From a virus: a DNA stretch of 33,650 nt. How positions within the stretch are numbered: the stretch's first letter is position 1; each line of letters starts with the position of its first letter. A model generated the notes under the pieces. That model saw nothing but the letters and a program-made list of their open reading frames with translations, searched no databases and was not told the origin of the DNA. The stretch spans positions 1 to 33,650 of the IMG/VR virus record IMGVR_UViG_3300037320_000111; one strand, 5' to 3'. Position numbers and translations under genes: made by a program. Positions 1 to 33,650 of the stretch are shown here, in pieces.

Positions 1-255
1 AAAATGAAATAGAGAACCACTTTTCAAAAAACTCCGAAAGAATAAAAAAGTCAATTACATATAAAAACACAATACATAACTCATACAATAGCATTTTAGA
101 AATGATGTTGCTCAACGTGCGGCTGTTGATAAAATACCAACCCTTAACTCTGACGGCTCGATAAATCCCAAACAATGTATCTAAGGCTATTGCTGCGCCC
201 ACCGCTATCAACAACCCCATGATAGGACTGAAAAACAAGCAGGTAGCTGTTAAAA
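1..255. repeat. Terminal overlap, identical to 33396..33650 (circular closure of the contig)
   Basis: Read base by base; identical over all 255 nt. Carries a second copy of the 5' part of the holin CDS (ATG at 220 on the minus strand). Confidence 0.95.
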
Positions 256-278
256 TGTATATTAGGTAGGTTTTCATT

Positions 279-680
279 CTATTGTTTTAAAAAATTATTT
301 ATTTGATCTTCGCTTTGAATGCTGGCTATGCAATGCCCTTTTTTTCTCCATTTTGAAATGTCAATGGCATACAGGAAGTAATACCAAAACTGCCCATGCC
401 TATTTAAACTTCCTTCTATAAACTTAGTTCCCAATGCACTTGAAATCGTTTCTCCAAATCGCCCAAATGCATAGCCTTTTTTAGATAATAACCAATTCAA
501 GGTTTCCCCAAATTGATAATTCCCTAATATGTCAACGTTCATGGCTTTTTTAAACTTTCTTTTTCCTGTGGTCTTGAACCACTTTCTGTTTTTTACATCA
601 AAAACCAAAACCCGAAATTCATCGATTATAAATAGCAACGTGTAAAGTAACCATGCAATAGGTGTGAGAATGAATCCCAT
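279..680 (-). CDS. Hypothetical membrane-anchored protein (133 aa)
   Basis: ATG ORF whose start overlaps the stop of the upstream ORF by 1 nt (TAATG). N-terminal hydrophobic helix ILTPIAWLLYTLLFII. No family recognised. Lies directly upstream of the holin across the circle junction. Confidence 0.6.
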   Translation of the reverse strand: MGFILTPIAWLLYTLLFIIDEFRVLVFDVKNRKWFKTTGKRKFKKAMNVDILGNYQFGETLNWLLSKKGYAFGRFGETISSALGTKFIEGSLNRHGQFWYYFLYAIDISKWRKKGHCIASIQSEDQINNFLKQ

Positions 681-1069
681 TATGCGCTTAGTTCAAAATC
701 CGTTGGCAATAATTCATAAGCTACGTGAACTCCATCCTCCATAAAATCAAATTGTGTCACATAAATAAACAAACCTAATTTTACTCGTACTTGTTCAATT
801 TCGAATGCGGTCATTTCTGTGGTGTCAAACTCTTGAATAAACACATCTACCGCCCCACTGAATTGATTGTATTGCGAGATTGTGAGCGTTTTTTCAGTTG
901 ATGTGACGGCTACTTTTGCTCCGCTTACATCATCTACAATTGCGTAGTGTTGTACATTGTACAAGACATTGTTAGGTGTCATTGTATAGGTTGCTTCCAA
1001 AACTATAAAGGCTAATTTTTTACCTTCATTTGGTTTTGAATAATCGACTTTTATTTTTGTTTGTATCAT
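680..1069 (-). CDS. Hypothetical protein (129 aa), fibre-associated by position
   Basis: ATG ORF packed 2 nt after the fibre gene stop. No recognisable motifs. Confidence 0.6.
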   Translation of the reverse strand: MIQTKIKVDYSKPNEGKKLAFIVLEATYTMTPNNVLYNVQHYAIVDDVSGAKVAVTSTEKTLTISQYNQFSGAVDVFIQEFDTTEMTAFEIEQVRVKLGLFIYVTQFDFMEDGVHVAYELLPTDFELSA

Positions 1070-1071
1070 AA

Positions 1072-2739
1072 TCAGTATATGTTATAAAACACGTTCATAT
1101 TTAATTCTATTTCTGTTTTGCTAGTTGTTATATCTGTAGGATAGACAACACACTCTTGAAGATAACCATTCGCTTTTTCGTTTCTACCAGGTAACGCACC
1201 AAATCCCAGTACTCCAAAATCTGAATTTCCTGTGCCAATAGTGCTATCAACTCCGTTTTTATAAAACTTAGAAGTTGACGTGTTTTCAATTAACTCGGCT
1301 AAAACACGCTCTCCAGCTATTGCATAAGCCGAATTTCTAACAACTCCATTTGTAAAGACACAAAAACCATCATTTCTAGTTGCTGATATTAAAGAGTTTA
1401 TTGTATTACTACTTATCATACGAATAGCCCCAGCAGAAGCCAGTTGATTAAAAACGGCAAAAATTGAATAAGGTCTTACAATTGATGCGGTGGTCAACAT
1501 TCCATCATCTACATTGTCTAGTAACATGGCTGGTTTATTATTTAATTTCAAAACCACACCCTCACTTACTATTTTTGGTTGTTTAGTTAATGTGGCTTGT
1601 GTAGCGTTAAATCCATTCCCACTTTGGTCATACCATATCTCAACAAATCCATCACCCGTACCAACAAATGATAACAGTGAAGTTTCGTCTAAAACTCCAG
1701 AAACAAAACCTATAATTGATGTGGTTGAGTCTGAACTTCTACGCACTTTTATGCAGTTTGAAACTGCGTTATTAATTTGTCTTAAAGAGTGAATAGTTTT
1801 AGATTGTTCTGTGTATATAGGAATAGTTGTACTATTTGTACTAACTAACAAATTATTACTAACTACCGATTTATTATAAAAAATATCAACCGATACAACT
1901 GTAAAATTATAAGATGTGTTTGCTGTAAGTGCTGTGACATATTGACCGTTTGCTATAATTTTATAAAAAACACCATTGATATGCAATTCGTAATAATCAA
2001 TTGCATTTGTACTGCTTGGTGCCGTAAAATTCAATTTAATGGCCGTGTTGTAAATTGCCCCTGCTGATAAATTAGTAATTTGATTTGGTGGTGTAAAGTT
2101 GGTAACATATCTTACGATTGCGCCTTGTGAAATTGCATAAGCCACATCCGCTTCTACTCCTCCATTATTTGACGTCTGTATAGATGGATGAACGTATAAT
2201 TTATAACCACCTAAAACATAAAGAAAAGTGTTATTATCTACTGATGGTGATGCGCCAAACGTTAAGCAGTTAGGCAAATAATAAACATCCGCATTTCTTG
2301 CTTGCCCGTTTGAAAAATTATCCAAGCCTTCAATAGATGTCAACACGGGAAAATAATATTCTTTTACTAAATTATAACCTTTAAAATTATCATATCCAAC
2401 GAATGTAGTAACACCATTTAACTTTACTGAAGATAAATTTGTGCTGTTTTGGAAGGCATTATTGGTCAATAATACACAACGGTTTTCATTGTCGTGAAAA
2501 TATGTAATGTTGGCATTATTGCCAAAACAATTATCAGGCATGTTATACGTACCACTTATCCCACATTGTATGTCACTACCCACCACGCTAAATAAACTAA
2601 TTCTTGACACTGAAATACTTAACCTAGTAGCTAATAATTGAGCCGTGCCAATAGTCGAAGCAACACCTCCTATAAAAGTATTAACAGGTACGCTTTCCAC
2701 CTTGTTTTTACCAAACACATATTTCTTTAAACTTCCCAT
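1072..2739 (-). CDS. Tail fibre / receptor-binding protein (LRR-like + FN3-like + ConA/LamG-like modules)
   Basis: 555 aa. N-terminal half has degenerate leucine-rich-repeat-like units (NLSSVKLNGVTTF, LTSIEGLDNFSN). FN3-like segment (PPNQITNLSAGAIYNTAIKLNFTAP..YYELHING). C-terminal segment with the WYDQSGNG motif typical of lectin/LamG-like jelly rolls. Distal tail position. Confidence 0.6.
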   Translation of the reverse strand: MGSLKKYVFGKNKVESVPVNTFIGGVASTIGTAQLLATRLSISVSRISLFSVVGSDIQCGISGTYNMPDNCFGNNANITYFHDNENRCVLLTNNAFQNSTNLSSVKLNGVTTFVGYDNFKGYNLVKEYYFPVLTSIEGLDNFSNGQARNADVYYLPNCLTFGASPSVDNNTFLYVLGGYKLYVHPSIQTSNNGGVEADVAYAISQGAIVRYVTNFTPPNQITNLSAGAIYNTAIKLNFTAPSSTNAIDYYELHINGVFYKIIANGQYVTALTANTSYNFTVVSVDIFYNKSVVSNNLLVSTNSTTIPIYTEQSKTIHSLRQINNAVSNCIKVRRSSDSTTSIIGFVSGVLDETSLLSFVGTGDGFVEIWYDQSGNGFNATQATLTKQPKIVSEGVVLKLNNKPAMLLDNVDDGMLTTASIVRPYSIFAVFNQLASAGAIRMISSNTINSLISATRNDGFCVFTNGVVRNSAYAIAGERVLAELIENTSTSKFYKNGVDSTIGTGNSDFGVLGFGALPGRNEKANGYLQECVVYPTDITTSKTEIELNMNVFYNIY

Positions 2740-4331
2740 TATTGATCGAGTAAAATTGTATTAGTACTTCCTCTACGTATAAATGAAAAGGTCTTTTTCT
2801 CTGTTGTGGTCGTTGGTGTTGTTTCCCAAACAAACGGAGCAGTGGTTGCCCATGTAACCGTTACCCCTGCTAAAGTTCTACCCACAAACATTAATTGAGC
2901 TATTAGTGATGCAGGAACTGTTATCGTGCAATTTGCAGTAAACAACAAGGTTTGCCCATTCCAAGTATCTGAAACATTGGTATTGGCTGAGATTTCGATT
3001 TGGTTGTCTTTGATTTGCGTGTTGGATAAATCAGCAGAAACTACTAAATTTCCACTCCCTAATATTGTACTGCCATTAATCGTTTTAAGGTTTGTTCCAG
3101 AAACTAAGGTGTTTTGTTTACCACTTTGCAAAACCACAATCAAATCATTCAAAACTTTTCCTTGTCTAGCATCTAGCACTTTACCTGCTACAATACTATC
3201 CAATGCATTATACACATCAGTAGTATTGACTTTACATGCTAATAATGTAACTAAATCAACTCCTTCAGGAAAGGTTGCAAAAACGGCTAATAATTCCTTA
3301 ACTGTATTCACAATTGCATCTGCATCTGCATCGCCATTGCCAATGATTGCTTGTACTGCAATTATCTTGTCGTTTAGCTCTTTTAACGTGTTTGCATCAG
3401 ATGGCGATCCATTAATTATTTGAGTGATTAACGTGTCGCTGTAGGCTTTTGCATTGGCTAAAGCTGTAGCATCCTGAGCATCTACATAAGTAATATCCGC
3501 TTTGGCTGATACATCTGCAGTACCCGAGGAACCCGCAACACCCACATAATCTAAATAGCCATTGTTGCCTGTAGTGAATCGCAACATAAACTTCACGATT
3601 TCACCCGGTTGCAATACTAAATTTGCCGCTGTAGGGAAGTAAAATTTATAATTTCCCGTGCCGCTATTATGCATAATTGTCAACGTACCAGATACACGGT
3701 CGTTTTTAATTGTGATTTCTTTACCGGCCCACAAATACTTTGATTTACTATTCGCCGCCACCGTGAAGGACGAAAAGGAATCCGCTTCAGTAAATCGGAA
3801 GGCTGCATTATCACTTCCTAATGTTATTGCAGCTTTCGCCCCTGATCCTACTATCTTAGTAAACTCACTCTCTCGCTTCAATACATAAGAATCATTTGTT
3901 ACCACCGCAGCCGGATCTTGTATCGCACCATCAGTCACCACAAAAAAGGTGGCTTGAATTGTATCGCTTGGCACCGCCGGTGCCACCGGATTGGATGCGC
4001 TTTCTAACCCTGCTATTCTCACAAACGTATGGGATTGATTCATTACAATCAAATCAATTCGTTGATTTCCTGTTGTTGCAAATGGTATATTGATCACCAC
4101 ATTCACCGGATTAGTGTATTGAACTTCGGTGATTTTCCACACCCACAATGCATTCATAGTAATATCTTGGCCCGTCAATGTAAATCCGGTTTCTGATATT
4201 ACAATATTTTGATTGCCTATTTTCGCTTCTAAATATGCGAAATTATCATTGATCTTTTTTCCTGCCGCTTTTGCGCCATCGCCGGTTTTATCTCCGGTGG
4301 TTGTTCCTAAAAATATTGGTGTAATTGCCAT
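2739..4331 (-). CDS. Tail fibre protein (530 aa)
   Basis: N-terminal GDKTGDGAKAAGKKINDNFAYLE motif common at phage fibre N-termini. Ala/Asp-rich coiled middle. The stop overlaps the next start by 1 nt. Confidence 0.55.
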   Translation of the reverse strand: MAITPIFLGTTTGDKTGDGAKAAGKKINDNFAYLEAKIGNQNIVISETGFTLTGQDITMNALWVWKITEVQYTNPVNVVINIPFATTGNQRIDLIVMNQSHTFVRIAGLESASNPVAPAVPSDTIQATFFVVTDGAIQDPAAVVTNDSYVLKRESEFTKIVGSGAKAAITLGSDNAAFRFTEADSFSSFTVAANSKSKYLWAGKEITIKNDRVSGTLTIMHNSGTGNYKFYFPTAANLVLQPGEIVKFMLRFTTGNNGYLDYVGVAGSSGTADVSAKADITYVDAQDATALANAKAYSDTLITQIINGSPSDANTLKELNDKIIAVQAIIGNGDADADAIVNTVKELLAVFATFPEGVDLVTLLACKVNTTDVYNALDSIVAGKVLDARQGKVLNDLIVVLQSGKQNTLVSGTNLKTINGSTILGSGNLVVSADLSNTQIKDNQIEISANTNVSDTWNGQTLLFTANCTITVPASLIAQLMFVGRTLAGVTVTWATTAPFVWETTPTTTTEKKTFSFIRRGSTNTILLDQ

Positions 4332-4334
4332 AAT

Positions 4335-4490
4335 TTATTCGTTTGGATTTTCATCAAATGTTCTGTCCATTTGATCAAATGTTATTTCATTAGTGCTGAA
4401 ATCAAACGGCACCGCTTCTTCTTTCAATTCGTTTTCGCCAATGCCGGGATTCTTACTGTTTCCAACACCTATTCTTTGAATGTCTGCCAT
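4335..4490 (-). CDS. Small acidic hypothetical protein (51 aa), not in the ORF track
   Basis: Hand translation: MADIQRIGVGNSKNPGIGENELKEEAVPFDFSTNEITFDQMDRTFDENPNE. The ATG lies 1 nt after the stop of the 926-aa gene, and the stop lies 3 nt before the fibre ATG. It exactly fills an otherwise empty 160-nt gap. Confidence 0.5.
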   Translation of the reverse strand: MADIQRIGVGNSKNPGIGENELKEEAVPFDFSTNEITFDQMDRTFDENPNE

Positions 4491-4491
4491 C

Positions 4492-7272
4492 TTAATTTAA
4501 TATTATGGTTTGCGTTTTAATTACCGGTAAACCAACAAATGTTCCCGGCGCATTTATAAATTCTGCCGTGTTTATTTTAACTGTCGCGCTCACCGTTCCC
4601 GTTCCCCCTAACGAATCACCAGCCAAAGCACTTGTTTTTAAAATGAATTCAACCACATCCGAAGCAATGAAATTCAATGTTAAAGGATAGGTGATTTGTC
4701 CTGGTCCTGTAGTCAAGGACTCGATTTGCGCCCCGTTCTTGTAAATTTCGCAGCGCACATCACCTTGATCACCCACGGTGGTATCTACCATATTAAGCAA
4801 ATCCACAACCCCTTTAAAATTCAAAATAAACGAAGGCTGTAATGCCGGCGAAATATCCAATTTGTATTTTTTTATCACAGAAACATCCCAACCCAATTGC
4901 GGTGCTAAATCTTCTATGAAATCCACAGTCACGGTATAATCTTTAATTCTTATTATATTCAATGAATCTTCGGCCGCAGCGCCGTCGTTATCCGTGACTT
5001 GGATTTTATAAGTATAGAAATCTTCTGTAAGTCCTTGCAATGTCGTTGTCAAAGTGGATGGCGAATCAATAGAATCACCAAAACCACCGTACGTTTTTGT
5101 CCAAAATTGCGAAGCAATATATCCATCCGGATCAAAAGCCGTTGCCACCAAAGATGCCGTTGTTTGTGTATTAGTCAAATAAATATCATCGCCCGACAAA
5201 ACTATTGGTGGGATATTATCATCACCAGGCGTTGTGGCTGCCGCATCTTTATAAACAGAACGCCCCAAAGTCAAAGTGGTTTTGTTTTCATCTAAATTCC
5301 AAGAAGCATTCAGCACATGAAATTCTTTCACATACTGATAATGAAAATTAATTATATCATTAAATTTCACCGCATTCAAAGCCGTTAAATCTATTTTTTC
5401 AGCCGCATCATTAAAGATTCGCCTGTAAATATTTGCAATGGTTTTTGGATAGCTTGTGTTTTCTATTTTATAAATAGCATCTGTCCATTGCGTCCAATTG
5501 CCGCGTGCGCTCAATACATCATCCACCGCATATTTCTTAACTATAAAACTACCAGAACCATGCAGCACATCCGTTTCCACCACCATTTGTTCGCCATCAT
5601 TGAAATTGTAATGCACCGCCAAAACAGTCACTAAAGCACCCGCTTTGTAAACTGTATATTTGTTTTGATTAATCAAATTTGCACCGGTCAATTGTACTAC
5701 TGCATATTTCTTTAAATCCAATTCAAACCCATATAAAATAGGAACCTCAATTTCATTAAAAAACGAGGATGATTCCTTTAATTTTGCTAATCGAAAACCT
5801 CTTGAAGCACCAGATTGATCATTGCCATAAGTCAAAACCAATTCTTTATCAATAGTGAAATCACCATTAATCAAATCAGTCACCACTTCTTCTTCTTTAA
5901 ATTTAATTACCGAAATTTCAATTTTTGACAATTCAATGCCCAATATTTTATGCGTGAATACGCTTCCAGGTGCGTTATAAATACGAAAATCCAACAACCC
6001 TTCTTCGGTAAAAATATGCTCAATTGCCACTTGCGCTTCTTCGCTTTTTTCGAAAATCACTTTTTCTTGATCTGCTACCGTTCCACCAAAGTTGGAATAT
6101 AACACCGCACCATTAAAAATAATTTCGTATTTAAAAGGATTCTGCCATAATGTCAAATCTGTTGGTGGCTCTATAGAATCATTAAACTTTCTGATTTTAA
6201 ATTGTAAATCAAATTTTATCTTTTGTGATTTGGTAACAAATACCTTTTCTTTTAATGAAACAAAGCGCGTATCATCCTGGACCGGTACATTTTGCAAACT
6301 ACCATCAAAATAATATTGGTTGTACACCACGCAGCTATAATCCGGCTTTTCACACCATGCATACAAACCACCATTTGCCATCCAACTTGATGCATGTATT
6401 TTTCCCAAAACACCGGTTACAATCGCCCATCCTTCATTTACTTCTTCGCTCAAAGTTTTTGGCAAAGAAGGTTCTGTTTTTTCATGTGAAACCGTGATTT
6501 CATTATATGGTGGAATCATTGTGATTGTAGGTGTCAACAATGGCGTGATCGCTTTTAATAAACGATCATAATTCAACGAGCCAAAAAGACTGCCCGCAGT
6601 ATCATATATTTTATAATTCACTTGCCTTTTTTGGCGCATGTTAATCCCTTCAATGTACCATCTGTTATCCGCTTGATAACACACGCACAACGTGTCATGC
6701 AACAAAGTATCTAAAATACTGTATGCATCTTGTTTTTTGCCGTTTTCGGCAAATGTTGCCGTGTCGATATAAATGGAATGCCAATCTTTATTGGTGTAGT
6801 TTTCAATGGCCGCCGCAAAATACAAGTCCATTTCCAAGCCGGTCAATTTTAAGATTTCCACATAAATAGCAATCAAAGACTTTTCACGGGAATAAAATTC
6901 ATCTGAAAGGAATTTCCCTTTCAATCTTCCCAATCCATCAGTGGCACCAAACGAAACAAAAAACGCCCCGTTCTTGTACGGCTCTGCGTATAAATCTGGA
7001 AGGATATATCCTTGCCACACGACAGCATCATCCACACTGTTTTTAATCAACAATTTGAATTGGTGTTCATCGCCTGTGAAATACCCAATGAAGGCCGCAT
7101 CAGCCGCCGTAGTGGTCAACATATCAAATCGAAAATTACTCGCCACAATCGTCATTTCATCCTTAGAATCACCACCGGACCATTCCAATACAATACCGGA
7201 TGCCGATGCCTGTTCAATTACTAATTTAGTAAGCGGCGAAGTCGTGTCGATTATGTCGATGTAATAACTCAT
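4492..7272 (-). CDS. Distal tail / baseplate-like protein (Dit/Tal position) with Ig/PKD-like domain
   Basis: 926 aa. The start overlaps the tape-measure stop (TAATG). Ig/PKD-like stretch PPIVLSGDDIYL..ATAFDPDGYIASQFW. Call is based mainly on position. Confidence 0.55.
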   Translation of the reverse strand: MSYYIDIIDTTSPLTKLVIEQASASGIVLEWSGGDSKDEMTIVASNFRFDMLTTTAADAAFIGYFTGDEHQFKLLIKNSVDDAVVWQGYILPDLYAEPYKNGAFFVSFGATDGLGRLKGKFLSDEFYSREKSLIAIYVEILKLTGLEMDLYFAAAIENYTNKDWHSIYIDTATFAENGKKQDAYSILDTLLHDTLCVCYQADNRWYIEGINMRQKRQVNYKIYDTAGSLFGSLNYDRLLKAITPLLTPTITMIPPYNEITVSHEKTEPSLPKTLSEEVNEGWAIVTGVLGKIHASSWMANGGLYAWCEKPDYSCVVYNQYYFDGSLQNVPVQDDTRFVSLKEKVFVTKSQKIKFDLQFKIRKFNDSIEPPTDLTLWQNPFKYEIIFNGAVLYSNFGGTVADQEKVIFEKSEEAQVAIEHIFTEEGLLDFRIYNAPGSVFTHKILGIELSKIEISVIKFKEEEVVTDLINGDFTIDKELVLTYGNDQSGASRGFRLAKLKESSSFFNEIEVPILYGFELDLKKYAVVQLTGANLINQNKYTVYKAGALVTVLAVHYNFNDGEQMVVETDVLHGSGSFIVKKYAVDDVLSARGNWTQWTDAIYKIENTSYPKTIANIYRRIFNDAAEKIDLTALNAVKFNDIINFHYQYVKEFHVLNASWNLDENKTTLTLGRSVYKDAAATTPGDDNIPPIVLSGDDIYLTNTQTTASLVATAFDPDGYIASQFWTKTYGGFGDSIDSPSTLTTTLQGLTEDFYTYKIQVTDNDGAAAEDSLNIIRIKDYTVTVDFIEDLAPQLGWDVSVIKKYKLDISPALQPSFILNFKGVVDLLNMVDTTVGDQGDVRCEIYKNGAQIESLTTGPGQITYPLTLNFIASDVVEFILKTSALAGDSLGGTGTVSATVKINTAEFINAPGTFVGLPVIKTQTIILN

Positions 7273-9728
7273 TAACTTAGTCTGTTTTTTCTTTTTTCGG
7301 TTCTATCTAATACCAATCGCAATTTGCTTCCATCAATTTCAAAGCCGCCGCCCAAAGTCACATTGACATTTGAACCGCCGGAACCCAACATACCATGCAG
7401 TTTCTTTTGTTGGTTTTGATTCAATATCAATTCGCCGCTATTCACGCGCGCCAATACTTTATCACCATAAAAAGAGGACCCACCCACAATTCCACCTTCA
7501 GCAAATTTTTGTGTGTCACCGCCTGGTCCTTGACTTAACTTTGATTGTACTACAGAACCCAAAACTACCAAAGCCACACCCGCAGCAATCGCCACAAATG
7601 GATTTGCAAAAGCTTTTTTAAACGCTGCCGAAGCAATACCCACTTGGATCAATGATTTCCCTAATGATGTTAAAAAACTCCCTACAATGCCCAACATTCC
7701 TTTAAACAAGTCGCTCAAACTTGCCGTTCCAGCAACTACAGATCCAAGCATTTCACCAAAACCAATGGCCGCATTTTCTGCCAAGGCTTCAAATTGATCA
7801 CTCATTATTCCAGATAAATCAATCAAATCAGTTTGCAAAGATGCTTTGGCACCTCGCACCGCAGCCGCCAACCTTCCCATCATCGTTTCTGTGGTTTCCA
7901 CACTTGTTGCCAAAGTATCAACGCCCACCACCAACCCTTCACCAATACTGATTGGTTCAAATTTCTTTTGTGCGATGGCATCGATTTTCACTTGAATGGC
8001 ATCAATAGAATTACCTATTCCATAATAAGCCGCTTCAGTGGTTGTCGCTTCTTGTTGTATCTTTTGCAATGCTGCAATTTGCGCTTCATAGAAGGCAATT
8101 GTTCCCGCTTTTGGAATTGCTTTTCCCAACTTTGCAGTCGCATCAGTAACCGCATCAGTTGCACCGGCGGTTTCTTTTACTAAATCTAAATTCTGTTTAT
8201 TTTTTCCGTAGATGTCAATCAGCAATTTTGCTTCTGCATCATATTTTGCATTTTTACGGTCTAATTCTTCATTCGCAAATTGCATTGTACGATTGTTATC
8301 CTCGTAAAATTGTTTTTCTGCTTCCCACCCTTTCGCAATAGCGGTTTGCCTTTTGGCGTTATATTCTGCCAATGCTTTTTCACGCGCAAATCCCGCTTGG
8401 ATCTTGTCTGCTTGGTTTTTTTCCAATAAAACAGAAGCCGCACGCGCTGTGGCACCAGATAATAAAGCCGCATTGTATTTTTCAATACTCACACGCGCTT
8501 TGTCTGTGCCTATATTTTCAAGTGTTAAATTTCCTAAATATTCGGGTGATATTCTGTTGATTTCCTTAATCGCAGCCACTCGCGCTGCCTTGGATTCATT
8601 TTCATTTTTAGCCGTTAGCAAAAGCAGTTCTAAGGCTGATTTTTGTGCCACAATCGATGAAGTCGCTTCATCTGTTATTTTTCCAATTGTCTTTTGTGAA
8701 TCAGACAGTTTCACCGTTGCTTTTGCCGCGCTGTCTGCATTTGTGCCTAATATTAAATAAGCCCCATACAACAACACCACACCCGCTAAAATAGGCAGTA
8801 TCGCACCGGATAACACCGCAAACCCCGCCACTAATGTTGGAATGATCGCTACAATTGAACCAATCACAATCAACAATGGACCAACAACCGCCACTAATCC
8901 CGCAACCACCACAATGGTTGTTTTCGTAGCATCAGACAAATCTAAAAACGCTTTTACTTTCCCGTTGATTGCTGTGATTATCTTTGTAAACAAAGGCAAT
9001 ATCACCGATCCTAATTGCTGTCCTAATTGTTTTAAACTTTCGGTGAAGATCCTGGATTGATTCGCTGCGCCACCTTGCGTTCTGGTGAAATCGCCTTGCG
9101 CGTTTTTTGTAACTGATAAAATATAATTATATCGAAGGTTTACTTTCTCCGCTTGCGACATCGCTTCATAGGTCTTTTTAATACCGGACTGCAAAGCAAA
9201 ATTTTGTAAATTAACCACGGTCATCACAATACCCATTTTCTTCAATGATTCCGTTTCACCGGTAAAAATCGAAGCCAAAGCCGTGTTTGCTACATCAATA
9301 CTAATATTCTTGAAAGAAGCTAAATCACCGGCCAATCCTACCAAAGAAGTAGACATTTTTGCCGCTTCTCCATTAGTCAATCCCATTGACGTTCCCATGT
9401 CACCATAAGCCGCAGCCATATCCAAAGCCGTTCCTTCAGCAATTCCAAAAGATTCTAAGGTAGTTTTTGCAAATTCACGAACTTGAAATGATGATCCTTT
9501 AAAGGCCACTTCCACTTTATTCATGGATTCATCATAATCACTTGCCATCTTAATAGCAGCAGCACCCGCAGCCAATACCGGTAATGTCAAATAAGTAGAC
9601 ATCCCGCGGCCGATGGATTGCATCTTCTTCCCGGTGGCTTCCATCTGGCGGCCCACGTTTTGCATTTCACTTGAAAACCCCGAAAGGTCTGCGCGAAATC
9701 GAATATTGATGCTTGCTAATCCCGCCAT
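7272..9728 (-). CDS. Tail tape measure protein
   Basis: 818 aa. TP901-type TMP core at the N-terminus (QSIGRGMSTYLTLPVLAAGAAAIKMASDYDESMNKVEVAF). Central block of hydrophobic helices and an Ala/Gly-rich composition. Follows the G/T chaperone pair. Confidence 0.9.
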   Translation of the reverse strand: MAGLASINIRFRADLSGFSSEMQNVGRQMEATGKKMQSIGRGMSTYLTLPVLAAGAAAIKMASDYDESMNKVEVAFKGSSFQVREFAKTTLESFGIAEGTALDMAAAYGDMGTSMGLTNGEAAKMSTSLVGLAGDLASFKNISIDVANTALASIFTGETESLKKMGIVMTVVNLQNFALQSGIKKTYEAMSQAEKVNLRYNYILSVTKNAQGDFTRTQGGAANQSRIFTESLKQLGQQLGSVILPLFTKIITAINGKVKAFLDLSDATKTTIVVVAGLVAVVGPLLIVIGSIVAIIPTLVAGFAVLSGAILPILAGVVLLYGAYLILGTNADSAAKATVKLSDSQKTIGKITDEATSSIVAQKSALELLLLTAKNENESKAARVAAIKEINRISPEYLGNLTLENIGTDKARVSIEKYNAALLSGATARAASVLLEKNQADKIQAGFAREKALAEYNAKRQTAIAKGWEAEKQFYEDNNRTMQFANEELDRKNAKYDAEAKLLIDIYGKNKQNLDLVKETAGATDAVTDATAKLGKAIPKAGTIAFYEAQIAALQKIQQEATTTEAAYYGIGNSIDAIQVKIDAIAQKKFEPISIGEGLVVGVDTLATSVETTETMMGRLAAAVRGAKASLQTDLIDLSGIMSDQFEALAENAAIGFGEMLGSVVAGTASLSDLFKGMLGIVGSFLTSLGKSLIQVGIASAAFKKAFANPFVAIAAGVALVVLGSVVQSKLSQGPGGDTQKFAEGGIVGGSSFYGDKVLARVNSGELILNQNQQKKLHGMLGSGGSNVNVTLGGGFEIDGSKLRLVLDRTEKRKNRLS

Positions 9729-9751
9729 TGAAGTGTGTTTTTTATGGTTTT

Positions 9752-9800
9752 GTAAAATTATGTTTGTGCTTTGGATTCGCCGGTTAAAGATTTTAACTTT
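9752..9800 (-). promoter_or_regulatory. Late promoter-like module, copy 1 (palindrome GTTAAA-N3-TTTAAC, 21-nt spacer, TAATTTTA -7-like box)
   Basis: Minus strand reads AAAGTTAAAATCTTTAACC GGCGAATCCAAAGCACAAACA TAATTTTAC, upstream of the tape-measure ATG (9728). The same architecture occurs at 16031..16079 and 19015..19063. Confidence 0.6.
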
Positions 9801-9811
9801 GTATGATATGT

Positions 9812-9839
9812 AAAAAGGCTAAATCCCTTCAGCCTTTTT
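9812..9839 (-). terminator. Intrinsic terminator overlapping the gpT stop codon
   Basis: Perfect 9-bp stem aaaaaggct/agccttttt with a 10-nt loop, flanked by an A/T run. Confidence 0.6.
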
Positions 9840-10145
9840 GGTCAATTGTTGTTCATCAAATCGCTTCCAAAATTCTTTTTGTTGTTCTAAATCTTCGAGC
9901 ATTTTTGCCGTTTCGGCTTCGGTCATATCCACCGGTGCCACATCCCAAGGCAGTGGGAATAGTTCTTGCTCCAAAGGCGGTTTTTCGGCATGGCACAGTA
10001 CATTGTAAAAAATTACTTTGCGTGCGATCAACCAACGTTCCTGGCTTAACAAATTCTCTTTATTGCGATACCCAATCAATGCATTATTAAACTGCCTAGG
10101 TGTCAGGGAATAATAGTAGTCAAACATCATCCCCATTTCACCCAT
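9819..10145 (-). CDS. Tail assembly chaperone, T segment (-1 frame part of G-T)
   Basis: The ORF lies in the -1 frame relative to the upstream 123-aa ORF. That frame stays open upstream through the slippery site. Located between the major tail protein and the tape measure. Confidence 0.7.
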   Translation of the reverse strand: MGEMGMMFDYYYSLTPRQFNNALIGYRNKENLLSQERWLIARKVIFYNVLCHAEKPPLEQELFPLPWDVAPVDMTEAETAKMLEDLEQQKEFWKRFDEQQLTKKAEGI

Positions 10146-10180
10146 TGCAATTTCTTCTAATTCATCCCAATCGGGTTGTT

Positions 10181-10552
10181 TTATTTCTTGATGGCTTTCT
10201 TCGGTACCGCTTGCAGCTTTCCCGGTTCTTGTGGTTGTTGGCGCGGCATTGATGCAATGATCTGTGCCGTTAATTTTTCCAATGCTTGTGGATCACTATA
10301 AAAAGCATGAATGATGTCATCTTCTTCCGGGTTAAAATCCGGATTGTTTCCCGCTTCGATGGCAGCAACCAACAAATCTTCCAAAATATCCATTTGGTCA
10401 AATTCGTTTCCTTCTCCATCCAATACCGCTAATTTTCCCGCAACGGTTTCCATATTTGGACAATTCCATTTGCGGCCCAAAATCCTAAATACTTTCAACC
10501 CGAATACCAGGTTGAAAGTTTTAGCATTTATTTGTAGTTTAAAACTATCCAT
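10181..10552 (-). CDS. Tail assembly chaperone G
   Basis: 123 aa, acidic. Canonical position after the major tail protein. Contains the slippery heptamer 12 codons before its stop. Confidence 0.75.
   Translation of the reverse strand: MDSFKLQINAKTFNLVFGLKVFRILGRKWNCPNMETVAGKLAVLDGEGNEFDQMDILEDLLVAAIEAGNNPDFNPEEDDIIHAFYSDPQALEKLTAQIIASMPRQQPQEPGKLQAVPKKAIKK
10217..10223 (-). other. Programmed -1 ribosomal frameshift site G GGA AAG
   Basis: The heptamer is in X XXY YYZ register: GGA is codon 111 and AAG is codon 112 of the G ORF, checked arithmetically from 10552. The -1 frame has no stop from here to the T ORF. It is the same heptamer as lambda G/GT. Confidence 0.75.
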
Positions 10553-10971
10553 TATACCACTGCGCTAATTACATAATCCCCATTTCCGGTGAAAGATGCG
10601 TCTGCTGTTGCCACTCCATTTGTAGGTGCAGAAGCATTGATGGAGGCAATGAAAGCTTGTCCGGTGATCACAAAATCACCGGCAATGTCAGTGGTGAAAG
10701 ATACGGTCACTAATTCCCCCGCTTGATGCTTAGTCAACAATGCAACAAAATCATGTTGTGTTGATGCTGTTGCTTTGTCAGCTACTAACATATTTGTAGA
10801 CAATCCCCATTCGTAATTCCCTGGCGTTTGCAAGGTTCCGTTCGTGTCTTTTGATGCGATTCCTTCCAACTGCATTGTTGAATTGAATGAACATTCTGTG
10901 GCGTGAAACACTGTTTCTGCGCCAATTCTAATTCTTAAATTCTTCCCTTTGTAGGTGCTTCCTTGTGCCAT
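10552..10971 (-). CDS. Major tail protein (TP901-1/phi13-like)
   Basis: 139 aa. N-terminus MAQGSTYKGKNLRIRIGAETVFHATECSFN resembles the TP901-1 family major tail signature. Immediately precedes the chaperones. Confidence 0.8.
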   Translation of the reverse strand: MAQGSTYKGKNLRIRIGAETVFHATECSFNSTMQLEGIASKDTNGTLQTPGNYEWGLSTNMLVADKATASTQHDFVALLTKHQAGELVTVSFTTDIAGDFVITGQAFIASINASAPTNGVATADASFTGNGDYVISAVV

Positions 10972-10974
10972 TTT

Positions 10975-11316
10975 TTAGTATTTTTTAAAATTAATAATTC
11001 CCACAAAACTTTGATTATCTTCAATAAAATCGATTGTCGAAGATTCCCAATCGTATTCCGTTTCTATTATATTTTTGATTGCATCTGTCGCTTGCGCGCA
11101 TGCCTTGTATTTATTTGGATCAAACCACAACATCAAAGCAACTGTTGCTTCTTTACCATCTTTTGATGATGCATTTTGTTCATTTATTCGATAGGTTGCA
11201 AAAGGAAACGTTGTCGATTCTTTTGCGAAATAAGGCGAAATCCTTTGCCCCATCACCGAAGTGAATCCGGCTTGCGCCAATAAAAATGCGGTGATTTCTT
11301 CGCTTATTTCTAACAT
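10975..11316 (-). CDS. Tail completion / tail terminator-like protein (DUF3168-like)
   Basis: 113 aa. Called from its size and its position between the gp10-like protein and the major tail protein. The motif match is weak. Confidence 0.5.
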   Translation of the reverse strand: MLEISEEITAFLLAQAGFTSVMGQRISPYFAKESTTFPFATYRINEQNASSKDGKEATVALMLWFDPNKYKACAQATDAIKNIIETEYDWESSTIDFIEDNQSFVGIINFKKY

Positions 11317-11317
11317 T

Positions 11318-11830
11318 TTACTTCCCTATTTTATTAATTCTTCTTTGAATAAACTTCGCCATCTTTTTTTCTGAATCTGCTGTGACTGTGGATTGCGTTT
11401 GCAAATAAGCATTTTTAAGAAAAGGATTTGCTTTGGTTCGCTTCCTTGCCGCCGCCATATTTGCGCCTTTTTTACGTTTGCGCTTGAATCCTTTATTGTA
11501 AATATTTACACCCTCATGCACAAAATGTGCATACCATCCATTTTGACTTCCTTTTGCCCTTGCGCCCACATAAATTGTTGGCTCTGGTCCTTTTCCGGTA
11601 ATCAATCCCAACGCCTTTTTCAAGTTTCCAGGACTTATAATTTTACCCCTTGCAACGTGTTGTTTTTTAGATATTGGCGCGGTTATTCTTGCCGCATTCA
11701 ATGTTGGTTTCGCCACTTGTCTAAGGATCATCAGCATTTCACGTTTCTTGGTTTTGTCGTTTGCTTCAGCCATTATCAGCCGCTTCAATTCCTCAAAACC
11801 TTCTACTTGAACATTGATGCCATTACTCAT
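11318..11830 (-). CDS. HK97 gp10-family head-tail joining protein
   Basis: 170 aa. Conserved-looking core IYVGARAKGSQNGWYAHFVHEG. Position in the neck module. Confidence 0.7.
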   Translation of the reverse strand: MSNGINVQVEGFEELKRLIMAEANDKTKKREMLMILRQVAKPTLNAARITAPISKKQHVARGKIISPGNLKKALGLITGKGPEPTIYVGARAKGSQNGWYAHFVHEGVNIYNKGFKRKRKKGANMAAARKRTKANPFLKNAYLQTQSTVTADSEKKMAKFIQRRINKIGK

Positions 11831-12155
11831 TTTGATGTACCATTATTTCCAAAAACCGTTTCCTTCCTATTTCCTTAACATGATACACATCAAATCGATC
11901 CGCACCATCCAGGACCACCAATTGATTTGCTTTGACTTTAACCGCAGCATTGTATCTTATGGTGTAGGATCTATTTATTGAATGTCTTACTTTACCTTCT
12001 ACATCTTCACTACCAGACATCTCTTTTAAATGTGCAAATGGTTGTGCGATCATCGCATCACTCACTTCTTCTTCACCGGTAGAATTGCGGGTTTTTATTT
12101 CCTCAATTACCTGGATCATGCGGCACATTTGCCCGATGTATGGCATTTTTTCCAT
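11823..12155 (-). CDS. Head closure / head-tail adaptor (SPP1 gp16-like)
   Basis: 110 aa. C-terminal pattern YTIRYNAAVKVKANQLVVLDGADRFDVYHVKEIG is typical of this family. 8-nt overlap with the next gene. Confidence 0.7.
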   Translation of the reverse strand: MEKMPYIGQMCRMIQVIEEIKTRNSTGEEEVSDAMIAQPFAHLKEMSGSEDVEGKVRHSINRSYTIRYNAAVKVKANQLVVLDGADRFDVYHVKEIGRKRFLEIMVHQNE

Positions 12156-12156
12156 G

Positions 12157-12705
12157 TTAGTATTTTTTGTAAGGTCTTAACAATGCAGCCGAAGCCGTTG
12201 TGATTGTTTCTGTTCTATCCTCGCGGCGTTCGTACATATCAGCCAATTGCAGCAATATGGCTTGAACGACCGGTTTAGGTGTTGTTACATACCCCAATTT
12301 TATAGTCACGGTAACGGCATCAAAGTTTTTTTCAATAGCCGGTAATTCTTTTAAAAATCTCAGCACAAAATGTTTGTCGCTTTGCTGTGTCAGTTTATAA
12401 TCAGTTGAAGGCATCGTGATTTCTTCACCGCCATCCTCCGGGAAATAAGAAACACTATCCACACTTTGCAGCGGGAAGGCTTCGAATATTAAAGGATTAT
12501 CAAAACAATCCATTTCGATAATCATGTCCTTTGCCACAATAGCCGATCCGGTGAAATTCTCGCAATTAGCGATTGCAGTATCGATGTATGATTGTATCAA
12601 ATCATCTTCTTCAATGAAATCCGTTTCCAATCTTAGTTGCTTTTTAGCTTGCGCCAAAGTGACTATGATTGTTTCTGTGATCGTATAACTTACATTCGTT
12701 ACCAT
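12157..12705 (-). CDS. gp6-like head-tail connector protein
   Basis: 182 aa. N-terminal TLAQAKKQLRLETDFIEEDDLIQSYIDTAIANCENFTG matches the gp6-like connector signature. Confidence 0.7.
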   Translation of the reverse strand: MVTNVSYTITETIIVTLAQAKKQLRLETDFIEEDDLIQSYIDTAIANCENFTGSAIVAKDMIIEMDCFDNPLIFEAFPLQSVDSVSYFPEDGGEEITMPSTDYKLTQQSDKHFVLRFLKELPAIEKNFDAVTVTIKLGYVTTPKPVVQAILLQLADMYERREDRTETITTASAALLRPYKKY

Positions 12706-12709
12706 AGTG

Positions 12710-12898
12710 CTATTTTATAAATTCTGCGTATTTTGCTTCCACCAATTCATTGGCTTGGTTCGCGGGCAAATCGGCTTCTTCTTGCTCATTGTAAGCAAGG
12801 CCAAACTTCCCTGTAGGTGACAATAAAAATCTAATTTTTAAAGTCTTTGAAATAACACCCGCTTTGTCCGCGGGCGTTTCTTTATTTCCTTTACTCAT
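12710..12898 (-). CDS. Small hypothetical protein (62 aa) after the capsid gene
   Basis: ATG ORF tightly packed between the capsid and connector genes. Confidence 0.5.
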   Translation of the reverse strand: MSKGNKETPADKAGVISKTLKIRFLLSPTGKFGLAYNEQEEADLPANQANELVEAKYAEFIK

Positions 12899-12902
12899 CA
12901 GA

Positions 12903-14186
12903 TTAAACTGTGATTAATCCTTTTATTACTGAAAACGCTTTTGGTTCTTTTACCAAAACATCAGCAAAGACATTCACAGTCACTTCCACTAAACCTTCTT
13001 TTTTTCTTGAATACTCATCAACAGAAAGATCCATGAATCCCCATTGTCCGATCAATAATTGTGACCAGTCACCAAAAGCAACTGCCGAAAGGTTTGTTCC
13101 TGTTCCTTTTGTCAAGTTACCTGGCACATGGTTTGAAGTTTCCACCGCGTAACCATTCACTGTTCCATCCGTTCCCATGATATAATTCAAATCACCCGCA
13201 GCATGTTTGGATTTTTTCAATTTTCCTCTTGTTTTTGGATTCACGATGTAAGACATACGAGCCGCAGAAGCATTTTCAACAAATACATTTGTTTCTGAAT
13301 CCACGATCATATCCCAAGTAGGTGCATCACCATTCGCGCCTGTAGCCACAACTGATACTGAACCATTATTCAAGATCCCTAATGGTTGTCCTGTTCCAGA
13401 TCCATTGATCGCCGCTTTATCCATTGCATCAGCAATCGCCGCGTTGATTTGGTTAATTGTGTATAATTCCAAATCAAAAGAACTTTGAAGTAAATTTTGA
13501 AGTGAAATTGGCACAGTAACTGACAATCTTTTTGGGATCATGTCGATGTAACCATAAAGGTTTGCAGAAGCTGCAACAGTCGCTGTTTCACCTTCCCATG
13601 TTGCCACGATTCCACCTTGATTTTTAGGGAAACGAACATTTCCGCGAAGATCTCTCAAATAAGTTGCCCCTAATTTTTCAACTAATGGTGCCGGTCTAAG
13701 GAAATCAATTGGCGCTTGAAGATCAGTTGACACTAAGTTTCCACCCGCTGTTCCTGTATCTCCGGTTACTGTTTGTTTTCCGGCTCTGTTTTGCATTGGG
13801 ATAGCGATACCACCAATAGTCACGTTTGCATCTTTAGCATCTGCTAATGATCTTTCGTGTGTTTCTTTTTCGATTCCAGATAAAACACCGCCTTTTAATT
13901 GGGATGCAATCGCTCTGTGGATTGAAAACCTTTCTTTTGGCGCATCAACTACTTCAGCAACGATCACGTTGTTTGCAGCAGCAGCCGCACGCAATTCATT
14001 GGCTTCGAATTTTGCTGCTCTTTCGATTTGCGCTGTAATGTTTTCGATTTCAGAAGTTAACCCATCAAAAGAAGTGTTTTCTTCTGCTGTGAATTCTCTG
14101 TTTTCTGTTTTTGCCGCGTTGACAAAGTTTCTTTGTGCATCTAATTTCGCCGCACGATCCATTTTCAATTGATCTGAATTCTTCAT
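12903..14186 (-). CDS. Major capsid protein, HK97 family
   Basis: 427 aa. N-terminal coiled-coil delta-like region followed by an HK97-fold-sized body. Follows the prohead protease. Confidence 0.9.
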   Translation of the reverse strand: MKNSDQLKMDRAAKLDAQRNFVNAAKTENREFTAEENTSFDGLTSEIENITAQIERAAKFEANELRAAAAANNVIVAEVVDAPKERFSIHRAIASQLKGGVLSGIEKETHERSLADAKDANVTIGGIAIPMQNRAGKQTVTGDTGTAGGNLVSTDLQAPIDFLRPAPLVEKLGATYLRDLRGNVRFPKNQGGIVATWEGETATVAASANLYGYIDMIPKRLSVTVPISLQNLLQSSFDLELYTINQINAAIADAMDKAAINGSGTGQPLGILNNGSVSVVATGANGDAPTWDMIVDSETNVFVENASAARMSYIVNPKTRGKLKKSKHAAGDLNYIMGTDGTVNGYAVETSNHVPGNLTKGTGTNLSAVAFGDWSQLLIGQWGFMDLSVDEYSRKKEGLVEVTVNVFADVLVKEPKAFSVIKGLITV

Positions 14187-14188
14187 TT

Positions 14189-14809
14189 TTATTTGTTGTT
14201 TGAATTAATAATTAACTGCTTTTCACGTACGGAAAGCATTTTTGGTTCCGGCGTTTCTATCACTTCCGGTGTATCTTTTACGATTGTATTTCTTATTTCT
14301 TCGATGGTTTGCACTTCACGTTTCAATGCTTCTGGATTGCTTCCAATTGCAACAATGGACCATTCTAACAATTGCACTTCATCAAAATAAATCACATCTG
14401 GGTTTTCACTTCTTTTTTCATCACCCCAATGTCCACGAACGGGATTTGCGCCCACGCTTGCCATTCTCAAAGTTCCGTTTTGGACTTTCTTAAAAACCTT
14501 TTCGGCCAATGGATTATCTTCGGCACTTTCGAAACGTACTTTACCAATTAGCTTGTCGCCTTCCACAAAAACTTCCGATGTACCAATCACGCTGTCCGGA
14601 TTGTCACTGTTTGATCGATGTGCATATAACACCACCGGATTGCGATTGTATCGTTCTAAATCCCAACCATCGATTTTAAAAACGGTGCCATAGGTGTCCA
14701 CCGCTTCAGATGAAATCACGAATTCAACTTCACGGTTTTGGATTTGGTCTGCTGTTAAAGCACGCACCACGGCTTCACGAATCACGGGCATTTGTGTATC
14801 TATCTTCAT
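14189..14809 (-). CDS. Prohead maturation protease, HK97 family (S78)
   Basis: 206 aa. YGTVFKIDGWDLERYNRNPVVLYAHRS..VIG pattern. Located between the portal and capsid genes. Confidence 0.85.
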   Translation of the reverse strand: MKIDTQMPVIREAVVRALTADQIQNREVEFVISSEAVDTYGTVFKIDGWDLERYNRNPVVLYAHRSNSDNPDSVIGTSEVFVEGDKLIGKVRFESAEDNPLAEKVFKKVQNGTLRMASVGANPVRGHWGDEKRSENPDVIYFDEVQLLEWSIVAIGSNPEALKREVQTIEEIRNTIVKDTPEVIETPEPKMLSVREKQLIINSNNK

Positions 14810-16012
14810 TTATTTCGTGTTATTTTCTATTTTTCCCGCCGCGTTGGCGATGCTTATTGTTTGCATGTTTACCGGCCTAAGCGGTTCGTCTAATCCATCA
14901 ATTGGATTCATATCTTCCAAGGCCCTGACTTCATTTGGCGAAAAAACAGAAGCATAAATCATGTCTTTGTAATACGCTGATCTTGCTGCCAAATCACCAC
15001 GCAATAAAAATTTCTCGTTTAGCTTTACGTAATACGTTAGCTTTTCTTTATCCGTGAATATCTTTCGCGCCAATTCCTGTTCTACTCTTGAAATCCAAGG
15101 CAACAAACTGTCTTGCACATGTTCAATCGCCATTTGCTGCATGCTTGAATAAGCTGCATTTGAATTGTCTTTTAATTTTGAAGGATTGATATTTAACCAA
15201 CGCGCCACCTCGATTACGCCATTTTTGTTGGTTTCTAAGAATTGCGCTTCGGCCGGTGTGATGGTGATGGATTTGTATTTCATTCCACTGTCCAACATTG
15301 GCACTTTGAAGGCGTTTTTTTGTGACATTTTAGACACAAATCCATCTTCAATTGCTTTTTTGTTTGGGCCTGTAACATCCTGATCACTTTCAATCACACC
15401 ATAACCCAAGCCACGATCTTTGTAAACTGTGGAAGCATAATCCTGTGCTTCTAAGGAAACACCAATTTGCTTTGCAGCGAATGTCACAATAGGAATTCCC
15501 ACAATGCCATCATAGGACAAACCTTTGAAATGCAACATATCATCACTATCAATCAATTTTCCTTTATAGGTATAATATAATTTATCACCCACGCGCTTCA
15601 CCTGGACATCGCCATGATCTAAGAAGATCCACGATTCTTGTGCGCCGGTGTAGCTGTTGCGGTTTATTTTTGCGAAGGCATTTCCTTTTAGAATTACTGA
15701 AATCATCACCACTTTCCAAAAATCGAAAGAAGTCATCATTTCATTGGGTGCCACCGCCATCAAATAATTGACCGGATGTTCCGGCATGGCAAAGCGGTTT
15801 TCCCCTTCTTTGCGAAAAATTCCCTTTGGCAGCTTCGCAATATCATTTGATAATTGGTCCACGCCGTTATAAAATGCCGATAGTGTCATGGCAGACTTTG
15901 AAGTCACTGCCGCAGAACCACCACCAAAAAAAGGCATATCAAAGAAGGATTCATTGCCCGAAGCGGTGCTTCTTGTTGCAAATAAATTTGAAAATGCGCG
16001 ATCTATTGACAT
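14810..16012 (-). CDS. Portal protein, HK97 family
   Basis: 400 aa. Its stop is adjacent to the protease start. Size and position are typical. Confidence 0.85.
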   Translation of the reverse strand: MSIDRAFSNLFATRSTASGNESFFDMPFFGGGSAAVTSKSAMTLSAFYNGVDQLSNDIAKLPKGIFRKEGENRFAMPEHPVNYLMAVAPNEMMTSFDFWKVVMISVILKGNAFAKINRNSYTGAQESWIFLDHGDVQVKRVGDKLYYTYKGKLIDSDDMLHFKGLSYDGIVGIPIVTFAAKQIGVSLEAQDYASTVYKDRGLGYGVIESDQDVTGPNKKAIEDGFVSKMSQKNAFKVPMLDSGMKYKSITITPAEAQFLETNKNGVIEVARWLNINPSKLKDNSNAAYSSMQQMAIEHVQDSLLPWISRVEQELARKIFTDKEKLTYYVKLNEKFLLRGDLAARSAYYKDMIYASVFSPNEVRALEDMNPIDGLDEPLRPVNMQTISIANAAGKIENNTK

Positions 16013-16030
16013 AGTTGTGTAATTTATTTG

Positions 16031-16079
16031 GTAAAATTACATAGCTAGTTTAGGTTAGCCGGTTAAAGATTTTAACTTT
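16031..16079 (-). promoter_or_regulatory. Late promoter-like module, copy 2
   Basis: Minus strand reads AAAGTTAAAATCTTTAACC GGCTAACCTAAACTAGCTATG TAATTTTAC. 22 nt (GCCGGTTAAAGATTTTAACTTT) are identical to copy 1. Lies upstream of the portal ATG (16012). Confidence 0.6.
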
Positions 16080-16080
16080 T

Positions 16081-16128
16081 AAACATAAAAAAACCCAAAG
16101 CCGTGATGGCGTTGGGTTTTATATGTTT
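16081..16128 (-). terminator. Long intrinsic terminator hairpin
   Basis: Stems aaaacccaa/ttgggtttt and gcc/ggc, plus outer aaacata/tatgttt arms, with a T-run on the transcribed strand. Confidence 0.6.
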
Positions 16129-16176
16129 AAACAACGATAATTAAGATTATCGCGTTATTAGATGTTATTACGTATA

Positions 16177-16302
16177 ATTAGCTTTTAAAATACCATTCAT
16201 TGTTCAACTTCTCAAAGTTGTATTTTAACTTTTCGATCATTACTGTCACGCTTTCAGCACCGTAGGTTTTAGGTTCTGGAAGGCGGCGAATGGCTGCCAT
16301 CA
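16177..16302 (-). CDS. Possible small ORF (41 aa)
   Basis: Hand translation: MMAAIRRLPEPKTYGAESVTVMIEKLKYNFEKLNNEWYFKS. The only sizeable minus-strand ORF in the gap before the terminator. Confidence 0.3.
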
Positions 16303-16339
16303 TGTTCTTTGCTTTTCTTTTTTCGGACATATAAAAATA

Positions 16340-16546
16340 CTATTTAGTAATTACATCACCTAATAATGCATTAATCTGGTCTAAAAATTCCACGGTTCCA
16401 ATCTCTGAAGTATTACCAGAAGAAATATATTTAATTGTCACCGTCAATTCTTCTCGTTTTAAACCAATATCCCCACCATCCGGCAAATCATTGTTTTGAA
16501 TTAACTCCCTTTTAACCTCCACGCTTTCTTTTATAAATCTTGACAT
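16340..16546 (-). CDS. Hypothetical protein (68 aa)
   Basis: ATG ORF, co-oriented with its neighbours. No family recognised. Confidence 0.5.
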   Translation of the reverse strand: MSRFIKESVEVKRELIQNNDLPDGGDIGLKREELTVTIKYISSGNTSEIGTVEFLDQINALLGDVITK

Positions 16547-16559
16547 AATTTTGTTTTTT

Positions 16560-16736
16560 TTATTTGGTTTTCATTTCATTCGATAAATACACAAATCCGG
16601 TGAACAACTCCACCAGGATCAACGCGACCGTCAATCCGGAACGCACATAATTAGTTGCAATAAAGTTCCATTCGAATAATGCGGAAGTTAAAAAAGCAAT
16701 TATAAAAGTACAAAATACGATGGTGACTACTTTCAT
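16560..16736 (-). CDS. Small two-helix membrane protein (58 aa), not in the ORF track
   Basis: Hand translation: MKVVTIVFCTFIIAFLTSALFEWNFIATNYVRSGLTVALILVELFTGFVYLSNEMKTK. The ATG abuts the stop of the upstream 83-aa ORF. Confidence 0.5.
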   Translation of the reverse strand: MKVVTIVFCTFIIAFLTSALFEWNFIATNYVRSGLTVALILVELFTGFVYLSNEMKTK

Positions 16737-16988
16737 TTATTTTTTCTTTTTGCTGTTGTAGTTTTGCATGACTTTAAAACTATTATAATCTGAATACCGG
16801 TACATTTTAAACAAATCAAAATGCAGATCATTTACTTCATCAAAGGCGGCTTTGTTTGATGGCGCGGTTTTTAAGGCTTGCCAATACGCTTCATAAAATC
16901 CGGTGCCACTGCCTAATTGTTTCATTTGTTCATTTTGCCGCTGTAGTTTTTCGATTTCAGCTTGTTGGGCGATTTCTAATTGGTTCAT
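16737..16988 (-). CDS. Hypothetical protein (83 aa)
   Basis: ATG ORF. A canonical TAGCTTTG (-7 type) box lies on the minus strand at 17018..17025, about 30 nt upstream. Confidence 0.5.
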   Translation of the reverse strand: MNQLEIAQQAEIEKLQRQNEQMKQLGSGTGFYEAYWQALKTAPSNKAAFDEVNDLHFDLFKMYRYSDYNSFKVMQNYNSKKKK

Positions 16989-17224
16989 AATAGGTTGTTA
17001 TGGGTTTTTTGGTTTCTCAAAGCTACATTTATTTCATTATTCAATAACAACAAAATAATCTTATTTTTTAGCGCCTAAAATAAAACGCGAGCGGGGCAAA
17101 TTGCAATCTAATAATCTAATAATCAAAACACTAAAATACCAAACTTATTGCGTATAAACAAATTAATTTACATAAATAGTTAAATCTTTTATTTTTATTT
17201 TACGGTTTCCCACATTATCACAAA

Positions 17225-18973
17225 TTAAATATAAAAATCTTCTTCGGGCAGTTCTCGGCTGTACTTGTTTACTTCTTCTTTTGGCGAAAGCGAACCACCA
17301 AGAGCCATCACCAATGCCACGATCCCATCCACGCGCCCGCTTGATGCGCTGCTGTCTTTTTTGGATATTTTTGTGTTTTCGTTGTGGTCAATTTGCATCA
17401 CTACTTTCGACAACATCCACTCCATTAACGGACTTCCATCATGTTTGATTTTACCTTCATAGACTAATTTTTCGAAGGTTTTTGTTGGGTGACTAAAATT
17501 AGTAATTGACTGCGAAAACCAGGCCACATCATAACCTTCATCAATCAAATCATTAGTGATGCTGTTTGCGTTCCACCGGTCAAACTCGATGCGCTTAATG
17601 TTTAAATCTTGATAATTGCCTTTTATGTAGTCTTTGATCACATTGTAATCCACACAGTTTCCCGGTGTTGAAATCAAATGGCCGGCATCACGCCAATAGA
17701 CATACGGCACACGATCTTCGCGGCTGCGCTGTTGAATGGTATCTTCTGGACAGAACAAAAAAGGCTTGAAATAACGGATTCCCTCGTTGTCTGGTTCTGA
17801 CAATACCACAAAGGCGGTGATATCAGTATTTGTCGAAAGATCGACACCGGCATAAGATCCAAATTCTTTGAATTTATCCAGGTCCACGGTTAATCTTGGA
17901 AGCGATTTATCACGGCCATAATTAATATCGTTTTTCTTCCAAATATCAGAAGGAATCCAAGTGTTGGCCCCATCCACCCATTTATTCAATGACTTAGTTT
18001 TGAAGTTAGGAATCTTTGATGGTTGGTTGATCGCTTTGATGTACTCGCGCCGCATGAAATCCATTAATGTATTGTTATACTGTACATTGGGATTTGCTTT
18101 TTGCCAATTATTTTCATCTTCCCAATCATCTTCTTCATCCATCTGGTGGATCATAATCAAAGTATGATCATCGCGGTTCAATCCAGAAAGGATGTCCTTA
18201 TACGAATCTTCAGCCAATTTACAGGCTGATTTTAAGTTAAAACCCGCGGTAGTAATAATATAAACCAAAGGATTATCCCTTGCCCCCATCGCAGATTCTA
18301 ATACTTCGCGCACGCTGTCATCTTTATGGGCGTGATATTCATCTACCAGGGCCACGGAAGGATTTAACCCATCCAAGGTCTTAGAATCCCCACCAAGGAA
18401 ACGAAACACACCGGAAGTGTGTGAAAACCGGATTTCACGTTGTGTGTTCTTGAATCCCAAAGTGCGAAGAAGTATCGATTTATTAACAAATTCATAAGCC
18501 TGTTCCCAAAGCGTTTTTGCTTGTGCTTCTTTTGTTGCTCCCACATAAATTTCTGGTCCTTGCTCACCATCTAAACTTTGACAATACAATCCCAATCCCG
18601 CCAATTGTGTTGTTTTGCCGTTTTTACGCGCTACCGCTTCATATACGAAATTGATGCGGCGCAAACCGGTTTTGGCATTGATCCATGCGAAAATATTATA
18701 TAAAGTGAATTGTTGATACGGCGAAAGTTCGAAAGGCGTTTTAGATTTTGCCATTGGGCCTTTGGTGTGCGTTAAAAACTTTGGGAAGAAATCAATCACA
18801 AACATGCCTTCTCGGTGGTCTAGGATGTAGCCATCATCTTCGGCAGCGGCGATCCAATCAAAGAAACGTTGGGCCGCTAATTTCACCCATTTGCCAGTAA
18901 CTTCCTTGCCTGACAATACATCATTGGCGTATTGAAAAGGAACAGAAGCAAGCATTTGTGGTGTTGGTTTCAT
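17225..18973 (-). CDS. terL: Terminase large subunit (Terminase_1-like)
   Basis: Walker A ARKNGKTTQLAG and a C-terminal nuclease-sized domain. The track start at 18979 is a TTG; the first ATG is at 18973 (MKPTPQ..). Confidence 0.9.
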   Translation of the reverse strand: MKPTPQMLASVPFQYANDVLSGKEVTGKWVKLAAQRFFDWIAAAEDDGYILDHREGMFVIDFFPKFLTHTKGPMAKSKTPFELSPYQQFTLYNIFAWINAKTGLRRINFVYEAVARKNGKTTQLAGLGLYCQSLDGEQGPEIYVGATKEAQAKTLWEQAYEFVNKSILLRTLGFKNTQREIRFSHTSGVFRFLGGDSKTLDGLNPSVALVDEYHAHKDDSVREVLESAMGARDNPLVYIITTAGFNLKSACKLAEDSYKDILSGLNRDDHTLIMIHQMDEEDDWEDENNWQKANPNVQYNNTLMDFMRREYIKAINQPSKIPNFKTKSLNKWVDGANTWIPSDIWKKNDINYGRDKSLPRLTVDLDKFKEFGSYAGVDLSTNTDITAFVVLSEPDNEGIRYFKPFLFCPEDTIQQRSREDRVPYVYWRDAGHLISTPGNCVDYNVIKDYIKGNYQDLNIKRIEFDRWNANSITNDLIDEGYDVAWFSQSITNFSHPTKTFEKLVYEGKIKHDGSPLMEWMLSKVVMQIDHNENTKISKKDSSASSGRVDGIVALVMALGGSLSPKEEVNKYSRELPEEDFYI

Positions 18974-19014
18974 AATCAAAACCGATGTACACCGGTGTTT
19001 TTTGAGTTATGATT

Positions 19015-19063
19015 GCAAAACTAAGTGGGTGTTTTGTTTTGATTGGTTAAAGATTTTAACTTT
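19015..19063 (-). promoter_or_regulatory. Late promoter-like module, copy 3 (with canonical TAGTTTTG -7 box)
   Basis: Minus strand reads AAAGTTAAAATCTTTAACC AATCAAAACAAAACACCCACT TAGTTTTGC, upstream of the terL ATG. Confidence 0.65.
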
Positions 19064-19069
19064 AAAAGG

Positions 19070-19092
19070 AAACCCGCTGTGGTAGCGGGTTT
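19070..19092 (-). terminator. Intrinsic terminator after the recombinase gene
   Basis: Perfect 9-bp stem aaacccgct/agcgggttt with a 5-nt loop, flanked by T/A runs. Confidence 0.7.
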
Positions 19093-19096
19093 TTAA

Positions 19097-19930
19097 TTAT
19101 ATTCTTATCGCGTTAAGTGGTGAGTTTATTTTGCTGATGATATTGTTTGAAATCTGAACATAGCACATTGTCGTTTTTACATTGCTGTGGCCCGCTAACT
19201 TCTGGACCACATTAATATCACAACCGGCTTCGACTAAGTGGGTGAAGCTATTGTGCCGCATCTGATGTGTCCAAACTCGTTTGTTTATTCCGGCTTTCTT
19301 CCCTAATTGTTTGATCACCGCGCCCACACTTGTAGCTGTGTATTGATCACAATTTTGACCGCTTAAAATAAAAATCTTGGTTTGATACTCGTGATAATAC
19401 TTTTCTAATAAAGGAACCAAAGAAGCGGCCAACATCACTTGCCGGTCTTTGTTCCCTTTGCCTTTTAAGATGTTGATGATCATCCTGGAACGATCAATAT
19501 TTTCCCATTTTAAATTCAGCAATTCAGACACCCGCAAACCGCACGAATAAAGCAACGCCAATATCACTTTGTGTTTTAGATTTTCGCAAACATCGAACAT
19601 CTTTTGCACTTCGGCTTGGGATAGGACAATAGGCAGCTTTTTGTCGGATCGCGGATATTCAATATTTTTAAATTTTAACGGCTGTTTCCCGGTGAATTTA
19701 TAAAACAGTTTTACGGCAGAAATTCGATGTTTGCGGCCATTTATACTGTTTGCCAACAACAACCATTGTTTTATTTTTTGCTCTGAAATTTCCGAAGGTT
19801 TTGTGGCGATATTATTAAAATACTCTAAAAAACATTTTACCTGGCTGCAATAGTTTAAGATCGTGTTTTCGGCGTAGTTTTTCAACCTCAAATCTTCAGA
19901 ATACATTTCAACATACTTTGTGATATTCAT
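19097..19930 (-). CDS. XerC/XerD-type tyrosine recombinase (second recombinase of the phage)
   Basis: 277 aa. SAM-like N-domain. Catalytic signature GLRVSEL (R), HQMRHNSFTH (H-x-x-R), GHSNVKTT (H) and CYVQI (Y). Confidence 0.85.
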   Translation of the reverse strand: MNITKYVEMYSEDLRLKNYAENTILNYCSQVKCFLEYFNNIATKPSEISEQKIKQWLLLANSINGRKHRISAVKLFYKFTGKQPLKFKNIEYPRSDKKLPIVLSQAEVQKMFDVCENLKHKVILALLYSCGLRVSELLNLKWENIDRSRMIINILKGKGNKDRQVMLAASLVPLLEKYYHEYQTKIFILSGQNCDQYTATSVGAVIKQLGKKAGINKRVWTHQMRHNSFTHLVEAGCDINVVQKLAGHSNVKTTMCYVQISNNIISKINSPLNAIRI

Positions 19931-19945
19931 GGCGTTAAATTTTAA

Positions 19946-19991
19946 AAAGTTATTTCGGAATGAAGATAAGCAACATTTCCGAAATAACTTT
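19946..19991 (-). terminator. Strong hairpin (15-bp perfect stem, 16-nt loop) 15 nt upstream of the recombinase ATG
   Basis: aaagttatttcggaa (19946..19960) pairs with ttccgaaataacttt (19977..19991), with a T-rich tail on the minus strand. Could be a terminator of the 151-aa gene or a regulatory/recombinase-related structure. Confidence 0.5.
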
Positions 19992-20042
19992 AGTTAAGTA
20001 TTGATTTTATTAGGTATTAATAGAAGTAAATACATATAGTAG

Positions 20043-20498
20043 TTAGCAAACAGTTTCAGAAACCCTTGTCGCTTCGATTATATATTCTTCCAAAAGTGAT
20101 TGAGTTTTTGAAATATGGTATCTATCATTCCATTTAAAGCAATCAACTGTTTTTTCTTCTCCTTGAAATTGACATCTTACTTTATATTGATTTTCCTTGT
20201 CAAAACGGGCGTTAAATAATAAACAATCTTCATTTCTATTTTCAAGTCCGTGTTCCATTCCGTAACATCTATTTACCCAATCAAACAATTTTTTACGTTC
20301 ATTTTCTGTCAAAGCATGATAATGTTTATTTATAACATCGTCCCAAAACATAGCTCTTGCAATTGGGCGTGGAGGAATACACGCTTCGACTAAAAAACTG
20401 AACTCAAAAAAATCAATATTAAACCGATTTGCTAACATCGGTTTTGACTTATTGCCGTTTTGGTTTTGAACGGAATTATTATTTTGTTCTTCAATCAT
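20043..20498 (-). CDS. Hypothetical protein (151 aa), orphan
   Basis: ATG ORF. Asn/Gln-rich N-terminal tail, then a core FSFLVEACIPPRPIARAMFWDDVINKHYHALTENERKKLFDWV. No family recognised. Confidence 0.6.
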   Translation of the reverse strand: MIEEQNNNSVQNQNGNKSKPMLANRFNIDFFEFSFLVEACIPPRPIARAMFWDDVINKHYHALTENERKKLFDWVNRCYGMEHGLENRNEDCLLFNARFDKENQYKVRCQFQGEEKTVDCFKWNDRYHISKTQSLLEEYIIEATRVSETVC

Positions 20499-20558
20499 TT
20501 GTCATTAATTTAAAGTTGGTCTTGTGTTTTATCGGCAACAAGACAAAGCCGAATACCG

Positions 20559-21074
20559 TTACAAGACATCATTTAACAGATTCAAAGCAAAAACTTCAAA
20601 TACGTTCCCAACTCTATTTTTTGGGAAAAGTTGGTTAACAAAGTTTTCATTTTCTTTTTTGTATACTTCAAACATTCTTGACCGTTCTTTTTTTGAATGT
20701 TTTATATTAGCAATTCTATCACACAATTTTACAAAAGTTGCATATTCTACTTCTCTAATTCCATCGTAATACTTATCATTCGCTCTTTCTTTTCTATTCT
20801 TACCTTTTTCATTGGATAAAGCAAAAACAATTTCTGCAACTTTTGTATTTGATACTTCTTTCACATCATTGTAAGTTAGCCTACAATCTTCTATTGTATC
20901 GTGAAGCCAACAAGCTGACAAAACTATTTCTCTATCTTTTTCGGGAATTGTATTGATAAATTTATTCGCCACATCAACTACCATTTTTAAATGAAATGAG
21001 TAAGAATAAACGCCATATTTATGATTGACGTTATTGTGTGACCTAATTGCAAACTCTTTAATAAGTTCTAACAT
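20559..21074 (-). CDS. HD-domain hydrolase of the Mesh1/SpoT (p)ppGpp-hydrolase type (small alarmone hydrolase-like)
   Basis: Aligns by eye to the Mesh1/SpoT hydrolase blocks: FAIRSHNNVNHKYGVYSYSFHL (A..H....[RK]..PY..H), CWLHDTIEDC (LLHDxxED), VAEIVFALSNEK and FVKLCDRIANI (KxADxLxN). The track start at 21230 is a TTG with 52 extra residues; the first ATG is at 21074 (MLELIKEF). Confidence 0.7.
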   Translation of the reverse strand: MLELIKEFAIRSHNNVNHKYGVYSYSFHLKMVVDVANKFINTIPEKDREIVLSACWLHDTIEDCRLTYNDVKEVSNTKVAEIVFALSNEKGKNRKERANDKYYDGIREVEYATFVKLCDRIANIKHSKKERSRMFEVYKKENENFVNQLFPKNRVGNVFEVFALNLLNDVL

Positions 21075-21226
21075 AATGTTTAGTATAATAACCGTCTTGT
21101 AACACTCGTTTTGTGCTATTACGGATTTGTTGGTTAATTCATGTTTATTTTGCCCGTAGGCGTTTATTTTTAGTTGAAAATTCTCGGTTCGCAAGTCCGT
21201 AACAGACACAAAGCGAGGGGACGTTG

Positions 21227-22021
21227 TCAAAAAGGCAATTCATTCAAACTTTTCACCCTTTTATACCCCACATTATAGCGTTGATTGTGCGAAGCATCAA
21301 ATAAATACGTACAAATACCGGCATTGTTTAATTCAACAAAGTTTTCAAAGCGATCATCCACATAAATATCAATACCAGATGCTTTCGCCACTTCCACTTT
21401 GCTTTCACCAAGGCCAATGCTGTACACCGGCACAGCCGGAAATCCATTGTTGTGCAACCATTCTTCGGTCCAGGATGCCGGAATGCTGCGGCTTGTGATG
21501 TAGCAATGCGGTTCGAAAGGAATTTCGCTTGGTTTTATCTTTGCCGGGATCGACAACCAAAAATCTTTGTCATCCTTCAAAAGTTCAAACTTTGCGTTGA
21601 TGTAGCGGTCGAAGTTCCATGCATCCGGCACATCTTGTTGGTGGTGCGCGGTCCAATGCTGCACCCACCCGGCCAACACTTCATCAATGTCCAATCCTAT
21701 TTTCGGGCGTTTTAAATATTTATGTGTGCGGTTATCACCTTGCGGGTAAATTTTATAATATTCTGTTAGGAATCCCGCGTTGCACATTACGTGCGCCGTA
21801 TGCAGCAATCCCGTTTCCTGGTCGTAATCTTCACCGGCTTCAAAAGCGGCGATGTGTCTTTTCATCGATGCCAATACGGTGGTCCACTTCATGCCCTTTT
21901 CCCAATTGCGTTCCGCATATTTGTTGGCTCCTAATGTCAACACCTTTGCATATTGATCTTGTGCAAATTGCGGGACCAGATCATGGCGCGTTTTTCCGTC
22001 GTTGTATCTTAATCCTTCCAT
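21227..22021 (-). CDS. Fusion: DUF5664/MazZ-like dNTP diphosphohydrolase N-domain + HAD-type 5'(3')-deoxyribonucleotidase (NT5C-like)
   Basis: N-terminal region RYNDGKTRHDLVP..LTLGANKYAERNWEKG..MKRHIAAFEAGEDYDQETGLLHTAHVMCNAGFL resembles the dATP/dGTP diphosphohydrolase N-terminal family as I recall it. The C-terminal half has HAD motifs: DIDEV (DxDxV), ITSRS, a Lys in ESKVEVAK, and YVDDRFEN. The ATG lies 1 nt after the terS stop. Confidence 0.6.
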   Translation of the reverse strand: MEGLRYNDGKTRHDLVPQFAQDQYAKVLTLGANKYAERNWEKGMKWTTVLASMKRHIAAFEAGEDYDQETGLLHTAHVMCNAGFLTEYYKIYPQGDNRTHKYLKRPKIGLDIDEVLAGWVQHWTAHHQQDVPDAWNFDRYINAKFELLKDDKDFWLSIPAKIKPSEIPFEPHCYITSRSIPASWTEEWLHNNGFPAVPVYSIGLGESKVEVAKASGIDIYVDDRFENFVELNNAGICTYLFDASHNQRYNVGYKRVKSLNELPF

Positions 22022-22022
22022 G

Positions 22023-22463
22023 TTAACCGTTTTTAGATTTCATTAATTCTTCAAACAAAGATGTTTGTGCGGGATCTGTTGTGGATTTCAATTCTTTGTC
22101 AGACTTAGGATCTAATCCAAATATTTTAAATTGTTTCATCAGAATATCAATGGCATCGTTTCTCAATGTTACTACAACCGAAATATTTTGCGCGCCGGTT
22201 TTAAATGTCTGGATGTACCCGGTTCCAAATTCCTTTGCATTTTTCTTTTCTATTTCGCGGCAAGCGAATTCAAATTGCGACATTCCCACCGCGTACACTT
22301 CCAACGCATTCAAGTAGTGATCTTGCAATCGGTCCTTCTTCGCCAGAATGTTTCCCATGAACATGTAATGCTTTTTAGATTCTTTAGATAAATACATTGG
22401 CGGCCGCGGACATTTTACTAAACCTTCTTTATCTTTCCCAATTGATACAATTTTCAAACCCAT
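22023..22463 (-). CDS. terS: Terminase small subunit (P27 family-like)
   Basis: 146 aa. Pattern LSKESKKHY..LQDHYLNALEVYAVGMSQFEFACREIEK..GYIQTFKTGAQNISV..IFGLDP. Downstream of the HNH gene. Confidence 0.75.
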   Translation of the reverse strand: MGLKIVSIGKDKEGLVKCPRPPMYLSKESKKHYMFMGNILAKKDRLQDHYLNALEVYAVGMSQFEFACREIEKKNAKEFGTGYIQTFKTGAQNISVVVTLRNDAIDILMKQFKIFGLDPKSDKELKSTTDPAQTSLFEELMKSKNG

Positions 22464-22576
22464 AATCTTATTTTTTAAATGTTATTTTAAACCTAAACCC
22501 TTTAAAATCAGTTAACCCCCCCTTGTGTTTATATTCAAAAAGTAAAATTCCGACTAAACAGCGATGTCGGTGATGT

Positions 22577-22900
22577 TTATTCCTTTGGTGATTTTACCCC
22601 ATACCCCCTTGATTCATGTGAGGACTTGACATTGTGGCATCGTTCGCATAGGCTCTGGAAGTTGTCATGGTCCAACGGTGCGCCGCCCGCCTTGATTGGT
22701 ACGATGTGATCCACTACTTTGGCAGCAGTCACGATGCCCGCATTTTCACAATGAACACACAACGGATGCTTCAATCGATAGGCTTTGCGCGCCTTTCTCC
22801 ATGGCCATGAATTATAAAAGGCATCTTGTTTTTCTTCCCTTCCGAATGCGACCTTCTCCGGCACCCACGATCGGTTCACTTTGTTTGGTTTGTTTGCCAT
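22577..22900 (-). CDS. HNH endonuclease (packaging-associated)
   Basis: 107 aa. CVHCE..VDHIVP..N.QSLCERCHNVKS is an HNH/zinc-finger signature. Classic position before terS in HK97-like cos phages. Confidence 0.85.
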   Translation of the reverse strand: MANKPNKVNRSWVPEKVAFGREEKQDAFYNSWPWRKARKAYRLKHPLCVHCENAGIVTAAKVVDHIVPIKAGGAPLDHDNFQSLCERCHNVKSSHESRGYGVKSPKE

Positions 22901-22902
22901 AA

Positions 22903-24387
22903 TTAAAAAGCTATATCATTATCATTTTCGAATGCTTCAACAGGCGTGATCAAACGCAATGGCGGTTCGCTGTAGGTTGTATCATCGCTCATGTCATCAG
23001 CATCTTCGACATCCACAAACTTTGTTTTATCACCCACCCATTTTAAGTATACCGTGCCGGTTGATCCACCGCGATACTTTGCCAACACTATTTCAGTATT
23101 CGCCCCCAGATCCAATAGGTTTTGCAACGTGTAATCATTATCATCGTTATCCATTGGCAAGTTGTAGTATTCCGGTCTATAGATGAACTCTACAATGTCG
23201 GCATCTTGTTCAATCGATCCACAGTCTTTAATATCAGACAGATGCGGGCATTTGTTGTTTCCGTTTCGTTTCTCGCACTCTCTATTAACTTGAGCCAACA
23301 CAATCACCGGAATGTCCAATTCCTTTGCTAACTTCTTCAATCTTCTTGATATGGATGACAATTCATTTTCTCGACTTCCTTTCATCGTTCTATCACCCAT
23401 TAATTGTATGTAATCTATAATCAACAACTTAATGTCAAATTTGCGCTTCCATAGCTTTGCAGTGATAATCACATCGGTGATGTCAGCATTACCGCTATCA
23501 TCGATATACAAAGGATAATCCTTCATTCTGTTCGTGTGTGCTGATAACGTTGTGAAGTATTCCGGCTTTTCAAAGCCACTTTTAATCAATTGTTTTAGAT
23601 GAAAGTTAGTATCAATCGACACCGCGCGCGCCGTTAATTGATGCATCGACATTTCAAGCGATATAAACCCAACACCTTGCATTTGTTTGGCGTTAGCTAT
23701 AGCAGTCTTTAAAACCTTAGATGTCTTACCCATTCCGGGCCGTGCTGCCACAATAACCAGATCTTGATTCCTATATCCACCCGTGTATTTATTTAACCGC
23801 TGAAAGCCTGTATCAACACCAACCATTTTCACTTCATCTTTGTTAGCGGTCAAAAGTTCCACAGATCGTTTCAATTCTTCCAAGGCTGTAGGAAATGACA
23901 TTGTGGTTCTTCCCGTTTGCGTATAATCGATCACGTTGTCGATTTCTTTCTGCCAACGTGCTATCACCTCAAAGATGTCGTTTTCGTCGCTCTGCGCTAA
24001 TCCTATGACCTGTGACGAGAAGTTTATAATCATTCGTGCGATGAATTTTTGCAGAATAATCCTTGCATGGTATTCTGAATGCGCTGAAGATGCTATTTTT
24101 TGTGTTAAATCAATTAAAGCCATATCACCACCGGATTGATCATACAAAGACAATTTGCGTAGTTCAGCCGATACGGTCAACATGTCAATTGGATCACCCG
24201 CAGCATACAAAGATTGAATTGCCTTGAATATGCATTTGTTTGATTCTTTATAAAAAGTGTCCGGACTTCTTACAATCGCCATCACACCATCCAAGCCTTT
24301 GCTGTCAATCAACATCGCCCCCAACACCGCTTCTTCCATTTGAACGCTATGCGGCATCACGTTTTGTTTATTTATAGTATTTTGCAT
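22903..24387 (-). CDS. dnaB: Replicative DNA helicase DnaB
   Basis: 494 aa. N-terminal PHSVQMEEAVLGAMLID, Walker A ARPGMGKTS, and C-terminal RecA-like motifs (IIDYIQLM, LAQVNR). Confidence 0.9.
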   Translation of the reverse strand: MQNTINKQNVMPHSVQMEEAVLGAMLIDSKGLDGVMAIVRSPDTFYKESNKCIFKAIQSLYAAGDPIDMLTVSAELRKLSLYDQSGGDMALIDLTQKIASSAHSEYHARIILQKFIARMIINFSSQVIGLAQSDENDIFEVIARWQKEIDNVIDYTQTGRTTMSFPTALEELKRSVELLTANKDEVKMVGVDTGFQRLNKYTGGYRNQDLVIVAARPGMGKTSKVLKTAIANAKQMQGVGFISLEMSMHQLTARAVSIDTNFHLKQLIKSGFEKPEYFTTLSAHTNRMKDYPLYIDDSGNADITDVIITAKLWKRKFDIKLLIIDYIQLMGDRTMKGSRENELSSISRRLKKLAKELDIPVIVLAQVNRECEKRNGNNKCPHLSDIKDCGSIEQDADIVEFIYRPEYYNLPMDNDDNDYTLQNLLDLGANTEIVLAKYRGGSTGTVYLKWVGDKTKFVDVEDADDMSDDTTYSEPPLRLITPVEAFENDNDIAF

Positions 24388-25098
24388 TTATATGATGTTT
24401 TTTGGATTTGGTGACACATAATCTATTTTTGCTGCGGCTTGTTTCTTTTTTAACTCACCAGGCAACCAACGTGCAAAATGGCTACACAAATCTTTCTTGT
24501 TGTACTTCACATCCATTTCGCCTTTTAACTTTGTATTGAAGTTTTTTAACCATTCCAAAACAACCGCAGATGTGATCCTATTTTGCATTGCTATAATATT
24601 TAACCATTCTTCATTTGTTTCTACTTCTTGAATAATTAAATCATTTTTATTTGGCTCTGCCTTAATAGGTTTCTCTGGTATATGGTATATGGTAATAGGT
24701 TTATTTATACTACTTTCGCTTTCAATACTGCTTTCAATACTGCTTTGCACTTGCTTTGCACCATGCCTTAGTCTTGCTCTGTCCAATGCTTTGGTTGTTG
24801 GTTCGGTAAAATTTACTAGAGCGACTTTATTTGCTGAATGTTGGTTTCTTGATCTTTCAATCATTTCTATAAAACCAAAATCAACTAAATCGTTTAAGGC
24901 TCTGCCATATGTTTTATAGGTTCGAATCCCCAATGCTTCCATTGCCATTCCTGTTGGCAAATTAAACTTCTCTTTCCATCCAAGGCGGTTGCAATGTTCC
25001 ACCGCGAAGCAGAACAAAGCACAATGCGCTGGTGTTATCTTCTCCGGATTCACAAATGCCCAATCCCAGAAGTCACGCATTAATTTAAAGTAATCCAT
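24388..25098 (-). CDS. Putative replication initiator / helicase-loader-like protein (winged-helix N-domain)
   Basis: 236 aa. wHTH-like N-domain (MAMEALGIRTYKTYGRALNDLVDFGFIE). Low-complexity linker SSIESSIESESS encoded by the iteron-like array. Abuts dnaB. Function inferred from position. Confidence 0.4.
   Translation of the reverse strand: MDYFKLMRDFWDWAFVNPEKITPAHCALFCFAVEHCNRLGWKEKFNLPTGMAMEALGIRTYKTYGRALNDLVDFGFIEMIERSRNQHSANKVALVNFTEPTTKALDRARLRHGAKQVQSSIESSIESESSINKPITIYHIPEKPIKAEPNKNDLIIQEVETNEEWLNIIAMQNRITSAVVLEWLKNFNTKLKGEMDVKYNKKDLCSHFARWLPGELKKKQAAAKIDYVSPNPKNII
24663..24762. repeat. Iteron-like array of short direct repeats inside the initiator-like gene (candidate ori)
   Basis: TAATAGGTTT at 24663 and 24693. 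TGGTATA x3 from 24676. GCTTTCAATACT x2 at 24718..24741. GCTTTGCAC x2 at 24742 and 24753. An A/T-rich stretch at 24631..24652 lies next to the array. Confidence 0.4.
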
Positions 25099-25591
25099 CC
25101 GAACGCATTTTAACCATCTTTACATTGCACCCAACCATTTGCGCTTTACAAATAGAATTCGACACCGCCACCATTGCTTTTGCTTTTTCCAATTGCATGT
25201 CTGTTGGCCCTTTTGCCAATTCATTAAACAACCCCATTAAGCTATTCGACACTTTGTCCATCATTTCTTCTGGTTCCATTACAGTGGCTTCATGCGATGC
25301 TTCTCTTACTGCCATTTGGCTTTGTTTTTCAGCCAATACCGTTTTTTGAACATAAGTCGACACTGTCGCTTCCTTTTCTTGCTTGCGTCGCTCTATTTCT
25401 GCAAATTCTTCTTTGGTGATCACTTCTATACTTTCCAAAAAAGAATCTAATTGAGAAGGCAAAAAAGCGAACGTGCGTTGTTTTGTGGTTATCACTGCTT
25501 TTTGATTAATAATCTTAACTTTTAATACATCATATCTAATGTTTCCAAATTTGAATGATGTTCCGATTAATGCGTTTAATTTACTTTGCAT
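25085..25591 (-). CDS. Hypothetical protein (168 aa)
   Basis: ATG ORF overlapping both neighbours (14 nt and 11 nt). Central Glu/Lys-rich helix. No family recognised. Confidence 0.6.
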   Translation of the reverse strand: MQSKLNALIGTSFKFGNIRYDVLKVKIINQKAVITTKQRTFAFLPSQLDSFLESIEVITKEEFAEIERRKQEKEATVSTYVQKTVLAEKQSQMAVREASHEATVMEPEEMMDKVSNSLMGLFNELAKGPTDMQLEKAKAMVAVSNSICKAQMVGCNVKMVKMRSDGLL

Positions 25592-26294
25592 GGTGTTTTT
25601 GTATTTGTTGGTTCAATTTTAAATTTGTTCTTTTCAATTCTATTATTTTAGGGAAATCACTTTTCACTTTTTCGACCATTTCCGGATCTTTTACCTTTAA
25701 AAACTTTTTGACAATCGCATTATCACACAATCGGTTTCTTTGCATATTTTCAGACTTGGTGATCAATTCAAGGTTATCCAATGCATAATTCATTTTATCA
25801 CCATCCTTCATCACCAGAATCATTTTTTTTGGTATTGGTCCAAAAGCGTTTTCAAACAAAATCCGATGCTTAAATTCAAAGTTGATGCTATTCACTAATC
25901 CTTTTTCATGCCTTACTTTTACTTCTACATAACCATCTTTCGAAATCCGTTCCGTTCCTATCGGCACTGTATTATGTGGATCTTGACCGGCTTTGAATCG
26001 GTTTTGCTTGGCTCTTTCATATGCTTCCGGCGTTAAATAATCCTTTTGTTTCAATCCTTTATTCCATCCAGGATGAAACTTTTGCAAGCGCGTTTCCATC
26101 CCTTGTATTCCATTCAGCCTTCCGGAGAAAGCACTATTAAAAAAATCATCACTTTTTTTCAATCCTAAAGAATGCGATTTCCACTTCAAAGATGGAAGCG
26201 TTCGCCCCATTAAAACCGCCAAATCCCTGTTGATCATGCTTGGATATTTTTCTCTTAAAAAAGCCAATTCTTGTGGTGTCCAATTGTTCTTCAT
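25581..26294 (-). CDS. HNH_3-like protein with N-terminal HTH-like domain (catalytic His apparently replaced)
   Basis: KHRILFENAFGPIPKKMILVMKDGDKMNYALDNLELITKSEN matches the HNH_3 pattern, but Met occupies the position of the H in V-x-H-x-D-G. The likely start is the ATG at 26294 (MKNNWTPQELAF); the track start at 26336 runs into the tRNA-like element. Confidence 0.6.
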   Translation of the reverse strand: MKNNWTPQELAFLREKYPSMINRDLAVLMGRTLPSLKWKSHSLGLKKSDDFFNSAFSGRLNGIQGMETRLQKFHPGWNKGLKQKDYLTPEAYERAKQNRFKAGQDPHNTVPIGTERISKDGYVEVKVRHEKGLVNSINFEFKHRILFENAFGPIPKKMILVMKDGDKMNYALDNLELITKSENMQRNRLCDNAIVKKFLKVKDPEMVEKVKSDFPKIIELKRTNLKLNQQIQKHHAK

Positions 26295-26312
26295 AATAAT
26301 TTCATTTTTTTC

Positions 26313-26381
26313 GTGCGGGATATGGATTCGAACCATTTAAACCCGATTGAAAGCACGAAATACCAAATCTTCCTTTCAACC
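26313..26381 (-). other. tRNA-like 3' fragment (T arm + acceptor 3' strand) preceded by a 9-bp-stem hairpin
   Basis: Minus strand reads GGTTGAAAG..CTTTCAATC (hairpin 26345..26381), then GGGTTTA AATGG TTCGAAT CCATA TCCCGCA C. The T loop is a perfect TTCGAAT. No complementary 5' acceptor strand was found, so this is not an intact tRNA. Confidence 0.3.
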
Positions 26382-26469
26382 TGCTTACCGCTTAATCCAG
26401 CCTATAATGTATTGTAAGGAAATCAAAGAAAACCTTTAGGCATTTTTAACTATTTCATATTTAATGGTT

Positions 26470-26763
26470 TTAAATTGTTATTTTTTTTATAATATTAAAA
26501 ATCGTATTTTCAAATTTTCGACACCTAATCATTTGGCCCTCAATTTGTGAAACCGCCGTTGGCACATACAATGGCGGCATTTGGTATTTCCGCCCCAAGG
26601 TGCGCCCGTTGTAGCCGTGTAATGTCACTAACAGATAAACAACCACTTTTTTAGCCTGTGTGTCGCGCTGCCCTACTATTTCCATAATGTCGCATTGTAA
26701 TTCACGACACACCGCATTTTCAACGGTTTTTGCTACTTCAATTTCAAAAGTGATTGCATCCAT
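26470..26763 (-). CDS. DnaA C-terminal-domain-like HTH protein (97 aa)
   Basis: IMEIVGQRDTQAKKVVVYLLVTLHGYNGRTLGRKYQ..TAVSQIE resembles the Bac_DnaA_C helix-turn-helix. The track start (26835) is a GTG overlapping the upstream gene; the ATG at 26763 lies 4 nt after that gene's stop. Confidence 0.5.
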   Translation of the reverse strand: MDAITFEIEVAKTVENAVCRELQCDIMEIVGQRDTQAKKVVVYLLVTLHGYNGRTLGRKYQMPPLYVPTAVSQIEGQMIRCRKFENTIFNIIKKITI

Positions 26764-26767
26764 TATT

Positions 26768-26971
26768 TTAGTTTTTTGAGTTACAAGTACATTTCGAACA
26801 ATAACAACAACCGGCCGCAACGGTGTAATTAACACCAGGCGTCGCCTTTTTACAATGGATTTTCCAAAACCCCACCACCATTCCTAAAGCAAACCACAGT
26901 ATTGATAAAACAAGCAACACACAAATACCTGCAGCCATGACATAAAAAAGATTCATTATTAAATTTACCAT
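26768..26971 (-). CDS. Small membrane protein with Cys-rich tail (67 aa)
   Basis: Hydrophobic stretch NLFYVMAAGICVLLVLSILWFALGMVVGFW, then a CCYCSKCTC tail. The ATG overlaps the end of the upstream micro-ORF. Confidence 0.55.
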   Translation of the reverse strand: MVNLIMNLFYVMAAGICVLLVLSILWFALGMVVGFWKIHCKKATPGVNYTVAAGCCYCSKCTCNSKN

Positions 26972-27126
26972 TTGTTTATTTTTTTGATATTATTAAAATT
27001 TATTCTACGCTCTTTTTGAATTCTTTTAGTATACTTCCGGTCCTTCACGTATTGCAAAATTCCCGCAATTACTATCAAAACCATCGAAACATCGGCAAAA
27101 AGCAACATCCCAATAACCAAATCCAT
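26965..27126 (-). CDS. Small single-pass membrane protein (53 aa), not in the ORF track
   Basis: Hand translation: MDLVIGMLLFADVSMVLIVIAGILQYVKDRKYTKRIQKERRINFNNIKKINKW. The ATG shares its A with the upstream TGA (TGATG). Its stop overlaps the next ATG. Confidence 0.5.
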   Translation of the reverse strand: MDLVIGMLLFADVSMVLIVIAGILQYVKDRKYTKRIQKERRINFNNIKKINKW

Positions 27127-27290
27127 CACACGCATCTTCCACACATTTTACAGATTTCCACAATGTCAAAAAACGCTTCTGGATCGCACACGCGATGCAT
27201 TTCACAAATCGCCATTTCCGCGCCTTCCACATCCATTTCGTTGATGCGCTGTTGGTCGTCTTGGTTAATTAAATCACTATTATTCAGCAT
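27126..27290 (-). CDS. Small Cys-rich protein (54 aa), not in the ORF track
   Basis: Hand translation: MLNNSDLINQDDQQRINEMDVEGAEMAICEMHRVCDPEAFFDIVEICKMCGRCV. The ATG overlaps the end of the 103-aa gene. Possible zinc-binding C-x5-C ... C-x2-C-x2-C pattern. Confidence 0.5.
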   Translation of the reverse strand: MLNNSDLINQDDQQRINEMDVEGAEMAICEMHRVCDPEAFFDIVEICKMCGRCV

Positions 27291-27591
27291 AACCAAGTCT
27301 TTTAATAGTTGATGTTAAAATAAAAATTCGATTCTTTCCGGTAGATTCTTTGAAGTATTCCGTTGGTTTTATCTTTCCATTTTCAATCCAATCAATCAGC
27401 GTTTTCGTTACTTTTATTGGGAAGAAATTTGCATCCACAATTTCTTTCAAGGAAATCGCTTTGCGGCGCATTAATCGTTGGCGTTTCATAGCTGCGTTGG
27501 CTTCAAATTCAGTCGCAGAAACAATCAAAAGATTGTTGGCTTTCAACATAGCCATGAAATCATTGGCGTTGATATACGTATCGGCTGCCAT
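27280..27591 (-). CDS. Hypothetical protein (103 aa), possible HTH/excisionase-like DNA binder
   Basis: The segment ISLKEIVDANFFPIKVTKTLIDWIENGKIKP loosely resembles HTH_17/Xis-type motifs. Early-operon position. Confidence 0.35.
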   Translation of the reverse strand: MAADTYINANDFMAMLKANNLLIVSATEFEANAAMKRQRLMRRKAISLKEIVDANFFPIKVTKTLIDWIENGKIKPTEYFKESTGKNRIFILTSTIKRLGYAE

Positions 27592-27709
27592 TATCCTTTT
27601 GGGTTACAATTAACACCACCAAAAAAGAATTTTGAAACTGCATCATAAATTGTATTAAATATTTTCATTTGATTGGGATTTATTAGTTGTATAAATAGTT
27701 TTGTTTTAA

Positions 27710-27991
27710 TTATTCGCATTTCAATTTTTCAGACACATCCAAAAGCGCATCAGCAATGTCATTATCGAAGATTCGAAAATGCCAAAATTGCCACAAACGC
27801 GCTTCACTAATTGTTGGGTAATAATTTAAAACAATGGCTTTGACCGCATCAAAATTCATAAATCCACGCTGCATAAAAAGCAGTAAAACACCAGATGATT
27901 TATGGACCGTTTCAAATCGGTTTTTGTTTTGCACCTCTCTTGGTTTCAGTTTTTGTTTAGACTTCATGTTGTATGTTGTATTTATTTGCAT
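27710..27991 (-). CDS. First gene of the leftward early operon (93 aa), hypothetical (Cro/antirepressor position)
   Basis: ATG ORF divergent from the repressor-like gene. A TAGGTTTG -7 box lies on the minus strand at 28016..28023. Confidence 0.5.
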   Translation of the reverse strand: MQINTTYNMKSKQKLKPREVQNKNRFETVHKSSGVLLLFMQRGFMNFDAVKAIVLNYYPTISEARLWQFWHFRIFDNDIADALLDVSEKLKCE

Positions 27992-28267
27992 AATTAAAGT
28001 GTTGTATTTTTTTTACAAACCTACAAAATTTAATTTGTTATTACCAAACTATTTAGGTAATAATTTCAAATTATACATAACAAATTACATAATTTATTTA
28101 TAAAGTCCTTTAAACACAACAAGTTACAATGAATAAAAAATGGTTAATATTTTATTATTATATAATTTTTAATTATATTTGATATGTAATTATGTGTATA
28201 AATACATAATTAATTTAGTTTTTTACCAAAATTAATACCACATAAAATTTTAAAAAAAACGAAAATC
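27992..28267. promoter_or_regulatory. Divergent genetic-switch region (276 bp, very A/T-rich) with candidate promoters and operators
   Basis: Leftward -7 box TAGGTTTG (28016..28023, minus). Rightward TAGTTTTT (28216..28223, plus). Inverted repeat TTATTACC-N10-GGTAATAA (28038..28063). Palindrome TGTAT-AA-ATACA (28194..28205). ACATAATT motif three times (about 28087, 28184 inverted, 28204). Confidence 0.5.
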
Positions 28268-28642
28268 ATGTATAACCTAAGCAAAAAAGAAAAAATGGCT
28301 GTGATAATGGATTTGTTTGAAAAAACAGGCATTACGGCTTATGAATCAGCACAAAACACCACGTTAAGCGAAGTAGGAATTCAAAAAATATTAAAAAAAG
28401 AAGTGAAATCACCGCACGAATCAACGTTAAATGAACTATTATTATTTTTCGAAAAAAGACAAAAAGACAGCCGTATTGATGAAGTATTTGCCACGATCGC
28501 ACCCAAAACAAAAGCCATTAGCGATGAAAGCAAAAGTGAATTGTACGAAAAAATCATTAGATTAATGGAAGCAAACAACCTATTGTTGGCGCAAAATTTA
28601 CGTTTCAAACTATTAATGGACAGAAACAAAGTGAAGTATTAA
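28268..28642 (+). CDS. Repressor-like HTH protein (CI position), no peptidase domain
   Basis: 124 aa. One of only two plus-strand genes, divergent from the early operon. HTH-like ITAYESAQNTTLSEVGIQKILKKEV. The function call is positional. Confidence 0.5.
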   Translation: MYNLSKKEKMAVIMDLFEKTGITAYESAQNTTLSEVGIQKILKKEVKSPHESTLNELLLFFEKRQKDSRIDEVFATIAPKTKAISDESKSELYEKIIRLMEANNLLLAQNLRFKLLMDRNKVKY

Positions 28643-28660
28643 TGAAATAAAACTACTGTT

Positions 28661-29173
28661 ATGAAGAAGTTAATTATAATTTTGGCGTTGATCAGTTTTC
28701 AAAGCCACGCACAAACCCCAGAAGGAATCCCGGATGCTTTTCGATTAGCAAACAAAAATATAATTTGGGAAGTAGTTTTCGAATTAAAAGAAGGAGAAAC
28801 AATCGAAGGTCTAAAAAACAACCTTAAATTAAAATTTAATGATGAAGGATTTGGCACCGCCGAAGAATTACAATTGGACTGTAAAGGCGTTAATATGTGG
28901 CTCAAAGGGAATTTTAAAACGAATTATAAAATAGAAACCAAAGACAATCGCTACCGCGTCACGGCATCAAATTTCATTTTTGAAGATACAATGGAAATCA
29001 ATTTTGGATCAGTAAGGACCGCCGCAAAAACCACACCTTTGGAATTTTATGAACTCAAAGACAGCAACGGAACCATCCGGCCAAACAATCAAACCCAACG
29101 CGACATGCAATGCCTGGATCATCAATTGCGCCAATTATTCACCATCATTCCCGCCCCCAATCAAAATTGGTAA
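28661..29173 (+). CDS. Secreted protein co-transcribed with the repressor (DUF4468-like); moron / superinfection-exclusion candidate
   Basis: 170 aa. Signal peptide MKKLIIILALISFQSHAQ. 18 nt after the repressor-like gene. The 3' end overlaps the int 3' end convergently by 39 nt. Confidence 0.6.
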   Translation: MKKLIIILALISFQSHAQTPEGIPDAFRLANKNIIWEVVFELKEGETIEGLKNNLKLKFNDEGFGTAEELQLDCKGVNMWLKGNFKTNYKIETKDNRYRVTASNFIFEDTMEINFGSVRTAAKTTPLEFYELKDSNGTIRPNNQTQRDMQCLDHQLRQLFTIIPAPNQNW

Positions 29174-30385
29174 TCCCGCAATAATATCAAACAAAGCCTT
29201 ATCACGGATCACTTCGGGATATTTATCTTTATAGTAATTATCCACATCATCGCGTTCATGCCCCATCAATTCCCGAATCACATCCGTTTCAATCATTAGA
29301 TTTTTAGCAATGTTAGCAAAAGTATGGCGCGCCACTTTTGCGCCAATATTCCCACCATCAGGCCGCAATTCCATTTCGATTTTTTCTTGTACATAAATCA
29401 ACCCACGTTGAAAAGTACGCCTAAATGTTTCATACGCCGCCTTTTCTTTGGCCCAACCAAACAACCATTCACCATCACATTTGTACTTATCGATCAACAC
29501 TTGCGCTTTTAGGTGTATTTTCAAATCAATTCGGTTTCCGGTGTTGGTCTTGGTTCGTTCAAAAATCACCCTTCCACGGCGCAATTGTGCATTCTTTAAA
29601 TAATACAAATCAATCAAATCGCAACCGCCAAAATAGAATTGCAACAAAAACAAGTCAACATATTTTTGCTTTTGGGATTTCAAATCCAGTTTTTCCAAAA
29701 TTTCAATTTGCTTTTTGTCTAAATACTTTTTCTTATTGTCGAAAGATCGTTGTTTTAAATTAGCAAAAACACCTTCAAATGGCTTCGAATTAAACAATTT
29801 GTGATGCAACACCCCTTTGTTGTAAATAGAACGCACCGTGCGAAGATATAGATGCACAGTCGATTTGCTGTTGCCAATTCCCAATTGATAATTCCGGAAC
29901 GCCATCAAATTTTTATACTCTAAACCATCCAAAGCCACATTTCGCACGAAATTTTCAAATTGCTTGTTCACGTTCTCATAAACCCGCAGATTTCCCAAGA
30001 CTTTATTTTGTGATTTCAAGTCCTTGTTTTTTCCATAACCATTAGCTAATGTTTTCATTTCGGAAATCAATTGCGCAGCATAATCATTAAACAACACCGC
30101 GCCGGCTTCTTCTTTGAATAGTTCTACAAAGGCTTTTTCGACATCCACAACGCCTTGCAAAATCATTTTTTTAGCCTTAATTTTCAAATCCATTATAATA
30201 GGCAGCAGCAAATCAAAATCCGGATGATCCGGATCAATCAATTTTCTTTTTTTATCCCAATGATCCAGGTGACAATGACAAATTGTCTTTTGTTTTCTTT
30301 TATTTTGGTGTGCCACTTCTAAAACTACCATAAATCCTTCGGCGGTTTCTTTTTTAGTTTTCAGAATTTTGAAGTCTATTTTCAT
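29135..30385 (-). CDS. int: Tyrosine integrase, Bacteroidota type with N-terminal arm-binding domain
   Basis: 416 aa. Catalytic ARHTFANIA (H-x-x-R), LMGHERDD (H) and NYYKDKY (Y). Adjacent to attP. Confidence 0.9.
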   Translation of the reverse strand: MKIDFKILKTKKETAEGFMVVLEVAHQNKRKQKTICHCHLDHWDKKRKLIDPDHPDFDLLLPIIMDLKIKAKKMILQGVVDVEKAFVELFKEEAGAVLFNDYAAQLISEMKTLANGYGKNKDLKSQNKVLGNLRVYENVNKQFENFVRNVALDGLEYKNLMAFRNYQLGIGNSKSTVHLYLRTVRSIYNKGVLHHKLFNSKPFEGVFANLKQRSFDNKKKYLDKKQIEILEKLDLKSQKQKYVDLFLLQFYFGGCDLIDLYYLKNAQLRRGRVIFERTKTNTGNRIDLKIHLKAQVLIDKYKCDGEWLFGWAKEKAAYETFRRTFQRGLIYVQEKIEMELRPDGGNIGAKVARHTFANIAKNLMIETDVIRELMGHERDDVDNYYKDKYPEVIRDKALFDIIAGLPILIGGGNDGE

Positions 30386-30401
30386 TTTTTACCTTTATTT
30401 A

Positions 30402-30421
30402 ATCCGTGATAAATCCGTGAT
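30402..30421. repeat. Arm-type integrase-binding repeats, P arm (2 x ATCCGTGAT, 11-bp phasing)
   Basis: ATCCGTGAT at 30402..30410 and 30413..30421, starting 16 nt upstream of the int ATG. Confidence 0.6.
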
Positions 30422-30484
30422 TTACTCTTAAAAAGTGGCGATTTGTGGAAACAAAGGTAATAATAAAAACTATATGAAAACAAA

Positions 30485-30508
30485 AAACCCACTGATATCA
30501 GTGGGTTT
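30485..30508. terminator. Perfect 24-nt palindrome abutting the tRNA-like 3' end
   Basis: aaacccactgat/atcagtgggttt. Looks like the terminator that follows the host tRNA gene, carried within the attP identity segment. Confidence 0.5.
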
Positions 30509-30513
30509 GGTTG

Positions 30514-30555
30514 TGAAGGCAGAAGGATTCGAACCTTCGACCGCCTGCTTAGAAG
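30514..30555 (-). other. attP core: 3' half of a tRNA-Arg(UCU) (anticodon loop to discriminator)
   Basis: Minus strand reads CTTCTAA GCAGG CGGTC GAAGG TTCGAAT CCTTC TGCCTTC A. This gives a canonical anticodon loop, 3' anticodon stem, 5-nt variable loop, full T arm, acceptor 3' strand and discriminator. The upstream sequence cannot form the 5' half. Confidence 0.75.
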
Positions 30556-30620
30556 ATAGCAGTCAAAAACGCTAAAATCCTATATTTTACAGTACTTAAC
30601 AAGATGTTTACTTATTGTTA

Positions 30621-30639
30621 GCCGTGATTTATCCGTGAT
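30621..30639. repeat. Arm-type integrase-binding repeats, P' arm (GCCGTGAT + ATCCGTGAT, 11-bp phasing)
   Basis: CCGTGAT at 30622 and 30633, in the same orientation as the P-arm copies. Confidence 0.6.
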
Positions 30640-30640
30640 G

Positions 30641-30676
30641 AAATAAAAAAAGGCCAGACACCACACCCGACCTTTT
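30641..30676 (-). terminator. Terminator of the late/lysis transcription unit
   Basis: On the minus-strand RNA: AAAAGGUCGGGUG..UGUCUGGCCUUUU with G-U pairs, followed by a U-run. Confidence 0.5.
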
Positions 30677-30727
30677 AACCAACTAACCAAAATTAAACCC
30701 CCAAAATGTTCCTACTATATTTTAAAA

Positions 30728-31279
30728 TTATTCCTTTTTCGACCACAAAAACCACAAAACCAACAATACAACAAACACAAATAAATACATAAAATAACCG
30801 CCTTTTCGATCCACAACAACAGCTTTTGCCTTGGTTGATTGCGCTTCTTTTTTAGTGGCAACCACTTTTTTTGCCGTTTCTTTATGATCAACGATGTCCA
30901 GGTTGGCAGTTTCATTTGTTTTTTTGTTGTTTTGTTGTGTTGTTTTTTTAGTGGTTATTTTCACGTTAAACAATTGCCGGACCACACCCCGTTCATCAAT
31001 CCATTTTGCCGCTTTTGCGGGATCAATTGGTTCAACAATGTATTCTTCTGTGATGGATTGGTTTTGATCATCCACAACAACCGCTTTCGATTCCTTGATG
31101 TTGGTTTGTTGCTTGGTTTGTTCTGTAGATTGTGCTTTTTCTTCTGTTTTTGCTGCGGCTTCACTTTTGTTGCGGTTCACTTTTCGCGCGCCGCAGCCAC
31201 TTAAAACCAACAAAGCCACCACCGCAATCACTACCGATGCAATCAAAGAAAATAATCCTTTATTTAATTGTAATTTCAT
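30728..31279 (-). CDS. Lipoprotein with C-terminal transmembrane helix (unimolecular-spanin-like topology)
   Basis: 183 aa. Signal peptide plus lipobox LLVLSGC. Lys/Thr/Gln-rich middle with an internal repeat KAVVVD. C-terminal TMD YFMYLFVFVVLLVLWFLW followed by SKKE. Last gene of the lysis operon. Confidence 0.7.
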   Translation of the reverse strand: MKLQLNKGLFSLIASVVIAVVALLVLSGCGARKVNRNKSEAAAKTEEKAQSTEQTKQQTNIKESKAVVVDDQNQSITEEYIVEPIDPAKAAKWIDERGVVRQLFNVKITTKKTTQQNNKKTNETANLDIVDHKETAKKVVATKKEAQSTKAKAVVVDRKGGYFMYLFVFVVLLVLWFLWSKKE

Positions 31280-31281
31280 AA

Positions 31282-32442
31282 TTAAAAAATATGTGTTATT
31301 CTGGCAATTTGGCCGTGTTCTTTACTGTGCAAAAATGCTTCAATTGCCTTTGGCGCATGTTCAAAACCTTTGCGGTGGTGCCAACTATCCGTGCCGCTTA
31401 ATGATCTTAAACCTTCGATAGTCACTCCCACCATGTCTTTTGACCATTTGTGATGTAAATGATGTACATAAACATAGCGATGTCTAGTCCTTGACCATTC
31501 CATTGGATATTCTTGCGCCATTAACAACGGCAATAAATCCATCTTTGCGCCATCGCCGTGACTTGTACCCACCAAACTACTGTGGTACTCAAAAGCCTTT
31601 CGATGTGATATAGAACAATTGAAAGTGATGTTTTTACAGTTTCTAAAGTAAGTTTCCACCACTTGCGCCAAAAAGAATCCGTTGGTATAATCGTGATTTG
31701 ATGGATTGAAATCAAAATGAACATCAGCCACCGTGATCAATATTTCCAAAACATCAATATACAATTGTTTAGCAATCAAAAAATTTGAATGCCACATGCC
31801 ATCCGTATCTTGATTGGTTCCAGATGTTGTGGTTCTTCCTGGATTATCAATATGTAAAATATCATTTCCACCAATAAACAAAATTTGATCTATCTTAAAA
31901 CTCGATACCTTTTGCAAAATTCCCTTCACACCTTCCAGAACGCGTTGCACGGCAATTTGATTGTTGTAATCTTCACCCACTTCAAAGGCGCTGCATAATT
32001 TACCAATATGCACATCAGCCGGATCGATTACCAATAAATAAGAATCAGAATCTTTAATGCGTTTTATCTTCGGGAATTTTGGCGAATACTGCTGCAAATC
32101 AGCGATTAATTGTTCCCGTAATTGCGATACCGCCACCACATCTTTTGGAACAAACAATGGATTAGTCACCCGCACCGATTCGGTTTTTGTTTTCAACCAA
32201 AGCATTGGCGCATGTTCTACATTTACACCCACATTTTCACAAGCCGCATGGATGCCTGTATTTTCGTTTTCACACGTTTTTTTTAGTCTGTCAACATAAT
32301 CACCCAACGCTTTAATCAATGGATTCTTACGCTGCGATTGCTTTGTTTTTAATAACTTCTGCGCGATTGCGACCCCGCCCAATGATGTTGTTTGAATTAA
32401 TTTTTCAATCTGATCATCATAAACATTCCATTTTGATTTCAT
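31282..32442 (-). CDS. Calcineurin-like metallophosphoesterase with a 130-aa N-terminal extension
   Basis: 386 aa. Motifs in order: DPADVHIG (D-x-H), GGNDILHID (GD-x-x-D-like), PSNHDY (GNH[DE]), TSHGDG and VHHLHHK (GH-x-H-like). Confidence 0.6.
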   Translation of the reverse strand: MKSKWNVYDDQIEKLIQTTSLGGVAIAQKLLKTKQSQRKNPLIKALGDYVDRLKKTCENENTGIHAACENVGVNVEHAPMLWLKTKTESVRVTNPLFVPKDVVAVSQLREQLIADLQQYSPKFPKIKRIKDSDSYLLVIDPADVHIGKLCSAFEVGEDYNNQIAVQRVLEGVKGILQKVSSFKIDQILFIGGNDILHIDNPGRTTTSGTNQDTDGMWHSNFLIAKQLYIDVLEILITVADVHFDFNPSNHDYTNGFFLAQVVETYFRNCKNITFNCSISHRKAFEYHSSLVGTSHGDGAKMDLLPLLMAQEYPMEWSRTRHRYVYVHHLHHKWSKDMVGVTIEGLRSLSGTDSWHHRKGFEHAPKAIEAFLHSKEHGQIARITHIF

Positions 32443-32465
32443 TTTTAAGTGTATTACTTAATAAA

Positions 32466-32690
32466 TCAACCGTTTTTTTCGGCTTCGGTTTTCGCCGTTA
32501 TTACATCGCGAATCACGCAACAATCTTCATACATTTCCCAATTTTCAAAAACTTTCAAACACTTTTGCAAGGCCTTCACGCTGCCCCCTTCCACCCACAC
32601 ATAAAATTCAAATTCAGAATTAAAACGCTTTCGAACCGCTAGCGGATCAATAATGTTGTTGTGTGTTGGAAATAGATTTGAAAGATCCAT
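32466..32690 (-). CDS. Hypothetical protein (74 aa)
   Basis: ATG ORF 11 nt after the endolysin stop. No TM segment and no family recognised. Confidence 0.5.
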   Translation of the reverse strand: MDLSNLFPTHNNIIDPLAVRKRFNSEFEFYVWVEGGSVKALQKCLKVFENWEMYEDCCVIRDVITAKTEAEKNG

Positions 32691-32701
32691 ATCGTTATTT
32701 T

Positions 32702-33229
32702 TTACGCTTCATTTTTTGAAATAAAACCATTGGCATTCACCTGGATCACGCGCACATCTTTTGGCTGTGCTATCTTCCACGGCGTTCTTCTTATACCCGA
32801 ACACCGGATTTTTTCAATCCGGGTGATGTTCACCATATTGGATTGATTCCCGCCTAAAACATGATAACAAGCAGCGTCTTCACCGACATAGATTCCCACA
32901 TGACCGCCGCCATTGCGCTTGAATGTCAGTAGATCGCCCAACATCGCCACAGATTGTTTGGTACCAAATTTATTCCAATTCAATGCCCACAAACTTTCCC
33001 TTGCGGTGAAAGGAATATTTAACCGCGCTTTTTTGCATACATAAGCGATGAACAAACCACACCAGGCGATTTCATCATTGTTGTATATTTTTTCAATTCC
33101 CAATTCCTTTGCCCATCCCAAAATCACTTTTGAATGGATGTTTCCCACTATTTCTTTGGTGCCAATTAGTTTCCTTGCTTGGATCAATATTTGTGGCCCG
33201 GTGGCTGTTTTTAAATAATCGTAATTCAT
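32702..33229 (-). CDS. Endolysin, TIGR02594/NlpC-P60-like cell-wall peptidase
   Basis: 175 aa. Catalytic-type blocks NNDEIAWCGLFIAYV (Cys), GGGHVGIYVG (His) and HVLGGNQSN match the TIGR02594 pattern. The start overlaps the holin stop. Confidence 0.8.
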   Translation of the reverse strand: MNYDYLKTATGPQILIQARKLIGTKEIVGNIHSKVILGWAKELGIEKIYNNDEIAWCGLFIAYVCKKARLNIPFTARESLWALNWNKFGTKQSVAMLGDLLTFKRNGGGHVGIYVGEDAACYHVLGGNQSNMVNITRIEKIRCSGIRRTPWKIAQPKDVRVIQVNANGFISKNEA

Positions 33230-33615
33230 TACTTTGTTTTTTTAAAATCTACTATACTGTCTTTTATTTCATTTGCTCTACCTAATGCTTTTTTAAATAA
33301 TGACCAAACGTCTAATCCTGTGGCTTTCTCAAAATTCTCTTTTATCGAAACGCTTTCGATAAAAATTAAAAGTATCGCACAAACTTTTGTAGCAAAAAAT
33401 GAAATAGAGAACCACTTTTCAAAAAACTCCGAAAGAATAAAAAAGTCAATTACATATAAAAACACAATACATAACTCATACAATAGCATTTTAGAAATGA
33501 TGTTGCTCAACGTGCGGCTGTTGATAAAATACCAACCCTTAACTCTGACGGCTCGATAAATCCCAAACAATGTATCTAAGGCTATTGCTGCGCCCACCGC
33601 TATCAACAACCCCAT
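33229..33615 (-). CDS. Holin (phage_holin_4-like, 3-4 TM)
   Basis: Multiple hydrophobic helices and an ALDTLFGIYRAV..S..L..IISK pattern. Immediately upstream of the endolysin. The track start at 33633 is a TTG; the first ATG is at 33615 (MGLLIAVG). The 5' part is duplicated at 1..220. Confidence 0.75.
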   Translation of the reverse strand: MGLLIAVGAAIALDTLFGIYRAVRVKGWYFINSRTLSNIISKMLLYELCIVFLYVIDFFILSEFFEKWFSISFFATKVCAILLIFIESVSIKENFEKATGLDVWSLFKKALGRANEIKDSIVDFKKTK

Positions 33616-33650
33616 GATAGGACTGAAAAACAAGCAGGTAGCTGTTAAAA
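33396..33650. repeat. Terminal overlap, identical to 1..255
   Basis: Same as above. The repeat lies inside the holin coding sequence, so it is an assembly/permutation overlap rather than a functional terminal repeat. Confidence 0.95.

Follow-up and report, generated by a model that had tools for sequence, protein, structure and literature searches.

Morons, in lambdoid and HK97-like phages, are accessory genes that lie between conserved genes and bring their own promoter and terminator. The locus described here, in a window of 33,650 nucleotides of viral DNA (the whole stretch analysed; IMG/VR record IMGVR_UViG_3300037320_000111), resembles such plasticity regions in that non-essential genes of deviant composition, with their own expression signals and terminator and a content that differs among relatives, sit between two conserved genes. 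It departs from them in splitting terS from terL, which is unusual in HK97-like phages, and in its organisation as an array that has a repeated element of its own. By analogy of layout, the closest known analogue of that element is the PeSL regulatory cassette, a concept published for T4-type phages (Arbiol et al. 2010, PMC2839356; Comeau et al. 2014, PMC4122927). Both are short conserved repeated motifs with promoter-like sequence and a stem-loop, both stand between small non-essential ORFs in variable (hyperplastic) regions, and both contain the exchange breakpoints of related phages and can account for the gain, loss and replacement of accessory genes. We consider it likely that the 3 kb separating terS from terL are one case of a hypervariable, swap-prone accessory-gene slot in a temperate HK97-like Flavobacterium siphovirus lineage, holding unrelated cargo at the boundary between a replication-HNH-terS unit and the late unit, with PeSL-like exchange at the repeats.

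The slot is bounded on the left by terS (22023-22463; Pfam Terminase_4, 2.4e-07, and phrog_83) and on the right by terL (17225-18973; TerL_ATPase, 1.8e-31, and TerL_nuclease, 3.3e-43), 3043 nt apart. Both lie on the minus strand, as do the HNH gene (22577-22900; HNH domain, 1.4e-09) and the four genes in between, and all seven ORFs of the first-pass annotation are confirmed in place. That annotation had described the intervening DNA as an accessory island between packaging genes that are normally contiguous. Contiguity is borne out by ∼45 more distant TerL relatives in which terS abuts terL (gap -11 to 215 nt). The island is not a one-off, however, since every close relative examined (TerL 77-80% identical, plus L017) carries different cargo of 1.2-5.2 kb at the same place, the gap measuring 4227 nt in L003, 4179 in L005, 2382 in L007, 2018 in L009, 1215 in L010 and 5211 in L017. 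In all relatives homology at the DNA level breaks off at 22022-22032, where terS has its stop codon, and it is regained at 18973-18979, where terL has its start codon (the frame also stays open to a TTG at 18979, but terL homologues are 582 aa long, which fits a start at 18973). The slot edges are identical in L005 and L010, both without the recombinase. The relatives' cargo includes an RNase T-like exonuclease, a PAPS reductase-like protein, N6/N4 and C5 DNA methyltransferases and small ORFs. None of them has the window's set, so the outcome that the annotation had set against its own reading, the same four genes everywhere with uniform composition, is not what is seen. Whole-genome G+C is 37.8%, and the 60-nt lines at 20101, 20401 and 20701 have 27%, 30% and 23% against 57% at 21601, which upholds both the reported contrast and the mosaic nature of this accessory region; GC3 likewise varies (0.215 in the HD gene, 0.23 in the 151-aa gene, 0.48 in the fusion gene and 0.45 in the recombinase).

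terS is the last conserved gene of a DnaB-HNH-terS unit, and the late unit opens with terL. An intrinsic terminator 3' of the recombinase (19070-19092, minus strand; -13.3 kcal/mol, z = -4.7, followed by a T-run) closes the cargo array, and upstream of terL lies a late promoter module on the same strand (19016-19063), comprising the 19-nt motif GGTTAAAGATTTTAACTTT (19045-19063) and the -7-like box TAGTTTTG (19016-19023). The 19-mer is present in exactly three copies in the genome (9782, 16061 and 19045; 0.02 expected), upstream of an 818-aa tail gene, the portal gene and terL, and in 3/3 cases a terminator hairpin precedes it and a TAnnTTT(G/A) box follows, in agreement with the annotated view that terL has its own copy of the late promoter. 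With terS closing one unit, a terminator lying beyond the recombinase and the late promoter starting anew at terL, the slot is, as read from these signals, the boundary of two transcription units and not the interior of an essential operon, where the island had been placed.

Domain searches showed that the annotated identities of three of the four genes in the slot were right. The gene adjoining terS (21227-22021, minus strand; 44.8% G+C), whose ATG overlaps the terS stop codon, encodes a fusion of a MazZ-like dNTP diphosphohydrolase and an NT5C/HAD 5'-deoxynucleotidase. Its N-terminal domain matches dGTP_diPhyd_N (PF18909; 2.3e-30, well over the cut-off), the family of MazZ, a dATP/dGTP diphosphohydrolase of Z-genome phages. 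The C-terminal HAD domain falls just below the Pfam cut-off for NT5C (6.7e-05; 23.3 bits against 24.8) but shares the DxDxV and DD motifs of NT5C-type 5'-deoxynucleotidases, readable here as DIDEV and DD, and phrog_37590 matches the protein over its full length (2e-86). Unlike MazZ and NT5C, the two domains form one polypeptide, with a predicted activity of dNTP to dNMP to deoxynucleoside. Cellulophaga and Leptolyngbya phages have homologues that match over the whole protein at 54-56% identity, and the architecture, uncharacterised, is present in cultured Cellulophaga, Salinibacter and Leptolyngbya phages; in none of 80 other viral loci does the fusion have the HD gene, terS or the repeat element as a neighbour, and here too no such element stands ahead of it. 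The following gene (20559-21074, minus strand) encodes a small alarmone hydrolase of the SpoT/Mesh1 type, predicted to hydrolyse (p)ppGpp-type or (pp)pApp-type alarmones. Among solved structures its best sequence matches are the small alarmone hydrolase 6yvc/6z3n (3.5e-06) and Mesh1 3nqw (1.2e-04); phrog_990 matches at 4.4e-29 and HD_4 at 1.7e-04, under the Pfam cut-off, and the motifs RxH, HL, HDxxED (WLHDTIEDC) and DRxxN are complete. A homologue 82% identical is found in another element array (L245) without the fusion; in that comparison identity is 78% for the HD gene and 61-70% for the elements, and clear co-inheritance with the gene is seen neither for the element before it nor for the one after it.

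The third cargo gene (20043-20498, minus strand; 151 aa) had been called an orphan, a description that its 421 homologues overturn. It belongs to a widespread uncharacterised phage protein family with the invariant core RFNIDFFEFSFLVEACIPPRPIARAMFW, a family also present in an unrelated phage type. The protein has no match in Pfam, PHROG, NCBIfam or PADLOC, and nothing in the PDB and BFVD libraries matches the fold of its AlphaFold2 model (mean pLDDT 78.9). Each of the three cargo genes is found elsewhere without the others, their composition differs from gene to gene, and they never co-occur elsewhere in the sampled loci. On this comparative evidence the fusion, the alarmone hydrolase and the 151-aa gene are independent cargo, and the four-gene combination looks fortuitous.

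The remaining gene encodes a Xer-like tyrosine recombinase of 277 aa (19097-19930, minus strand; Phage_integrase, 5.4e-37) in which the catalytic residues R, K, HxxR, H and Y are readable; it scores under the cut-offs of the NCBIfam XerA/integron-integrase, XerD and XerC models. It is correctly termed a second recombinase, since the genome has a first integrase of 416 aa at 29135-30385. Orthologues lie directly upstream of terL in L003, L004, L007, L009 and L017 beside quite different cargo, at 63-65% identity (79% in L017). From this distribution the recombinase is a recurrent resident of the terL-proximal slot end in many relatives and not part of a mobile four-gene unit; it is probably a secondary integrase or a resolvase working on a simple Xer-type site. 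Its 5' leader, TAACTACTATATGTAT...TAACGCC (19931-20045, minus strand), is kept across relatives in an alignment of nine loci and is broken in this window alone by a 59-nt insertion, which carries a hairpin at 19946-19991 (perfect 15-bp stem, -17.4 kcal/mol, z = -7.7) with no second copy in IMG/VR.

This hairpin, the terminator and a 152-nt gap ahead of the HD gene (21075-21226), all three noted in the first pass, were confirmed. The gap is a copy (B) of a folded repeat of ∼140 nt, which is a previously undescribed element and matches no Rfam family. Copy B (21095-21232, minus strand; core CAAC...GTTA, 21100-21226) heads the HD gene and scores 64.1 bits (E = 5e-12) with model R1, which was built without it; 21/22 pairs are formed, with compensatory changes, and its minimum-energy fold has the same long stem (z = -3.6). 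Copy A (20428-20567, minus strand; core TAAC...GTTA, 20433-20561; 136 bits with R1) heads the 151-aa gene, of which it takes in the first 22 codons together with the 60 nt of intergenic DNA before them, and also folds into the long stem (z = -3.4). Its identity is 80% with L007:1137-1265 and 74-76% with Muminvirus DNA where methyltransferase genes begin. The architecture comprises invariant TAAC...GTTA ends, a covarying 22-bp stem and a ∼75-nt loop. There are 42 copies in the relatives and 212 in 68 sources, forming arrays in many Flavobacterium phages with one copy per small gene, co-oriented in 61/62 loci at a median spacing of 686 nt.

In the alignment behind the pair counts, 95.8% of cells are paired against 73% in shuffles, double-sided changes number 574 against 116 expected, and 19/22 pairs show compensatory change; because this alignment was fitted to the model's own structure, pairing is somewhat inflated. 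Pairing stops at TAAC/GTTA. G-U pairs outnumber A-C pairs by 230 to 20, which points to the sense strand and hence to RNA, and different genes translate the same 3' arm in two different frames. Inside the loop lie a -7 box of the Bacteroidota type, TAAATTTA, and in most cases the start codon; with a -33 TTG ∼21-23 nt upstream, a spacing longer than the usual 19-21, the box is a putative promoter by consensus resemblance. The repeats may be self-contained expression signals, the stem probably being an RNA structure on the sense strand. With transcription starting inside the loop, the stem could form only in read-through transcripts.

Muminvirus snusmum6-1 and filifjonk9-1 have common, 99%-identical gene blocks in different order, and the block ends fall inside repeat elements. 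Methyltransferase gene content varies in Muminvirus and tracks plating efficiency (PMC7077304). Because they are conserved, the repeats could act as portable homology at which cassettes swap by recombination, as with PeSL in T4-type phages. The two elements are unrelated in sequence and differ in host phylum and in promoter type. Moreover, the repeat is larger (∼140 nt) and has invariant outer TAAC/GTTA ends, and the loop of its 22-bp long-range stem encloses the promoter-like box and, in most cases, the gene start with its initial ∼22 codons, whereas PeSL is a promoter beside a compact terminator hairpin.

Other explanations of the locus were weighed against exchange at the repeats. The TAAC...GTTA hairpins could be attC-like folded-strand recombination sites, with the Xer-like recombinase at the array end capturing and reordering cassettes as in an integron. 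Like attC sites, imperfect hairpins of ∼60-140 nt with covarying stems in which only AAC...GTT is conserved, the repeats combine invariant outer AAC/GTT, covarying inner stems and a variable loop in ∼130 nt; like integrons, the arrays are co-oriented, have one site per small gene and may adjoin an Xer-related tyrosine recombinase. XerA/integron-integrase models are among the recombinase's best NCBIfam matches and, where present, its homologue is co-oriented directly downstream of the array (10/10 loci), a placement that is more than chance synteny alone explains. Yet in snusmum6-1, whose genome is complete, a 9-copy array exists without any tyrosine recombinase, and the L015 array also lacks one at its locus, so the element is independent of the recombinase, which is not needed for the repeats. 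Since nothing pairs beyond TAAC/GTTA, there is no RYYYAAC/GTTRRRY box, and thus none of the R-box pairs of attC; the 277-aa recombinase has no IntI-specific insertion and reaches only 167 bits against a cut-off of 265 with the integron-integrase model, in two stretches. The excess of G-U over A-C favours sense-strand structure, and, unlike attC, the element contains a promoter-like stretch together with the start codon of the gene that follows. We regard an integron-like system as very improbable.

We give slightly less credence still to the first-pass reading of the four genes as one mobile counter-defence or host-takeover cassette that its own recombinase inserted into the packaging operon. 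The block is absent from relatives, differs in composition and has a recombinase at one end, and alarmone hydrolases can neutralise toxSAS toxins (PMC7229694). Comparative context nevertheless largely refutes this very unlikely reading: the recombinase recurs in place beside unrelated cargo in the five loci named above, the other three genes part company elsewhere, the slot keeps its boundaries in the recombinase-less L005 and L010, G+C is unequal among the four genes themselves, and no inverted or direct repeats were found flanking the block. Least credible of all is a base-exclusion module in which the fusion and the HD protein, the latter in the role of a DatZ-like dNTPase, would eliminate one of the canonical nucleotides and so allow replication with a modified base. 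The Z-genome triad does consist of MazZ, the HD-domain enzyme DatZ and PurZ (PMC8342488), the fusion has the MazZ family domain, and the relatives' slot holds DNA-modification genes (methyltransferases and the PAPS reductase-like gene). However, the complete 33.4-kb genome lacks both a PurZ-like gene and a phage DNA polymerase, and the fusion has no DatZ partner either; the HD protein resembles SpoT/Mesh1-type alarmone hydrolases with their HDxxED signature rather than DatZ, and the two genes are unlinked in all other genomes sampled.

A hypervariable slot with exchange at the repeats therefore remains our preferred reading. The earlier statement that no system of this composition had been described stands for the combination itself, and only in so far as that combination looks fortuitous; it does not extend to the parts, since the fusion is found in cultured phages and counter-defence by phage small alarmone hydrolases is already published (PMC7229694). 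The HD protein shares with those enzymes (PbcSpo/PaSpo subfamilies; Salmonella phages PVP-SE1 and SSU5) a phage-encoded single SpoT/Mesh1-type HD domain of ∼170 aa and a complete HDxxED catalytic signature, but it is distant from them (phmmer 3.5e-06 to the P. aeruginosa enzyme) and below the HD_4 cut-off. If its predicted activity is true, alarmone hydrolysis by this protein could sustain host metabolism or blunt toxSAS-type defence.

The window begins and ends with the same 255 nt (nt 1-255 are identical to 33396-33650) and is therefore a complete genome of 33,395 bp, either circularly closed or terminally redundant. The first-pass annotation had proposed a four-gene mobile cassette for counter-defence or host takeover inside the packaging operon, and its gene map proved correct, with the ORFs in place and domains assigned by Pfam and PHROG. 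On the minus strand, DnaB (22903-24387) lies upstream of HNH (22577-22900) and terS (22023-22463; Terminase_4), followed by a 264-aa fusion ORF (21227-22021) with an ATG that overlaps the stop codon of terS, a 171-aa HD ORF (20559-21074) preceded by a 152-nt gap, a 151-aa ORF (20043-20498), a 277-aa recombinase ORF (19097-19930) and terL (17225-18973; TerL). A separate 416-aa integrase is encoded at 29135-30385, apart from the recombinase of the slot, as we call the terS-terL interval. There are two HNH-type endonuclease genes, one of the HNH_3 type in the replication module (251 aa, 25581-26336) and the packaging-associated gene at 22577-22900 beside terS. The lowest G+C of the genome (22.6-29% in 500-nt windows) occurs at 27600-28300, between small ORFs of divergent orientation close to the integrase and regulatory region; this stretch may be an origin or a regulatory switch region.

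The punctuation described for the slot was also confirmed. The 15-bp-stem hairpin at 19946-19991 has a folding energy of -17.4 kcal/mol (z = -7.7), and that of the terminator at 19070-19092 is -13.3 kcal/mol (z = -4.7). Spot counts of G+C were reproduced against a genome average of 37.8%, and third-position G+C differs by gene (HD gene 0.215, 151-aa gene 0.23, fusion 0.48, recombinase 0.45). The late promoter module was found as described: its 19-mer, GGTTAAAGATTTTAACTTT, occurs in exactly three genome copies against 0.02 expected (9782-9800, 16061-16079 and 19045-19063), upstream of an 818-aa tail gene, the portal gene and terL, respectively, and every copy has a terminator hairpin before it and a TAnnTTT(G/A) box about 25 nt after it. 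The late genes thus seem to be divided among at least three terminator-promoter units, and the 19-mer may be bound by a late activator; the motif is itself palindromic (GTTAAA/TTTAAC). Since terS is the last gene of a DnaB-HNH-terS unit, the slot closes with a terminator and terL restarts from the late module, the cargo lies at an operon boundary and not inside an essential operon.

We then asked how the slot is arranged in other phages. Many TerL relatives of 70-80% identity are encoded on contigs of 30-37 kb. Scanning viral and genome contigs with the TerL protein alone revealed no close relative, and relatives were obtained instead from the protein database and contig look-ups. Genomic context was recovered for seven independent relatives, and terS is apart from terL in all of them. 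The gap measures 3043 nt in the window and, among the relatives' loci, 4227 nt in L003, 4179 nt in L005, 2382 nt in L007, 2018 nt in L009, 1215 nt in L010 and 5211 nt in L017, which belongs to a more distant clade. Cargo is different in each relative and includes an RNase T-like exonuclease, a PAPS reductase-like protein, N6/N4 and C5 DNA methyltransferases and many small ORFs. In every relative, DNA homology with the window ends at 22022-22032, the terS stop, and restarts at 18973-18979, the terL start. In about 45 more distant TerL relatives (33-56% identical), by contrast, terS abuts terL, with gaps of -11 to 215 nt, which makes the split packaging module a derived trait common to the clade. 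Many relatives (L003, L004, L009 and L010 among them) carry a reverse-strand HTH_3/HTH_26 (Cro/CI-like) gene of 72-92 aa between slot and terL, which is absent from the window.

The four genes do not behave as one system, as each is found elsewhere without the others. We found no repeats flanking the four-gene block, and a PADLOC search with all island proteins gave no match. The fusion never lies beside an HD gene, terS or the 151-aa family in 80 IMG/VR loci, and in a relative with TerL P0007 it is encoded elsewhere on the same contig. Its full-length homologues include proteins of Cellulophaga phages Calle_1, phi38:1 and phi40:1 and of a Leptolyngbya phage (54-56% identical), with versions at 32-34% identity in Salinibacter phages. 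The protein matches dGTP_diPhyd_N (2.3e-30), its MazZ-type domain scoring above the curated cut-off of PF18909 over residues 3-98 (104.9 bits versus 27), and phrog_37590 over its full length (2e-86); a phmmer search against PDB sequences returned nothing. The NT5C match (6.7e-05, 23.3 bits versus a cut-off of 24.8) is confined to the C-terminal portion of the profile; HAD motifs I and IV can be recognised as GLDIDEV and YVDDRF. On this basis the fusion would be a MazZ-like dNTP diphosphohydrolase joined to a HAD 5'-deoxynucleotidase, together taking dNTP to deoxynucleoside. A role in the Z-genome (2-aminoadenine) pathway, of which the triad has been described (PMC8342488), was ruled out because PurZ is absent; the ORFs of the complete genome include neither a PurZ or adenylosuccinate-synthetase-like gene nor one for a DNA polymerase.

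The HD protein carries the complete RxH / H / HDxxED / DRxxN signature (AIRSH, FHL, WLHDTIEDC and CDRIAN) and aligns with 6yvc and 6z3n. It falls below the gathering threshold of Pfam HD_4 (PF13328; 21.8 bits versus 27.2), matches phrog_990 (4.4e-29), and its best solved-structure matches are small alarmone hydrolases (6yvc, 3.5e-06) and Mesh1; homology thus suggests a small alarmone hydrolase of the SpoT/Mesh1 type. Phage small alarmone hydrolases neutralise all tested toxSAS toxins, and the counter-defence idea is already published (PMC7229694). The HD gene recurs at 82% identity in another locus, L245, in a different array from which the fusion is absent. Nor is the 151-aa protein an orphan: it has 421 homologues with a near-invariant core, one of them in a phage with a different terminase type. 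Its predicted structure is confident (pLDDT 79), and a fold search with this model in the PDB and BFVD libraries gave no match at E <= 0.001.

The recombinase (Phage_integrase, 5.4e-37) retains the full catalytic set R, K, HxxR, H and Y and belongs to the Xer/IntI superfamily, yet it scores below the NCBIfam equivalog cut-offs of XerD (166.7/329.6), XerC (165.7/335) and XerA (197.7/220) and below the cut-off of the integron-integrase model TIGR02249 (166.9 versus 265, in two stretches). Homologues at 70-90% identity number in the thousands. Orthologues lie directly upstream of terL in L004, L007 and L009 (63-65% identical), L003 (40%) and L017 (79%), in all five beside unrelated cargo, and L005 and L010 have the slot with no recombinase. 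In L017 (5291-7834) and a further locus, L137, the slot ends in a pair of tyrosine recombinase genes (326 and 277 aa) with a 225-aa ORF between them, an arrangement of another clade. The recombinase 5' leader, TAACTACCATATGTAT (19931-20045, minus strand), is conserved across relatives, and we found no second site for its conserved motif above chance elsewhere in the genome. Only in the window is this leader broken by a 59-nt insertion containing the 15-bp-stem hairpin, and none of the eight aligned relative loci has it. The insertion is apparently flanked by duplicated TTAAC; a search of IMG/VR for other copies of the hairpin, as a repeated mobile element, found none. On the 172-kb Flavobacterium contig L019, three copies of the repeat element described below form an array in a prophage-like region (7700-13200), and after it comes a recombinase homologue, about 2 kb from a prophage-like boundary that adjoins three tRNA genes (a tRNA-Arg/Pro/Ser cluster), a context compatible with, and hinting at, service of this family as an integrase.

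Part of the punctuation is a structured repeat of about 140 nt. When the 6-kb region was compared at the nucleotide level with GenBank phages, the only matches were short ones, of about 130 nt at 20430-20561, to the 5' ends of DNA methyltransferase genes in Flavobacterium Muminvirus phages, and these led to the element. An unrelated gene in L007 starts with DNA 80% identical to this stretch, and an exact 17-mer from the stretch was found in 64 IMG/VR contigs, about 56 of them genuine; in bacterial genomes the 17-mer gave mostly chance matches, and only those in Flavobacterium MAG contigs looked genuine. The proteins that follow these copies are diverse, and two reading frames are used across the conserved 3' part, demonstrating conservation at the nucleotide level. 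We built a covariance model, R1, from 43 copies and excluded the 152-nt gap on purpose. R1 nevertheless recovered this gap, full-length, as a second copy (copy B, 21095-21232, minus strand; 64 bits, E = 5e-12) besides copy A (20428-20567, minus strand), and nothing else in the window genome. The slots of relatives are arrays of the element, one ahead of each small gene (five copies in L017, three each in L003, L004 and L007, one each in L005 and L009), the first often beginning at the terS stop. In all, 212 copies were found in Flavobacterium phages across 68 sources, co-oriented in 61 of 62 loci and with a median spacing of 686 nt; other sources holding the element include L013, L014 and L101. 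No Rfam family was found in the region or in element-rich loci.

Across 150 aligned copies, 95.8% of cells are paired, against 73% in shuffles and at most 57% with partner columns slid, in an alignment fitted to the model so that the percentages are somewhat inflated. The 22-bp stem has compensatory changes at 19 of its 22 pairs, the outer TAAC/GTTA helix is invariant, and each window copy, folded by itself, forms this long stem. There are 230 G-U pairs against 20 A-C pairs, an excess that suggests selection acting on the sense strand, so that the structure is probably maintained as RNA. The loop contains a box, TAAATTTA, resembling the Bacteroidota -7 element at the level of consensus, and the start codon of an ORF that continues through the 3' arm lies within the loop in 105 of 149 copies. 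The idea that the TAA of TAAC is the upstream gene's stop codon was rejected, being true of only 30 of 141 copies, and an R-box-like extension of the stem past TAAC/GTTA was rejected, pairing outside being 46.6% versus 44.3% in shuffles.

In the complete genome of snusmum6-1, a virulent Muminvirus, nine copies form an array in the leftward early region, no tyrosine recombinase is encoded, and terS is adjacent to terL; the element is thus independent of the recombinase. Between snusmum6-1 (L013) and filifjonk9-1 (L014), 99%-identical blocks are reordered with both block ends inside elements, and several of these blocks carry DNA methyltransferase genes. Several Muminvirus methyltransferase genes are headed by the element, and methyltransferase content varies among Muminvirus species and tracks plating efficiency (PMC7077304). 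Such reordering of blocks is what has been described for the promoter-early stem-loop (PeSL) cassettes of T4-type phages, in which non-essential ORFs are shuffled by recombination at conserved promoter and stem-loop motifs (PMC2839356, PMC4122927). Both are conserved motifs repeated between non-essential ORFs in variable regions, both have a stem-loop component, here covarying, and in both the exchange breakpoints between related phages fall within the motifs. The difference is that here the promoter-like box is inside the loop. The elements are best read as portable expression signals that double as homology for cassette exchange, and the stem could act in termination, processing or translational control of read-through RNA. 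When the elements upstream and downstream of the HD gene were compared between the window and L245 for co-inheritance with the gene, all pair identities were 61-70%.

A different explanation is that the TAAC...GTTA hairpins are new folded-strand recombination sites, used by the Xer-like recombinase at the array end to capture and reorder cassettes, with phages that have no recombinase borrowing host Xer or using homologous exchange. If true, Flavobacterium phages would carry an integron-like cassette system. In all ten loci holding a recombinase homologue it is co-oriented just downstream of the element array, and this keeps the idea alive, although the arrangement is probably explained by shared synteny. 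As in integron attC sites, AAC/GTT is conserved, but attC R''/R' boxes (RYYYAAC/GTTRRRY) are not formed, as nothing pairs outside. Moreover, the recombinase, at 277 aa and with TIGR02249 below cut-off, lacks the IntI-specific additional domain, and element arrays occur in a genome with no recombinase at all. We consider integron-like capture very improbable and favour expression signals that also provide homology for exchange.

In conclusion, the island is a real but ordinary example of a lineage-wide cargo slot, shaped by ordinary phage mosaicism, and recognition of this slot removes the case for a new four-gene system. The system is unsupported, and further work is best directed at the repeat element. 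This structured motif is widespread, has no Rfam entry and shows unusually strong covariation; it marks the 5' ends of accessory genes of Flavobacterium phages, including those of several DNA methyltransferases with a known influence on host range, and cassette rearrangements begin and end at it. If confirmed, model R1 would give a simple sequence handle on accessory and counter-defence cargo in Flavobacterium phages, the element would offer a compact portable expression tool for Flavobacterium genetics, and the PeSL principle, of regulatory repeats driving modular gene exchange, would reach the small siphoviruses of Bacteroidota.

Follow-up and report, generated by a model that had tools for sequence, protein, structure and literature searches.

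Enzymes with which phages destroy nucleotides have so far been described mainly from phages that replace a canonical base, such as those with Z-genome, dU-DNA, or hmU-DNA. In the DUF5664 family (PF18909), cleavage of dNTP to dNMP and PPi is reported only for two proteins: a stand-alone dNTP pyrophosphohydrolase of phage Wayne, which converts dATP, dUTP, and dGTP to dNMPs, and a fusion protein of Acinetobacter phage SH-Ab 15497 (PMC12884076, 2026). The NT5C family (PF06941) includes Dtm, the dTMP phosphatase of phage PBS1, and thus provides a case of a phage using this family to destroy dTMP (PMC12697855). A preliminary description of the DNA analyzed here had called nucleotide destruction an unusual activity for a phage; precedents such as the PBS1 enzyme speak against that view (PMC12697855).

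Here, we describe a 264-aa protein in which a DUF5664 domain is joined to an NT5C-type HAD phosphatase domain, a predicted two-step enzyme that would take dNTPs to nucleosides. It is encoded by a small temperate phage that has neither base-replacement genes nor its own polymerase. The window, that is, the whole stretch of DNA analyzed, is a complete viral genome of 33,650 bp with direct terminal repeats.

Genomic context of the fusion gene

The fusion gene is carried as cargo between terS (identified by PF05119 and phrog_83) and terL, within a long late operon (Table 1). The 1-nt gap to terS given in the preliminary description proved exact when the sequence was read directly: TAA, one base, ATG. 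The GC content of the gene is 44.8% versus 37.8% for the genome. Two tyrosine recombinase genes mark the phage as temperate. Its replication genes are canonical-looking, and the complete genome yielded no DNA polymerase, no base-modification or base-replacement genes, and, apart from two HNH genes, no recognizable host-DNA-degrading nuclease. A search of the complete genome for adenylosuccinate synthetase (PF00709) returned nothing at E ≤ 1, and the control search was positive in 14 of 14 genomes; the earlier statement that PurZ is absent and that this is not a Z-genome cluster is thereby upheld. Megablast of the 19- to 25-kb region found no match among GenBank phages, and no NCBIfam family was found for the fusion protein. 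Promoter and terminator scans gave counts at the level of shuffled sequence and are uninformative for what is likely a Bacteroidota-type phage.

Table 1. Positions in the window of the fusion gene and of the features of its product
Feature	Position	Strand	Basis
Fusion CDS, 264 aa, ATG start	21227..22021	-	TGA stop at 21227-21229; ORF list and translation, phrog_37590 full-length match
terS/fusion junction: TAA stop, 1 base, ATG start	22019..22025	-	Direct sequence read
DUF5664 / PF18909 domain, residues 3-98, three-helix all-alpha; predicted (d)NTP pyrophosphohydrolase	21728..22015	-	Pfam, Wayne similarity
Acidic loop GEDYDQE, residues 63-69	21815..21835	-	D67 invariant
Interdomain linker, residues 99-106	21704..21727	-	AF2 pLDDT dip; Panino in-frame stop at same point
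NT5C-type HAD phosphatase domain, residues 107-262	21236..21703	-	Foldseek, Pfam, profile alignment
HAD motif I DIDEV, residues 111-115; predicted Asp111 nucleophile, Asp113 acid/base	21677..21691	-	Alignment of 31 HAD halves
HAD motif II region YITSR, residues 174-178; T176	21488..21502	-	Alignments; Y174 and R178 invariant
HAD motif III Lys208	21398..21400	-	Invariant in 31 HAD halves
HAD motif IV Asp222-Asp223	21353..21358	-	D223 invariant, position 222 D or E
Asn246 of "SHN" motif, common to NT5C enzymes	21284..21286	-	Invariant; aligns with HN of 3bwv and mdN

Two conserved domains in one polypeptide

The two-domain reading of the preliminary description was borne out by sequence and model alike. 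Pfam places PF18909 on residues 3 to 98 (E = 2.3 × 10−30), all four HAD motifs lie at the residues given earlier for the C-terminal half (Table 1), and in the AF2 model both domains are confidently folded (mean pLDDT 93.2). The protein matches phrog_37590 over its full length (E = 2 × 10−86; residues 2 to 262 on profile positions 44 to 335 of 341), a similarity far beyond chance. The 30 fusions compared share only 35 to 63% identity, yet neither half varies at its catalytic residues. A sequence search of the PDB with the whole fusion protein found no match, and searches with full-length and HAD profiles returned weak matches to 3bwv and mdN and nothing else. Mimicry of an SSB tail was also considered as a family feature and rejected, the C-terminal ...NELPF ending being unique among 120 close homologues.

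The N-terminal domain matched PF18909 at 104.9 bits (cutoff, 27), covering profile positions 4 to 99 of 99, and was 37% identical to Wayne DUF5664 (ALY10775.1) over 89 aa (residues 10 to 98; E = 8 × 10−15). Its assignment to the DUF5664 family, as first proposed, therefore stands. Modeled in isolation, the domain reached a pLDDT of 94. Residues K10, K34, Y35, N39, G43, R55, H56, and D67 are invariant, and G63, D65, H74, and H77 are at least 90% conserved; in 37 N-domains, the KY, NW, and RH pairs, D67, E69, and H74 are invariant or nearly so. Such polar and acidic residues are as would be expected for a catalyst, and the GEDYDQE loop together with H74 and H77 likely forms the metal site.

More distant relationships of this domain were sought by fold. 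The closest solved fold was 2p06/AF0060 (VIA-align Z of 6.8, under the tool's safe level for helical bundles; rmsd 4.4, with 82 of 88 residues aligned), which leads the runner-up by 2.2 Z and is classified by SCOP within the all-alpha NTP pyrophosphohydrolase superfamily (PMC2238974). Foldseek gave no match among solved structures at E ≤ 0.001, a PDB search with the N-domain profile found nothing, the MazG family (PF03819) gave no match at E ≤ 0.1, and the canonical EExxE...ExxD pattern was not found. The N-domain is probably a member or a near relative of the all-alpha NTP pyrophosphohydrolases (a superfamily with MazG, dimeric dUTPase, HisE, and AF0060). Thus, the label "MazZ-like" used in the preliminary description is sound as regards the Pfam family, which is named after the SH-Ab 15497 DUF5664-DUF550 enzyme, but it gains nothing from Pfam MazG or from solved structures searched by sequence. 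A homodimer model of the N-domain scored 0.75 (best control, 0.00), a value that 20 of 30 solved pairs and 1 of 23 single chains attain; the runs agreed on at least 93% of contacts, and partner pLDDT was at least 82. The domain is predicted to dimerize on this model, which backs binding without demonstrating it.

For the C-terminal half, the beta-alpha core was modeled at a pLDDT of >90. Foldseek returned 3bwv first (E = 1.5 × 10−6), with mdN and cdN at ranks 3 to 10 and HAD folds filling the list. By Pfam, NT5C (PF06941) scored 23.3 bits with the whole protein and 24.9 bits with the HAD half alone (cutoff, 24.8), and it was the top family for 22 of the 31 HAD halves. Profile alignment superimposed motif I, as well as the HN motif of the C terminus, on those of 3bwv and mdN, and conservation extends to the aromatic residues of the cap, W134, F154, and W155. 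Asp111, the predicted nucleophile, is invariant in the alignment of 31 HAD halves, as is Asp113, and conservation of V115 reaches at least 90%. In two family members motif I is degenerate (NIEDI and QVEDV), so that the phosphatase step would be dispensable in some lineages.

A mobile gene found across phages

The architecture of the fusion is not rare: phrog_37590 is a large existing phage family, with members in isolated phages of Cellulophaga, Salinibacter, and Leptolyngbya, and metagenomes hold the fusion in ∼190 clusters at 50% identity. It hardly occurs in cellular genomes, with at least four full-length matches among species-representative genomes in a search limited to set patterns. Longer homologues have N-terminal extensions, many of which may be start-codon artifacts; these matched no Pfam or PHROG family, except in one protein (P0126), whose extension is a second DUF5664 copy.

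A jumbo phage (339 kb), a GroEL phage (69 kb), and temperate phages of 36 kb carry copies that are 75 to 80% identical. In a sister phage (G001; terL 79% identical), the gene sits at the lysis-integrase junction instead, and in virulent phages it is found in replication or nucleotide modules beside DNA polymerases, primase, or RNR. The fusion gene is an accessory gene that stands on its own and moves horizontally among phages. No fixed partner gene was seen in 33 carrier records (Dut in 5, ThyX in 3 to 4, ThyA in 1, Tmk in 0, PolA in 5, PolB in 4); these records are often fragments and have no background set, so that the counts are descriptive only.

A predicted two-step dNTP sink

On balance, we think it probable that the fusion is an autonomous bifunctional nucleotide hydrolase, a two-step sink running from dNTP through dNMP to deoxynucleoside. 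In the first step, the DUF5664 domain would cut dNTP to dNMP and PPi. In the second, the NT5C-type HAD domain would take the 5'-phosphate off the dNMP, releasing deoxynucleoside and Pi, with Asp111 as the predicted nucleophile, Asp113 as the acid/base, Thr176 and Lys208 as further catalysts, and Asp222/Asp223 at the Mg site. Fusing the two steps would make nucleotide removal irreversible, because NMP and NDP kinases alone cannot rephosphorylate the product. The target would be the deoxynucleotide pool that serves phage DNA replication. We infer that both steps act serially on one nucleotide, which would be selectively eliminated. In Panino, a Maribacter phage, each domain has its own gene; the two genes adjoin and are divided by a single in-frame stop at the linker, which supports a functional linkage between them.

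Which nucleotide would be removed can be narrowed by analogy. The characterized relatives of the two domains overlap only on uracil deoxynucleotides (dUTP/dUMP); dUMP and dTMP are substrates of mdN, cdN, and PBS1 Dtm. This overlap suggests an irreversible dUTP-to-dU sink as a first guess, which we hold weakly, and the five carriers that also encode a classical Dut weaken it. A general dNTP sink would be expected to hurt the phage's own replication, because its replication genes look canonical and it has no polymerase and no base-modification genes.

Alternative readings

Both domains could be active on separate tasks, the N-domain "house-cleaning" aberrant dNTPs and the HAD domain dephosphorylating dNMPs that arise from DNA breakdown. 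The 5'-deoxyribonucleotidase Dmp of phage T5 has such a disposal role and offers a parallel for the HAD half. Stand-alone versions of each half are common, the fusion gene lies directly beside phrog_22398 (weakly similar to DNA repair exonuclease families) in three phage lineages, and the base preferences of the relatives differ, with purines and dUTP for DUF5664 (PMC12884076) and pyrimidine dNMPs for NT5C/PBS1 Dtm (PMC12697855). However, the fusion is kept in all those ∼190 diverged clusters, the split halves in Panino have stayed adjacent, a classic sign of coupled function, and the two HNH genes are the only candidates in this phage for a nuclease that would degrade host DNA. We regard separate tasks as unlikely.

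Alternatively, the protein might serve counterdefense, irreversibly taking to the nucleoside a nucleotide that a defense system makes or senses. Candidates would be a (d)NTP that is deaminated or terminates the chain, or else a dNMP serving as a danger signal, such as m6-dAMP, the trigger of PUA-Cal-HAD. Defenses that sense dNMPs or act as dNTP sinks do exist (bioRxiv 10.64898/2026.01.15.699771), and the gene behaves as accessory cargo, moving between unrelated phages in variable slots. Erasure of a defense nucleotide would also explain why an apparently self-harming activity is retained at 70 to 80% identity in unrelated phages. In our phage, a small-alarmone-hydrolase-like (SAH-like) HD protein gene adjoins the fusion gene, but this link is not conserved: such a gene was found in 1 of 32 other carriers, 11 kb from the fusion gene (searched with the HD protein itself, since a PF13328 scan missed the phage's own HD gene). 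Further, PADLOC gave no match for the fusion protein or its three island neighbors, virulent phages carry the gene in replication modules rather than early antidefense regions, and the only biochemistry on the DUF5664 domain concerns ordinary dNTPs (PMC12884076). The chance that the protein erases a defense nucleotide appears slim.

It is very improbable that the HAD half acts on some other phospho-substrate, such as DNA 3'-phosphate ends (as T4 PNKP does) or a phospho-sugar, with the N-domain only binding nucleotides. Sequence is a poor guide to HAD specificity, the Pfam score for NT5C is marginal, and the T4 Pnkp phosphatase appears in the Foldseek list (E = 5 × 10−3); nevertheless, NT5C enzymes came first in both fold and profile searches, the NT5C-type C-terminal HN motif and aromatic cap residues are conserved, and the invariant polar and acidic residues of the N-domain would suit a catalyst better than a mere binder. 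Least probable of all, and hardly credible to us, is a prophage-expressed sink that blocks superinfecting phages in the manner of bacterial dNTP-depletion defenses: the phage is temperate, sister phages carry the gene at the lysis-integrase "moron" position, and a two-enzyme dNTP sink is a known defense logic (bioRxiv 10.64898/2026.01.15.699771), yet the gene here lies inside a long late operon 1 nt after terS, the fusion is common in jumbo phages, lytic culture-collection isolates, and phages with their own replication modules, cells nearly lack it (at least four full-length matches in the pattern-limited search), and PADLOC has no match.

Among environmental phages, marine ones included, the fusion is abundant and strongly conserved. 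If the chemistry predicted for the two-step sink is true, many ordinary phages irreversibly edit the host deoxynucleotide pool. This would matter for uracil exclusion and dNTP-based immunity, and for the interpretation of "auxiliary metabolic genes" in viromes. The family is tractable, with cultured Cellulophaga, Salinibacter, and Leptolyngbya phages, a soluble 264-aa protein, and clear point mutants.

Comparison with known systems

The PUA-Calcineurin-CE-HAD defense filament is a functional analogy only, in that two serial hydrolases make a dNTP sink; it is a bacterial defense built of unrelated domains, is ligand activated, and runs from dATP through dADP to dAMP, stopping at the dNMP (bioRxiv 10.64898/2026.01.15.699771). 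MazZ of cyanophage S-2L, a MazG-type protein, is of another kind, and no sequence similarity to the fusion was detected.

The HAD half shares with NT5C enzymes (PF06941: human mdN and cdN, Staphylococcus epidermidis 3bwv, and Bacillus phage PBS1 Dtm) the common HAD core, a small helical cap, the DxDxV motif I, the S/T, K, and DD motifs, and the C-terminal HN. Identity to these is 14 to 18%, however, the Pfam score lies at threshold, and the known members are single-domain proteins. Moreover, PBS1 Dtm works in a dU-DNA pathway that is absent here.

For the N-terminal half, the Wayne protein keeps K34-Y35, N39-W40, R55-H56, D67, E69, and H74 as in the fusion, but it is a stand-alone protein of 198 aa that lacks a HAD domain and whose N-terminal extension is unrelated. 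Its gene lies beside PurZ0, DutZ, and DmtZ in a 2-aminoadenine genome cluster, whereas the phage described here has no PurZ. The SH-Ab 15497 dATP/dGTP diphosphohydrolase ("MazZ"), the source of the Pfam name, likewise fuses an N-terminal DUF5664 to a second nucleotide-hydrolase domain. That partner is DUF550, in contrast to the HAD phosphatase here, and its product accordingly stops at dNMP, which feeds PurZ.

The same two-domain architecture is present at full length in the members of phrog_37590, among them Cellulophaga phage phi38:1 gp014 (YP_008241395.1), Calle_1 "5' nucleotidase," Leptolyngbya phage Lbo-JY46 XAI97342.1, and Salinibacter phage M8CC-19 gp32. Identity to our protein is 54 to 56% for the Cellulophaga and Leptolyngbya members and 32 to 34% for those of Salinibacter. 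These isolates are larger phages that encode DNA polymerases of their own, and in them the gene lies in the replication module, whereas here it is terS-terL cargo in a 33.6-kb temperate phage. The family is already cataloged in PHROG, without a function label.

Genomic setting of the fusion gene

The window spans 33,650 bp, has direct terminal repeats, and represents the whole genome of a virus. Its gene content is that of a small temperate HK97-type siphovirus: DnaB, a replication initiator, two HNH genes, terS, terL, portal, protease, capsid, PKD tail protein, holin, NlpC/P60 lysin, and two tyrosine recombinases. Neither a DNA polymerase nor genes for nucleotide modification were found in this genome. 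PurZ (PF00709) also had no match there, with a positive control in 14 of 14 genomes, which upholds the preliminary description's view that this is not a Z-genome cluster. The peptides and motifs quoted for the protein were all found at the residues given, and the reported 1-nt gap was read directly: the terS stop codon (TAA) is followed by a single base and then by the start of the fusion gene.

Features of the fusion locus and of loci in other fusion-carrying phages
Feature	Position	Strand	Description
Fusion gene	21227..22021	-	ATG-to-TGA ORF, 264 aa
terS		-	Immediately before fusion gene; PF05119 and phrog_83 matches
terS-terL interval	19097-22021	-	Fusion gene, SAH-like HD gene, orphan orf151, XerC/D-like tyrosine recombinase
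SAH-like HD gene	20559-21074	-	Downstream of fusion gene; HDxxED motif, phrog_990
Hairpin	19068-19094	+	12 bp, GC rich, then T run; in short recombinase-terL gap
Fusion C-terminus	21230-21244	-	...NELPF
DnaB helicase	22903-24387	-	C-terminus ...NDNDIAF
Panino fusion genes	L013:3986-4837		Neighboring genes, one frame
phrog_22398 protein	L011:9815-11125, L006:6811-7983, L069:6037-7278		390-436 aa
RlaP-type nucleotidyltransferase	L004:8803-9903, L077:7061-7990, L078:9909-10967, L074:14491-15705		PF10127
Partial ThyX-like matches	G028 59142-59531, G018 15760-16227, G015 5996-6445

Domain assignment and conservation

Residues 3 to 98 match PF18909 (dGTP_diPhyd_N, formerly DUF5664; Pfam, E = 2.3e-30), placing the N-terminal half in the family proposed for it. 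A PDB sequence search found no relative of this domain, and Foldseek returned no match. In an exhaustive structural scan, the top-ranked structure was AF0060 (2p06), with 82 of 88 residues aligned at an rmsd of 4.4; its Z of 6.8 exceeds that of the next row by 2.2. SCOP places AF0060 in the all-alpha NTP pyrophosphohydrolase superfamily (PMC2238974); because the Z-score is under the tool's safe level for helical proteins, this modeled likeness is only suggestive of kinship. The homodimer model scored 0.75 versus 0.00 for the best control (20 of 30 solved pairs and 1 of 23 single chains reach this mark), with at least 93% of contacts in common between runs and a partner pLDDT of at least 82. 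This lends support to binding at the level of a model, and such a dimer would fit the superfamily's oligomeric bundles. The strongest evidence on this domain comes from published biochemistry: in Arthrobacter phage Wayne, the stand-alone DUF5664 enzyme turns dATP, dUTP, and dGTP into dNMPs (PMC12884076). It is 37% identical to fusion residues 10 to 98 (E = 8e-15) and keeps the KY, NW, RH, D67, E69, and H74 positions.

The AlphaFold2 model, built from an alignment of 30 diverse homologues, was confident (mean pLDDT, 93), with dips at residues 99 to 106 and in the HAD cap. The C-terminal part scores right around the NT5C (PF06941) cutoff of 24.8 bits, with 23.3 bits when the whole protein is searched and 24.9 bits when the half is taken alone. 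Foldseek ranked 3bwv, a Staphylococcus epidermidis deoxyribonucleotidase-like protein, first (E = 1.5e-6), followed by human and mouse structures of the deoxyribonucleotidases mdN and cdN; in a profile built from HAD halves, motif I and a C-terminal "HN" motif align with 3bwv and mdN. Among 31 HAD halves, D111, D113, Y174, R178, K208, D223, and N246 show no variation, and residue 176 is T or S in every case. Given these Pfam, fold, profile, and conservation results, the HAD half is, as judged from sequence and model, an NT5C-type phosphatase with its catalytic residues intact, as the motifs first noted had indicated. The last residues of the fusion, like those of the DnaB helicase, resemble the acidic SSB C-terminal tip; in the fusion this ending is probably due to chance, since it is unique among 120 close homologues.

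Spread and variants of the fusion family

Contrary to its supposed rarity, the architecture is widespread. The full length of the fusion matches phrog_37590 (annotated function unknown; E = 2e-86), and full-length homologues occur in Leptolyngbya phage Lbo-JY46 (56% identity), in Cellulophaga phages phi38:1, phi40:1, and Calle_1-3 (54%; the Calle_1-3 copies are annotated "5' nucleotidase"), and in five Salinibacter phages (32 to 34%). A 90%-clustered database gave 1,950 matches of similar length, the best 120 all having at least 69% identity across 97% or more of the query; some homologues there are named 5'(3')-deoxyribonucleotidase by JGI. An exhaustive 50%-cluster search gave 193 clusters at E ≤ 1e-30, mostly full-length fusions, together with stand-alone N-domains and stand-alone HAD halves. 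In cellular species-representative genomes, a pattern-limited search gave a lower bound of at least 4 full-length copies, all in MAGs. We found no published description of the fusion, and only two papers turned up with any mention of DUF5664 or PF18909. The protein (at most 80% identity) adds a new member to a phage fusion family that is widespread and unstudied.

Maribacter phage Panino has the two domains annotated as separate genes (CDS0047 and CDS0048); one stop codon, placed precisely at the linker, divides them, and a new ATG follows two codons later. Possible explanations are a true split, a recent nonsense mutation, and read-through. Of the variant members (P0192, P0229, and P0126), P0126 has two tandem DUF5664 copies ahead of the HAD domain; two homologues have a degenerate nucleophile motif I (NIEDI and QVEDV).

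Mobility and gene context

Copies 75 to 80% identical to this one occur in a 339-kb jumbo phage, a T4-like contig, 69-kb GroEL-encoding phages, and 36-kb temperate phages. In the sister phage G001 (L129/L130; terL, 79%; DnaB, 71%; integrase, 66% identity), the fusion copy (78%) has the lysis genes on one side and the integrase on the other, and a PAPS-reductase-like gene and a DNA methylase occupy the terS-to-recombinase slot. Because G001 holds this different cargo by a recombinase conserved in place (XerC/D-like, 65%), the terS-terL interval is a variable cargo slot beside the second recombinase. By composition this "island" is itself a mosaic, since the fusion gene has 44.8% GC and the adjacent HD gene 28.9% (genome, 37.8%). 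The best PDB matches of the HD gene were 6yvc, 6z3n, and 6z3o ("Small Alarmone Hydrolase"; E about 4e-6). Homology starts only at Met53 (ATG at 21074), so that the TTG start listed at 21230 is probably incorrect; with the ATG as start, about 150 nt separate the very AT-rich HD gene from the fusion gene. The hairpin beside terL is terminator-like on the plus strand, i.e., antisense to the operon.

In virulent phages, the fusion gene is part of a replication or nucleotide module. It is flanked by primase-polymerase and DNA polymerase in phi38:1 and by primase/helicase and RNR/polymerase in Panino; in Lbo-JY46 the DNA polymerase is nearby, and in Salinibacter M8CC-19 the gene comes straight after the family-B polymerase. 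No fixed partner gene was found among 33 carrier records (Dut, 5; ThyX-like, 3 to 4; ThyA, 1; Tmk, 0; PolA, 5; PolB, 4; homologue of the HD neighbor, 1). Partial ThyX-like matches lie 0.1 to 3 kb from the fusion in 3 of the 4 records having any ThyX match. Clustering of flanking ORFs at 42 loci gave two recurrent neighbors only. The first, phrog_22398, is immediately beside the fusion, on either side, in three unrelated phage lineages; it has no Pfam domain, and the families that it weakly resembles, phrog_704 and phrog_284, are "DNA repair exonuclease" families. The second, an RlaP-type nucleotidyltransferase, adjoins or is near the fusion in four large-phage lineages. Neither is present in the window genome.

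Predicted activity

The preliminary observation is confirmed and its domain interpretation supported; the best-supported reading of the fusion is an autonomous two-step hydrolase. A DUF5664 dimer would convert dNTP to dNMP and PPi, a step that we infer to be probably Mn/Mg-dependent, via the conserved acidic loop 63-69 and H74/H77. The NT5C-type HAD domain would then dephosphorylate the dNMP, with a phospho-enzyme formed at Asp111. The deoxyribonucleotidases mdN and cdN and the PBS1 phosphatase Dtm act on dUMP and dTMP, and characterized relatives of both domains overlap only on uracil deoxynucleotides; by analogy, our first guess is therefore an irreversible dUTP sink. However, this guess is weakened because five large carrier phages also encode a classical Dut.

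Alternatively, the two halves may hold independent roles; the adjacent genes of Panino are sequence evidence for their joint working. The fusion might also erase a toxic or signaling nucleotide in counter-defense, serve prophage-encoded dNTP depletion, or have a HAD half that takes a non-nucleotide substrate, but neither conserved gene context nor PADLOC favored any of these four alternatives.

The interest of the family is moderate, resting on the predicted irreversible drain of a deoxynucleotide by many canonical-DNA phages by way of a two-step hydrolase. The term "MazZ-like," applied earlier to the N-terminal half, fails with respect to MazG (PF03819), which had no Pfam match in the protein, and holds in the Pfam sense, PF18909 being named after the enzyme of Acinetobacter phage SH-Ab 15497. 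That enzyme is a DUF5664-DUF550 protein, whereas here DUF5664 is joined to an NT5C-type HAD half. In architecture, the family is a new variation on two enzyme kinds that are already known.
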